Notes: generated by a model not told the origin, from the letters alone. 64,000 bases of DNA from an uncultured Myxococcales bacterium (GCA_965367675.1 CBDUJZ010000005.1:5027-69026); one strand, 5' to 3'. Positions 1 through 64,000 are shown, counted from the stretch's first letter. Numbers and translations are program-made.

Positions 1-34
1 ATGCTGCGCAACACAGCACACTCCCAAACGCACC

Positions 35-63
35 AAGGGCGCGGGCGATATCGCCGCGCCCTT
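35..63 (-). terminator. GC-rich hairpin downstream of the beta-barrel gene
   Basis: AAGGGCGCGG...CCGCGCCCTT 10-bp inverted repeat about 40 nt past the stop at 103; U-tract weak. Confidence 0.45.
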
Positions 64-102
64 CTCGTAACCGGTTAAGCACCGTCACTCCAACGACCTC
101 GA

Positions 103-1440
103 CTAGCGCGGAACCCAGGCGCTACCCGAGCCAGACACACCGGACAGAGGCAACGGCCGAGCCGCGGCGATATCGAGGAAGAACAGCGCGCGATGCTGCA
201 CGTAGTCCGCAGACTGACCGGCGGTGCTGCCGTCCGACACGGTAGTCGTCGAGTCGCGAATAGTCGGGTTGTAACGAAGGCCCATCGTGAACCAATCGGT
301 CACGCTGTAAGACACGAGCGCCTGCCCGCCGACCAGCGTGTCCTTCCGCTCGCCGTTGAACACGTCCACTTCCGTGCCACCCGACGTCATCGACGAATAG
401 GTGTTCAGGTTGACGTAAGCACCAAGACCCAAGCCCAGCGCGCCCGCGTCGACGCTCGCGTCGGCGTATACGCGGTGGTACGTGATGAAGTTCGAAAGGA
501 CGGCGTCTTCGAAGTTGTGCTCCCAACCGAACCGCAAGCGATTCGTGTCGGACAGATGCACGCCGAACTCGATGTGCGTCAGGTACGTCTTCGCGTCTTC
601 ACCCAGGTCGTAGTTCGCCTGACCGAAACCGCCTGACGCGAGCAGCGAGAGGCGACGCGAGAGGAAGCCCGTAAAACCAGCCGATGCGCGAATCGCGAGC
701 GAGTCGACATTGTCGACCTCCACAGCACCAGACGACGTCACCGACGTCACCGACACACTGTCGTAGCTCAGCGTGTCGACCGCACCCGTGATGAACACGC
801 CCGTCTTCGGGAGGAAGTTCCACTGCAACTCAAGCCGACCGCCGAGGCCAGTACGGTTCAGGCTGTCAAACGAGTCATAGTCCCACAAGCGGTGCTGGAA
901 ACCCATCGCGCCGCTCAGTCCGAGACGCTCCGAGCGACCGTAACCGCCGGGGTGCAGTCCCACTTCGATGTCGAAACGGTTGTGCAGCACGCGGAACGGG
1001 TCACCCGCACGCGAGTTCGGGGTGTTCGTCCAAGACAGGTGATCGGACGGCGTGATCGAGACCACACCGTTGGGGTTCACGCGGAGACCGACCGCGGCTT
1101 CCAAGTCGAGGCCACTTTGGCCGCTCGCATCTTCCTGCAGCAACTGCTCCCAAGCAGCACCGAGATCAGCGAAGAGCTCGAGCGCACGCGGCTCGGGAGT
1201 CGAGATGCCGATGTAGGGGTTGATGCGAATCGTCCCCGACGGCTGCGGATCCTGAGAGGCATCCAAGTACAACGGACTGCTGTCGACGCCCAACTCCAGA
1301 CGAATACCCGGGCGGAGCTGCAGGCTTCCCGCCGCGACCCCGTCCTCAGCATGCGCTGGAGCGGCCACCGTACCCACGCATGCGAGCGCAAGTGATAGCA
1401 ACAGTGTTTGGGGTCCCGTAAAACCCGTGTCCCTTCTCAT
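103..1440 (-). CDS. Outer-membrane beta-barrel protein (putative beta-barrel porin; possibly Wzp/BBP2-like polysaccharide-export type)
   Basis: Signal peptide (APAHA|E); alternating hydrophobic/polar strands rich in Y/W/F/G throughout 445 aa; co-oriented with the motor cluster. Confidence 0.7.
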   Translation of the reverse strand: MRRDTGFTGPQTLLLSLALACVGTVAAPAHAEDGVAAGSLQLRPGIRLELGVDSSPLYLDASQDPQPSGTIRINPYIGISTPEPRALELFADLGAAWEQLLQEDASGQSGLDLEAAVGLRVNPNGVVSITPSDHLSWTNTPNSRAGDPFRVLHNRFDIEVGLHPGGYGRSERLGLSGAMGFQHRLWDYDSFDSLNRTGLGGRLELQWNFLPKTGVFITGAVDTLSYDSVSVTSVTSSGAVEVDNVDSLAIRASAGFTGFLSRRLSLLASGGFGQANYDLGEDAKTYLTHIEFGVHLSDTNRLRFGWEHNFEDAVLSNFITYHRVYADASVDAGALGLGLGAYVNLNTYSSMTSGGTEVDVFNGERKDTLVGGQALVSYSVTDWFTMGLRYNPTIRDSTTTVSDGSTAGQSADYVQHRALFFLDIAAARPLPLSGVSGSGSAWVPR

Positions 1441-1535
1441 GTAAAAATCTGTCTTCCTAACAAGGTTCGGTGTGGCGGCTCGGTATGCCTGAGCTGCCAG
1501 TCCGTCAAGTCATTTTAAGAGTGCCCGAGCGCCCC

Positions 1536-2111
1536 CTAGGGGGTAGCGGTCGAGGGCGATACAGCGACGAAATCCAGGTTGCCGAACCAGCTCGGGAAGA
1601 ACCATGGCATCACTGTGCGTCCCCGAAAGTCGATGTCGCCAACGGGGATGTAGAAGCCGTTCATCGCGAGGACCGTTCCGTCTCCCGCGATACCATTGTC
1701 ACCACCCATGATCGCGTCCGCCTGACGGCGAGACTCACGACACGAGTTGGCCGCGGCAACGATCATGCTGAACCAATGCTCCAGCGTCGCGCGATCCGTC
1801 ACCTGCTTCGAACCACCTTCGGACTGCGCAGCCTTCAGGTTGGCCAGCGCCTCCTCCGCCACGAGCAGTCGACCGTTCATCTGCGTGTAGATGTTGTTCA
1901 GACGCTGGTACGCCGAAGCATCTCCATCCGCCTCTGCCGACACGCGGTACTCCGCGACGACGTCGACAGAGTCCGACATCTCGGCAACGAGCGCTTCGCC
2001 CTGCGTGATCATCTCGGTCAACGAGAGATCGGCGTATTGCGACGCAGTCTGCGCCAACGCAGTGCTGCTCATCAACATGCCGACGAGTGCAATCCACAGC
2101 ATTCGGGTCAT
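1536..2111 (-). CDS. Secreted alpha-helical (coiled-coil) hypothetical protein
   Basis: Start reassigned to ATG 2111 (AGGAG SD upstream, MTRMLWIALVGMLMSSTALA|Q signal peptide); heptad-like helical body, aromatic C-terminal tail. Confidence 0.7.
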   Translation of the reverse strand: MTRMLWIALVGMLMSSTALAQTASQYADLSLTEMITQGEALVAEMSDSVDVVAEYRVSAEADGDASAYQRLNNIYTQMNGRLLVAEEALANLKAAQSEGGSKQVTDRATLEHWFSMIVAAANSCRESRRQADAIMGGDNGIAGDGTVLAMNGFYIPVGDIDFRGRTVMPWFFPSWFGNLDFVAVSPSTATP

Positions 2112-2292
2112 TGTCCATCTCCTGGGTGTTCCCGCGAACGGGAGCGAGCACGGTTGCGACTCAACGGCGCTCAGCATGCAGCAAGCTAGTCGAGGGGCCT
2201 ACCGCTGTCAATCGACGGTAGTCAAAGATCTGGGCCACCCAAGGGCCTCAAAGATCACCCCCGCACCACCAGCTCCCCAACGCTGGCGCGTC

Positions 2293-2330
2293 AAAAACGA
2301 AAGAACCCGCCAATCGGCGGGTTCTTTCGT
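2293..2330 (-). terminator. Rho-independent terminator after the distal aglR copy
   Basis: ACGAAAGAACCCGCC-AATC-GGCGGGTTCTTTCGT 15-bp stem followed by a T-run on the minus strand. Confidence 0.85.
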
Positions 2331-2346
2331 CCGAAGGAAGTACGAG

Positions 2347-2988
2347 CTATTCGCCCGCGCCGCCCTTCGAGTGCGCCACCAGCAAGTTCTCGAGCTTCAC
2401 CGAGTACTGGTCGATCTCTTCCACGATGCGCTTTGAGATTCCCGAAAGGAACAGGTGCGCGAGCATGGTCGGGATGGCGACGACGAGGCCGAACGCCGTG
2501 GTGTTCATCGCGAGCGCGATACCACCAGCGAGAAGACGCTGACGGTCTTCCGGTGCCGCGGTCTCGAGAGCCGCGAAAGCCTCGATAAGACCGATGATGG
2601 TACCGAGGAGTCCGAGAAGCGTTGCGATGTTCGCGAGCGCGAGGAGCGCCGGCGTGCGTCGCGTCACCATCGGGATGACCTCCAAGGTGGCCTCCTCAAT
2701 GGCGTTCTGGATCTGCACTTCACCCTTGTTCGCGCGCGTCAGACCAGCCTTCACTACCTTGGGAAGTGCGGCGGCCGGAGCGGCGTTACAAAGCTTAATC
2801 GCACGATCCACGTTGCCCGCCATGACGAGCTTTTGGATCTGCGCCATGAACGCGTTCGCGTTGATGTTGTACTTGAAGAACAGGAAGATGAACCGCTCGA
2901 TGATGATACCGATCGCCACGATCGACACCACCAAGATCAGGTACATCCAAATACCACCGTTCCGAAATGCGTCTGCGATTGCGCCCAT
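2347..2988 (-). CDS. aglR: MotA/TolQ/ExbB proton-channel protein, AglR-like (distal copy)
   Basis: GGIWMYLI TM1, ATLLGLLGTIIGLI and GIALAMNTTAFGLVVAIP TM2/TM3 motifs; near-identical to 6131..6772. Confidence 0.9.
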   Translation of the reverse strand: MGAIADAFRNGGIWMYLILVVSIVAIGIIIERFIFLFFKYNINANAFMAQIQKLVMAGNVDRAIKLCNAAPAAALPKVVKAGLTRANKGEVQIQNAIEEATLEVIPMVTRRTPALLALANIATLLGLLGTIIGLIEAFAALETAAPEDRQRLLAGGIALAMNTTAFGLVVAIPTMLAHLFLSGISKRIVEEIDQYSVKLENLLVAHSKGGAGE

Positions 2989-3112
2989 AGTCTTTTTCTT
3001 CCGGTCAGAGGCTGATTGGTCCAGCCTGTCTCGTTCAAATGTCTAGCAGCTTCCCAAGGGGTGGGTCGCTGCCTGCTGTGGCTGTACGACTGCATCATGC
3101 AGTCTGCGGAAA

Positions 3113-4540
3113 CTATTCGCTAGGCTCAAGAATATACGGCACCCGTACGGTAGCCGCGCCTCCGGATGGCTCATCAAAGCGCCACCGGCGAACACGTCCT
3201 ACAATACATGTACCCACCGCGTCACCTACCGTGTTCTCCGGCAAGCGCGCATCGGTGACCTGGCCGCCTTGGCCGACGGTGAACTGAATCAGAACGCGGC
3301 CGCTAAGCGACGGATTCTGCGCCAGTCCGCGCTCGTAGCATCGTTGAATGTCGGATTGACGACGACGAAGCACAGAGCGCAAATTGTTGGAATCAAGAGC
3401 GCCCGTACCCGCGGTCTGCGGGCTGCGCGATCGAACCGACGCGACCGCGACGGCCTCACGCTCTTCCGTGCGTTCGGTGGTCGCTGCCTCGGCGACCGTC
3501 GATCCGCGACCGGTGTCTACACCAGCGCGGCCCACTTCGCCTTCGGCGCCGCTGCTCGTACCGAGCCCCGAACGACTGACGATACCACCGGAGCCGGCGT
3601 TCTCGCCGAGCGCGGTTTGGTTCGAGAGTACCTCGTCGGCACGACGATCCGAGAGCGCCGACGTGAATCCCAGCGCAGGACCAGATGCATCGTCCGCGCC
3701 GCCGTAGAACGCCGCGAGTGCGGACTCTTGGCGGACACGCTCTTGCGCCTGCTCACGGACGACGTCTTCTGTACGGGTGTCTTCCTGGCCGGCATCTTCG
3801 TTGCCCGCCTCTTCGACTTCCGGCTCCGCTTGCTCTTCGCCGCTGTCCTCGGGCTCTTCGGCCTCGGTGGGAACGCCGTCGTCAGCGATCTCCGCCGGGA
3901 CGTCATCGATGACCGGCTCCTCGACCTCTTCTTCAGGGGCGAGGATCTGTACGAAGCGGTTCGGGAGTTCGCTGAGGCCGGCCGAGCGCGGGGCAGGAGG
4001 CACCATGTAGACAAGCCACAACACCGACGCGACCTGCACGACGGTGGAGAACACCATCGACAGCAAGAAGCCGCCGCTGAGTCCCATGATCGTCGCTACG
4101 AACAGCAGCAAACCGCCACGCATGTTCGCGGGCAGTTGCGGCAGCACCTTGAGCGGCGGCGGGTTCACAAACTGGAACAAGATGGTGACGTCGCCGAGGG
4201 CGATCTTGCCTCGAGCACGGTCACTGAGCTCGATCGACCAGCCGGCCGACGATTTCTTCGCCTTGCCAGACTGCTTGAGACTCTCGAGGTCGTGCACGCT
4301 GCTTCCCAGCAGCATACGGCCCGTCATCTTATCGGTGAACTGAAGAACGTACTTGCCGCTCTTCAGGTCGAACATCGTAAACGCCGGGGGAAAGGCGTTC
4401 GACGCGATTACGAAGGTGTTCTTGAGCGTCTGTCCCACCGACACGGCTTCCCGCGTGCGGAGCAGTCGCTCTTCGATGATTCGTCCGTTCTGGATGATTC
4501 CCAGGCGGAGAATCTTTTCAACTGGCTGCTTTGTCGCCAT
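3113..4540 (-). CDS. gltG: GltG/PglI-like energy transducer (cytoplasmic N-domain, TM, acidic linker, TonB-C-like AgmX/PglI C-terminal domain)
   Basis: LRLGIIQNGRIIEERL N-terminus; C-terminal IQRCYERGLAQNPSLSGRVLIQFTVG...CIVGRVRRWRF; position next to aglRQS and gltF. Confidence 0.85.
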   Translation of the reverse strand: MATKQPVEKILRLGIIQNGRIIEERLLRTREAVSVGQTLKNTFVIASNAFPPAFTMFDLKSGKYVLQFTDKMTGRMLLGSSVHDLESLKQSGKAKKSSAGWSIELSDRARGKIALGDVTILFQFVNPPPLKVLPQLPANMRGGLLLFVATIMGLSGGFLLSMVFSTVVQVASVLWLVYMVPPAPRSAGLSELPNRFVQILAPEEEVEEPVIDDVPAEIADDGVPTEAEEPEDSGEEQAEPEVEEAGNEDAGQEDTRTEDVVREQAQERVRQESALAAFYGGADDASGPALGFTSALSDRRADEVLSNQTALGENAGSGGIVSRSGLGTSSGAEGEVGRAGVDTGRGSTVAEAATTERTEEREAVAVASVRSRSPQTAGTGALDSNNLRSVLRRRQSDIQRCYERGLAQNPSLSGRVLIQFTVGQGGQVTDARLPENTVGDAVGTCIVGRVRRWRFDEPSGGAATVRVPYILEPSE

Positions 4541-4638
4541 GTGCGTGTTCGCCGAGGTGTGTCGTCGTGATGGCGGTCAGAAGACCGCGCTCCCCTTAGA
4601 CGTTTGGAGTGGGGAGTTCTGACACCACCCTCAAGTCG

Positions 4639-5232
4639 TCAGTTAGCGGCTTGAACGCCGGAACCTTGCGCGCGCTGGAGAATGGCGAACTTGAAGTTCT
4701 GCACACCCGCTGCGCTCGCGGTGATCATGACCTGAGTTAAGATCCGGTACGGCGCTTCCTGGTCGACGATGATCGTCACGACCCGCTCGAAATCACGCTG
4801 CGCCAGGCGAGCCCACTCTTCTTGCTCTTGCACGGTCTCTTCGATCCGCTGCTGGAGCTCGGGGATGATCGCGCTCTCAGCGCTCTGAAGCGCGGAGGCA
4901 TCGATCTGACCTTCGTTAATCGGGATGACCTGCTCGTCCTCTACCATCACCCATTTCTTGGTGATGCTGATGATGAGCATGTCTTCGGGCGCAATCTCCG
5001 ACGTCGAGAACGGAAGTCGAAGGTCATCGCTCTGGTTCACCTGAATCGGCTCCGCGCCGTAGGACTTCAGGAGGAAGACCAGGATGATGACCATCATGTC
5101 CATCATCGAGTTGATATTGAGACTCGGCTCATCGCTCTCACGGTGAGCCTTACCCTTGTTCCGACGCGCTGCTTTCTTGCGGTCGGCGAGGATCTTGTCC
5201 TCGTCCATGATGATGTCTTTTTGGTCGGTCAT
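4639..5232 (-). CDS. aglS: ExbD/TolR family protein, AglS-like
   Basis: LNINSMMDMMVIILVFLLKSY TM with conserved Asp; C-terminal IIVDQEAPYRILTQVMITA ExbD motif. Confidence 0.85.
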   Translation of the reverse strand: MTDQKDIIMDEDKILADRKKAARRNKGKAHRESDEPSLNINSMMDMMVIILVFLLKSYGAEPIQVNQSDDLRLPFSTSEIAPEDMLIISITKKWVMVEDEQVIPINEGQIDASALQSAESAIIPELQQRIEETVQEQEEWARLAQRDFERVVTIIVDQEAPYRILTQVMITASAAGVQNFKFAILQRAQGSGVQAAN

Positions 5233-5268
5233 GCGCGTGCTCTTAATTCGGATACGTTAGGGACGGGC

Positions 5269-6048
5269 TTACGAGCCCGAGCTCGGACGCGGCAGAAGGA
5301 GGACCGGGTCTGGGAACAGCTCCACACGCTCGCCCTCAGGCGTCATGATGTAGAGGGCGTTCTCCAGATCCTCGAGCGTTCCGTTTCCGCCACCCAGCTG
5401 GAACGCCGGGATGCTGGAGGAAGCGGCAGGTACGCCGGGGCTCTGACCTTCGGCGGACAGGAAGAACCGTGCGGTGTCCATCGTCTTGATGAGCACTTCG
5501 AACGGGATCTCCGGGTCTCCGAGGATGCTGATGACAGCGTTGTTCTCTTCACCGAACCGGTCGAACCATTGCGGCTGAAGGCGGATGGCCACCAGCTGGT
5601 TGTACAGGGCCGGGAAGTCGAGCTTCGCGACGAGGGGAGCGTTCGCGTCTACGCCGTCTCGAAGACAGATCGTAGCGGGAATCTCCGCCATATCGTGGGG
5701 GCTCAGCTGACGGGCTTCTTCGCCCGCGGCACCACCACCACCGCCGCCACAGCGGGCGATCGGGGTCGTGAATTGCTGGAACTCCGGAAGGTTCGACTGG
5801 TCACCGACGCGGAAGCCGTCGTCGGAGATATAGACGACCACCTTCGGGACCGGCACTTGCTCTTCTTGCTCCTCGGTGTCCGGCGTATTGGCCTGGGCGT
5901 TCCGGGGGGAGCTGATGTTCACGACGCCCGTCTTCAAGAAGACCGTCGAGAGCAAGAGAAGAGGGATGAGGATCATGACCATGTTCATGATCGGAGCCAG
6001 GTTTAGCTCCTGCTCCTCTTCTGCGAATGAGTGTCTCTTGCGTGCCAT
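5269..6048 (-). CDS. aglQ: ExbD/TolR family protein, AglQ-like
   Basis: Start reassigned to MARKRH (GGAG SD); ELNLAPIMNMVMILIPLLL TM; ILGDPEIPFEVLIKTMDTAR and ELFPDPVL motifs; order R-Q-S. Confidence 0.85.
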   Translation of the reverse strand: MARKRHSFAEEEQELNLAPIMNMVMILIPLLLLSTVFLKTGVVNISSPRNAQANTPDTEEQEEQVPVPKVVVYISDDGFRVGDQSNLPEFQQFTTPIARCGGGGGGAAGEEARQLSPHDMAEIPATICLRDGVDANAPLVAKLDFPALYNQLVAIRLQPQWFDRFGEENNAVISILGDPEIPFEVLIKTMDTARFFLSAEGQSPGVPAASSSIPAFQLGGGNGTLEDLENALYIMTPEGERVELFPDPVLLLPRPSSGS

Positions 6049-6130
6049 GTGGTGGTCTCCAACAGCGCGGGCGCGCACTGCGCGCCCTTACAGTTCAGGT
6101 GTGGGTCACTCGCCGAAGGCGAGAGACGCG

Positions 6131-6772
6131 CTACTCGGCGCTGCCGCCCTTCGAGTGCGCAACCAGAAGATTCTCGAGCTTCACCGAGTACTGGTCGATC
6201 TCTTCGACGATCCGCTTCGAGATACCTGACAGGAACAGGTGCGCGAGCATGGTCGGGATGGCGACGACAAGGCCGAACGCCGTAGTGTTCATAGCGAGCG
6301 CGATACCACCGGCGAGAAGACGCTGACGGTCTTCCGGCGCGGCGGTCTCGAGCGCGGCGAACGCCTCGATAAGACCGATGATGGTACCCAGTAGTCCGAG
6401 CAGCGTTGCGATGTTCGCGAGCGCCAGAAGCGCCGGCGTACGCCGCGTCACCATCGGGATGACTTCCAGGGTCGCTTCCTCGATCGCGTTCTGAATCTGA
6501 ACCTCGCCCTTGTTGGCGCGCGTCAGACCAGCCTTTACGACCTTGGGAAGTGCCGCAGCCGGAGCCGCGTTGCACAACTTAATGGCGCGATCCACGTTGC
6601 CCGCCATGACGAGCTTCTGGATCTGAGCCATGAACGCGTTCGCGTTGATGTTGTACTTGAAGAACAGGAAGATGAACCGCTCAATGATAATGCCGATTGC
6701 TACGATCGACACCACCAGAATCAGGTACATCCAGATACCGCCATTACGAAATGCGTCTGCGATCGCGCCCAT
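6131..6772 (-). CDS. aglR: MotA/TolQ/ExbB proton-channel protein, AglR-like (proximal copy)
   Basis: Start reassigned to MGAIADA (same as the other copy; AAGGAAG SD); same TM motifs; directly upstream of aglQ/aglS. Confidence 0.9.
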   Translation of the reverse strand: MGAIADAFRNGGIWMYLILVVSIVAIGIIIERFIFLFFKYNINANAFMAQIQKLVMAGNVDRAIKLCNAAPAAALPKVVKAGLTRANKGEVQIQNAIEEATLEVIPMVTRRTPALLALANIATLLGLLGTIIGLIEAFAALETAAPEDRQRLLAGGIALAMNTTAFGLVVAIPTMLAHLFLSGISKRIVEEIDQYSVKLENLLVAHSKGGSAE

Positions 6773-7046
6773 TGTTCTGCTTCCTTCGGAGGGTGGTGCC
6801 GGACTGCGCCGACGAGGTCCCATCGAGTCGATGGGGCTTGGAAATTGCGAGGGTGTATCTACTACGCGAGCGGTGCGGTCTCAACAGTTTTGATTTCGAG
6901 CCAAGACCCGCTCGCTCATTGTGTTTGGCGCCACCCAGAGGCGGAACCAGACCGGCTTCTGATCGCACACGATCCTCGGGTTGTCCACCGACATGTGCTT
7001 TTGGGGACTACCCGCCAGCACCGTGGAACCACCCAAGCCGTCTGCA

Positions 7047-7280
7047 TCAGAACGGCAACTCTTCGACCGTCTCGTACAGCGCCGGCAAGAAGCTCGCCTC
7101 AGCGTCGAGCGAGACGTACTCCAGGTTCGACGGGCTGAGGATGTAGAACGCTTCCGGCTTCTCGATCTCACCGCGGACGGTGACTTCGTCGAAGACGTAT
7201 ACGCGATCTTGCGCGGCCACAGTGCTCGTCGTGAGCAAGGCTGCAGCGATAAGGGCGGCGCGGAGCGTTTGCTTTACCAT
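7047..7280 (-). CDS. gltF: CglF/GltF-like small periplasmic gliding-complex protein
   Basis: Signal peptide + FDEVTVRGEIEKPEAFYIL motif and ASFLPALYETVEELPF tail typical of CglF/GltF; follows the gltE-like gene. Confidence 0.85.
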   Translation of the reverse strand: MVKQTLRAALIAAALLTTSTVAAQDRVYVFDEVTVRGEIEKPEAFYILSPSNLEYVSLDAEASFLPALYETVEELPF

Positions 7281-7600
7281 GGTTCATCCCAGCTATCGTC
7301 GGAGCTCGTATCGTCGGCGGGCGCGTCGCCCCAGTCCACGTCGTCGCCGCCGTCACCCCAGGTGTCGTCGCCTTCTTCGCTGGACTCGTCGTCGTCCCAG
7401 GTGTCGTCACCGCCACCGTCGTCGCCCCAGTCTACGTCGCCGCCATCGTCGCCCCAGGTGTCGTCGCCGCCACCTTCATCGCCCCAAGCGTCGTCGCCAC
7501 CGTCATCGCCCCAGGCGTCGCCGCCATCATCGCCCCAAGCGTCGTCTCCTCCGCCGTCGTCGCCCCAAGCGTCGCCCCCGCCATCGCTGGCGAACGGATC
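7274..7600 (-). repeat. Imperfect coding repeat (D/G)n-(A/T/D)-W-G-D-D
   Basis: About 10 units of GTCGTCGCCCCA-like sequence on the plus strand; 11 Trp in a ~105-aa Asp/Gly tail. Confidence 0.9.
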
Positions 7601-8854
7601 CTGTTGGCTCTGCTCTTGGAGGGTCCGCTCGGTGTCGAGCAGGCCTTGGGCTTCGGCGCGGTAGGCCGAGTAGGAGCTTCCGCTCGGGATCGCGCCGACG
7701 GCCGACTGATACGCGTCGAAATACGCCAGCGACTGCTCCAGGCGCTCGATGCGATCCAGGCCGGGCATCTCGGCGTCGAGGTACAATACCGCCAAGTTGA
7801 AGTACGGATCGGCGTAGTTCCGATCCACCTCAAGCGCCTGGTTGAACGCTTCTGCGGCGCCGGTGTAGTTCTGTTGGCCCTTCCGCGCGTTGCCCAGGTT
7901 CAACCACGCCGGAGCGTAGTCGGGAGCGTAGCGGATGGCGTTGTCGAACGACTCTTCCGCGCGGTCGTAGTTGCGAGAGCGCAACCGAACCAAGCCGAGG
8001 TTGTTGTGAGCTTCGGCGTGGTACGGGTCGTTCTGAAGGACCTGCTCGAGGATCGTCTGGGCGCCGGTGAGGTTGTCGTTGGCGATGCGGACTTGTGCGC
8101 GGAGCACTTGGAACTCTGCGCGCGAGTTGTCGCGGCCGAGCGCCTGGTCAACAATGTACTCGGCGAGCGACGCGCGGTCGGTGCGGAGATACGCGGTGGC
8201 CATGGTGAAGAAAACGTCGAGGTTCTCTTCGTCATCGAGCAAGAGCTCGCGGCCCAGTCGGATGACACCTTCGTAGTCTTGCTCGTCGAGCATGACGTAG
8301 AGATTGGCAGCGCGGATCTGCGGCGCGTTGTCCGACGCGGCGAGCTGGCTCTGAACGAGCCGGCTGGCTCCGCTGCGATCTCCGTCTCGCAACCGCATAC
8401 GAACGAGCGCTACGAGCGGAAGTCCGAGGTCGGGTTGCTTGTCGAGCGCCTGCTCGAAGTAGCCTTCGGCGTCGCTGACCTGGCCTTCGCGGTAGGCGAT
8501 CACGCCGAGGTTGTAAGCGGCGTAGCCACCCAACTCCGGATCATCGAGCAGATCGCGGAACCGGTTCTTGGCCCGGTTGAGGTCACCGCTGGCGGCCGCC
8601 GCGACGGCGTCGGCGAGCTCTCCCTCTCCCACAAACGCGCTGGGCGCGATGGGAGTGGCCGAATCGGCGGCGGGCGTCTCGGCCGTATTTGTCGCCGGGG
8701 CGTCGAACGGGGACGGGGTCGTATTGGCCGACTCCACGACCGGGGTCGTCTGGTTCGCGGGCTCGGCGTCCAGGTCTGCCACGCCTTGGTTACACGCTCC
8801 GAGGAGCGTGAAAAGCCCAATGGCGCTCAGCGCGTTGGTGAAACGTCGGTTCAT
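7274..8854 (-). CDS. gltE: GltE/AglT-like TPR lipoprotein with acidic Trp-repeat tail
   Basis: Lipobox LLGA|C; multiple TPRs (AYNLGVI, AHNNLGLV, AWLNLGNA, PYFNLAVLY); between gltD- and gltF-like genes. Confidence 0.8.
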   Translation of the reverse strand: MNRRFTNALSAIGLFTLLGACNQGVADLDAEPANQTTPVVESANTTPSPFDAPATNTAETPAADSATPIAPSAFVGEGELADAVAAAASGDLNRAKNRFRDLLDDPELGGYAAYNLGVIAYREGQVSDAEGYFEQALDKQPDLGLPLVALVRMRLRDGDRSGASRLVQSQLAASDNAPQIRAANLYVMLDEQDYEGVIRLGRELLLDDEENLDVFFTMATAYLRTDRASLAEYIVDQALGRDNSRAEFQVLRAQVRIANDNLTGAQTILEQVLQNDPYHAEAHNNLGLVRLRSRNYDRAEESFDNAIRYAPDYAPAWLNLGNARKGQQNYTGAAEAFNQALEVDRNYADPYFNLAVLYLDAEMPGLDRIERLEQSLAYFDAYQSAVGAIPSGSSYSAYRAEAQGLLDTERTLQEQSQQDPFASDGGGDAWGDDGGGDDAWGDDGGDAWGDDGGDDAWGDEGGGDDTWGDDGGDVDWGDDGGGDDTWDDDESSEEGDDTWGDGGDDVDWGDAPADDTSSDDSWDEPW

Positions 8855-11800
8855 GGGTCAACTCCACCGAACGGGTCGGCGCTATCCGCGGGCACGATCA
8901 TTCCGGCCGGCGGGGCTTCCGGGGTCGGCGGTACGCGGAACCCTGGCGGTGAGAAGATCTGCGTCTCCTCGTATTCGATTGCGGTGCGGAAGACCGGGTA
9001 CTGCGCCCCGCGGTAGCGGTTGAGCTGTGCCGTCATGTCGACCGTGCATTGGTTAGTGACGCCCAACTGCTGCATGATCGGGTAGGCCACTTCCCACGCT
9101 GCGATCGCTTGGTCTTCGTACTGCTGCGCGAAGTCCTCGACCATGAGCACGTAGGCGTCCTCGGCGTCGAAGTCGCCGCCGAAGTCGGGCAGCGGCAACG
9201 CGTACAGAAGGTCGGCCATGACCTGGAACACACGACCTTCCATGTAGAAGGCGCACACGGTCCACTCGGCGGAGCCAAAGTCGACGACCTCGCGGAACTC
9301 CAGCACGAGCGGCTCAAGACCATCGCGGCGGTCCTGCAGGCCTTCTTGCTGCTCACGCACAGACTCGCCGAGCTCGATGTTGTTCCAGTTGGCGAAGGAG
9401 CCCATGGCGCGGTCGTAGATGACCTTGGCCGCGGCGTACTTCGCAGCGATGGACTCCGGCAGCCGCAGCGAGAACTCGGAGACGATGTTGTCGTAGGCCC
9501 GGTTGGCGTCGCGGGTGTCGCCGTCCTCTTCGTAGGCCACCGCCGTGCGGTAGTAGCTGTCGATCACGGCGGCATCGATGTCGATCAGGTCCGACATGCT
9601 GCGGCCGTAGTCGTCACGGAAGTCCTCGAAGATGGTGCGCATCGTGCGGTGATCGCCCATGTCGTCGTACAGCGTCGCTGCGGTGAACATGGCCGATGCC
9701 GCGCGCTCATCGTTCGGGTGCGAGCGTGCCCAGTCCAGGTACGCTTCGGCGGCTTCCCGCTTGCGGCCGACGCTCTCCATGAGGAGTGCGGCATCGAGGA
9801 TCGGGTGCTCCACCAAGTCCGGGTCCGAGAATCCGATGCCGTCCAGGATGAGGAACTCATCGATGGCGCGGTCGAAGTCGAAGAAGCGCTTGGCGTTGAC
9901 GGCGATGCGGACGTGCGCGTCGTCGACGTAGTCGCTGTCGGGGTACTCGGCGATGAGGCGGTCGAACTGCACGATCGCGTCTTCGTACTTCCGGAGCTGT
10001 TGCTCGTAGATGAGGCCGGAGTTGAACAGACCGACGGGGGCGAACTCCTCGTTGTCCGCGTATTCTGCGGCGAGACGTGCGTACTCCTCGGCGGCTTCTT
10101 CGAACTGACCGGCTTCGAACAGCTCTTCGGCGCTCTGGGCGATGATTCCGCCGACCATCATGCGGACGTCGGCGGCCAGCACGGTGCGGGTCTCCGGGTC
10201 GATGCATGCGGAGTAGCGGCTACCGAGCGCTTCTCGGAACGCCACGACGGCGTCCGAATCACGGCGTTGCTGATAGATGTTCAGCATGAAGCCGGCCGCG
10301 TAGCCGCTCTCGGGGGCTTGCGGGTCACAGCGGTCGAGGACGATCAGGAACCGCTCCTCGGCCGCGTCGTAGTTCTTGTAGTCGTAGAACAGCTTGCCGA
10401 CCTGGAAGCCGTAGCGGAACGCGGTCCGCGGGTCGTCTTCCGAGTTCAGGCCCATGGCCAGGTAGCGGTCGATGGCGGCGGCCCATGCGAGCGAGAGCTC
10501 GGGCACCGGTTCGGCGACCGTCGGGGCGCTGCGCGGGGCTTCGGGATCTTCGTCGGGCTCCGCCTCGGCCACGTACTCATTCACGCCGCTGTAGGCAGGC
10601 CATGCGCGGCCCTCCAGTTCGAAGCTGTCGATGGCCTCTTGGAGGGCGTACTCGTACGACTGAATGGACAGTGCGGCGGCCAGCTCTTGGAACTGGTCGT
10701 CGAGCGGGGAGTCGCGCACCACTCCAAATTGGGCAGCGGCCTCCTCGTACCGTGCGGCGAACAGGAGCGCCTGGCCGTGGTACATGCTCATCTCGTACGT
10801 GAGCTCGTCGTCGGGGTACTGCTCGATGAAGTCGGCGTAGATGTTGGCGGCGAACGAGAATTGCTCCTTGCTCTCGGCCAGCAGTCCGTCGTCGCCCATC
10901 GCGAGGGCTTCTTCGCGGAGTTCCTGAGCGTCGTTGTAGTAGCGCGCCGCGGTCTCCACGAGGTTGTCGCGGACAACGCGCTCGGCCTGCGTGATGGCGT
11001 CGGTCTCGCCGAGTCGCTCCATGCAGGAGTACCACTCGGAGCCGGGGCCGAATTGGGTGCTGAGCTCGCGCTGCATCGCGCGCGCTTCGTCGAACGCGCG
11101 CATCTGGCCGAGCGCTTCCACGATCTGGAGTGCACGGTCGAGGTTGGCGGGGTCGCACTCAAAGCGCGCGATGGCGTGTCGGTTGATCTCTACGGAGTAC
11201 TCGAAACGCTGGTCTTCGAGCAGGATGCCGGCGAGTCGGTCGAGGACCTTGCCGGTGTATCCGCGGTCTTCGCCGAGGTAGTTCATCACGCGAGGCATGA
11301 GGAAGTCGGGGTCGCGCTCAGCGTCGAGATCCCAGTCCTCTTCGGAGATGGAGAACGCGAAGTACTGAAGCGCTTCCTCTTCGAGTGCGGCGGCGCTCTC
11401 TTCCTTCTGCTCGTAGTACTCGAGCAGCATGGTGAACTGCTGGATGGCGGGATCGTACTCGCCGAGCAGGTAGTTGGCCCAACCGAGCTTGAAGAGGATC
11501 TTGTCGTACCAGCGGGATTCGCCGTAGCGGAGCGCGGAGTCGTAGGCTTCGCGGGCTTCGACGAACGCGGCCTCTTCGAAGTAGAACTCACCGATGCGCA
11601 GGTAGCCTTCCTGTGCAAAGTCCGACTCGGGGTACCGCGTCACGAGCTCTTGGTAGGCTTGCAGGCCGAGCTCGTACTCGTCCATCTGCTCGTAGCAGAT
11701 GCCGGTGAGGTAGAACGCGCCGTCGAGCTGACGGTAGTCCGGGTAGTTCGCGATGAGTCGGCGGAACAACGAGATGGTGTTCCGGAAGTCCTTCTCGGGC

Positions 11801-12462
11801 GTCTCCGGACGGTCGGGCTCGATGCCGAGTTCGTAGCGCTCTAGCGCGAGTTCGAAGTTCGCGTCGGCCTGGTTGTACTCGTCGACGGACTTCTCGTAGT
11901 GGAGCTCCGCGAGCCTGAAGAGCACGTCAGCGGAGTAGTCCGGGTGATTCGGGAAGCGCTCAAGGAATCGCTCAAAGTCGGCGATCGCTTCGTCGCGCCG
12001 CTCTCGCTCTTCGATGCGCAGCAGCTCGATGTTGTCGTTGTAGAACGCCAGGCGCCGCTCCCGCTCGCGGGAGTATTCCACCTGGACGATCTCTTGGATC
12101 GTACGCTGGTAGTCGGCGATCTCCGCTTCGTAGAGACGGAGCGCCTCTTCGAACTGGCTGAACGCGCCGCGTTGCTGCTCCGGGAGCGCAGGCGGAGGGA
12201 TCAGGCCATCGGGGCGAGGCGTTGTCGCGGTGTTGCTCGCTGCCGCAGGTGCGGTGGTTTCAGCGGCGTCTGCTTCGGCGTCAGCGGCCTCCTCCTCGGC
12301 AGGTGCAGCGTCATCTGCGGCTGCTGGTTCGGCGGTGGCGTCGGGTTGGACGGCCTCCGTCGGCTCAACGCCGCTCCCTTCGGGCTCAGACTGCGCGAAG
12401 GCCGGCGCAGCGAGCACGAGAAACAGGGCAATTTTCGGCAGGCGAATCAGGCCCATGGTCAC
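8851..12462 (-). CDS. gltD: GltD/AgmU-like large TPR protein
   Basis: 1203 aa, signal peptide, many TPR/YfiO-like repeats (DVLFRLAELHYE, EGYLRIGEFYFE, KILFKLGWANY); precedes gltE/gltF-like genes. Confidence 0.75.
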   Translation of the reverse strand: MTMGLIRLPKIALFLVLAAPAFAQSEPEGSGVEPTEAVQPDATAEPAAADDAAPAEEEAADAEADAAETTAPAAASNTATTPRPDGLIPPPALPEQQRGAFSQFEEALRLYEAEIADYQRTIQEIVQVEYSRERERRLAFYNDNIELLRIEERERRDEAIADFERFLERFPNHPDYSADVLFRLAELHYEKSVDEYNQADANFELALERYELGIEPDRPETPEKDFRNTISLFRRLIANYPDYRQLDGAFYLTGICYEQMDEYELGLQAYQELVTRYPESDFAQEGYLRIGEFYFEEAAFVEAREAYDSALRYGESRWYDKILFKLGWANYLLGEYDPAIQQFTMLLEYYEQKEESAAALEEEALQYFAFSISEEDWDLDAERDPDFLMPRVMNYLGEDRGYTGKVLDRLAGILLEDQRFEYSVEINRHAIARFECDPANLDRALQIVEALGQMRAFDEARAMQRELSTQFGPGSEWYSCMERLGETDAITQAERVVRDNLVETAARYYNDAQELREEALAMGDDGLLAESKEQFSFAANIYADFIEQYPDDELTYEMSMYHGQALLFAARYEEAAAQFGVVRDSPLDDQFQELAAALSIQSYEYALQEAIDSFELEGRAWPAYSGVNEYVAEAEPDEDPEAPRSAPTVAEPVPELSLAWAAAIDRYLAMGLNSEDDPRTAFRYGFQVGKLFYDYKNYDAAEERFLIVLDRCDPQAPESGYAAGFMLNIYQQRRDSDAVVAFREALGSRYSACIDPETRTVLAADVRMMVGGIIAQSAEELFEAGQFEEAAEEYARLAAEYADNEEFAPVGLFNSGLIYEQQLRKYEDAIVQFDRLIAEYPDSDYVDDAHVRIAVNAKRFFDFDRAIDEFLILDGIGFSDPDLVEHPILDAALLMESVGRKREAAEAYLDWARSHPNDERAASAMFTAATLYDDMGDHRTMRTIFEDFRDDYGRSMSDLIDIDAAVIDSYYRTAVAYEEDGDTRDANRAYDNIVSEFSLRLPESIAAKYAAAKVIYDRAMGSFANWNNIELGESVREQQEGLQDRRDGLEPLVLEFREVVDFGSAEWTVCAFYMEGRVFQVMADLLYALPLPDFGGDFDAEDAYVLMVEDFAQQYEDQAIAAWEVAYPIMQQLGVTNQCTVDMTAQLNRYRGAQYPVFRTAIEYEETQIFSPPGFRVPPTPEAPPAGMIVPADSADPFGGVDP

Positions 12463-14816
12463 TCGTCCTCCAAGAGCTCTTCAAAGTCGGCGTCCAGCTC
12501 ACGAATGGACTGGTTCCGCTCTTCGAAGAGGTTCTCGATGGTGTGTGACAGCACTTCTTTCTGCCGCCACGCCACGTCGATGATTCCCAAGTTCGCCCGG
12601 AGCGTCAGCTCGGAGAACCGGTAGTAGATGTCTTCGAACGCCGCGAACGCCACGGTTCCGGCGGTCGCGCGGGCTTCCGCTTCGGCGAGCGGCAGCGACG
12701 CTTGGTACTGCTCCACGTTCGCGCGCTCACGGGCCAGGAGGCCACGCATGTCGGCGGTCTGTTCGGCGAGCAACTGATCGAGTTCCAGGTAGAGGCTCTC
12801 GCAGTCGCGGTCGATCGCCATGAGCTCACCGATCGTGGGGTCCACGTTGGTGAGCGCGCTTGGATTCGAGGCGTTGGCGCGACGCGCAGCCAGGAACCGC
12901 TCTTCCGCGCCGATGGCGGTGAAGAACTCTGCGCGGCTCTGGCGCTCGGCCGAACCGACACCGTCGGACACGCCGACTTCGACGAGTCGAATGTTCAGTT
13001 CACGCCGCAGCGCCAACGTCTCGGCGCGGGCCGTGTTCAGTCGGCGGGACTCCGCGTCGAGCGACGAGCGCATGTTGCGGAGGTCTGCGCGCGGCGCGGC
13101 GCCGGCACGGTCGATGTAGATCTCGCGGAGGGCTTCGAGGTCCTCGGCTTCGGCGTTCACCATGAGTTCGGCGCGGTGGGTCTCGAGGATGAGCCGGCCG
13201 ATCTCATCGGTCACGGAGCGCTCGCGCTCGTTGAGCTCCGCGAAGGTTCGCGGCTGGTCCGACAGGCGGGCCTGAATGGCGAGCCGGCGTCGGCGCAGGG
13301 TCTCGTATTGCGAGGCGTCCGACTGTGCCATTCCGGGCACGACCGCGGTGGCTTCCGCGTCGACGAGGGCCCCCATCAGGTCGGTGACCTCGACTTGAAT
13401 CGCGTTGGCGCGCGCCCAGCTGTCCCGAATGGTCGGGAACGCGTTGAGGCGGCCACCGCGGTTCAGCACGGCGTCGAGCTGCTCGATCATCAAGGCGCTC
13501 TCGTCGATCTCGGTACGCAGGACTTCGACGTCCTGAATCGCCATGAGCGCGCGGTCGAGCTGCGGGTCCGACTCGAACCAGGGCTGCGCGGCGACCGGCA
13601 GGCGAAGCGAGCCGGCTTCAGGGTTCACGATGGCGTCGAAGAACGCATCCGGGTCGTCATGCTCGGCGCGAACGGCGCGCAGCTCTTGTTCGACTGGCAG
13701 GTACTGCGCGTTGGCGGTCTCGAACTGCTCGACGGCCTCGTCGTAGCGCTCCATGCGCAGCAACAGGTCTCCGCGGAGGAGCTGCGCTTGGGCCTGGAAG
13801 CGAGAGTCCTGGTCGGCGACGATCGTGAGGATCTCGAGGTTGTTGAGCGCCGTCTCGAAGTACTGATCACGCAGGGTGCGCTGGTCGGTCTCCGCTCCCT
13901 GTCGAATCTGCGTCCACGCGATTTCGTAGAGCGCCGCAGTGTAGTGCGGCGACTGGCGCGGGACGAGGATGTAGGCGTCGATGGCCTCAAGCCACGCGCT
14001 GTTCTCGTAGTGGATTCGGCCCTGCGCGAGGCGCGAGAGTTCGCGTAAATCGACGACGGTGTCGGAGTCTTCGGCGCTGGGCTCACCGAGCCGCTCGAGC
14101 ACGCCGGTAAACTCGGCGTAGGCGGGCTCCAGTTGGTCCATGCGGGCCATGGCGACGCCGGTGAAGTACCGGGCGAGCTCGTACACGTCGGCGCTCGGAC
14201 GCACGGCGCCGAACGCGTTGACGGCGTCGGCGTAGCGTCCTTGGAAGTACAGCGCTTTACCGCGCACGTACGACACATCGTCGTCCATGGCGGTACCGGC
14301 GCGGCGCTCTAGGTCGCGGTACAGGCGCTCAAGCTCGTCAAAGCGTCCCATGGCGACAGCGATCTCGATGCGGCGGCGTGCGGCGTCGAGGCTGTGCGTA
14401 GGGTCTTCGGCGAGGCGCTCGTAGTAGTGCCCTGCCATGAGCAGGTCGCGCTCTAGGAACAGGCTCTCGGCGAGCATGTACACGGCCTCGGCGTAGCCAC
14501 CGTTGGCGCGGTGTCGGTCGTCTTCGACGAGCGGCAGCAGCGCCTGGATGACGGCGTCGTAGGACTCGTAGAAAAAGAGATATCGTGCGTCCACGAAGGC
14601 GGACGCGAACGAGTACTCCAGCGCGATGCGCTCCGGCTGTCCGATCTGGGGTCGGATTTGGGAGAGTTGGCCACGCAGGGTGCGCACTTGCTCGCCGATC
14701 GCGGTGACCTCAGCGGCGGTCCCTTGGGCATCCGCGGGCTGCGCCCCAACGAGCATTGTCGCTGCGGCCAAAGCCGCAAGCGCCGCTTTGGCGGCGGCTC
14801 TAGGCAGGGTCAGCAT
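12459..14816 (-). CDS. Exported TPR / coiled-coil protein of the Glt-like cluster
   Basis: Signal peptide (PADA|Q), TPRs (AVYMLAESLF, YVRGKALY, ALYEIAWT), long coiled-coil C-terminal half; translationally coupled to neighbours. Confidence 0.8.
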   Translation of the reverse strand: MLTLPRAAAKAALAALAAATMLVGAQPADAQGTAAEVTAIGEQVRTLRGQLSQIRPQIGQPERIALEYSFASAFVDARYLFFYESYDAVIQALLPLVEDDRHRANGGYAEAVYMLAESLFLERDLLMAGHYYERLAEDPTHSLDAARRRIEIAVAMGRFDELERLYRDLERRAGTAMDDDVSYVRGKALYFQGRYADAVNAFGAVRPSADVYELARYFTGVAMARMDQLEPAYAEFTGVLERLGEPSAEDSDTVVDLRELSRLAQGRIHYENSAWLEAIDAYILVPRQSPHYTAALYEIAWTQIRQGAETDQRTLRDQYFETALNNLEILTIVADQDSRFQAQAQLLRGDLLLRMERYDEAVEQFETANAQYLPVEQELRAVRAEHDDPDAFFDAIVNPEAGSLRLPVAAQPWFESDPQLDRALMAIQDVEVLRTEIDESALMIEQLDAVLNRGGRLNAFPTIRDSWARANAIQVEVTDLMGALVDAEATAVVPGMAQSDASQYETLRRRRLAIQARLSDQPRTFAELNERERSVTDEIGRLILETHRAELMVNAEAEDLEALREIYIDRAGAAPRADLRNMRSSLDAESRRLNTARAETLALRRELNIRLVEVGVSDGVGSAERQSRAEFFTAIGAEERFLAARRANASNPSALTNVDPTIGELMAIDRDCESLYLELDQLLAEQTADMRGLLARERANVEQYQASLPLAEAEARATAGTVAFAAFEDIYYRFSELTLRANLGIIDVAWRQKEVLSHTIENLFEERNQSIRELDADFEELLEDE

Positions 14817-15574
14817 CAGGACTCCTCGTCCCCGCTCGTCAGCTCGCTGTCGTCGCCGATGGTGTCGGTGATGGAGACGTCGAAGCGCACGTCCGGACGG
14901 TCTTCGAGGGCGCGCGAGGCGCCGCCGTGGTCGTACAAGATCACGTCGACGTCGGCGGTCTTGCCATCTTCGACGGTGAACGAGTGCGAGGACACCAGCG
15001 AGAAGGTGTAACCGTTCATGTAGGAGAACATGCCGTGGTCGTTGCCGACGATCTCGGCCTGCACCACGATGGTGTGGGGTCCGGCGAGCACGGGCGACTC
15101 GTACACATCGACGCGGTTGCGCTCGTTGAGCGCGGGCTCATCGGCGGCGGTCGTGGCGTACACTTGGTCGCCGTCGATGGCGTAGCTGATACGCGCGAGG
15201 TCGAAGAGACCGCCGAGCTCGTTGATGTGCGTGACGGCGATGCGGGAGCCGCCGATGCCTTCTTGCATCAGCTGGTGCCAGAGCATGCGGAGTCGCGCTT
15301 TGGAAGCGAAGACGCTCTCCTTGAGCTCATTGAGGCGGTCCTCAAGCTCGTGGAGTTGCAGGTCGTAGTCCGCGGTGGGCGCGACCATGGGGGCGGCTGG
15401 CGCCTCTGCGGTCACGGCGGGTGCTGGTGCCGCTTCCGTCGCGGGCGCTGCGGCCTCGACCGCTTCGCCAGTGGCTTCAAATACGTCGGCTGCGTCGCCC
15501 GCCGATTGCGCATTGGCAGTTCCGGCGATCAACAGCGCGACCAAGCTCCCCGTCAAGAGCAGACCGTTCCTCAT
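14816..15574 (-). CDS. Exported protein (Ala/Pro linker, coiled coil, beta-sandwich); first gene of the Glt-like operon
   Basis: Signal peptide (ANA|Q); LQLHELEDRLNELKESVFASKARL coiled coil; family seen ahead of TPR genes in myxobacteria, often mis-annotated as dihydrolipoamide acetyltransferase. Confidence 0.75.
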   Translation of the reverse strand: MRNGLLLTGSLVALLIAGTANAQSAGDAADVFEATGEAVEAAAPATEAAPAPAVTAEAPAAPMVAPTADYDLQLHELEDRLNELKESVFASKARLRMLWHQLMQEGIGGSRIAVTHINELGGLFDLARISYAIDGDQVYATTAADEPALNERNRVDVYESPVLAGPHTIVVQAEIVGNDHGMFSYMNGYTFSLVSSHSFTVEDGKTADVDVILYDHGGASRALEDRPDVRFDVSITDTIGDDSELTSGDEES

Positions 15575-15959
15575 GCTTCCATCTCCAATCCGTCTCTACA
15601 GTACGGCGTTTAATTCTAAGTTCGAGCCAAATGCTCAGCGAGCATAGTGGGACCACTCATGAATGCACAGTGTCGACCTTCACCGCCAAATCAGCGGGTG
15701 GGTCCTGGGTACGTTTCTCACCCGACCTGCAACAACTACTGTATCGTGTATCCACTGCGACATGCGCCACTTTCCGCCTTTCACAGCGTTCATTTGTCGC
15801 GCACAACCGTTCGCCTCTACACTACGAGGTCTCTAGTGTCACGTGGCGACGCAACAAATCCGATCGCCGACGTTATTGCCTCGGCGGCCAATCCAGCCCC
15901 GCGCGGCGCGCACCGGTCGACCTCCCCACCCTCCCCGTCCTCCCTTGAACGCCAGCGCT

Positions 15960-17777
15960 ATGCAGCCGAATCCTCCATGCCGCGTCGCGTCAACGGCGGG
16001 TTCGGCGCCTAAACTCCGTGGTCGGCCGCGCGGGCCTACGTCGGTCGCCCGAACGGTCGTTCGCGGGTTCCTCTGGGGGCTGATCGCCTTATTCTGCGTG
16101 GCTTGTGGGGCGCCTCAGGTCGCCGAGCCGAATGTCGCGGAGCCGCGAGACGGACTGACGATCGGTCTGGACATCGACCCAATCGCCGGGGCCATTCGGG
16201 TGAGCTACCACCTGCACGGGACGCTCCCGCCACGACTGCGTGTCGCGTTTCCCGATCGCTGGGCGGGCCGGTCCGGGTACTTCGACGACATCGTCGGGGT
16301 GGAGGCCGAAGATGGGCGCGGAGAGCCACTGCACATTTCGTTCAACTCGCAGCAGATCGCGGCGATCGCGGTGGGCGACGCGGATACGGTGGTGCTGCGG
16401 TACACGGTTCGCCCGCAGCGTGGGCTGTTGACCCACGCGACGCGGTTTCGCGCGCTGCTGAGCGCCGACCGCTTCTTCGCACCGGGGCACGCGATCTTTG
16501 CGGAACCGCTCGACTTGGGCGCGGCGTTCGAGACGGGAATTCGGGTCACGACGGCGACGACCGAGCGGGTGTCTCGCGACACGTGGACGCTGCGCTCGAC
16601 GGTGGATACATCCGCCGGGGTGGGGCTCGACGAGTTGGTCGACGCGGCGTGGTTCGCGGGGCGGTTCGCCCGGGTGATCCGAGCGCGGGGCGGTCGTGAG
16701 ATCGAGGTGTGGGTGGAGGAGCGCGTGAGCGCGGGACCGCAGGCGCTGGGCGACCTCGCGCAGGACGTCGTGGAGGCGCAGTGGGCGCTGCTCGGTGAGA
16801 CGATCGCGGCGCGAACGACGGTGGTGGTGTTGCTGCGCGAGGACGATCCGGAGGCGCTGAACGGCGCCGGTCGGACGGGCGGATTCGTGCTCGAGATCGG
16901 CACGGATCTGAACGTAACCCAAGACGGCGTGGCCGCGCTGGTGGCGCACGAGAACCTGCACCGCTTGAACGGCCACTACCTGCGATTCGCGGCCGCGGAC
17001 GAGTTCGGCACGATGTGGTTTCGCGAAGGGGTTACCGACTACGTGTCGATGCGAAACGCGGCGGCGGCGGGGGTGATCGAGTCGACGCAGTTCTTCCGAT
17101 TCGTCGGCAAGAGCCTGGCAAACTATCTCGGCAGCCCGGCGGTGAACGTGACGGCGTCGGAGGTGGGCAACGGCTACTGGGCGGACCGTGATCTGCGGCG
17201 TTTTCCGTACGATAAAGGGGCGCTGATGGCGTTGCTGATCGATCTGCGGCTGCGGGCGGACGGTGCGGGCACACTGGAGGGGTTCTTCGCGTGGCTGCGT
17301 GAGCGTCCGGACGCCCGCACGGTCCCGCTGTCGAACGCGACGCTGCTGGAGCGGCTGAACGAATACTCGGGTGCGGACTGGACGGAATTTTGGTCGGCTT
17401 ACGTACTCGGGAACGATGTGCTCCCGGTGTTTGAGCGGCTAAACGCGGTGGGGCTCGAGGTGGTGGAGCGGGTCGATCCGGCACCTTATTACGGTTTCCG
17501 GACGTCGCTGACCGTAGATGGGGACTGGTTTGTGTCCCATGTCGAGCCTGGGTCCCCGGCCGATGTAGCGGGGCTGCGCTCGGGCACCGCGTTGACAGGC
17601 GAGCCGTACATGCCGACGGGTGTGAACGCGCAGCGGGCGACAGTGTACGCGTCGGGTCCGCGCGGGCCTTCGTCGCTGCATATCCCGGCGGGCCGAGGGC
17701 AGCGCAGGACGTTCGCGCTGAGCGCCGCAGACGCCGGGTATTTGCGCGCCTTCGGATTGGGAGCAGAGAACGAATGA
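15960..17777 (+). CDS. M61 family (glycyl-aminopeptidase-like) metallopeptidase with C-terminal PDZ-like domain, probable lipoprotein
   Basis: HENLH zinc motif, WFREGVTDY, YDKGA, VEPGSPADVAGL PDZ motif; lipobox CVA|C; start uncertain (ATG 15960 chosen). Confidence 0.8.
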   Translation: MQPNPPCRVASTAGSAPKLRGRPRGPTSVARTVVRGFLWGLIALFCVACGAPQVAEPNVAEPRDGLTIGLDIDPIAGAIRVSYHLHGTLPPRLRVAFPDRWAGRSGYFDDIVGVEAEDGRGEPLHISFNSQQIAAIAVGDADTVVLRYTVRPQRGLLTHATRFRALLSADRFFAPGHAIFAEPLDLGAAFETGIRVTTATTERVSRDTWTLRSTVDTSAGVGLDELVDAAWFAGRFARVIRARGGREIEVWVEERVSAGPQALGDLAQDVVEAQWALLGETIAARTTVVVLLREDDPEALNGAGRTGGFVLEIGTDLNVTQDGVAALVAHENLHRLNGHYLRFAAADEFGTMWFREGVTDYVSMRNAAAAGVIESTQFFRFVGKSLANYLGSPAVNVTASEVGNGYWADRDLRRFPYDKGALMALLIDLRLRADGAGTLEGFFAWLRERPDARTVPLSNATLLERLNEYSGADWTEFWSAYVLGNDVLPVFERLNAVGLEVVERVDPAPYYGFRTSLTVDGDWFVSHVEPGSPADVAGLRSGTALTGEPYMPTGVNAQRATVYASGPRGPSSLHIPAGRGQRRTFALSAADAGYLRAFGLGAENE

Positions 17778-18511
17778 CGGACGAAAAGCGCTTACAGACC
17801 ACGATCGAGGCGGAAACTGAGGCTGCGTCGGATGCGGTGACGTCGGAGTTGGCAGGGCTGCGGGCCGCCGCGGTGTCAGACCCAGAGATCCCGGAGGCGG
17901 TGCGTGGCTTCCTGTCCGGCGGCGCGCAGCTCGACGCGCTCCGGCTCACGGCGCTCGGCCGATGGACGTACAACGGTCGACCGGTAGAGCATCCGCGGGT
18001 GATCGCGCTGTTCAGCCGCAGCCTCTCGCGCACGACGTCGGGTACCTGGGTGCTGCGGATCCCGCCCTACACCTACCCCGTGTTGGTCGACGGCGCGGGT
18101 CAGTTCATCGACAAAGTCCGCGTGGGCGCGGCGCCGGAGGGGGCAGCGGGAGCGAGCGATCCTTCGGGGAAGACGTCACACAACGGGTCGGGCGATCCGT
18201 CGGGCGATCTTCCGCGCCGGCGATCGAGCGCCTCGGGGGCTGCTCTGGTCGACGGGGTGTCCAAGGCCAGTTGGGGGCGAACGTTGGGTGGGGTTTGGGT
18301 GCGTTTGGACTTCGCGACGCTGGAGACGGACGGGGACGCATACCTGGGCGTTCGCGTTGGTGGCGCGGCCGCGCGGCTCATTGGGCCGGCGTATGCGGCG
18401 GTGTCCGCAGGCCTGGACGCCGACGACGCGGGGTGGCTGGTCCGCTGGGACGGGGCGACGTACCGAGTGAACGATCGAGAGGGTCCTGCGGTCAGCGGTG
18501 GGATTAGTTGA
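17774..18511 (+). CDS. DUF1285-like protein
   Basis: GRWTYNGRPVEHPRVIALFSRSL...YPVLVDG resembles the DUF1285 N-terminal motif; ATGA overlap with the upstream gene. Confidence 0.6.
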   Translation: MTDEKRLQTTIEAETEAASDAVTSELAGLRAAAVSDPEIPEAVRGFLSGGAQLDALRLTALGRWTYNGRPVEHPRVIALFSRSLSRTTSGTWVLRIPPYTYPVLVDGAGQFIDKVRVGAAPEGAAGASDPSGKTSHNGSGDPSGDLPRRRSSASGAALVDGVSKASWGRTLGGVWVRLDFATLETDGDAYLGVRVGGAAARLIGPAYAAVSAGLDADDAGWLVRWDGATYRVNDREGPAVSGGIS

Positions 18512-18580
18512 CCTCGTTTCCGCGCGAATGGTACTTCTGGGCGGTAACGTTTTTACTCGCCGAGAGCGCAGAAGGCCGCG

Positions 18581-19666
18581 ATGACTCAAGAGATTCTCGT
18601 CGTTGACGACAGTCGGACCGTACGCACCGTGGTGGAGTGGGTGTTCCACGGCTCCCCCTACTCGATTCGTGCCGTAGGAACGGCGAGCGAGGCGATCCGC
18701 GCCGCGCGCGAGTCGCGTCCGGTGGTGATCTTGGTGGACTACGCGCTTCCGGACCAGTCCGGATTCGAGCTGTGTGAGGACATCCGTCGGGACCCCGCGT
18801 TGACGTCGGTTCCGATCCTGATGCTCGGCGGCACGTGGAGCCATTTTGATGAAGCGCGCGTCGCGGCCTGCGGGGCGGACGACTTCATCTACAAGCCGTT
18901 CAAGACGGACGCGCTGATCGAGAAGGTGACGGGCATTGTGGCGCGCGGAAAGGCGCGTCCGGTGGTTCTTACGCCGGCCGATCCAGTGCCTCACGTCCGG
19001 GCCGTCCCCCCGCTTCCTGGCGCGCAGATCCGACCGATGGGCGCTCCTGGCGCTGGCGTGCGCGGAACTCCTGCGGCAGCGCTGCAGGCCGGTCCGCCGC
19101 CGCTCCCGGGTCGTGCCCCGCAGCCGGCCGCGTCGCGCGGGATCCCGCCGGTGGAGAGCCATCAGCCGATCGCGACGCCGCAGCGCATGCCCGCGCCGCA
19201 ACCGATCGCGGCAGCGCCCGAGCCGATCGCGATGGGGCAGCCGCTTCCGGCGCCCGCTCCGATCGTGGGCTCCGAGCCGCTTCCGCTGCCCTCTCCCATT
19301 CGCGAGGCGCGGCCCGTTGCGGCGCCTCAGCCGGTGCCCGCGCCCGTCGCCCCTGCCGGTCTCCCGGACCAACGTTCGGGCGAGATCACTGCCGACGTGC
19401 CCGTGGGCGCGAGCGCGAGCGGCGCGAACGTGCCGGTCGCCGCAGCCGCAGCGATCCAGGTCGACCCGGAATTGCTGGAGCAGGTGGTCCGCAAGCTGTT
19501 GCCGCCCATCGTCAAAGAGGTGCTGGCCGGACTGCTGCGCCAAACCATCGGCGCGCGCGTGGAGAGCTACGCGACCAGCAAGATCGACGCCTTTGTGGAG
19601 CAAGAGCTCCCGGGTTTGGCCGAGAACGCGATCGAAGCGAAGCTCGCCGAGTTCACGGGCGAGTAG
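18581..19666 (+). CDS. romR: RomR-like polarity response regulator
   Basis: Receiver domain (ILVVDDS, VDYALP, KPF), long Pro/Ala-rich linker, helical Glu-rich C-terminus (ELPGLAENAIEAKL); immediately upstream of valS as for romR in Myxococcus. Confidence 0.75.
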   Translation: MTQEILVVDDSRTVRTVVEWVFHGSPYSIRAVGTASEAIRAARESRPVVILVDYALPDQSGFELCEDIRRDPALTSVPILMLGGTWSHFDEARVAACGADDFIYKPFKTDALIEKVTGIVARGKARPVVLTPADPVPHVRAVPPLPGAQIRPMGAPGAGVRGTPAAALQAGPPPLPGRAPQPAASRGIPPVESHQPIATPQRMPAPQPIAAAPEPIAMGQPLPAPAPIVGSEPLPLPSPIREARPVAAPQPVPAPVAPAGLPDQRSGEITADVPVGASASGANVPVAAAAAIQVDPELLEQVVRKLLPPIVKEVLAGLLRQTIGARVESYATSKIDAFVEQELPGLAENAIEAKLAEFTGE

Positions 19667-19835
19667 CACGGCGCGGAGTATCGCGCCTTCGCCGACCCGG
19701 GGGGTCCCGTAACACGCTGCTAGCACGGCGTTGCTCGCACAAGCGGCGTTTCCAGAACGTTGGCGTTGCCCCGTTTTGCCACTCGCGTTAAGCCCCGCGG
19801 ACGTATTTTTTGAGCGTCAGCAGCAGAGCGCGAGC

Positions 19836-22577
19836 ATGGATAAGAGCTACGATCCGAAGAATGTCGAACAACGTTGGTACCAACGCTGGCTCGATGGAGG
19901 CTACTTCACCGCCGATCCGACGAGCGACAAAGAGCCGTTCACGATCGTAATCCCGCCGCCGAACGTCACCGGTTCGCTCCACATGGGGCACGCGCTGACC
20001 AACACGATTCAGGACATCCTGATTCGCTGGAAGCGCATGTCGGGCTACGAGGCGCTGTGGGTGCCTGGTACGGACCACGCTGGCATCGCCACGCAGACCA
20101 AGGTCGAGGAGAACCTGCGCGCGCAGGGCATCGACCGCCGCGACCTGGGCCGCGAGGCGTTCGTCGAGAAGGTGTGGGACTGGAAGGAGACGTACGGCAA
20201 CCGCATCAGCTTGCAGCTGCGGCGCCTGGGCTCGTCGCTGGACTGGTCGCGCGAGCGCTTCACCATGGACGAAGGGCTGAGCCGCGCCGTCCGCGAGGTG
20301 TTCGTGCGCCTGCACGACGAGGGCCTGATCTACCGCGACGATCGCCTCGTGAACTGGGACCCGGCGTCGCAGACCGTGCTGTCGGACCTCGAGGTGAACA
20401 ACGAGGAGGAAGACGGCTTCCTGTGGCACATCGCCTACCCCGTTGTGGGCACCGACGACGTGCTCGTGGTGGCGACGACCCGCCCGGAGACGCTGCTCGG
20501 CGATACCGCGGTGGCGATTCACCCGGACGATCCGCGGTACACGCACCTGCACGGCAAGCGCGTCGCCCTGCCCCTCACCGACCGCACGATCCCGATCGTA
20601 TGCGACCCGGAGGCGGCGAACATGGAGTTCGGATCCGGCGCGGTGAAGATCACGCCGGCGCACGACTTCAACGACTTTGAGACCGGCAAGCGCAACAACC
20701 TGGAGCGCATCACGATCCTGGGCCTCGACGCGTGCATCAACGACAACGCGCCGGAGAAGTACCGTGGGATGGAGCGCTACGCCGCCCGCAAGGCGATCCT
20801 CGCCGACCTGAAGGCGCTCGGCGCGCTGGTCAAAGAGGAGCCGTACAAGCTGTCGCCCGGTCGCTCGGAGCGCTCCGGCGTGGTGGTCGAGCCGCTCTCG
20901 GTGGGCAAGCAGTGGTACGTGCGCATGGAGCCCCTGGCGGCGCCGGCGATCGACGCCGTGCGCGACGGTCGTATCGAGTTCCTGCCGAGCTCTTGGGACA
21001 AGACGTACTTCAACTGGATGGAGAATATCCGCGACTGGTGCATCTCGCGCCAGCTGTGGTGGGGCCACCGGATTCCGGCGTGGCACTGCGCGTCCTGCGA
21101 GGGCGTGACGGTGGCGCGCGAGGACGCGACGGCGTGTCAGCACTGCGGCTCGACGGACATCACGCAGGACGAGGACGTGCTCGACACGTGGTTCAGCTCC
21201 GCGCTGTGGCCGTTCTCGACGCTGGGCTGGCCGGACGAGACGCCGGACTTGGCCAAGTTCTACCCGACGACGGTCATGGAGACCGGCTTCGACATCATCT
21301 TCTTCTGGGTCGCCCGCATGATCTTCATGGGGCTGCACTTCATGGACGAGGTGCCGTTCTCGACGGTGTTCTTGCACGCGATGGTGCGCGACAAGACGGG
21401 CGCGAAGATGTCGAAGTCGAAGGGCAACGTCATCGATCCGCTGCACCTGATCGACGGCGTGCGCGCCGAAGACGTGAACGACGAGGAGCGGAAGAACTAC
21501 GCGATGTTGCTCGAGGACTTCCCCGAGGGCATCGCCCCGCAAGGCGCCGACGCGCTGCGCTTCACGCTGTCGGTGTACGCGGCGGCCGGTCGCGACATCA
21601 AACTCGATGTGCACCGCGTGGAGGGCTACCGCGCCTTCATCAACAAGCTGTGGAACGCCGCGCGCTTCGCGATGATGACGCTGGAGGACTACGAGGTCCG
21701 GCCGTTCGACGCGTCCAAGGAGTCGCTGTCGCCGGCGGATCGCTGGGTGCTGACGCGCCTGCATGAGTGCGCGACTTCGGTCGAGGCGAGTCTGCAGGAG
21801 TTCCGGTTCAGCGATGCGTCGCAGGCGTTGTACGAGTTCGTGTGGCACGAGCTGTGCGACTGGTACGTGGAGCTGTCCAAGCCCATGCTGTACGGCGACG
21901 CGACCTCGGTCGGCGGCGACCGCGCGGGTGCGCAGGCCACGTTGGCGTTCGTGTTTGATCAGGTGCTGCGCTTGCTGCACCCGTTCATCCCGTTTGTGAC
22001 CGAGGAGATCTGGGCGTCGCTGCCCAAGAACGACACCACCGAGGTGCTGTGCATCGCCGAGTGGCCCAAGGCCGACGCGATCCCATCGTACCCGGCGGAT
22101 GCCGCCGCGGTGGCGACGCTGACCAAGGTGATCACCGGCGTTCGCCGCGTGCGTGGCGAGTCGGATATCCCGCCGAGCAAGACGCTGCCGCTGGTGATGC
22201 TGATCTCGGACGACGCCACCGTACGCGAAGCGTTGGCCGGCATGGCCGACTACGTGACGCGCCAGGCAAAGGTCGCTGAGATCGCGGTGCACCCGACCAC
22301 GGTAGAGCGCCCGGACAACTCGGCGACCGCGGTGGAAGCGGGCGTCGAGATCGTCATCCCGCTTGAGGGACTCGTGGACATCGAAGCGGAGCGGACTCGA
22401 ATCCAGAAGGAGATCGAGAAGGCCGACGTCGACATTAAGTTCTTCGAGAAGAAGCTCGGCAACCCGCGCTACGTGGACAACGCGCCGGCGGCCGTCGTGG
22501 ACGCCGATCGTGCCAAGTTCGCTGCCGCGAAGGAGAAGCGCGCGGCGCTCGAAGCTGGCTTGGCGCGGCTCGGATAG
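19836..22577 (+). CDS. valS: Valine--tRNA ligase
   Basis: MDKSYDP start, PPPNVTGSLHMGH (HIGH), DWCISRQLWWGH, KMSKS, C-terminal coiled-coil arm. Confidence 0.98.
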   Translation: MDKSYDPKNVEQRWYQRWLDGGYFTADPTSDKEPFTIVIPPPNVTGSLHMGHALTNTIQDILIRWKRMSGYEALWVPGTDHAGIATQTKVEENLRAQGIDRRDLGREAFVEKVWDWKETYGNRISLQLRRLGSSLDWSRERFTMDEGLSRAVREVFVRLHDEGLIYRDDRLVNWDPASQTVLSDLEVNNEEEDGFLWHIAYPVVGTDDVLVVATTRPETLLGDTAVAIHPDDPRYTHLHGKRVALPLTDRTIPIVCDPEAANMEFGSGAVKITPAHDFNDFETGKRNNLERITILGLDACINDNAPEKYRGMERYAARKAILADLKALGALVKEEPYKLSPGRSERSGVVVEPLSVGKQWYVRMEPLAAPAIDAVRDGRIEFLPSSWDKTYFNWMENIRDWCISRQLWWGHRIPAWHCASCEGVTVAREDATACQHCGSTDITQDEDVLDTWFSSALWPFSTLGWPDETPDLAKFYPTTVMETGFDIIFFWVARMIFMGLHFMDEVPFSTVFLHAMVRDKTGAKMSKSKGNVIDPLHLIDGVRAEDVNDEERKNYAMLLEDFPEGIAPQGADALRFTLSVYAAAGRDIKLDVHRVEGYRAFINKLWNAARFAMMTLEDYEVRPFDASKESLSPADRWVLTRLHECATSVEASLQEFRFSDASQALYEFVWHELCDWYVELSKPMLYGDATSVGGDRAGAQATLAFVFDQVLRLLHPFIPFVTEEIWASLPKNDTTEVLCIAEWPKADAIPSYPADAAAVATLTKVITGVRRVRGESDIPPSKTLPLVMLISDDATVREALAGMADYVTRQAKVAEIAVHPTTVERPDNSATAVEAGVEIVIPLEGLVDIEAERTRIQKEIEKADVDIKFFEKKLGNPRYVDNAPAAVVDADRAKFAAAKEKRAALEAGLARLG

Positions 22578-22626
22578 CCCGCGTGGCACCGGACGGCTCG
22601 GTCGCTGCGGCGATGATGGGGCAGCG

Positions 22627-23388
22627 ATGACCACGCCCCCGGTGGTCTTCGTTGGACGCACGCGTTGGCCCGACGCGCTGCCCTCCATCAGCGCGCTGCG
22701 TCCGGCTGCCGATGAGCTCGCCAGCGGCATCGGTGCCCTCACTGGCCGCGGTCCCCGCCCCGCCGTGGTGGCCGTGACCAAGAACCAGCGGTCGATGTTG
22801 AGCGTTCGCTCCCAGGAGGGACGCTTCGAGGTCCGCGTGAGCTGGCGCCTGCTCGACTCACCGCAGGTGGTCGTCCGCGCCGTCGCGGCTTGGCGAACCT
22901 CCGGCGCGTTCACGGACGAGCTTCGCGACACGATCACGGGCCTGAGTGTCGGTCCTGCGGTCACTCCCGCGGTCGACGCGCTGCGCCCCGAGGGCGCTCG
23001 GCACGACCTGCGGAGTCTGCTCAACCACGCCGCGACATGGCTTCCGGAGTACAGCGCCCAGGTGGAGGCGCTGCACATCACGTGGGGGCGCGCGACGCGG
23101 GCCAAACGCTCCCTCCGGCTCGGGTCAGCGCGGCCGAGCGCAGCGTTGATCCGCATCCACCCGACGCTGGACCGCCACATCGTGCCGGAATACGTGACGC
23201 AGATGGTGGTATATCATGAGGTCTGTCACTGCATCGCGCCGCCGCTGAGTCCGTCCGAGGCCCGCGCACGCGGCGAGCGGCAGCGCATCCATCACGCAGA
23301 ATTTCGGGCACTTGAGGCCCGGTATCCCCAGCTCGACGAGGCGAACCAATGGGTTCGAGACAATTTCGCGCTCTTGGCGCAATCCTAG
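22627..23388 (+). CDS. SprT/YgjP(DUF45)-like zinc metallopeptidase domain protein
   Basis: IRIHPTLD...VVYHEVCH and HHAEFRALE motifs; start reassigned to ATG 22627 after the valS stop. Confidence 0.7.
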   Translation: MTTPPVVFVGRTRWPDALPSISALRPAADELASGIGALTGRGPRPAVVAVTKNQRSMLSVRSQEGRFEVRVSWRLLDSPQVVVRAVAAWRTSGAFTDELRDTITGLSVGPAVTPAVDALRPEGARHDLRSLLNHAATWLPEYSAQVEALHITWGRATRAKRSLRLGSARPSAALIRIHPTLDRHIVPEYVTQMVVYHEVCHCIAPPLSPSEARARGERQRIHHAEFRALEARYPQLDEANQWVRDNFALLAQS

Positions 23389-25100
23389 CAGCCGCGGCGC
23401 TTTCCGGCTGCCAGACGTGCGCCCCCTCCCCCGCTCCGGACGCTGCCGCGGATACGAGTGCGGGCGAAGGAACGAACGCGGGTTCGGGCGCTGGTGCGTC
23501 GACCACGCAGCCCACCGGCAACGGTGAGAGCGGCCACCTGGTGGGCACCGACGTCGAGGTCGAGGTCATCGAAGTGACCGACGAAGGCCCCCCAGCACCG
23601 ACCGTCCTGTTTACCGCCGGCCTCAAGGGCTACACCGAGCCCTGCGGTTGCACGATCGACCTGGTGCTCGGCGGCATCGACCGCGTGACCGGCTATGTGG
23701 ATGCGCTGCGCGCGTTGGCCCCCGCGTCGGTGGTCCTCGATGTGGGCAACACGTTGTTCGAGCACCCCACGCTGGAGGAGCTCTCGCGGGCGCAGGAGAT
23801 TCGTAAAACGGAGGTTATCATCGCGGCACTGCAGGCCATGGGGACCACCGCCACTGTGCCCGGACGGACCGACTTCGCCAACGGCGTGGCGTTCTACCGC
23901 GACGCGTTCGCCGACACTGGTATTTCGTTGCTCGGTTCCAACCTGACATTGGCCGATCAGCAGGCCGCGCCGCTCACCGTCCCGTACGTGGTTCAGCCGC
24001 TTGGAGAGCGAACGATCGCGGTGATCGGTGCCCTTGATCCCGCCCGATTCGAAGACGTCCCCGAGGTTGTGATCGACGACCCCGAGGTCGCCGTTGAGCA
24101 AGCCGCACGTGAAGCGATCGATCAGGGAGCCGACACGGTCATCCTGCTGTGGCAAGGCGACCTGCCGTCCGCCCGACGCTACTTTGGTGCGCTGACCCAG
24201 GTGGACTTCATCGCGATCGGCAGCGAGCCTCGCAACACCGACGAGACCGAGGCGATCGGCGGCGCGATGTCGCTCGAAGCGTACGATCAGGGCCGACACG
24301 TCGGACGGCTCAAACTGGTCTGTGGCACTGAAACCAGCGGCGTACCGACGTGGGTAAACGCGCGGGTCGGCAGTGACGAGGAGGCCGCTCGGCTGGAGCG
24401 TGTGATCGCGGGCCTCGAGGAGCAAATCGCGGGCATGGGCATCGCCGAGGGTGACCCCGTTCCACCGATCGCACAGCGTTTGGTGACGCGGATGGAGGGA
24501 ATGCGCGCCGACCTCGACGCGATTCGTGGAAATGACGCGCCTGTGTTCCCCGAGGATGCCTGCGCGTTCCTGTATCGCCCGATCCCAATGGAGCCGACGG
24601 TCCCCGCGCTGGCGTCGGTCACCGACGCGATGCGTGCGTACAACGACGATCTGCGCGCGCTCAACCTCGCCTCAGCCACACCGCCCGAGCCGGCCGCCGA
24701 GGGCATGCCGCACTACGTGGGCATGGAGGCGTGCGCGAGCTGCCACTCCCAAGCGGTAGAGACATGGCACGGCACGGCGCACTCACTGGCTTGGGAGACG
24801 CTCGAAGAGCGCGGAAAGCAGTTCGACCGCAGCTGCATCGGGTGCCACGTAACCGGATATGAGGAGCCCGGTGGCTCCACGCTCGGCCACACCACGGGGC
24901 TGGTGGACGTGCAATGCGAGCAGTGCCACGGCCCGGGCTCGATGCATGCCGCGAACCCGCAGCTCCGCGGGCTGCCCACGGGCGTGTTCATCGAACGTAC
25001 CGAGCAGACCTGCATCGGTTGCCACAACGACGAGCACTCCCCCCGCTTCGACTACGATACGTATCTGCCTCGGTTGCTCGGACCCGGCCACGGCCTGTAG
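23349..25100 (+). CDS. Lipoprotein: 5'-nucleotidase/UshA-like N-domain fused to tetraheme cytochrome c554-like domain
   Basis: Lipobox LSG|C; KGYTEPCGC..GGIDR, LDVGN; four CxxCH motifs (CASCH, CIGCH, CEQCH, CIGCH). Confidence 0.8.
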   Translation: MGSRQFRALGAILAAAALSGCQTCAPSPAPDAAADTSAGEGTNAGSGAGASTTQPTGNGESGHLVGTDVEVEVIEVTDEGPPAPTVLFTAGLKGYTEPCGCTIDLVLGGIDRVTGYVDALRALAPASVVLDVGNTLFEHPTLEELSRAQEIRKTEVIIAALQAMGTTATVPGRTDFANGVAFYRDAFADTGISLLGSNLTLADQQAAPLTVPYVVQPLGERTIAVIGALDPARFEDVPEVVIDDPEVAVEQAAREAIDQGADTVILLWQGDLPSARRYFGALTQVDFIAIGSEPRNTDETEAIGGAMSLEAYDQGRHVGRLKLVCGTETSGVPTWVNARVGSDEEAARLERVIAGLEEQIAGMGIAEGDPVPPIAQRLVTRMEGMRADLDAIRGNDAPVFPEDACAFLYRPIPMEPTVPALASVTDAMRAYNDDLRALNLASATPPEPAAEGMPHYVGMEACASCHSQAVETWHGTAHSLAWETLEERGKQFDRSCIGCHVTGYEEPGGSTLGHTTGLVDVQCEQCHGPGSMHAANPQLRGLPTGVFIERTEQTCIGCHNDEHSPRFDYDTYLPRLLGPGHGL

Positions 25101-25128
25101 CTACCGGCGCGGCTCCGAACTAGCGCCG

Positions 25129-25521
25129 CTAGTTGATCGCGTACGGCAGCGCCAAGGAGAACGCGGGGACCTCGGCTTCGAACGTCGACTGGTCGTCACG
25201 CCGGAACCCGAACGTGCCGGCCATGGTGCCGAACGACGTCTCCAGCGGACACGCGCTGGTGTACTCAAACGACATCCCGGGATCGAGCCGCGGCTGCTCG
25301 CCGACGACACCCGGGCCCTTCACGTGGGAGGTCTCGCCCTTGGCGTTGGTGATGACCCAGTGCCGGTGCATCAGCTGCGCAGGGGTCGCGCCCTCATTTG
25401 TGATCGTGATCGTGTACAGGAAGAACCAATGGTCGTTCTGAGGCGCGCTGCGTGCAGGCGAGTACTCGCTCCGCACGTCGACGCGAATCCCGTTGGTGGT
25501 TGCGCTCGCGGTTGTCGACAC
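25129..25521 (-). CDS. apaG: ApaG protein
   Basis: FLYTITITNEG, RHWVITNAKG, GPGVVGEQP, FEYTSACPL; GTG start at 25521. Confidence 0.95.
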   Translation of the reverse strand: MSTTASATTNGIRVDVRSEYSPARSAPQNDHWFFLYTITITNEGATPAQLMHRHWVITNAKGETSHVKGPGVVGEQPRLDPGMSFEYTSACPLETSFGTMAGTFGFRRDDQSTFEAEVPAFSLALPYAIN

Positions 25522-25664
25522 AACGATCCTAGGTGTGAGGGATGGCGGAACATACACCAACACCGCGTGGCTCGGAAGAGCATCGCTCCGGATGGCAGTG
25601 CCGCGCGCGTTGACGCGGATGGCGCGTCTCCGAGAGAGTACGGCACCCCCTTACCCCAACGCTC

Positions 25665-26510
25665 CTGAATCCAAGCATCTTTCGCGACGACCTCTTCGCC
25701 GGCAAGACGGCCTTCATCACCGGAGGCGGCACCGGCATTGGGTGGTCCATCGCGGCGGAGCTCCGCATGCTGGGCGCCCACGTGGTCATCGGGAGCCGCT
25801 CGGCCGAAAAGCTCGAAGCGGGACACGCCAAGCTGCTCGAAGTCGACGGCCCCGGCGAATGTGCATGGCACACGTGCAACATCCGCGATGAGGAGTCGAT
25901 CCACGCTGCCATCGACTTCGCCAACGGACGGTTTGGGCACATCGATATGCTCGTCAACAACGGCGGCGGGCAGTTCCCTAGCCCCGCGGTCGCCATCTCC
26001 GACAAGGGCTGGAACGCGGTCATCGACACCAACCTGAACGGCACGTTCGCGATGTCGAAAGCGGTCGCCACCCGAAGCATGTTCGACGCCGGGGGCGGCG
26101 TGATCGTGAACATCATCGCGCAAATGTGGAACGGCTTCCCGATGATGGCCCACACGGGTGCTGCGCGCGCCGGCGTAGACAACCTCACCAAAACGCTCGC
26201 GTTCGAGTGGGCACCGTTCGGCGTCCGGGTGAACGCCGTCGCGCCAGGCGTGATTCTCTCGAGTGGCGTGGACAACTACACACCGGAGTCGCGGGAGTTC
26301 TTCTTCGGAGCGACCGAGCACATCCCTGCCGGACGGCTCGGCACGCCCCGCGAGATCGCATCGGCGACAACCTTCCTGCTCTCGCCCGCCGCCACGTTCA
26401 TCACGGGCACGACGTTGCGCGTAGACGGCGGTGAGCCGCTGTTCGGTCACAGCGCGGCCAACCAGATGCGGCCATTCTACAAGCCGAAGCCGACGACGCC
26501 CTTCGAATAG
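25665..26510 (+). CDS. SDR oxidoreductase (citronellol dehydrogenase / peroxisomal trans-2-enoyl-CoA reductase-like)
   Basis: In-frame SIFRDDLFAGKTAFITGGGTGIG Rossmann motif upstream of the called ATG 25767; NNGGGQF, HTGAARAG; start probably CTG 25665. Confidence 0.85.
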   Translation: MNPSIFRDDLFAGKTAFITGGGTGIGWSIAAELRMLGAHVVIGSRSAEKLEAGHAKLLEVDGPGECAWHTCNIRDEESIHAAIDFANGRFGHIDMLVNNGGGQFPSPAVAISDKGWNAVIDTNLNGTFAMSKAVATRSMFDAGGGVIVNIIAQMWNGFPMMAHTGAARAGVDNLTKTLAFEWAPFGVRVNAVAPGVILSSGVDNYTPESREFFFGATEHIPAGRLGTPREIASATTFLLSPAATFITGTTLRVDGGEPLFGHSAANQMRPFYKPKPTTPFE

Positions 26511-26537
26511 TCGGCGCTAGCGGCCGGCAAAAACGTC

Positions 26538-26575
26538 ACGAGCCATGGAGCGCGTCACCGCATTCCATGGCTCGT
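26538..26575. terminator. Hairpin between convergent SDR and sucA (terminator)
   Basis: ACGAGCCATGGA...TCCATGGCTCGT 12-bp stem; T-run shortly after on the minus strand. Confidence 0.7.
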
Positions 26576-26595
26576 AAATCTCGCCGTAGCGACGA

Positions 26596-29352
26596 CTATC
26601 CGTGGGTCGCGAACGCCGCTTCCATGAGCACGCTGTGCTCCAGCTTGTGCGAAGCCGCCGAACCGGTCGCGGGGCTCGCGCTCTCGGCACGCGCCACGCA
26701 CTGCAGCGGGAGTCCGTCGCCGAAGATCGCCTGCAGACGGGCCTTGATGAAGTACCAGGCGCCCATGTTCCACGGCTCGTCCTGGACCCACACCAGCTCC
26801 GTGCCGGGACGGTACTGGCCGAGGATCGAGGTGAGCAGCGCGTCATCGAGCGGGTACAACTGCTCAAGGCGCACGATGTGTACGTCCCACGCTTCGCGCT
26901 CCTCCCGCGTTTGCTCGAGGTCGTAGTAGACACGACCCGAGCACAGCAGGATGCGACGCACGCCGTCGGGGCTGTGGCCGCCCACGTCCGGGATGATGGT
27001 CTGGAACTCACCGGAGGCGAGGTCGTCCACGACGCTGCGGGCGCGCTTGTGGCGCAGCAGGCTCTTGGGCGACATGACCACCAGGGGCTTGCGCCACGGG
27101 CTCAGGGCCTGACGCCGCATGAGGTGGAAGAACTGCGCCGGCGTGGTGACATCACACACCTGCATGCAGTCTTCTGCGCAGAGCTGCAGGAAGCGGCCGA
27201 GTCGCGCGTAGCTGTGCTCCGGCCCCATGCCCTCGAACCCGTGCGGCAGCAACAGCACGAGGCCCGTGAGGCGGCCCCACTTGTCTTCACCCGCGACGAT
27301 GAACTGGTCGATAATGACCTGCGCGCCGTTCGCGAAGTCGCCAAACTGCGCTTCCCACACGACCAGGCCGGCGGGCGCTTCGAGGCTGTATCCGTATTCG
27401 AAACCGAGCACCGCAGCTTCGCTGAGCGGGCTGTCGTAGGCCTCGAACTCACCCGGCGCAGTCGCGACCCGGTTGAGCGGCGACGCGCTCAAACCCGTGC
27501 TGCTATCGACCACGTAGGAGTGGCGGTGGCTGAACGTACCGCGACGGCAGTCCTGACCACTGAGGCGCACGCGACGGCCCTCATGGACCAACGACGCGTA
27601 GGCCAACATCTCCGCCGTACCCCAGTCGAAGCCTTCGCCAGACTGCACCGCCTTGGCGCGCTGCGCGTAGATGCGAACGACCTTCGGGTGTGTCTCCGGG
27701 GAGCCGCTGAGATCGCACACCGTGTTGGTGAGCGCCTGCAGCTTCTCGACGGGAACGCTGGTGTCCACGCGGTACTCCGACCGGTAGGCGCCACCGTGAT
27801 ACGAGTGCCACTCGGTCTCTTCGAGCTGCGGCAGCTCGTGGGTACCGTCGGTCTTGGACTCTGCGTGTGCGGCGCTGAGTTGCGCGCGCCGCTCGGTGAC
27901 CATCGCGTCGGCTTCGTCCTGCGAGATTAGGCCGTCGGCCACGAGCTTAGCAGCGTAGCTGTCGCGCACGCTGGAGTGGGCGTCGATCGCCTCGTACATC
28001 TTGGGCTGTGTGAACCGCGGCTCGTCGCCCTCGTTGTGGCCGAACTTTCGGTAGCCGACCAAGTCGATGCACACGTCGCGGCCGAACCGCTGGCGGTACT
28101 CCAACGCAAGGCGTGAGACCCAGATAACAGAGTCCATGTCCTCGGCGTTCACATGGAACACCGGGATACGCAGGAAGCGCACCACGTCGCTCGCGTAGCG
28201 CGAGGACCGCGACTCGCTCGGCGATGTGGTGAAGCCGACCTGGTTGTTGAGCACGATGTGGACCGAACCGCCGGTGCGGTAGCCCTCAAGCTCCGCCAAG
28301 TTCAGCGTCTCGATGACAACGCCCTGCCCGATAAAGGCGGCGTCGCCGTGAATCATGACCGGGAGGACGGACGACTCAGAGCCGGCGCCGCGGGCGTCCG
28401 TCCGCGCTCGTGCACGACCGACAACAACCGGGTTCACGAACTCGAGGTGACTCGGGTTGAAGCACAGCGAGATGCGTACCGAACCGCCGTCATCGCTCTT
28501 GCGATGGGCGTTGTGGCCCAGGTGGTACTTCACGTCACCGCGGCCGATCATGGCCTCGCTGTCCTCGTCATTGAACGCCACGAACACGTCGCGGTGGCTC
28601 TTCTCGAGGATGTTCACCAACACGTTCAGGCGGCCACGGTGAGCCATACCGACGATGATGTCCTGAATCCCGGCAGCGCCGGAATCCGCGATCATCGACT
28701 CCAGCATCGGGATCGCTGCCTCGAGTCCTTCGAGGGAGAAGCGCTTCACACCGATGTACGTGCTGTGGATGAAACGCTCGAGCTCCTGCGCGTTCGTCAG
28801 CCCTTGCAGGACGCGGCGTGCCGAGTCCTTGTCGAGCGCCGGACGCGCATGACGTGCCTCGACCTGCTCAAGCAGCCAGTTCCGCTCATCGCGGTCCTCC
28901 ACGTGCATGAGCTCGTAGCCGATGGTGCCGCAGTAGGTGCGACGCATCTGCTCGACGATCTGTCGCGCGGTCGCGAGCGGCATCGAGCCGATGTCGGTGG
29001 TGACCGGAACGTCCGCGTCACCCGCGGCGATACCGAACTCCTTCAGGTCGAAATCCTCGCCCGTCTCGTTGGACAGGCCGAGCGGATCGATCTTGGCGTA
29101 GTAGTGTCCGCGCGAACGGAACGCGGCGACCAGACGCGAGGTGCGCCATGCCAATTCCACGGTGGACGCCGAGCGGGCATCCGCATCGACCTCGACCTCC
29201 GCGCCGGCGGTCTGTGCCAGCTCCGCGCGATCGGCTGCGCTCATACTCTCGAAGAACTCCCTCCAGTCGGAATCGACCGATTCGGGGTTCGCGATGTATT
29301 TGCGCAGCTGGTCTTCTACCAGCGCTTGGTTGACTCCGAAGCTCAGACTCAT
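26596..29352 (-). CDS. sucA: 2-oxoglutarate dehydrogenase E1 component
   Basis: KRFSLEG, GMAHRGRLNVL, GDVKYHLG, HGDAAF, WEAQFGDFANGAQ, LLLPHGFEG. Confidence 0.97.
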   Translation of the reverse strand: MSLSFGVNQALVEDQLRKYIANPESVDSDWREFFESMSAADRAELAQTAGAEVEVDADARSASTVELAWRTSRLVAAFRSRGHYYAKIDPLGLSNETGEDFDLKEFGIAAGDADVPVTTDIGSMPLATARQIVEQMRRTYCGTIGYELMHVEDRDERNWLLEQVEARHARPALDKDSARRVLQGLTNAQELERFIHSTYIGVKRFSLEGLEAAIPMLESMIADSGAAGIQDIIVGMAHRGRLNVLVNILEKSHRDVFVAFNDEDSEAMIGRGDVKYHLGHNAHRKSDDGGSVRISLCFNPSHLEFVNPVVVGRARARTDARGAGSESSVLPVMIHGDAAFIGQGVVIETLNLAELEGYRTGGSVHIVLNNQVGFTTSPSESRSSRYASDVVRFLRIPVFHVNAEDMDSVIWVSRLALEYRQRFGRDVCIDLVGYRKFGHNEGDEPRFTQPKMYEAIDAHSSVRDSYAAKLVADGLISQDEADAMVTERRAQLSAAHAESKTDGTHELPQLEETEWHSYHGGAYRSEYRVDTSVPVEKLQALTNTVCDLSGSPETHPKVVRIYAQRAKAVQSGEGFDWGTAEMLAYASLVHEGRRVRLSGQDCRRGTFSHRHSYVVDSSTGLSASPLNRVATAPGEFEAYDSPLSEAAVLGFEYGYSLEAPAGLVVWEAQFGDFANGAQVIIDQFIVAGEDKWGRLTGLVLLLPHGFEGMGPEHSYARLGRFLQLCAEDCMQVCDVTTPAQFFHLMRRQALSPWRKPLVVMSPKSLLRHKRARSVVDDLASGEFQTIIPDVGGHSPDGVRRILLCSGRVYYDLEQTREEREAWDVHIVRLEQLYPLDDALLTSILGQYRPGTELVWVQDEPWNMGAWYFIKARLQAIFGDGLPLQCVARAESASPATGSAASHKLEHSVLMEAAFATHG

Positions 29353-29543
29353 CTGCTTATCATCCCTGGCCCGGCCATCGATCTACGGAAGTCGCAATGC
29401 TGTCGCGTCGAACAAACTCGACGACGTACAAAGTGGCTGATGATCATCCGTAGGAACCGATCCGGTTCGGAAAAAATTACGCCTCAAACAAGGCCGCGAT
29501 CGAGAGTAGTCGGCTACGACGTATCGTCAAGTAGCCCCTTCCC

Positions 29544-30629
29544 CTATGGGGATTTTTCGGCGCCGTTCTCCACTTCCTCCGCGACCGGGCTGCCGCTTCC
29601 CTCCGGCTGCATCGCGGCCCGCGGAATCGCGCGGGGTGTGGGACTCAACCCAGACGGCGCTGGCGTGGTGGACGGCGGCACACAGTGATCCGCGTGCACG
29701 ACGATATCTGCGACGACCGGCACATGATCCCCGCCGATCGGCCCGCCAAGCCTACGCGAGCGCACCTGCAGCCCCGGTTGAACCAGAATGTGGTCCAGGT
29801 CCAAGCCCAACGGACCCAGGATCGGCATCCACGACGCCTCGCGGCCGATGCCCCGACGCGAATCCGTGAGGGCGTTGTCCTCCAGGAAGCGATGGAAGGC
29901 GGGCGAGAACAGCGTCGCGTTCAAATCCCCCACCACCACGGATGGCGCCCCGGCGCTGAGGTGCTCGCCCACGTCTCGCAGTTGAGCGTCACGGCCGGCG
30001 CGCATGCTCGATGTCACCGGCGGAAACGTGTGCACCGCCGCGACCTCGACCGCGCACCCTTCTACGTTCAACGTCGCCACAATATAGGGCAACCCGGGCG
30101 ACCCAACCTCGTGCACCGCGTGCGTCATGATCGGCCACCGCGAGAACAACGCGATGCCGAACGTCCCCACGCGACCGTCCACGATACCGAAGGGGTACGC
30201 CGCCAAGGGAGACGCCCCCCCCACGTGGTCCGCCCAGAACGTCGAGACCTCGATCAGCGCCACCACGTCCGGCTGCTCACTCAGCAACCATGCGTCCAGC
30301 CGCTCGGTCTCCCGGTTGTCGGCCAACACGTTGATCGTGGCAATGCGGAACTCTGTGCCGGCGACGATCGGGCTATGCGGTGCCCACGCAAGGCGTGCTA
30401 CGGGCACTGCGACAAGCACCACCACCACGGCTGCGCCAGCGCTCCGAAAGCGGGAGCCGCCGAAGCCCAGCAGCGGTAGCGACGCCAGCGCGCCCACGCC
30501 GATCTGCCAGCGCAGGTTCACAGCGAGCTCCCCCAGCCACAGCTGGTCAGCGAGCATACCCAGCAGCCAACCAAGCAACGCCAGGCTGAAGATCGCGGAG
30601 CCCAATGCGGCAGCAGGCTTCTTCAGCAC
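29544..30629 (-). CDS. Membrane-anchored endonuclease/exonuclease/phosphatase (EEP) family protein
   Basis: N-terminal TMs; TINVL, DVVALIEV, GDLNAT, LDHIL, GDH motifs. Confidence 0.85.
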   Translation of the reverse strand: MLKKPAAALGSAIFSLALLGWLLGMLADQLWLGELAVNLRWQIGVGALASLPLLGFGGSRFRSAGAAVVVVLVAVPVARLAWAPHSPIVAGTEFRIATINVLADNRETERLDAWLLSEQPDVVALIEVSTFWADHVGGASPLAAYPFGIVDGRVGTFGIALFSRWPIMTHAVHEVGSPGLPYIVATLNVEGCAVEVAAVHTFPPVTSSMRAGRDAQLRDVGEHLSAGAPSVVVGDLNATLFSPAFHRFLEDNALTDSRRGIGREASWMPILGPLGLDLDHILVQPGLQVRSRRLGGPIGGDHVPVVADIVVHADHCVPPSTTPAPSGLSPTPRAIPRAAMQPEGSGSPVAEEVENGAEKSP

Positions 30630-30656
30630 GGGGCAGACTCAGCAACACGAAGGTCC

Positions 30657-30697
30657 AAAACGACGATAGGCCAGCGCCTAAGCGCCGGCCCGTCGTC
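30657..30697 (-). terminator. Rho-independent terminator of the ACIII-oxidase operon
   Basis: Minus strand GACGACGGGCCGGCGC-TTAG-GCGCTGGCCTATCGTC followed by GTTTT. Confidence 0.7.
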
Positions 30698-30732
30698 TTT
30701 AGATGCGACCGCCTCGGTCTGGGCGATCACGA

Positions 30733-31275
30733 TTAGTGCCCGCCAGCCGCAGGAGCGGGTGCAGCGGGTGCCGCCGGAGCAGCGGGAGCCGCCGGGGCAG
30801 CAGGAGCCGCCGCCTCGGGTTCCGCAGCGGGCGCTTCCTCAACCGGCGCCTCAGCCGCGAGCGCAGCCGCAGCCGCCTCGCGAAGCGCTTGGGCGCGGGT
30901 CGGACGAATGGCAGCCTCGGGGTGCTCCATCTCGTACACGCCGTTGCCCTCGACCGGGTCGACCATGGCGCGGGTGGCGACGTCCATGATGGTGAACGCG
31001 AAGAACACGCCCATGAAGAACAGCGAGCTCAGGAAGATAAGCAGGTTGAACCGCTCGTCGTACTTGAGGTGCATGAAGAAGGTGCAAACCAACGTCGCCT
31101 TGACGCTGGCCACGAGCATCGCGACCGGGAGGGCCGCGGCGCCGAGTCCCGCAAAGGAGACCGCGTACGTGAGCACGGTGAACACCAACAGCGCTCCGAA
31201 CACCGCGATATAAACGCGGAGCGGGGAGATATGGTGCCCAAGGCCATCGTAGTGGGGATCGGAAGTAGCAGACAT
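30733..31275 (-). CDS. ctaF: Cytochrome c oxidase subunit IV (caa3-type) with Ala/Pro-rich tail
   Basis: YIAVFGALLVFTVLT, VKATLVCTFFMHLKYD; start reassigned to MSATSD (GAGGA SD). Confidence 0.9.
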   Translation of the reverse strand: MSATSDPHYDGLGHHISPLRVYIAVFGALLVFTVLTYAVSFAGLGAAALPVAMLVASVKATLVCTFFMHLKYDERFNLLIFLSSLFFMGVFFAFTIMDVATRAMVDPVEGNGVYEMEHPEAAIRPTRAQALREAAAAALAAEAPVEEAPAAEPEAAAPAAPAAPAAPAAPAAPAPAAGGH

Positions 31276-31315
31276 AAGCGTCATCCTCGGTAGCCGGCGC
31301 CCGGAGGCGCGGCGC

Positions 31316-31996
31316 TTACTTGATGAGGTAGAGAAGCGGGAACAGGAAGATCCACACCAAGTCGACGAGGTGCCAGTACAGGCCCACGAGGTCGACGGGC
31401 GCGTAGTACGTGGGACCAAAGTCGCCACGGTTCGCGCGGATCACGAGCCAGATCATGACAGCGATACCTGCGACCACGTGGATACCGTGGAGGCCGGTCA
31501 GGCAGAAGTACAACGCGAAGAACGTCTGCGGCTCTCCGGGGATCACACCGCCTTCGAAGGCAAAGTACCGGCCGGGGAACAGTCCCATGTGGAACTTGTG
31601 CGAGTACTCGAAGTACTTCACGACCAGGAAGATGCAGGCGCACACGATCGTCACGACGAGGTATCGGACGATGTGGTCCTTCTTCCCGAGCTGCGCTGCG
31701 CGGACCGCGAGGGCCATCGTCAGCGAGCTAAACAGGAGCACCACCGTGTTGATGCCGCCCATCGTCTTATCGAGGAAGTACTCGGACGCGTAGAGCATCG
31801 TCTCCGGGTATTTGTACCGGAAGATGATGTAGAACATGAAGAGGCCGCTGAAAAACAGCAGCTCCTGCACCAGGAACAACCACATGCCTAGCTTGGCCGC
31901 GGAGGCCTGCTGAATCATGGTATGGAAATGGTGCTGGAAGAACGGAGAGTCAGTCCCGGGGGAGTCTCCGTGCTCAGCCTGTGCAGCGCTCGTCAT
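31316..31996 (-). CDS. ctaE: Cytochrome c oxidase subunit III
   Basis: GMWLFLVQELLFFSGLF, TGLHGIHV, GLYWHLVDLVWIFLFPLLY. Confidence 0.95.
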   Translation of the reverse strand: MTSAAQAEHGDSPGTDSPFFQHHFHTMIQQASAAKLGMWLFLVQELLFFSGLFMFYIIFRYKYPETMLYASEYFLDKTMGGINTVVLLFSSLTMALAVRAAQLGKKDHIVRYLVVTIVCACIFLVVKYFEYSHKFHMGLFPGRYFAFEGGVIPGEPQTFFALYFCLTGLHGIHVVAGIAVMIWLVIRANRGDFGPTYYAPVDLVGLYWHLVDLVWIFLFPLLYLIK

Positions 31997-32107
31997 CAGC
32001 TAAACTGGGTTGATCGCGTTCGAAAAGAAGAGAGTGCGGGCGCAGCGCCCGACTTCGAAAAGGTGCCCCGAAGGGCGCGAAACTCGTGGCCCCGAGGGGC
32101 CTGCAAA

Positions 32108-33757
<1,650 letters not shown>

Positions 33758-33808
33758 GTTAGGCTCCTTGGCTTCGAACAAACGAAGCTTTGGTGAGGTC
33801 GTTCAACG

Positions 33809-34771
33809 CTACTCTGAGAGCGACTGAATGTAGGCGATGAGGGCATTGACCTGGTCATCATCCAGTCGGCCCGCGAAGGTTGGCATCTGGTTCGTGAAGC
33901 CCTGCACAATCTGGCTGCCGGGATCCATGATTGATTGCCGAATGTAATTGTCGTCAGCGACCACGGAGTCGCCGCCCTCGAAGTTACGGGTAGAGCCGTA
34001 AGTTCCGAGCAGCGAAGGTCCGATGAGGGCGCTTCCATCGACGGAGTGGCAAGCGGTACAGCCGTTGCGGCTGAACGCCTTCTCACCACAGTCCGCGAGG
34101 GACTCGCCTTCTGCGCAGCCTTGGAGGCTCTGCAGGTAGGCGTCGTACTCCGCACGCGTCACGACGTCGACCGTGCCGATCATCGAGGAGTGCAGGTCTC
34201 CGCAGTACTCGGTGCAGAAGATGTGGAAGGACCCCAGTTCCGTCGCTTCGAACCACAGCGTGGTGTAGCGGTTGGGGAGCACGTCACGCTTGATGCGGAA
34301 CGCGGGGATGAAGAACGAGTGAAGCACGTCCACGGAGGACATCGTGAGCTTCACCGGCTCGTTGATCGGCACCACGAGGTGGTTGCCGTCCTGGCCGCCG
34401 TTTCCGTACGTCATCGTCCAGGACCATTTCTGGCCCGTGATACGGATGTCGATGGCGTCGGCGGGCGCGACCTGCTGATCGATCCAGGCGACAAAGCCCC
34501 AACCGAACATCACGAGCAGGAGGAGCGCGGGTACAACCGACCACACGATCTCGAGCTTGTGACTGCCGCGGATCGGGCTCGTGCGATCGTCGTCGCTACG
34601 CTTCCGATACTGCCACGAGAACCACGCCATCGCGCCCATCAGTCCTACGAAGAACAGAACTGACAGCCAGTAGATGAAGTAGAAGATGTTGTCGGTCGAC
34701 GCAGCGAACGTCGACGCCTGCTCCGGCATCCAGAAGCTGCCGGCACCGAGGAAGGTGTTTGCAAGGTGCAT
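33809..34771 (-). CDS. ctaC: Cytochrome c oxidase subunit II with fused cytochrome c (caa3)
   Basis: DVLHSFFIP, CTEYCGDLHSSM CuA site, CTACH heme motif; start at MHLANT after the SCO stop. Confidence 0.95.
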   Translation of the reverse strand: MHLANTFLGAGSFWMPEQASTFAASTDNIFYFIYWLSVLFFVGLMGAMAWFSWQYRKRSDDDRTSPIRGSHKLEIVWSVVPALLLLVMFGWGFVAWIDQQVAPADAIDIRITGQKWSWTMTYGNGGQDGNHLVVPINEPVKLTMSSVDVLHSFFIPAFRIKRDVLPNRYTTLWFEATELGSFHIFCTEYCGDLHSSMIGTVDVVTRAEYDAYLQSLQGCAEGESLADCGEKAFSRNGCTACHSVDGSALIGPSLLGTYGSTRNFEGGDSVVADDNYIRQSIMDPGSQIVQGFTNQMPTFAGRLDDDQVNALIAYIQSLSE

Positions 34772-34773
34772 GT

Positions 34774-35586
34774 TCAGACCATTTCCATTGCGGGCCGGGT
34801 TCGTTCCCGACGCCACATCACAGCAAGGAAGATTCCGATGACGATCACAGTGATGACTCCACCGAGCCGCATGATCGACACCGCATTCTGGACGTACGAA
34901 CCCGCGTCGGGGTCGTACACGAAGCAGCTCAAAATGAAGTGCTCTACCGTCGAGCCGACGCGCCCTTCGGACGCCTCCATGATCGCAAACTTGAGGTCGC
35001 GCGGGATGTAGATCAGACCGTACAGGTAGCGCGAGATCATTCCCTCAGGGGAAACGAACATCACCGCTGCCGGGTGGGCGAACTCGTCCTGCGACTCCAC
35101 GTATTGGTAACGGTAACCGAAGCCTTGAGCGACGGCCTCGATGTTCTCCGGCGTGCCGACCAAGAACGACCAGTCCGCGTCCATGCCCCGTCCGAGCTCC
35201 TCGAGGTACGACTGACGCTTGGCGGCAGCGAGCTCCCAGGTCTCGTCGGGATCAAAGCTGATGGTCACGATCCGGAAGTTTTCGCCGGGCGCCCACTCCA
35301 TCTCTGAGAGACCGTCGGTGAGCGCATTCAACTGCAGCCCACACAACATCGGACAGCCGAAGTAGTTGAGCGTGAACACGACCGGGATCTCGCCGTCGAC
35401 GTAGTCGGCCAGCGTGACCTGGTTCCCGTTGTGGTCCGTGAACTCCAGGGTCAGATCGACCTGCTCCGAGAGCCGCTCATCCACGCCCACGTCTTGGAGC
35501 TGCGCGGGCAGCTCCTCGGCGGCGTAGCTCGACGTGGACCACGCAGTGGTGAGCACGAGGAGCGTTATGGCGGCAATACGGAACAC
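34774..35586 (-). CDS. SCO family copper chaperone
   Basis: YFGCPMLC, FAHP, ISRYLYG; signal peptide from GTG 35586; C-terminal TM. Confidence 0.9.
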   Translation of the reverse strand: MFRIAAITLLVLTTAWSTSSYAAEELPAQLQDVGVDERLSEQVDLTLEFTDHNGNQVTLADYVDGEIPVVFTLNYFGCPMLCGLQLNALTDGLSEMEWAPGENFRIVTISFDPDETWELAAAKRQSYLEELGRGMDADWSFLVGTPENIEAVAQGFGYRYQYVESQDEFAHPAAVMFVSPEGMISRYLYGLIYIPRDLKFAIMEASEGRVGSTVEHFILSCFVYDPDAGSYVQNAVSIMRLGGVITVIVIGIFLAVMWRRERTRPAMEMV

Positions 35587-35620
35587 GGAGAGGGACCTCA
35601 ACGAAGCGAAAGGAATCGAA

Positions 35621-36490
35621 CTAGTGACCGGCGCCCGCGGCGGGCGCAGCGGCGGGAACGAACTCTTGGACCGCCGGAAGCTCACCGGCGCCCGTGGGGA
35701 CGGCGGGTACAGCAGCCGGTACGGCAGCGGGCACGGGCGTCGGGACGACCGGCGCGGCCGGCTGCGACGACTCACCCATGGGGTGCTGACGCAACAGCTC
35801 GGGGCTTCCAAGCAGCATGTTCATGCCCACGTCAACCGGCACGCGATAACCCGTGGGACCCTGCGGCTCCGAGTCCGTTGCGGGGTGCTCGACCGGCGCG
35901 TAGCCGGAGAGCGCTTCGCTCGAGGCAGCGTGGCTGGACGCGAGCAGCGGGTGCACGACGTTGGCCTTGGCCTCGTGCTCTGCGAGCGTCACGACTTTGA
36001 ACATGGAACCGAGCGCACCGCCGACGATGAGGAGCACGCCGACGAGTCCAACGAACGTAGCCATGAGCGTGAAGCTCGGGCCAGCGTCGGGCTCGATACC
36101 CATCTCGAGGAGCTCGTCGTCGGTCATCGCATCGCGATCGCTCGCGCGCGTGCCGTACTCGTCTTGGGGACGGCTGATGCCGAACAGGTGAGCGGCTGCG
36201 CCAGCGACGCTGTGCTCATCTTCTGCGCCGGGAAGCGCGTTAGCGAGCTTCTTCGGCTTGTCGCCCAAGGCGTCCGCGGCGGCGCCTTCTACGGCTCCAC
36301 CGACATCTTCCACGGTCGACGCGACGACTTCAGCGGCGCCTTCTACGGCGTCCTCGACGGCATCGCCGATCGCTTCCACGCCGTCTTCGACAGCGTCTAC
36401 GACCTTGTCCGCGACCTCGCCGAGCTTGCGCGCGGCACCAGCCAAGAGGCCGTCGGTCGGGGTGTCGTTGTTGTTGTTATCTTCCGTCAT
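35621..36490 (-). CDS. Single-TM hypothetical protein in the ACIII operon (ActG position)
   Basis: Between actF and SCO; acidic amphipathic repeats at the N-terminus, one TM, GYRVPVDVGMNML segment, Ala/Pro tail. Confidence 0.7.
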   Translation of the reverse strand: MTEDNNNNDTPTDGLLAGAARKLGEVADKVVDAVEDGVEAIGDAVEDAVEGAAEVVASTVEDVGGAVEGAAADALGDKPKKLANALPGAEDEHSVAGAAAHLFGISRPQDEYGTRASDRDAMTDDELLEMGIEPDAGPSFTLMATFVGLVGVLLIVGGALGSMFKVVTLAEHEAKANVVHPLLASSHAASSEALSGYAPVEHPATDSEPQGPTGYRVPVDVGMNMLLGSPELLRQHPMGESSQPAAPVVPTPVPAAVPAAVPAVPTGAGELPAVQEFVPAAAPAAGAGH

Positions 36491-36503
36491 TGGATCCTCG
36501 CTA

Positions 36504-37720
<1,217 letters not shown>

Positions 37721-37721
<1 letters not shown>

Positions 37722-38386
37722 TAGCGCCACCCTTGTGCCGACCGAACTTCGCGAGGAACCTCGCTCAGCGGCATCTCGTTGCTCACCTGAAGCGCGCGGA
37801 CATAGGCCGCGATCGCCCAGCGATCTTCCGTCCGAACCTGGGCTCGGTAGGAAGGCATCGTGTTGTAACCGTTGCTGATCACATCGTAGAGTTGGCCGAC
37901 CGTGTATCCACGCTGGCGATCGCCATGCAGGGACGGCACGAGCCAAGAATTCCCGATGGCCGCAGCGCGCTGAGGAACGACGCCGCCGTTCTCGAGCCCT
38001 GCGTCACCGTGACACGGCGTGCAGTAGATTTCGAAGCGGTCCTGGCCTCGCTCAAGCAGCTCCGCGGTGAGCGGAACCTGCGGCGGGAGTGCCTCGGCCC
38101 ATTGGGTCTCGGACATCATCCCATCGTCGAACCAGGCGTCTTGCCGGAGCTCGCCGACGGCGACGGTGCCTTCGATCTGGGGACGCATACCGCGACCGTC
38201 TTGGAAGAAGTCCGACGGCTCTTGAGCCTCGATACGCGTCACGTTGTCCATGTTCGGGTTCAGGTGAACCGGAGGATTGGGCGACGTGGTGCCTCGGCAG
38301 GCCGAGAGCATCGCGGTGGCCATCAGCGCGAACCCGAAGGCTCGAGCGGTGCGGCTCGCGGAACGGTTGTGTGTTCGATTCGACAT
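37721..38386 (-). CDS. actE: Alternative complex III monoheme cytochrome c lipoprotein ActE
   Basis: Lipobox LSA|C, PNMD, RGQDRFEIYCTPCHG, MPSY, DRWAIAAYVRALQ. Confidence 0.92.
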
Positions 38387-38388
38387 CG

Positions 38389-38945
38389 TCACTTGCCCTC
38401 GACGTACTCGACATGGGTCGCACCGATTCCCTTCAGGAAATCCATGGTGCCCTCGCCGGCGTATTTCGGGTCGGTCGACTCGATCGCGATGAAGAAGCGG
38501 TCGTCGGTGACCCGCTCGAATCGCGTCGAATTGAAGAGAGGGTGATTCAGCATCGGCAGCTTGTTGATGGCAAGCATGCCGAAGACCGTCGCGAAGGCGG
38601 AGAAGAGCACCGAGAGTTCGAAGATGATCGGCACGTATGCCGGCCAGGCCGCCAGGGGCTTACCGGAGATCACGAGCGGGTAGCCGCCGGTGTGAACCCA
38701 GTATTGCAGTGCGATGGCGGTGATCGTTCCGGTCAGTCCGACACAGATGACGATCCAGGGAAGGAACGAGGACTTGAGTCCCTGCGCCTTATCGAGGCCG
38801 TGCACCGGGAACGGCGTGTACGCGTCCCATTGCTTGTATCCAGCGTCGCGGACTTGCTCGCAGGCCGTGTAGATCGCTTGCGCGGTCTCGAACTCGGCGA
38901 GCACTGCCCAGTGAGGCGACGTGTTGGTTGTCTTAGCAGCAGCCA

Positions 38946-38946
<1 letters not shown>
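38389..38946 (-). CDS. actD: Alternative complex III subunit ActD (DUF3341)
   Basis: DAYTPFPVHGLD, GKP, PIIFELSVLFSA, DRFFIAI. Confidence 0.92.
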
Positions 38947-40364
<1,418 letters not shown>

Positions 40365-40367
40365 GGC

Positions 40368-43300
40368 TTAGGCGAGCTCCGGATTAGGGTTGGAAATCTT
40401 GGCGAGGTAGGTCGTTCGCGGATGCGAGTTAACCCACGACAGCAAGGCGTAGTCTCGGTCTTTGGCGCGCAGCTGAGACACACGTGAGTGCGGGTCAGCG
40501 ACGTTACCGAACACGATGCTGCCGGAGGGGCAGGCTTGCTCGCATGCGGTGACGATGGTTCCGTCCTGAACGATTCCGTCGGGGCGATCGACCTTGGCGT
40601 CGATGCGCGCGGCGTTCACGCGCTGGATGCAGTACGTGCACTTCTCCATGACACCGCGGAAACGCACGGTGACGTCCGGGTTCTTCTGCATGCGGAGGAG
40701 CGGGTTCCGCTCGTCATTCTCACGCGAGAAGTTGAAGAAGTTGAAGCGTCGTACCTTGTAGGGGCAGTTGTTGGCGCAGTAGCGGGTGCCGATGCAGCGG
40801 TTGTACGCCATATCGTTGGTGCCCTGCGGGCCGTGCGTCGTCGCGGCGACCGGGCAGACCTGCTCGCAGGGTGCGTTCTCGCAATGCATGCAAGCCACCG
40901 GCTGCATCGCCACGTCCGGGTTTCCGGGGTCGCCGGAGAAGTACCGGTCGAGGCGAATCCAGTGCATCTCGCGGCCCTCGAGCACGCGCTCTTTACCGAC
41001 AACGGAGATGTTGTTCTCGGCCTGGCAGGCGACCGTGCAGGCGTTGCAGCCGGTGCAGGTGGACAGGTCGATCGACATGCCCCACTGCTGCGGGTCGGTC
41101 TCCCAGTACTGCTGACCGGGCTCACGCTCGCCATCGGCGTGCGCGGCAGCCGCAGCGTGGTCGTCGCCGTGGTCATCACCATGGTCGTCGCCGTGCGCGT
41201 TCTCGTCGCCATGGCCATCGCCGTGGTCGTCGCCGTGCGCGCCGCCTTGCTCGGCCAGGTGGTCCACATCCCAGAGCGAGTAGAGCTTGCCCTCGGGCAT
41301 GAGCTCGGTGTCGTCTACGAACGTGGGGTTGGCCGTGTAGTCCGTGATGGTCGCTTCGCGGATCAGCGGGCGGCCTTCCATGGAGCCGTGGTCCTGCGTG
41401 GTCGCGATCATGTACGTGCCGCGCGTCTTGGTGAGCGTCGCGCCGGGCGCGATCCACTCGCCGGCGGCGGTGCGCAGCTTCTGGGTCGGGAAGCCGGCCT
41501 CAGCCGCGGCGGTACCAAACTCGCGCCCGTAGCCGAGCGGCAACAGGATGACGTTCTCGGCGACACCGGGGACGACCACCGCGGGCAAGTCCAGGGACTG
41601 GCCGTTCACGGAGATGGTCACCATCGGGGCGACAAGGCCACCGCGAAGCGTCGAGGGGATGTTGGAGTCCTCTTCGAAGCGGTCGCCGTCGGTGGGCTCG
41701 GACGCGTCGCCGAACTCGATGCCGAGCGCACGCGCCGTGACCGGGTTCAGGAGTGCAGCGTTGTCCCACGTGATCTTGGTGATCGGGTCGGGGAGTTCCT
41801 GCAGCCAAGTGTTGTTGGCGTAGCGCCCGTCGAGCACCTTGTTGTCCAGGCCGAAGAGCACTTCGAGGCTGGACGTGGTCGGCATGGGAGCGGCGGTTCC
41901 GGTCTGTCCGGCGACGCCACCAAAGTTCCACTGTGCGGCGACCGGGCGGATGTCTTGTCCGATGACACCGGCGTGGAGCCACTGGCGCCAGACGCGGTCG
42001 AACTGGTCGGCGCTGGCGCCCACCGTGCTCATCCACTGCTGACGAACGAGGAGACGACCGTCGGCTTCGTTGGCGCCGACGAGCTTGCCGGCCACCTCGA
42101 TGGCGGAGCGGGAGTCGAACAGGGGCTCGATGAGCGGCTGAACGACGCTGGCGGTGCCATCGGCAGCGACGAGGTCGCCCCACGCTTCGAGCGAGTGCGC
42201 GGCGGGGATGTGCACCTTACAGGCGCGCGCTGTCTCGTCGTAGTAGAAGCCGAGGTGCACGGAGCTCGCGAGTCCGCCGATCTTGGCGGCGACGTCGAGG
42301 TCACCCGCTGCGCTGTACACCGGGTTGCCGCCGAGGATGACGAGCTTACTGACCTGTCCGCCATCGATGGCTGCGATGAGGTCGCGAAGCGTGCCGCCGG
42401 GTGCGACGGGCGCCGGGCGGTAGTCGACGGTGGCGCCGACGTTGCCGAGCGCTTGGTTGAGCATGGCGACGAGGCCATGGACCCAAGCGGGCTGGCGTTC
42501 GCCGACGGACACAACGGAGGCGCCGCGGTTGGCGAGGAGGTCGGCGCTTACGGCGCTGACCCACTGTGCGAAGCGGGGCTCGTCGCTCGTGGCGTTGAGC
42601 TCAGCGGCGAGCGCTCCGGTACCGGGTGCGTTGGCGCCACCGGCGAGGACCGCACGGCTGAGGGCCTTCACGAAGGTGCCGATCTGGGAGGCCGGCAGCT
42701 GGTAGCGGTTGTCCGAGGTCGCGCCGGTGGGCGAGAACGCGGGCTCGATCGCGTAGAGGCGGTTCATTCCGCCGGCTGCGTCGGTGTTACGTCCTTCGGC
42801 AAAGCCGGCGGCGTTGGCGACACAGTTCGGCCCGCTCGCGAGGAGGTCGGAGTCGATAGCGACGATGACCTTGGCGGCGGCGGTGCGGAAGAACGGGCGA
42901 AGGTTTGCGCCGCCGACCATCGCGAGACCGTCGGCCTCGTTGGCGCGCACGTCAGCGCCATCGCGGAACACCTTGGCGCCAGCGCGCACAGCGCGACCGA
43001 GCAGAGCGTTGAGCGTGGGCGAAGCGGCGCCGTCGATCAGGATGGCGGTCTGCGCGTCGAGCGCGGGCAGCGCTTGAACGGCAGCATCAACGGTCGCGGG
43101 GGCACCGTTGACGACCGCGCCGCGGCTGCGGTCGGGGTCGTACAGGCCGAGCACAGCGGCTTGGACGATCGCGGTGGAGCGTCCAAGGCTGGCCGGGTGT
43201 GCGGCGTTGCCTTCAATCTTGGTGGGGCGGCCGTCCTGGCTCTCGACGAGGATGCCTTGCACGTGGTCGCCGACTTGGATGGCCGTGGCGAACATGCGGG

Positions 43301-43571
43301 CATCGCCGGGGATCAGATCCTCGGGTCGCTCGGCGTAGGGCAGGATGTACTGCGCGGGCTTGCGGACGCAGCCGGAGAGGCCGGCGCCGGCGAGCGCGGT
43401 GCTCGCGCCCATGAGACCCACGAAGGTCCGTCGGCTCATGCCGTCGAGTTCGACCTCGTCGGCTTCTTGGGCCTGGAATTCACGGTGGAGAGTGCGCTCA
43501 AACTTGGGCGATTTGCCCAGATCGTCGAGGCTTCGCCAGTAGCGCTTTGTGCTCATCGATCCCTTGCTCAT
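40368..43571 (-). CDS. actB: Alternative complex III subunit ActB (TAT-exported molybdopterin-oxidoreductase-like + Fe-S domain)
   Basis: YWRSL, SRRTF twin-arginine, [58 protein letters not shown]; ATGA overlap with actA stop. Confidence 0.95.
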
Positions 43572-44215
43572 CGGTGGCACCCCCCGCAGTGAAGAGGCGG
43601 GTTCACGTCGCGTTCACGCGTGGGGTCCGTGTGCGGGTTGTAGTCCGCGGTCTCGGTGTCCCAAGCCATGTTCGTAATCTCGCTGCGCGGACGCAGGTTC
43701 GGCTCTGGATCGCGGTGACAGTCCAAGCACCAGCTCATGCTGAGCGGTTGGTCTTGGTGCACCACTTCCATGTGGTCGATACGGCCGTGGCAGCTGCTGC
43801 AGCCGACGCCCGCCGCGAGGTGCGCGCTGTGGTCGAAGTAGGCGTAGTCGGGGAGCATGTGCACACGCACCCACTCGACCGGCTCGCCCGTCTCCGCCGA
43901 CGCCCGGACCGGCGCCAAGCGCTCGCTTTCCGGCAGCACCGTCGCGTGACAGTTCATGCACGTTGCGGTGGGGGGGACGGCCGCATGGGCGCCCTCCTCT
44001 ACCGTGTTGTGACAGTAACGGCAGTCCATCCCCATCTCTCCAGCGTGCAGCTGGTGAGAGAAGGAGACAGGCTGCTCTGGTTGATACCCCACGTCCGTAA
44101 ACTTGGGGGAAAACCAGTACCAAATGACAAATATGGCGACCACTCCCACGACGGGAGGCAAGGCGGCGAGCGCCAGGGGTACGCGATTTGTCCAGCGTGG
44201 GAAGAGCTGAGCCAC
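43568..44215 (-). CDS. actA: Alternative complex III pentaheme cytochrome c ActA
   Basis: N-terminal TM, QPVSFSHQLHAG, five CxxCH (CRYCH, CMNCH, CSSCH, CLDCH, CGGCH); GTG start. Confidence 0.95.
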   Translation of the reverse strand: MAQLFPRWTNRVPLALAALPPVVGVVAIFVIWYWFSPKFTDVGYQPEQPVSFSHQLHAGEMGMDCRYCHNTVEEGAHAAVPPTATCMNCHATVLPESERLAPVRASAETGEPVEWVRVHMLPDYAYFDHSAHLAAGVGCSSCHGRIDHMEVVHQDQPLSMSWCLDCHRDPEPNLRPRSEITNMAWDTETADYNPHTDPTRERDVNPPLHCGGCHR

Positions 44216-44510
44216 TGCTAGGTCCTCGAAAGTGAATGCCGTAGCGCCGTGCCGTTCTCCGTCACGCGTGCGGGTCTGACTGAACGCTCATTCACTGGCA
44301 AAAAGGGCTCGAAAGAATCAGAAAGGATGCGCCTAACTAGGCGTCACCCAACACTGCGCGTGATTGGCAGTGTTTAGAGAACTCGGTTCGATTGTCCGCT
44401 CCGTCGTTTGACCGACTTTCGCAGACGCTGTGGACCCATCGGGAATGGGCCTCGTAGGCGGCGCGGACGGTAGTCAGACGCAGCCAAGGTAGCAACTGTT
44501 TTGTGCGCCT

Positions 44511-44535
44511 ATTGTGGACCTCGGGCATCCACAAT
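44511..44535. promoter_or_regulatory. Palindromic candidate operator upstream of actA
   Basis: ATTGTGGA-N9-TCCACAAT perfect 8-bp inverted repeat, AT-richer than background. Confidence 0.35.
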
Positions 44536-44803
44536 GTCGAGCGTTTCCGCGGGCCGGAACTCGCTCGACGCTGGCGCGTTTGCTCCATCCCCACACGCTT
44601 GTCAAGCCCCCGAGCCCCCGAATCGGCACGCCATCGTCACCGAACGCTATACGCCCGAATCCCCTTTGCGCGCGCCCGACAGCGCCGAATGACGCAGTGC
44701 GGCATCACACACCCCGAGATTCCCCAATCTTGACGCAGGCTTGCCCCGATCGGTGGCCACAATACCCCGCGTTGGACGCCCGTCAGCGCGCCTCCGCTGC
44801 CGT

Positions 44804-44849
44804 CTCTTCCGCTCGATCCCTCCGCCCTCTTCCGCTCGATCCCTCCGCC
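44804..44849. repeat. 23-bp tandem duplication
   Basis: CTCTTCCGCTCGATCCCTCCGCC x2. Confidence 0.9.
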
Positions 44850-44884
44850 GACGACCACCCGTCGCGTCCGCCGCCGATGCGCGC

Positions 44885-45331
44885 CTAGTTCCGAGGCGGG
44901 AGGTGCTGCGACAGGGCTGTCGCGATCCGCTGAGCCGACACAATCGCGTGGCGCGCCTGGGGATCGGGGAACACCTCGTGCGCCGTCTCCGTGAACAGCT
45001 CGAGCCAGCGATCGAACTGCGCGTGGCTCAGCTCGGCGATCCCACGGTGCAACATCTGCGGGTTGCCGCGCGGCGAAGGCTTGAAACCCGGCTCGGAGCG
45101 GAGGATCGCCCGCCAGAACAGCACCATCCGCGCCAGGTGCGGGGTCCAGTCCTCGATGCGTGCAGCGAAGATCGGGCCGAGCAGCGGCTCGGCCTGCACG
45201 CGGTCATAGAAGCTGTGCACCAGCCGTTCGATCGAAGGCAGTGGCCACACCTCGTCCGCGTCGGGCGCGGGCTCGGTGGGCAAGAGCGAGATGGGACGGG
45301 AGCCGTTCTTAGGCGTGTCGTTCGAGCGCAT
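44885..45331 (-). CDS. Group III truncated haemoglobin
   Basis: IERLVHSFYDRVQAEPLLGPIF, DWTPHLARMVLFW, NPQMLH, FDRWLELF, AQRIA; start at MRSNDT. Confidence 0.9.
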   Translation of the reverse strand: MRSNDTPKNGSRPISLLPTEPAPDADEVWPLPSIERLVHSFYDRVQAEPLLGPIFAARIEDWTPHLARMVLFWRAILRSEPGFKPSPRGNPQMLHRGIAELSHAQFDRWLELFTETAHEVFPDPQARHAIVSAQRIATALSQHLPPRN

Positions 45332-45483
45332 GCGGGGCCCTTCGTGGGGTGCAGAGCCAGTGCGGAAGCGGCGGTGGCGATCTAGACCACGACGCGCTGG
45401 CAATTTAAACCAGCATACGGACTAAACTCGCACACGCAACTGACGAAGCGACCTCGTACGGTCATTCTGAGGCGCACGAGCGG

Positions 45484-48987
<3,504 letters not shown>

Positions 48988-49278
48988 GGGTGTCTTTCGA
49001 CCCGCTCGGCGGTCGCGCGTCAAGGGCCGTGTGGGGCGGTTTGGGGGGTGGGGTTTTCGCGGAGGGGGGAAGGAATCGTAGGTGCCGAAAATCGAAGGGG
49101 ATCTGCCGGTTTGAAAGTTAATCGCGAGTCACTTGATTCGGATCCGGTGTTCCGTTAGGTTTCGCCGCGATTTTGAAAGGTGCGATGATGTACGTCCAAT
49201 CGCCCCTTTTTCTGAGCACGAACCTCAGTAGATTCGACCGACCGCGCCATGCGGTCTTAACCCCTTGAGAGCTGTTCC

Positions 49279-50673
49279 ATGAACAACCTGCGTTACCTGT
49301 TTGCCCTTTCCCTCGTTGCCGGCCTCGCGGCCTGTGGCGATGACGACACGACCACCGCCGACACGGGCGTAGCCGACACCGGTGCTGACGCCGGCGGCGA
49401 CACGACCGAGGCCGACACGACCGAGGCCGACACGACCGAGACCGACACCACCGTGGTGCCGGACGAGATCTGCGACGACGGCGAAGACAACGACGAAGAC
49501 GGCGACATCGACTGCGACGACTCCGACTGCGACGGCACGGAAGCGTGTAAGGAGCCGGTTCCCGAGGACACCGATGCGCTCTGCGACGACGGCGAAGACA
49601 ACGACGAAGACGGCGACATCGACTGCGATGACTCCGACTGCGCGACGACCACGCCGTGCCTTACGGCGGATTGCCCGGCGCCCGGCGAAGTCCGCGGCGG
49701 CGAGTGCGTCCAGCCCAACGAGCCGGTTGAGGGTGCCGAGGGCACGTACTCGTACCTGAACTCGCTCGCGATCCCGACGTCGGGTACCGACGCCGAGTGC
49801 TGCTTCGACTTCAACAACGACGGCGTCGTCGACAACGCGCTCTCCGGCGTGCTCGACCTTGTCGGCACGATGGCGGACGACATCGACGTCACCGCGCTCG
49901 TGGAAGAGGCCCTCGAGGCCGACGACATCGCGCTGGTCCTCTCGTGGGGCAAGGGCGAGAACGAGGAAGGCTTCCACATCTACCTGGCGACGAACGACGT
50001 CGACGGAAACGGTGAGCCCGACCAGGCGTTCGCTGACCGTGTTGACGGCGCCGGCATCTTCCAGCTCATGACGGACGCCGTCGACGAGTACGGCTCGCTC
50101 GTGCAGTTCAACGTCGCGACCCGCGACGGTGATGTTGTCACGGCCGGCCCGTCGCAGTTCCGTCTGTCGCTCCCGATCGCCGCTGGCGGAATCGAGCTCG
50201 ACCTCGACCTCACGATCGAGCAAGCCACGATCGAAGGCGCGACCGTCGTCACCGACACCGGTATCGCGTCGGTGGACGAGACGTTCGACATCGACGGCGA
50301 AGACGTCGAGTTCGGCGGCATGAAGCTCGGTGGCGTTGTGCCGCTGGACCAGCTTGGTGCCCTGCTTGAGGACCTCGCGTCCGACTGCACCTGCGCGGGC
50401 TTCGACCCGAGCCTCCCGGTCATCAACTACGGCGACGACGGCGAGACCTACGTCCTCGAGTGCGCTCAGACGCCCGCCGCTGGCTGCACCGCCGACGACG
50501 GCCTCGTCTGTGAGAACCTCAGCACGGCCTGTGGCTTCCTCAGCATCATCGTTGGCGTCCTCTCGGACATCGACATGAACGACAACGGCGTCGGCGACGC
50601 GTTCTCGGTCGGTATCCGCTTCGGCGCGACCGGCGCGACGCTTGCTGACCCGGCGTTCGTTCCCGGCGAGTAA
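49279..50673 (+). CDS. Acidic Cys-rich surface lipoprotein with disulfide/Ca-binding-like repeats
   Basis: Lipobox LAA|C; DTTEA x3; [20 protein letters not shown] x2; several Dx(D/N)xDG motifs; strong codon bias; own terminator. Confidence 0.85.
49471..49641 (+). repeat. Two near-identical 60-bp coding repeats 111 bp apart
   Basis: TGCGACGACGGCGAAGACAACGACGAAGACGGCGACATCGACTGCGA at 49471 and 49582. Confidence 0.9.
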
Positions 50674-50691
50674 TCGCTAGCAACGCTACGC

Positions 50692-50730
50692 AGAGGCCGC
50701 GTCCTTAGGGACGCGGCCTCTCGCGTTTTT
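50692..50730 (+). terminator. Rho-independent terminator
   Basis: AGAGGCCGCGTCC-TTAG-GGACGCGGCCTCT stem then CGCGTTTTT. Confidence 0.85.
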
Positions 50731-51002
50731 GGGAAGCGAAACACACCGCCCGTCCACGCCCTTGCCCAACACCAACCGCGGCACCTGGGGCCGACGAAAC
50801 GATCCACGTCAGCGCCTCTGGGGGGCGATTCCGATGAAGTGCGCTACCTGTCTTCCTGTCCACTCGTCGCCAGCACCGCGGCCTGCAGCGACACGACGAC
50901 ACCGACACGACGACATCAACAAGAGACATCGACAACGACAACGCGACGGCGCCTACGCCTGAACTGCGTGCCCATCACGACCGGAAGGCGTAGAATCCAC
51001 CC

Positions 51003-51578
51003 ATGACGAGCAACCACCGACGACAACTCGCCCTCCACGCCACCCGCGCCGTCGCCCTGGGTGGCGCGCTCACGATGGTCGGAGGCTGCGCATCGCGCTC
51101 CGCCGCTGAACCGGAAGCCGCGTCCGGCGACAGCGAGCTGCGCACCCAGCGTCCGATCTTGGTGGTGGACTCCGCAGGCTCTGGAACGACCGCGCCCAAC
51201 ACCGGCGACGAGGCTCCGACGCCCGAGAGTCCAGTGGTCGGCGACGTGGTGCGCGCCGAGGGGAACCTGGTGCCCGACGCCCTACCGGACGACCTACGGG
51301 CGGCCACCCCGGTTCCGCTGCCGACCAGCCAACCCTCGGCACTGCCGACCAGCCAACCCTCGGCCGCCGAACTGGCAGCGGGCGGCGACGGCTCCGGAGA
51401 CGCTGAAGTCGCCTGCTCTAAAGAGAACGACGGCGTGTGCCCCGACGCGTGTGACCGCAACACGGACGCCGACTGCTGCTCGCAGGTCGACCATGGCCAA
51501 GCGCCCTGCTTCTTCGATCCGAACGGCGGCTGCGTGTGCGCGGTGTTCGGGCCTTTTGCTCCGCCCTCTTTCGCTTAA
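51003..51578 (+). CDS. Small lipoprotein with Cys-rich C-terminal domain
   Basis: Lipobox VGG|C; LPTSQPSA x2; 8 Cys in the last ~55 aa ending CAVFGPFAPPSFA. Confidence 0.7.
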   Translation: MTSNHRRQLALHATRAVALGGALTMVGGCASRSAAEPEAASGDSELRTQRPILVVDSAGSGTTAPNTGDEAPTPESPVVGDVVRAEGNLVPDALPDDLRAATPVPLPTSQPSALPTSQPSAAELAAGGDGSGDAEVACSKENDGVCPDACDRNTDADCCSQVDHGQAPCFFDPNGGCVCAVFGPFAPPSFA

Positions 51579-52648
51579 CGCGAAGCGGCGAGCTGGCGTT
51601 CGAGCGTGAGCAGTAGCGCGCGGTAGGCGGGCTCGCCGGCGTTGTACGCGATGGCGAGGTTCAGATTCGTGCGCGCCATGTCGATGCGATTCGCGCTCAG
51701 GTCGGCCTTGGCAGCCTCAAAGTAATCGTTTGCGCGTAGCGCGCGCTCCGGCGTGGCGGCCGGGCTGGACGGAACATCGGCCGCCTCATCGCGGTGCTGC
51801 TTCACGATTTTGCGCAGTCGCTCAACCGACCAGGGTGTCTCTCGGGCACGTGCGCCGTTGGAGACGTCGAGGCGCTCGGAGTCCGGGAAGCGGATCGCGG
51901 GACCGGATGCGCTGTAGGTCACTTGTCGCTCGGTCGGCTCGTTGTCGTCGAACTCTTCGGCTGCGACGTCGGAGAGAAAGTGCTTGCCGGACATGCCGGC
52001 CTCACCTGTGCGCCGGGAGAAATCTCGCGTGCCGTTGGCAACGACCGGGACGACGCGGGACGCCACAAGCGGCCGCCCCCCCTCGTCATCATCGACCATG
52101 GACTTTCCGGTCCAGGTGCTCTCGATCACATCGTTCTCGGCGGCGCTGCTTCGAGTGGTGCCCGAGATGAGGGCACTGTCGACCGACGTCTCATCGATCA
52201 CGGCGGGGATCCCGCGGGGTGTATCGCTCCGCCGTCCAAAGTCCTTTCGCAGCGCGGCCATTGGCGCGTCTGCAGAGCGCGTGGGCTCTTGACGGAAGGT
52301 CGGCCGCACCGACTCGTCGACCGGCGGGATGCGCTTGGTGACAGCGGCCGGGGCCTTTGGCGGGGTTTCAAACCGGAGGGCGAGCAGCCGGTCGCGGAGG
52401 CGCGCGTCGACGGTGATCTGCAGTCCGACGGCCGAGCGCCCGTTGGGCTGCGGTATCTCGGGGAGACCAACGACGGCGTCGATCTCGTGAGCCTTGCCGG
52501 CGAAATCGACCCGCAGGGTTACCTGCTCAAGCAGGTCGACGGCCCCATTGCACGGAACCAGCGCGCGGCCTTGCAACAGCTGGGTATCCACGAAGTCCGT
52601 GAGGGCTTGCGCGGTATCGAACGAGATGGGGAGCACCCGGACGGACAT
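51575..52648 (-). CDS. Hypothetical protein: degenerate PilZ-like N-domain, disordered linker, C-terminal TPR-like helix pair
   Basis: N-terminal beta pattern resembling myxobacterial PilZ-like domains (VTLRVDF...AVGLQI); C-terminal ARTNLNLAIAYNAGEPAYRALL; GGAG SD. Confidence 0.6.
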   Translation of the reverse strand: MSVRVLPISFDTAQALTDFVDTQLLQGRALVPCNGAVDLLEQVTLRVDFAGKAHEIDAVVGLPEIPQPNGRSAVGLQITVDARLRDRLLALRFETPPKAPAAVTKRIPPVDESVRPTFRQEPTRSADAPMAALRKDFGRRSDTPRGIPAVIDETSVDSALISGTTRSSAAENDVIESTWTGKSMVDDDEGGRPLVASRVVPVVANGTRDFSRRTGEAGMSGKHFLSDVAAEEFDDNEPTERQVTYSASGPAIRFPDSERLDVSNGARARETPWSVERLRKIVKQHRDEAADVPSSPAATPERALRANDYFEAAKADLSANRIDMARTNLNLAIAYNAGEPAYRALLLTLERQLAASR

Positions 52649-52950
52649 TGCATCTCCAGGTTAAGGTCTAGCGCGAGGAGGGACCGCCACGTGAGCGCCA
52701 GTTGGCGCCCCGGACGGATAGGTCGGCGGGGACGGCTGGACCATCCGACAGGCGGACGGTCGTACAACGGTGGCGACGGGCACCAAAGTCGGAGGATATC
52801 GTACACCTCGCCCGTTCGAGCATCAAGAGGCGACCCCGCTTTGTCGCGGAATCGCTGGCCTGGGTGGATTGTGCGAGAGTTCGCCTTGCCGGACCGCGCC
52901 ACTCGACCTAAAGTGCGGGCCCCTTCGACGCACACCAGGACCGCTCTCGC

Positions 52951-54759
52951 ATGTCTTTTAATCCGGACAATCCCCTCATCGTCCAGTCCGACAAGACTAT
53001 CCTCTTGGAGACGCACTCCCCTCGTTTCGAGGAGGCGCGCGACGCACTGAGCGGCTTCGCCGAGCTCGTGAAGAGCCCGGAGCACATCCATACGTACCGC
53101 ATCACGCCGCTGTCGCTGTGGAACGCAGCCGCTTTGGGTTGGGAGCCGAGCGAGGTCAAAGCGACCTTGGCGAACCTGACCAAGTACGAGCTGCCGCAGA
53201 ACGTGCTGGCCGACATCGACGAGTACATCGCGCGCTACGGCCGGATCGTGCTCATCAAAGAGGACGGCGACTTTTGGATCGAATCCGACGATCCGGTCGC
53301 GCTGGCCGAGGTCTGCGCCCACAAGCTGGTGCAACCACACTTGGCCGGCGCGCTCATCGACGGCCGCGTACGCATTAAGGAAGGCGAGCGCGGCTTCATC
53401 AAGCACGCCTTGATCCGCGTCGGCTACCCCGTCGAGGACCTCGGCGGTTACATCGAAGGCGAGCCGCTGGAGCTCGAGCTTCGTAGCCCCACGCTGGAAG
53501 GCCACCAGTTCGGCTTGCGCACGTACCAGAACGAGTCGGTTGGCGCGTTCTACGCGGGCGGCACCGAGCGCGGCGGGTCCGGCGTTGTCGTGCTGCCCTG
53601 TGGCGCGGGTAAAACCGTCGTCGGCATCGGCGCCATGAACGAGGTCGGCGCGCACACGCTCATCTTGACCACCAACGTGACCGCGCTGCGCCAGTGGCGA
53701 AACGAGATCCTCGACAAGACGACGCTCTCTCCCGACGACGTCGGCGAGTACTCCGGCGAGCGCAAGGAGATCAAACCGGTCACGATCACCACGTACCAAA
53801 TCCTCACCTACCGCCGGAAGAAGACCGAGCAGTTTGCTCACTTCCACGTGTTCGACGAGGCCAACTGGGGCCTGATCATCTACGATGAGGTCCACCTGCT
53901 GCCCGCGCCGGTGTTCCGCGCCGTCGCCAACCTTCAGAGCCGCCGACGCCTCGGGCTGACCGCGACGCTCGTGCGCGAGGACGGTAAGGAAGAGGAGGTC
54001 TTCAGCCTCATCGGACCCAAGAAGTACGACGTGCCGTGGCGCGTGCTTGAGAAGCAGGGCTTTGTCGCCGAAGCGACCTGCACCGAGATCCGCGTGCCCT
54101 TCAACGACAACGACCTGCGGCTGGAGTACGCGCTCGCGGACCAGCGCCGCAAGTACCGGCTCTCCGCGACCAACCCGGCCAAGCTCGTGGTCGTCGAGTC
54201 ACTCATTAAGAAGCACGAGAACGACCGCGTGCTCGTGATCGGTCAGTACCTCGACCAGCTCCACGCGCTGTCCGAGCTGCTCGACGCGCCGATCATCACC
54301 GGCGAGACCAAGCAGGTCGACCGCGATGTGCTCTACCGCGGCTTCCGCGACGGCAGCATCAAGCGCCTCGTGGTGTCCCGCGTGGCCAACTTCGCCGTCG
54401 ACCTCCCGGACGCCAACGTCGCCATCCAGGTGAGCGGTACGTTCGGTTCGCGCCAGGAAGAAGCGCAGCGTCTGGGCCGCGTGCTCCGTCCCAAGGGCGG
54501 AGACAACCAAGCGTCGTTCTACACGCTGGTGACCCAAGACTCGACCGAGCAAGAGTTCTCCACCAAGCGACAGCTCTTCCTCACCGAGCAGGGCTACCGC
54601 TACGAGATCCAGGCGTACTCGTTCGACAAAGAGAAGCAGGACGCGGCCGATATCGAGAACGCCAAGAAGGACGCCGCCAAGAAGGTCGCGCGCTTGGAAG
54701 CCAAGGAAGCCGCAAAGGAAGCCGACGCTGCGAAGGCCGCCGAAGAAGCCGGCGAATAG
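52951..54759 (+). CDS. XPB/Rad25-like DNA repair helicase
   Basis: PLIVQSDKTILLE, KSPEHIHTYRITPLSLWNA, LPCGAGKT, DEVH, QEEAQRLGRVLRPK. Confidence 0.95.
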   Translation: MSFNPDNPLIVQSDKTILLETHSPRFEEARDALSGFAELVKSPEHIHTYRITPLSLWNAAALGWEPSEVKATLANLTKYELPQNVLADIDEYIARYGRIVLIKEDGDFWIESDDPVALAEVCAHKLVQPHLAGALIDGRVRIKEGERGFIKHALIRVGYPVEDLGGYIEGEPLELELRSPTLEGHQFGLRTYQNESVGAFYAGGTERGGSGVVVLPCGAGKTVVGIGAMNEVGAHTLILTTNVTALRQWRNEILDKTTLSPDDVGEYSGERKEIKPVTITTYQILTYRRKKTEQFAHFHVFDEANWGLIIYDEVHLLPAPVFRAVANLQSRRRLGLTATLVREDGKEEEVFSLIGPKKYDVPWRVLEKQGFVAEATCTEIRVPFNDNDLRLEYALADQRRKYRLSATNPAKLVVVESLIKKHENDRVLVIGQYLDQLHALSELLDAPIITGETKQVDRDVLYRGFRDGSIKRLVVSRVANFAVDLPDANVAIQVSGTFGSRQEEAQRLGRVLRPKGGDNQASFYTLVTQDSTEQEFSTKRQLFLTEQGYRYEIQAYSFDKEKQDAADIENAKKDAAKKVARLEAKEAAKEADAAKAAEEAGE

Positions 54760-54888
54760 CACGCCCGGCGCTTCCACCGAGAAGCACTGAAGTCGTCCGC
54801 GCCGCTGGTACGCCCACCGGCGCGGACGTACTTCTAGTCCCTGGATCGACCACACGTCGACGCATCGCGCGCCCCGCTGAACCCGCCG

Positions 54889-55338
54889 CTAGTCCGCGGG
54901 TTCGTCGACGATGAACAGCTCGATGTCATCGGGGTCCACGTCGCGCTCGCTCACCACGGTGCCCCGCACCGAGGCCCCCGCGCTGTGCACCGAGTCCGGC
55001 GTGCCCGACACGAGCGGGTGCCAGTCGGCCAGCGCCTGCCCGCGCGCCACGCGGACGTAGCCGCAGGTGTCCGGTAGCCACGTGGTGGTCCGCGCCAGCT
55101 CCGGCGTCATCTGCAGGCACCCGGGGACCTTCTGAAACCGCTGCGCATATCCCGCGCAGCGGCACGAATCCGTATCCAGCAGCTGGCACGTGACGCGGGT
55201 GGTGTAGATCGTCCCGTCCTCGTCGTCCTCCAGCCGCAGCAGACAACACTTACCGCAGCCGTCGCAAAGCGACTCCCACTCGGTGGGAGACATCTGCTCG
55301 AGGGTCTTGGTCTCCCAAAATGGCTTCGGCGCCGCCAC
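54889..55338 (-). CDS. ycgN: YcgN family cysteine-cluster protein
   Basis: FWETKTL..MS..EWESLCDGCGKCCL, WLPDTCGY, WHPLVSG; GTG start coupled to the ppk2 stop. Confidence 0.93.
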   Translation of the reverse strand: MAAPKPFWETKTLEQMSPTEWESLCDGCGKCCLLRLEDDEDGTIYTTRVTCQLLDTDSCRCAGYAQRFQKVPGCLQMTPELARTTTWLPDTCGYVRVARGQALADWHPLVSGTPDSVHSAGASVRGTVVSERDVDPDDIELFIVDEPAD

Positions 55339-56210
55339 TACTCCGCCAACAGCTGCGCCTTGGCGCGGACGAGCAGCTCGGCGTGCTCCGGCCCCGGCTC
55401 AGGGTACTTCATGTCGAGCTTGCCCATCTCGTCGGCGACGATGCGCGAGATGATCAGGCGGGCGTTCTTCTTATCGTCGGCAGGGATGACAAACCACGGC
55501 GCGCGCTTGGTGCTCGTGGCGCCGATCGCGTCCTCGTAGGCCGCCTGGTAGTCCTTCCAGTACCCGCGCTCGCGGATATCGGCCTCGGCAAACTTCCACT
55601 GCTTCGCGGGGTCCTCGATACGCGCAAGAAACCGCTGCTTCTGCTCATCCTTGGACACGTGCAGGAAGAACTTGATGACGCGGGTGCCGTTGCGGGCGGC
55701 GTAGTCTTCGAAGTTGACGATGTCTTGGTAGCGCTGCTTCCACACGCGCTTCTCGTCGAGCAGCTCGGTGGGAATGCGCTGCGACTTCAGGATGCCGGGA
55801 TGCACCTTTACGACCAGCACCTCTTCGTAGTGCGAGCGGTTGAAGATGCCGATACGGCCGCGCTCCGGCATGCAGCGGTTGGTGCGCCACATCCAGTTGT
55901 GGTCCATCTCCTCGCTGCTCGGCTTTTTGAACGAGAAGACCTGGAACCCGCTGGGGTTCACCCCGGACATCACGTGCCGAATCGCGCCATCCTTGCCCGC
56001 GGTGTCCATGCCCTGAAACACCAGCAGCACGGAGTGCCGGTCTTGGGCGTACAGCACCTCCTGCAGATCGCGCAGCTCCTGGCGTTGCGCTTCGAGTATC
56101 TCCTTGTACTCGGCCTTGTCCTTGTAGGCCGGCTTGACCAGAGTATCGCGCTTGGACAGCGTGAACTTCTCACCTTCGCGGACGCGGAACTTGTCGACTT
56201 TATCGAGCAT
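55338..56210 (-). CDS. ppk2: Polyphosphate kinase 2 family protein (class III-like)
   Basis: FQGMDTAGKDG, GVNPSG, FNRSHYEEVLVVKVHP, KFFLHVSKDEQ, APWFVIPADDK; start at MLDKVD. Confidence 0.93.
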   Translation of the reverse strand: MLDKVDKFRVREGEKFTLSKRDTLVKPAYKDKAEYKEILEAQRQELRDLQEVLYAQDRHSVLLVFQGMDTAGKDGAIRHVMSGVNPSGFQVFSFKKPSSEEMDHNWMWRTNRCMPERGRIGIFNRSHYEEVLVVKVHPGILKSQRIPTELLDEKRVWKQRYQDIVNFEDYAARNGTRVIKFFLHVSKDEQKQRFLARIEDPAKQWKFAEADIRERGYWKDYQAAYEDAIGATSTKRAPWFVIPADDKKNARLIISRIVADEMGKLDMKYPEPGPEHAELLVRAKAQLLAE

Positions 56211-56259
56211 AGGAGCTTCGGGGGTATCGGTTGCCGAACCATGTTCCCACGATGCCCGT

Positions 56260-56355
56260 CCACACACAAAGCCCATGTGTTCACCACACACAAAGCCCAT
56301 GTGTTCACCACACACAAAGCCCATGTGTTCACCCCACACAAAGCCCACGTGGACA
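56260..56355. repeat. 24-bp tandem repeat x4 (VNTR) in the divergent ppk2 / hydrolase intergenic region
   Basis: CCACACACAAAGCCCATGTGTTCA x3 exact plus degenerate CCCCACACAAAGCCCACGTGGACA. Confidence 0.95.
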
Positions 56356-57044
56356 TGAACGACGACACGTTACTGCTGCACGGGTTCATGGGCTGCGCGA
56401 CCGACTGGGAGCCGGTGCTGCGCGGGCTCGACACGGGCCGCGCTATCGACCTTCCGGGCCACGGCGCTACGCCTCTCGACTGCGCGCATCTGAGCCTGGA
56501 CGGCTGGGCGGATTGGGTGGCCGCACAACACGCGCCCGTGCGCCAGCTCGTCGGATATTCCCTCGGCGGGCGACTCGCGCTTCGGATCGCGGCGCGACAC
56601 CCGGCGTTCTGCCAACAGGTGGTGCTGGTGAGCGCCCATCCGGGGCTCACCGACGCCATCGAACGCGCCGACAGAGCCGCGCTCGACACCACGCGAGCGG
56701 CACAAATCCGGGCCGACTTTCGGGGTTTCTTACGCCGGTGGTATGCGAGCCCGCTGTTCGGACTCACCACGCAACAGCAAGCGCGGCTGATCGACACGCG
56801 GGCCGCGCAGGACCCGGCGACAGTCGCGGCAGTGATCGAAGCCATGAGCCCCGGCAGAGCACCCGCGAGTTGGGACACTGTGCAGAGGCTGAGCGAGCGG
56901 CCCGCCGGGCTGCGCGTGGTGGTGGGCGCACGCGACGCCAAGTACGCCGCCGTATGGGCGGAGCACCCCGGCGTGCTCACGCTCGACGCCGGCCACGCGG
57001 TGCACATTGAGGCCGCCGACGCGCTCGCCGCCCTGCTCGGCTGA
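56355..57044 (+). CDS. menH: Alpha/beta hydrolase, MenH (SHCHC synthase)-like
   Basis: LLLHGFMG, DLPGHG, GYSLGGRLAL, ERADRAALD...FLRRWYASPLF, GARDAKY, GHAVH; no other men genes in the window. Confidence 0.7.
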   Translation: MNDDTLLLHGFMGCATDWEPVLRGLDTGRAIDLPGHGATPLDCAHLSLDGWADWVAAQHAPVRQLVGYSLGGRLALRIAARHPAFCQQVVLVSAHPGLTDAIERADRAALDTTRAAQIRADFRGFLRRWYASPLFGLTTQQQARLIDTRAAQDPATVAAVIEAMSPGRAPASWDTVQRLSERPAGLRVVVGARDAKYAAVWAEHPGVLTLDAGHAVHIEAADALAALLG

Positions 57045-57147
57045 CACCCCCAAACGCGTATCCCTCGGCTTGACCGAGATCGCGAAAGTCGCCAAGACTA
57101 CGGCCATGCGCAACTCTCAACGTACACGCGTGGCCCGGGGCCACCTG

Positions 57148-57195
57148 CCATGATCGTCGTTACGGGCAGCACACCATGATCGTCGTTACGGGCAG
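57148..57195 (+). repeat. 22-bp direct repeat duplicating the sulfotransferase start, creating a 9-codon uORF (57150..57179)
   Basis: CCATGATCGTCGTTACGGGCAG at 57148 and 57174. Confidence 0.9.
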
Positions 57196-58042
57196 TATGC
57201 GCTCGGGCACGTCGCTGTGGATGCAAATCCTGGCGCAGGCGGGCTTTCCGGTGATCGGCGACGCCTTTCCCGCCCACTGGGACGCCACGCTACGAGCGCG
57301 AAACCCGCGCGGATTCTACGAGAGCCAGCTGGTTGAAGGCGTGTACCACGCGACGAATCCACACCCCGAGTCGGGCGCGTTCCTGCATCCGGTCGCCACG
57401 CGCATGCACGCGGTGAAGGTGTTCGTCCCGGGGCTGCTCCGCTCGGACTGGGCGTTCCTGCATCGGGTCATCGGCACGATTCGGCCATGGCGGGTGGTGG
57501 CCCATTCGCGCGCCGCGATGCCGCACGGCATGCGCGCCACGGTGGACGTCTCGCCCGCGCTCACGTGGTGGCTCGAGAACTACGCGTTGGTGCGCGACAT
57601 CCTCGTCCGCGGCTATCCCGCCCACGTGGTGAGCTACGAGCGGCTGCTGCAAGACCCCGACCGCGAAGTCCGGGAGGCCCTCGCCTGGGTCACACAAGGC
57701 ACCGACATCGCGATCAACGCCGAAGCCGCCGTCGCCGCGGTGGACCCCGCGCTGTCGCGCTCGATGCCAGACGAAAACGTGGCGCACGACCTCGATCCGC
57801 GGCACGTGGCGGTCATGGACGCGCTGTACGACCACATCCACTTTGGGCGCGCGATGACGCCGGCGTTTGTGACCGAGTTGAACACGGTCGACGCTGAACT
57901 CCGCCCCGTCGCAGAGGCGGCGCGCGAGGCCGTGGTCGCGGACATGGTGAGCCGGATCGCGGCACTGTCCCCGACCGCGCTGTCCCCTTCCGTCCAGTCT
58001 CCTACCGTCCAGTCCCCCACCGCAACGCCGGGCTCCCCATGA
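57176..58042 (+). CDS. Sulfotransferase-like (P-loop PAPS-binding) protein
   Basis: IVVTGSMRSGTSLWMQIL 5'-PSB motif, NPRGFYES, VSYERLLQDP. Confidence 0.75.
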   Translation: MIVVTGSMRSGTSLWMQILAQAGFPVIGDAFPAHWDATLRARNPRGFYESQLVEGVYHATNPHPESGAFLHPVATRMHAVKVFVPGLLRSDWAFLHRVIGTIRPWRVVAHSRAAMPHGMRATVDVSPALTWWLENYALVRDILVRGYPAHVVSYERLLQDPDREVREALAWVTQGTDIAINAEAAVAAVDPALSRSMPDENVAHDLDPRHVAVMDALYDHIHFGRAMTPAFVTELNTVDAELRPVAEAAREAVVADMVSRIAALSPTALSPSVQSPTVQSPTATPGSP

Positions 58043-58950
58043 CGTCACTTCGCTTTCGCTCCGCTCAGATGCAGGACGCCGCGCCGCCAACGGCGGACTT
58101 CGTGTCCACCGCGACGCTGCCGGCTGGCAACCAAGACCTGGTGCTCGGCACGCTCCAAGTGTTGGCCGAGCGCATCGAAATGCGTACCGAAACGCGCACC
58201 GAAGGACCTGCTGAAGGGCGTCGCGCGACCGTGGTCGTGGGCCCGACGAACGCCATGGCGACGCCCGGCCTGTGGAGCCTGCATGCGGCGACACGCGTGG
58301 CCGCGGTAGCGCTGAGTACCGCCGCCATTCTAACTCCCACGCTGACCGCCGCGCCGGCGCACGCGCAAAAGCCACCGGCGCAAAACGCTGCCACCGTCCT
58401 GCCCGCTCCCGCCGCACCGAGCCCGATCGCGCTCCAGTCTCTGGCGGGCCACTCCGTTGAAATCAGCGTGGCCGATGGGCCGCCCATCGCCGGAGAGCTA
58501 CTGGCCGCCGGAGACGCGGTCGTCGTGTTGGCGCGGCTGGAAGACGGCGCCGTGTTCGAAATCCCCACCTCCAGCATCACCGCCGTGCGGTTGCTGACGG
58601 TCGCCGGCGCGCCTCCCACGGGCGACATGAGCTACCTGAGCGCCGGCTCCCTCGACGGCGGCGAAGCGTTCACCCGCAACCGCTCCACCGGCATGATGGT
58701 CACCGGCATCGTGCTCACCTCCATCGGTGGGCTCGGCGTCGTCGGCTACACGCTCGGCACCGCCGCGCAGCTGGCCGCATCGGGTTCCGCGTCGTTCGCC
58801 TACTACGGACTGCCCATGCTGGCCGTCAGCTCGGTACTGCTCGGCGCTGGCATCCCGATGTGGATCGTCGGCGGACGCGACGTTGAGGTTCAGCCCAACT
58901 TCGCGGCGACCGGCGAGCGCGTCTCTGGCGGCCTGAGCTTCACGTTCTAG
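58039..58950 (+). CDS. Hypothetical exported/membrane protein
   Basis: Signal-like segment ending PAHA|Q, small beta domain, two C-terminal TM helices and SGGLSFTF end; true start may be downstream (about 58255). Confidence 0.6.
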   Translation: MTSLRFRSAQMQDAAPPTADFVSTATLPAGNQDLVLGTLQVLAERIEMRTETRTEGPAEGRRATVVVGPTNAMATPGLWSLHAATRVAAVALSTAAILTPTLTAAPAHAQKPPAQNAATVLPAPAAPSPIALQSLAGHSVEISVADGPPIAGELLAAGDAVVVLARLEDGAVFEIPTSSITAVRLLTVAGAPPTGDMSYLSAGSLDGGEAFTRNRSTGMMVTGIVLTSIGGLGVVGYTLGTAAQLAASGSASFAYYGLPMLAVSSVLLGAGIPMWIVGGRDVEVQPNFAATGERVSGGLSFTF

Positions 58951-59013
58951 CCACCGACCACGGCGCGCGCACGCTGGGCTCAAGTCATGCGGCGCAACCC
59001 GCGGGCGTGGGAA

Positions 59014-59700
59014 CTAGAATCCGAGGCCCGCGAAGATCGAGAACGACTGGTTGTACACCTCGGGTTCACTGCTGTCGTACGCAAAAACCTCGCCGGAATC
59101 GATCACCGGCAGCAGGCCGCGGGTGAAGCGGAAGCCGAGCATCACGGACAACACTTGGGCGTCGATGATGAGGCCGGCGCCCGCGCCGAGGCCAAAGTCC
59201 GTGTTGTGAATGCCGTCGTTGATCTCGCGGCTGCGGTTTTCGTACAGCAGGTCGGCGTCGAGCAGGACCGACAGGTACACGCCGCCTTCAATGTACGGCG
59301 CCACGACCACGGCCGGGACCTGCAAACGCGCCATCAGCGGAATCTCCAGGTATCGCAGCCGCGTCTCGGTCTCCTGGGACACGCCGAGGAACGAGAACTC
59401 CCGCGTCTCGCCGCGTTCGGTATATCCAACCTCAAGCTGTAGCGCGAACCAGGGGTGTGTGAGCACTTCGCTGACGGCGTGGATGGACCAACCTGGACGA
59501 ACCGTGCTGTCGTCGGCGTCGGCGCCGCCGAACTGCGATACGGTACCGCCGAGTCGCAAACCGCCGCCAAATGATGGCGCCGCAGCGGCTGGCATGGACG
59601 TGAGACAGAAGGCGCCGATGAGGGCGGCACAGCTCACAACGGACAAGATCCGCGAGCAAAGCGCGGGACGAGAAAGGGCGTGAGAATCGCTAGAACGCAT
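59014..59700 (-). CDS. Porin-family (PorT/OmpA-like 8-stranded) outer-membrane beta-barrel
   Basis: Signal peptide, LQLEVGYTERG, YLEIPLMA, DFGLGAGAG, terminal Phe. Confidence 0.85.
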   Translation of the reverse strand: MRSSDSHALSRPALCSRILSVVSCAALIGAFCLTSMPAAAAPSFGGGLRLGGTVSQFGGADADDSTVRPGWSIHAVSEVLTHPWFALQLEVGYTERGETREFSFLGVSQETETRLRYLEIPLMARLQVPAVVVAPYIEGGVYLSVLLDADLLYENRSREINDGIHNTDFGLGAGAGLIIDAQVLSVMLGFRFTRGLLPVIDSGEVFAYDSSEPEVYNQSFSIFAGLGF

Positions 59701-59772
59701 AGAACCTCCGGGAAGTAGGAGCGTAGCGGAGCTTCTCTACGTAACCTCGACTCGGCAGCCCGCAAGGGTAGC

Positions 59773-60513
59773 CTAGAGCGAGCGCTCGATGACCGCCCGG
59801 GCCTCAGCGGCCAGCCCTTCGTGCGCCAGGATATCCCCGTGGGCCGGCACGATCACGGTCGGCGGCGTCGCCTCGAGGTCTTGCAGCAGCGTGCGCAGCG
59901 CGCCCTTCTTGTCTTTGACCAGGAACGACATCGCGAGGTTGAACACCCGGAAGCCCGGCGCGCTCTTGGTGGCCCAGAACAGCAGCTTCATCGGCTGCTT
60001 GGCGGGCAGCGTCGGCATGTTCGCCAGCACATCGGACATGTACCAGGCGCTGCCGTTCGCGGTGCGCGCCCACACCCAGCTCTCGCCGAACTTGGAGTTC
60101 GCCACCTCGCGCACGCCCACGCCGCCGCCCGCGCTGAGCAGGGCCTGCAATGCGCTCAGCGGCTCCAGCGCGCCCACCTCGGGCGACTTGCTCGTGATGC
60201 GCGCGATGGCTTGCGCGGGCGCGAACACCCGGGCTTCGGGGTAGCGCGCCCGCCACTCGGTGACGCCCAAATAGTGGAAGCCGTTGTTCGCGACGATCGC
60301 GCCAACGTCGCCGAACTCCGCCAGCTCGGCCGCCGCTTGGTCGCTAAAGCGCACGGCGGGGCTCACCACGAGCATGGTCCCGTCGGCCATTCGAGCCGCG
60401 AAGCAGTACGACGTCCCGCCCTTGGTGAAGGTGTAGGTCAGCGCGAGCACACCGGCGTCGCGATCGATGACGGTCCAGCCGCCGGGCGTTTGTTCAAAGG
60501 ACATCGCGTTCAT
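59773..60513 (-). CDS. Metallo-beta-lactamase-fold / DUF4336-like protein
   Basis: GTMLVVSP, IVANNGFHYLG..EW...YP, SDV, IVPAHGD. Confidence 0.7.
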   Translation of the reverse strand: MNAMSFEQTPGGWTVIDRDAGVLALTYTFTKGGTSYCFAARMADGTMLVVSPAVRFSDQAAAELAEFGDVGAIVANNGFHYLGVTEWRARYPEARVFAPAQAIARITSKSPEVGALEPLSALQALLSAGGGVGVREVANSKFGESWVWARTANGSAWYMSDVLANMPTLPAKQPMKLLFWATKSAPGFRVFNLAMSFLVKDKKGALRTLLQDLEATPPTVIVPAHGDILAHEGLAAEARAVIERSL

Positions 60514-60697
60514 TGTGTGGGGGAGCGCCAATCTGCCCGCGTGGCGCCCGCGCGACAAGCCTAGAAATGGGTCGGTTTGCGCGCTGCGCTTGAAAGCCGG
60601 ACCGTCGAGCCTATGCTCTCGGGGCGTTCGGAATCGGGGACCTGTTTGACGGGTTACTGCCTAGCCGCCGCACAAAACGTCTATCCAGGACCCTCCG

Positions 60698-61573
60698 ATG
60701 TTCGATTTCCAGCACTACGTCGACGTAAAGAAGAACCCCAACGCCAAGCGCGACTCGCGCGGGTTTGGGGAGTACGCCTTCAGCGGCGACGTGCGTGTGC
60801 TCAACTCTCTGTCGTACGTCAAACCGGTACGTTTGGCGGCCGAGGCGTCGGTCCGGGCGTTCAAGGCGTGGTACCGCAGCGACATCCTCGGCAAGGCGAT
60901 CAAGGTCAGCGGGCGGCAGTTCCCGCACCTGTACGGTCTGGTCCGCGAGTGCGCCGACGAGCTCTCGATCGCCGCGCCCACCGTGTACATCACTCAGGAC
61001 TTCAGCTCGATCAACGCGGCCACGTTCGGCACCGAGAGCGACAGCTTTATCCTGATCAACTCGGCGACCGTGGACCGGCTCAGCGACGAAGAGCTCAAGT
61101 TTGTGATCGGTCACGAGTGCGGACACATCCAGAACTCGCACGTGACCTACTCCACGGCGCTTCACTTCCTGACCTATATGGCGGGCAACTTTGTGAAGTG
61201 GATCGTGACGCCGGCCCGCATCGCGCTCATGGCGTGGAGCCGACGCGCTGAGATCACCTGCGACCGCGCCGGCCTGGTGTGCTGCAAGGACCCGGCGGCG
61301 GCGCAGAACGCGCTGATCAAGCTGGCGGTGGGCTCGCAGAAGCTGGTCGACGAGGTCGACGTCGAGGACTACCTGGCGCAGATCGACGACATCAAGGACG
61401 GCATCGGCCGCGTGTCGGAGTATTTCTTGTCGCACCCGTACCTGCCCAAGCGGGTCAAAGCGCTGCAGCTGTTCGCCGAGAGCGACTACTTCCAGCACCA
61501 CGTCGGCCAGCGCGGCGGCGTGCCGCTCGTCGAGGTCGACCGCCAAGTTGACGAGCTGGTGAGCGTTCTTTGA
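60698..61573 (+). CDS. M48 family (Ste24/HtpX-like) zinc metallopeptidase
   Basis: INAATFG, ELKFVIGHECGH, WSRRAEITCDRAG, SHP..PKRV. Confidence 0.9.
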   Translation: MFDFQHYVDVKKNPNAKRDSRGFGEYAFSGDVRVLNSLSYVKPVRLAAEASVRAFKAWYRSDILGKAIKVSGRQFPHLYGLVRECADELSIAAPTVYITQDFSSINAATFGTESDSFILINSATVDRLSDEELKFVIGHECGHIQNSHVTYSTALHFLTYMAGNFVKWIVTPARIALMAWSRRAEITCDRAGLVCCKDPAAAQNALIKLAVGSQKLVDEVDVEDYLAQIDDIKDGIGRVSEYFLSHPYLPKRVKALQLFAESDYFQHHVGQRGGVPLVEVDRQVDELVSVL

Positions 61574-61967
61574 GCCGACGCGCCCCCCGAACTCGGCCGC
61601 TGTCCTCGTTGGCCCTCAAGCGTCATTGCCAGGGCCGTCGGAGTGTGAGAGCTTCACGCTTGGTTGAGGAGACGCGGGCAGGATCGCTCGACGGTTCGCA
61701 GACGCCGATTTTCGGCGCCAGCTCACCCCGAGAACACTGCCCCCGACCAATCCCGTACCTTTCCGGCAGCCCCGCGCTTGCCCCCCCTCGCAAAGTGGCG
61801 GTCACCACGTCCAGACGCTTGGGGATCGGCCAAATGCGGTTCGCTGGAAAGGCTGGAGGTCGGCGCACACTTCCCATTGGCTGTTGGCAACCCGAAAGGA
61901 CTCCGTCTGAGTTCGAGCCGCCCCCGAGCCACACCTCCCGCTGTCTTCTCGACCACCTGAGATTGCG

Positions 61968-63689
<1,722 letters not shown>

Positions 63690-63731
63690 CCGGCCAGCGA
63701 ACCCGTAATCTGGCGCCGCCAAGCGGCACAA

Positions 63732-63773
63732 AACGCAAACAGCCACCCTCATGCGAGGGTGGCTGTTTGCGTT
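63732..63773. terminator. Bidirectional terminator between convergent genes
   Basis: Perfect 19-bp stem AACGCAAACAGCCACCCTC-ATGC-GAGGGTGGCTGTTTGCGTT. Confidence 0.85.
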
Positions 63774-63788
63774 CACGCGAGCGCGGGC

Positions 63789-64000
63789 TTAGCCGTCGCT
63801 CGGCTCCTCACCGCAGAACCCGAGCAGCTCGGGGCCGGCGAACGGGCGGCACGTCTGGCCGTCTCCAGTGCACTCGCTGTCGTCGCCGCAGATGCGACGG
63901 CACACGTTGCTGTAGTCGCAGTAGCCGAGCGCCACGCCGTCTTCGACAGCGCAGAACTCTTGGTAGATGGTCACGGTGCAGGGCTCGTCGAGGCTGGCCG
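63789..64000 (-). CDS. 3' end of a Cys-rich protein (runs off the window)
   Basis: Open to the window edge; ...FCAVEDGVALGYCDYSNVCRRICGDDSECTGDGQTCRPFAGPELLGFCGEE; ends at the terminator. Confidence 0.7.
   Translation of the reverse strand, partial: ASLDEPCTVTIYQEFCAVEDGVALGYCDYSNVCRRICGDDSECTGDGQTCRPFAGPELLGFCGEEPSDG

Follow-up and report, generated by a model that had tools for sequence, protein, structure and literature searches.

Two AglR-like ring-subunit genes in one operon of an uncultured myxobacterium: near-identical proteins with diverged silent sites

The window analysed here, a stretch of 64,000 nucleotides, carries two AglR-like genes of the MotA/TolQ/ExbB family (copy a and copy b) within one Glt-like operon, and their products are identical outside the variable C-terminal tail. 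Comparison with orthologues points to stricter selection on the two copies than on their counterparts elsewhere, with an approximately four-fold lower omega, an effect size that depends on silent sites serving as a clock. Gene duplicates usually relax after duplication. The opposite is seen in this pair, which encodes a ring-forming motor subunit, as would be expected if paralogues that assemble together constrain one another. The duplication is a lineage-specific variant of a known system, seen in one draft genome only.

The two genes and their neighbourhood

Read from the minus strand, both copies encode proteins of 213 residues; the plus-strand reading is interrupted by stops. An earlier note on this DNA had placed two aglR-like genes at these positions, and its open reading frames are confirmed, with the strand corrected to minus for both. 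A formal start at 6823 is possible for copy b (230 residues); the methionine matching position 6772 is the start in 29/29 extracted orthologues. The copies differ at 66 of 642 bases (89.7% identity), with 5, 2, and 59 differences at the first, second, and third codon positions, respectively. These differences spread over 11/11 bins of 20 codons and affect 62 codons, 60 of them synonymously, so that the previous count of 211 identical residues out of 213 and about 60 silent differences proved exact. The two non-synonymous changes, A211S and G212A, both lie among the last three residues. The longest runs of bases common to both copies measure 56, 38, and 35. Codon usage is similar (CAI-like values of 0.64 and 0.605 for the two copies), and in 32 of the 60 synonymously differing codons it is copy a that uses the commoner one. 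The pair is the only one of its kind in the genome, whose three further MotA/ExbB genes are distant (29-33% identity).

The source genome is an uncultured draft of 303 contigs, and an assembly or binning artefact, in which alleles of two strains were stitched together in one contig, might be suspected. We rejected this explanation, which is scarcely credible and against which the earlier note had also argued, because per-run contigs of three distinct assemblies (X1, X3, and X4) join each copy, with its specific variants, to its own unique flanks on both sides. In runs X1 and X3, copy a and copy b are linked by unbroken contigs that cover the three genes between them (2869-6200), and other contigs connect each copy with its outer flank (1400-2416 and 6653-7900). 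In addition, read depth is alike over both copies and flanks, and contamination is 0.37%. Runs X4 and X5, which yield identical pieces, possibly represent a single data set, and the assembly itself may derive from one of the runs. Contig breaks coincide with the three stretches shared by the copies, and the phase of silent variants across these stretches is that of the deposited assembly. The X4/X5 contig passes there from copy-a to copy-b letters, which it carries at 2422-2446 between the 35-base and 38-base shared stretches; this point on the artefact's side is a graph path switch and no proof of conversion.

Both proteins match PF01618 (MotA/ExbB) over residues 76-193 (cut-off 22.9 bits; Table 1) and miss the NCBIfam equivalog cut-offs of TolQ (TIGR02796, 57.8 versus 221), ExbB (TIGR02797, 27.9 versus 206.2), and ExbB2 (45.3 versus 135.35). 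Copy b shows the arrangement that marks AglR, a MotA/TolQ-type gene followed directly by two distinct TolR/ExbD-type genes, here encoding 269 and 197 residues. One AglQ-like and one AglS-like gene are present, in agreement with the earlier reading. The same order with both ExbD-like genes is found in the loci of five relatives, the sixth locus ending inside the first of them. The membrane aspartate of ExbD/TolR, the protonatable residue in the transmembrane helix of the axle of 5:2-type motors, is retained in the 197-residue protein and replaced by asparagine in the 269-residue protein; each state is kept in the 5/5 relatives that gave a match. The GltG, GltE, and GltC models are matched below their cut-offs (Table 1) and the AgmX/PglI C-terminal domain model (NF033768) above it (87.5 bits, cut-off 40) in the GltG-like protein, which does not cover the N-terminal portion of the GltG model. 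The name aglR is based on the synteny with Glt-like genes, none of which reaches its equivalog cut-off, and 'AglR-like' here covers both a counterpart of the M. xanthus gliding aglR (M1) and one of its M2/G4-type paralogues.

Among the remaining features, the 3' half of the small ORF aligns with the matching stretch of one relative (L035) down to a common stop codon, and a family search with this ORF gave no match. The putative beta-barrel protein is syntenic in the 5/5 relatives' loci that reach it and in a same-genus genome (G001); the two downstream neighbours have only sub-cut-off matches, to PF10082 (16.8 bits) and EpsL. The hairpin behind copy a is missing from the list of a consensus scan. 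When terminators were compared with those of relatives, the folds downstream in three of them did not surpass shuffled sequences.

Table 1. Positions of the two AglR-like genes and of neighbouring features in the window, counted from its first letter
Feature	Position	Strand	Details
Downstream neighbours	103..2177	-	213-aa protein 1536..2177; 445-aa putative beta-barrel 103..1440
Intrinsic-terminator-like hairpin	2290..2332	-	17-bp stem plus U run; 15 nt past the copy-a stop; -34.5 kcal/mol, z = -5.19, 0/200 shuffles as stable
Copy a, AglR-like MotA/TolQ/ExbB gene	2347..2988	-	213 aa, tail ...KGGAGE; last gene of operon; PF01618 87 bits
Spacer, GltG-like gene to copy a	2989..3112	-	124 nt; fold -41.6 kcal/mol, z = -3.57, 0/200 shuffles as stable
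GltG-like TonB-type transducer	3113..4540	-	475 aa; NF033760 GltG 126 bits, cut-off 650 not reached; profile positions 224-648
ExbD/TolR-like gene, AglS position	4639..5232	-	PF02472 53.6 bits
ExbD/TolR-like gene, AglQ position, long linker	5269..6078	-	PF02472 32.4 bits, cut-off 25.4; likely true start ATG 6048
Copy b, AglR-like gene	6131..6772	-	213 aa, tail ...KGGSAE; between GltE-like/small ORF genes and two ExbD-like genes; PF01618 87 bits
Small ORF, GltF-like position	7047..7280	-	77 aa; between GltE-like gene and copy b
GltE-like TPR protein	7274..8854	-	526 aa; NF033758 GltE 90.8 bits, below cut-off 225; TPR families
Large TPR_6/YbgF-like protein, GltD-like position	8851..12462	-	1203 aa; TPR_6 117 bits; TIGR02795 122 bits
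GltC-like protein	12459..14816	-	785 aa; NF033756 GltC 50.9 bits, below cut-off 450
First conserved cluster gene	14816..15574	-	252 aa; syntenic in 6/6 relatives; family search without match

A segment duplicated into the 3' end of the operon

A DNA segment barely larger than the AglR-like open reading frame was duplicated in this lineage and inserted at the 3' end of the operon. The copy-b position is the ancestral one, since it holds the single orthologue in 6/6 relatives examined and a gene after gltG (the copy-a position) is absent in the 5/5 relatives' loci that reach past gltG. Judged by this synteny, copy a is derived, having been inserted after the GltG-like gene and ahead of a strong terminator. 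The class generally has a single copy (93 of 94 genomes that gave a match), and the same duplication was looked for and not found in 40 relatives and 112 other class genomes. A locus survey, which kept the 80 best loci each from genome and metagenome contig collections, revealed a near-identical second copy in 0/159 other loci; the second gene in two of the 159 has merely 31-34% identity. In G001, the contig stops inside gltG, downstream of which the 213-aa and 445-aa neighbours follow directly, with no copy-a gene; the best AglR-like match in this genome is 29% identical, and no orthologue is assembled. G001 is 84% complete and, at this locus, as divergent as other genera, and hence has little dating value.

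The earlier note had counted absence or decay of the second copy in relatives against its proposal that a 5:1:1 stator keeps this gene for dosage. The copy is literally absent in relatives, which reflects a lineage-specific gain and not decay. A single AglR-like gene serves the same gene set in 93 of the 94 matching class genomes, so that a 5:1:1 complex needs no second gene in general. Foreign codon usage or decay of copy a was considered and rejected, neither being seen: both copies are intact, show native codon usage, and carry only silent changes outside the C-terminal tail.

Copy a could also be a xenologue, acquired by horizontal transfer from a closely related, unsampled genome and placed behind gltG, instead of a duplicate made within the genome. 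Its flanks bear on this: a blastn match between the copies extends about 20 nt beyond the stop codon, and local alignments of the flanks score no better than shuffles (score reached by 174/300 upstream and 92/300 downstream). The earlier description of the flanks as unrelated therefore stands except for these 20 nt, the only similarity seen there. Apart from the flanks, transfer is favoured by silent divergence near the inter-genus value and by the horizontal transfer of core-complex genes reported in Luciano et al, 2011 (PMC3169522). However, the copies are sisters in the nucleotide tree, codon usage is native, and no donor-like sequence above 94% protein identity occurs among the best 80 loci each from genome and metagenome contigs. 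Moreover, all core residues are common to both copies, whereas the closest other genus differs at nine, and an orthologue at that silent distance should differ as well. Transfer is thus quite improbable; it would also concern the origin only and still require the same strict selection afterwards.

Selection and silent divergence

A branch model (GY94-F3x4, run in a custom script rather than PAML or HyPhy, on 212 codons and five sequences) gave an omega of 0.009 on the two copy branches versus 0.039-0.042 elsewhere (2dlnL 7.8-8.7, p 0.003-0.005, two topologies). The background branches, being long and in part saturated, can have an inflated omega. The strong purifying selection on both copies proposed in the earlier note is thereby borne out, with omega significantly below that of orthologous branches. 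On the stem branch, omega is ordinary, at 0.042 over all codons and 0.027 in the core, and hence the drop came after the duplication. When the test was restricted to a core of 208 codons, defined after the positions of the changes were known, 2dlnL was 17.85. Nine core and three tail residues differ between this genome and the closest other genus, compared with none and two, respectively, between copies a and b. Other intragenomic duplicates with dS of 0.31-0.42 have an omega of 0.16-0.31 versus 0.03 for the a-b pair in the same script, a comparison based on three pairs with a plausible frame; several others with omega >1, probably in the wrong frame, were left out.

Synonymous codons mismatch at a frequency of 0.296 between the copies and 0.342 between copy b and the closest other genus, with saturation at about 0.48, which agrees with the previous view that the duplication is not very recent. 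No conversion tract was detected between the copies, their longest identical run of 18 codons being equalled in 1963/20000 permutations. Concerted evolution by gene conversion, which the earlier note had raised, was rejected on account of this unexceptional run and the 10% difference in DNA.

The identity of the proteins would need no special constraint if the duplicate were young and its silent sites, mainly those of copy a, had evolved fast, so that the duplication would be much younger than dS suggests. Such an acceleration could stem from selection for divergence of the direct repeats, as recombination between them would delete the AglQ-like, AglS-like, and GltG-like genes, or from different mRNA constraints at the new site of copy a. 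The repeats are indeed direct with three machine genes between them, their shared runs are no longer than the three listed above, and silent change in copy a exceeds that in copy b about two- to four-fold, with 4/4 variant blocks pointing the same way. With the closest outgroup, 37 silent sites are unique to copy a versus 19 to copy b (chi2 5.79), and model branch lengths are 0.37-0.40 versus 0.08-0.11. Yet the asymmetry is significant with one of five outgroups only (chi2 of just 0.18-1.65 with the four farther ones), the silent branch of copy b by itself still measures 0.08-0.11, and the differences are not spaced more evenly than expected at random. Codon quality is equal in both copies and hence does not suggest that codon selection on copy a has relaxed, and no closer genome for time calibration was found among the class genomes and the best 80 loci per collection. 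If the silent sites of copy a are fast, the duplication would be younger than dS suggests and the excess constraint would shrink; even so, rough hand arithmetic yields about 3-5 expected core changes versus 0 seen. On balance, we find a young, fast-evolving duplicate rather doubtful.

A proposed mixed ring and its relation to known systems

Our best explanation as a whole, which we advance tentatively, is that the two copies are co-transcribed, contribute to a mixed pentamer, and are held identical in protein by paralog interference. Both would be transcribed together with the operon, and their products would be built into one common AglR pentamer that encircles a single AglQ-like/AglS-like pair. 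If one of the genes then acquired an amino-acid change, mismatched subunit interfaces would arise, which a homopentamer from a single gene never meets; changes tolerated in orthologues would be purged for this reason, and the proteins would stay identical without gene conversion. Most simply, the extra copy would have been fixed by a higher supply of the five-fold subunit, as a local solution and not a requirement of the motor. A stricter version is less likely and, in our judgement, doubtful: with two genes feeding one rotating pentamer, any amino-acid difference would be forbidden (core omega = 0), while the DNA would be free to diverge, or pushed to do so against repeat recombination that deletes the axle and transducer genes.

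On this stricter version, the pair would amount to a test, set up by nature, of how subunits mix in a rotary ion-driven motor. If true, it would provide natural evidence that duplication of a homo-oligomer gene tightens rather than relaxes constraint, and a handle on the asymmetry tolerated by a 5:2-type ring. More generally, research on Agl/Glt and Tol/Exb systems gains from the pair a natural case for studying subunit supply in a 5:1:1 complex and the heterogeneity that a pentameric ring tolerates.

Regulatory division of labour is improbable by comparison. Copy a would be expressed apart, from its own promoter or by conditional read-through of the spacer, and each copy would be needed, copy a supplying rings for other conditions or for other ExbD/TonB-like partners. 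The stable fold of the spacer, which beats 200/200 shuffles, and the three distant MotA/ExbB genes would suit such a role, but a scan of the spacer, a weak test for this phylum, found no sigma-70-like consensus promoter. Furthermore, independent use alone allows amino-acid divergence, yet the core shows none.

Identical proteins with diverged silent sites are familiar from the histone H4 and ubiquitin gene families, where purifying selection rather than concerted evolution is at work. The a-b pair is similar in that amino-acid identity is held by selection and synonymous sites diverge freely; unlike these large eukaryotic families, it is one bacterial pair within an operon, for which omega was measured to lie below that of orthologues. 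Bacterial duplicates of the tufA/tufB type are kept alike in DNA by gene conversion. They, too, comprise two copies of a highly constrained gene per genome, whereas copies a and b are 10% different in DNA and show no conversion tract.

Paralog interference has been described as strengthened negative selection on heteromerising paralogs and, according to the abstract of a preprint, predicts stronger negative selection on co-assembling duplicates, as seen here (bioRxiv 10.1101/2025.06.13.659495). That work is framed for other organisms and for loss-of-function mutations, and its extension to a 5:2-type motor ring is our inference.

AglR of the Agl-Glt system belongs to a motor that gliding requires and that the proton-motive force drives. 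In Myxococcus xanthus, the 'core complex' is listed as gltC, D, E, and G together with aglR, Q, and S (Luciano et al, 2011; PMC3169522). A 5:1:1 AglR5QS-GltG model has been published as an AlphaFold prediction (PMC11761067), in line with the stator stoichiometry assumed in the earlier note. The cluster in the window resembles the M. xanthus system: behind a MotA/TolQ/ExbB gene lie two ExbD/TolR-like genes that differ from each other, the first of them encoding a long linker, and TonB-like GltG-type, GltC/E-like, and large TPR genes are linked to them in the same orientation. It differs in carrying two ring-subunit genes in one operon, where the published systems, as far as these sources cover them, have one per cluster, in its sub-cut-off Glt-type scores, in a GltG-like protein that lacks the model's N-terminal portion, and in the asparagine at the membrane aspartate of the AglQ-position protein.

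The argument for co-assembly draws on the ring-plus-axle architecture of TolQ5-TolR2 and ExbB5-ExbD2 (e.g. PDB 8odt, 6ye4, and 5sv0), which is predicted here from sequence likeness. The AglR-like protein belongs to the same Pfam family, and among solved structures pentameric TolQ chains are closest to it (E = 8e-7, residues 110-184). In contrast to the TolQ and ExbB complexes, the axle would be a heterodimer, and the equivalog scores lie far under the cut-offs. At the position of the glutamate in the TolQ motif 'GIAEAL', the protein encoded in the window reads 'GIALAM'.

Gene content of the cluster and its two AglR-like copies

The cluster encodes two AglR-like proteins, copy a and copy b, each of which matches the MotA/ExbB family (PF01618, 87 bits) and scores far under the TolQ and ExbB equivalog cut-offs; among solved structures, the nearest sequences are TolQ chains from pentamers (E = 8e-7). 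In both copies, 'GIALAM' (residues 156-161) aligns with the TolQ stretch 'GIAEAL', with leucine replacing a glutamate of the TolQ helix. Two ExbD-family genes come after copy b, and the asparagine and aspartate that distinguish their products (see table) are each kept in all five relatives with a match among the six loci compared. The 475-aa protein encoded next is GltG-like, reaching 126 bits against a cut-off of 650 and covering profile positions 224-648 only, and its AgmX/PglI C-terminal domain scores 87.5 bits against a cut-off of 40. Upstream lie a 77-aa ORF, a GltE-like TPR protein, a 1203-aa TPR_6 protein, a GltC-like protein and a 252-aa protein. No family match was found for the 77-aa ORF; its 3' half is conserved in DNA at the closest relative's locus, up to a common stop. 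The 213-aa and 445-aa proteins are conserved neighbours downstream of copy a.

Features of the AglR-like gene cluster in the window
Feature	Position	Strand	Remarks
445-aa protein	103..1440	-	weak similarity to beta-barrel porin 2 and EpsL, under the cut-offs
213-aa downstream neighbour	1536..2177	-	no family match found
Copy a, 213 aa	2347..2988	-	translated tail ...KGGAGE
Spacer, 124 nt	2989..3112	-	precedes copy a, structured
Second ExbD-like protein, 197 aa	4639..5232	-	Asp retained (LNINSMMDMMVIIL)
First ExbD-like protein, 269 aa	5269..6078	-	Asn in membrane helix (LNLAPIMNMVMIL) at the ExbD/TolR proton-binding Asp position
Copy b, 213 aa	6131..6772	-	translated tail ...KGGSAE
Small ORF, 77 aa	7047..7280	-	between GltE-like gene and copy b, GltF-like position

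This gene set resembles the 'core complex' (gltC, D, E and G with aglR, Q and S) of Luciano et al (2011; PMC3169522), who regard it, outside gliding myxobacteria, as a single operon-like unit whose function is unknown; M. xanthus has paralogous G3, G4, G5 and M2 clusters as well. The nearest loci are labelled as MAGs of Myxococcales, Bradymonadales, Myxococcota and Deltaproteobacteria. 'AglR-like', rather than aglR itself, is a fair label for both copies.

Both AglR-like frames lie on the minus strand, and the plus-strand frames of both contain stops. ORF b has a further possible start 17 codons upstream; a methionine matching position 6772 is the start in all 29 orthologues extracted. The two proteins are unlike in the tail only. 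Compared base by base, the genes differ at 66 of 642 positions, 59 of them third codon positions, amounting to 60 silent codon differences and two that change a residue (residues 211 and 212); the counts in the earlier note, 211 of 213 identical residues and about 60 synonymous differences, are thus exact. Differences occur in all eleven 20-codon bins, GC3 is 0.78-0.79 in both copies, and the similarity does not extend beyond the start codon at one end or about 20 nt past the stop codon at the other.

Assembly support and origin of copy a

The draft genome containing the window (G000) comprises 303 contigs and 5.57 Mb, with 95% completeness and 0.37% contamination. Five sediment-metagenome runs from two studies contain 94% or more of the words sampled from 2100-7300, and the per-run contigs of four were placed on window positions 1400-7900. 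Two runs (X1 and X3) each provide one 3332-base contig, extending from 2869 (inside copy a) to 6200 (copy b) and spanning the two ExbD-like genes as well as the GltG-like one; other contigs tie copy a at its 3' end to the flank downstream (1400-2416), and copy b at its 5' end to the flank upstream (6653-7900). Run X4 gives the same joins in shorter pieces; X5 yields pieces identical to those of X4, perhaps from the same data, and one run may be the assembly's source. An assembly artefact was rejected, as the earlier note had argued, because the contigs of X1, X3 and X4 link each copy to its own flanks, and those of X1 and X3 also run from copy a to copy b. The contigs break at three stretches common to both copies (35, 38 and 56 bases), the pattern that genuine repeats should leave in a 31-mer graph, and the phase of silent variants over these stretches rests on the deposited assembly. 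At 2422-2446, between two shared stretches, one X4/X5 contig reads as copy b; this is a path switch and says nothing on conversion.

The cluster order recurs in six relatives, which represent five other genera of the family and class and have a single AglR-like gene at the copy-b site. None of the five loci that reach far enough has an AglR-like gene after the GltG-like gene, the sixth stopping at a contig end before this region. In a genome of the same genus (G001), the copy-b region is unassembled because the contig stops within gltG; the 213-aa and 445-aa neighbours lie directly downstream of gltG. Since the copy-b site is occupied in the relatives and no AglR-like gene follows gltG in those five loci or in G001, copy a is the inserted copy, lengthening the interval from gltG to the following gene by about 0.9 kb.

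Among 113 genomes of the class (G000 included), 94 have a match at E <= 1e-60, exactly one in 93 of them and two in G000 only. Among the best 80 loci from each of genome_contigs and metagenome_contigs, 159 of 160 contain a match, and a second MotA/ExbB gene lies within the flanks of only two of the 159, at 31-34% identity. The survey of relatives suggested in the earlier note thus did not recover the same duplication. Transfer of copy a from a close unsampled relative would also account for an inserted and diverged copy; no protein above 94% identity was found outside G000 among the matches listed from the two collections, and we regard such a transfer as very unlikely.

Silent divergence and selection

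Silent divergence was measured as the share of differing codons at same-residue positions. On this scale, the two copies are about 60% of the way to the saturation given by independent draws, almost as far apart as two genera.

Divergence of the two copies and their orthologues
Comparison	dS (NG86)	dS (ML)	dN	Differing-codon share
a vs b	0.52	0.74	0.006-0.011	0.296
b vs closest other genus (G008)	0.62	1.08	0.032-0.038	0.342
a vs closest other genus (G008)				0.415
Farther orthologues				0.43-0.52
Independent draws from the cluster's codon usage				about 0.48

Residue differences number nine in the core and three in the tail between G008 and G000, against none in the core and two in the tail between copies a and b. 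Using our own GY94-F3x4 script on 212 codons of copies a and b, G008 and two further genomes (G002 and G004), we obtained an omega of 0.009 on the two copy branches versus 0.039-0.042 elsewhere (2dlnL 8.70 and 7.84, p = 0.003 and 0.005, for two topologies). Omega is ordinary (0.042) on the stem branch of the pair, and the drop therefore came after the duplication. With the last four aligned codons left out, a cut picked post hoc, copy-branch omega is 0 and 2dlnL 17.85. Both copies are intact and under very strict selection; the pairwise dN/dS and branch estimates agree with the strong purifying selection postulated earlier, and the accompanying test for concerted evolution revealed no sign of a conversion tract between the copies. 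Codon quality is not different (CAI-like 0.64 and 0.605), copy a having the commoner codon at 32 of the 60 silent differences.

G000 contains a few other duplicates, local or dispersed, of 0.9-1.2 kb and 84-94% identity (C28:12-2728, C127:2957-5071, C134/C162); where the frame is plausible, their omega is an ordinary 0.29-0.31. Overall, the other duplicates of G000 in a plausible frame (n = 3) have omega 0.16-0.31 at dS 0.31-0.42.

Silent change is greater in copy a than in copy b. With G008 as outgroup, 37 unique sites fall to copy a and 19 to copy b (chi2 5.79), the excess has the same direction in all four variant blocks, and model branch lengths are 0.37-0.40 for copy a and 0.08-0.11 for copy b; with four farther outgroups, chi2 is only 0.18-1.65. 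This asymmetry bears on a reading in which the duplicate is young and its silent change fast, perhaps selected as a barrier to recombination between the repeats. Were the copy-b rate taken as the true clock, the duplication would be younger and only about 3-5 core changes (hand arithmetic) would be expected, versus 0 observed, so the excess constraint would be less striking, with the expectation still above zero. We consider a young, fast-changing duplicate unlikely.

Insertion site and a possible mixed ring

The extra copy, which is lineage-specific, sits at the 3' end of the operon, ahead of a predicted terminator with a 17-bp stem (z = -5.19). The spacer preceding it forms several hairpins, its fold being stabler than all 200 of 200 shuffles, and could modulate read-through into copy a. 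Separate regulation of the two copies would give each its own expression; no consensus promoter was found in the spacer, and we judge this arrangement quite unlikely.

We instead infer that one operon transcript gives both copies and that their products would mix in one ring. A change in either gene would then create an interface mismatch, and changes tolerated in single-copy orthologues would consequently be purged, an idea known as paralog interference (bioRxiv 10.1101/2025.06.13.659495). The simplest benefit of copy a would be more ring subunit per transcript, and the dosage role proposed in the earlier note is possible. A second ring-subunit gene is not required by the motor, as a single one suffices in 93 of 94 genomes. 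The AglR5-AglQ-AglS-GltG arrangement has been published as an AlphaFold model (PMC11761067), and a 2022 review gives the stoichiometry in vivo as unknown (PMC9389320).

The Agl/Glt-type system itself is already known. Likewise, histone and ubiquitin families contain duplicates held identical by purifying selection, and the present pair resembles them in this respect. What is new, as read from the gene sequences of one draft genome, is a second ring-subunit gene within one Agl/Glt-type operon, together with a constraint measurably tighter after duplication; no report of such a gene was found in the passages and search listings consulted.

Four genomes from another family of the class, which lack a close orthologue of the AglR-like protein, carry tandem MotA/ExbB pairs (G017:C100:86569-87852, G021:C379:24895-26178, G036:C227:17238-18521 and G039:C54:26750-28027). 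The genes of these pairs each share about 40-44% identity with the AglR-like protein, and the pairs may belong to another system that has two genes for the ring.
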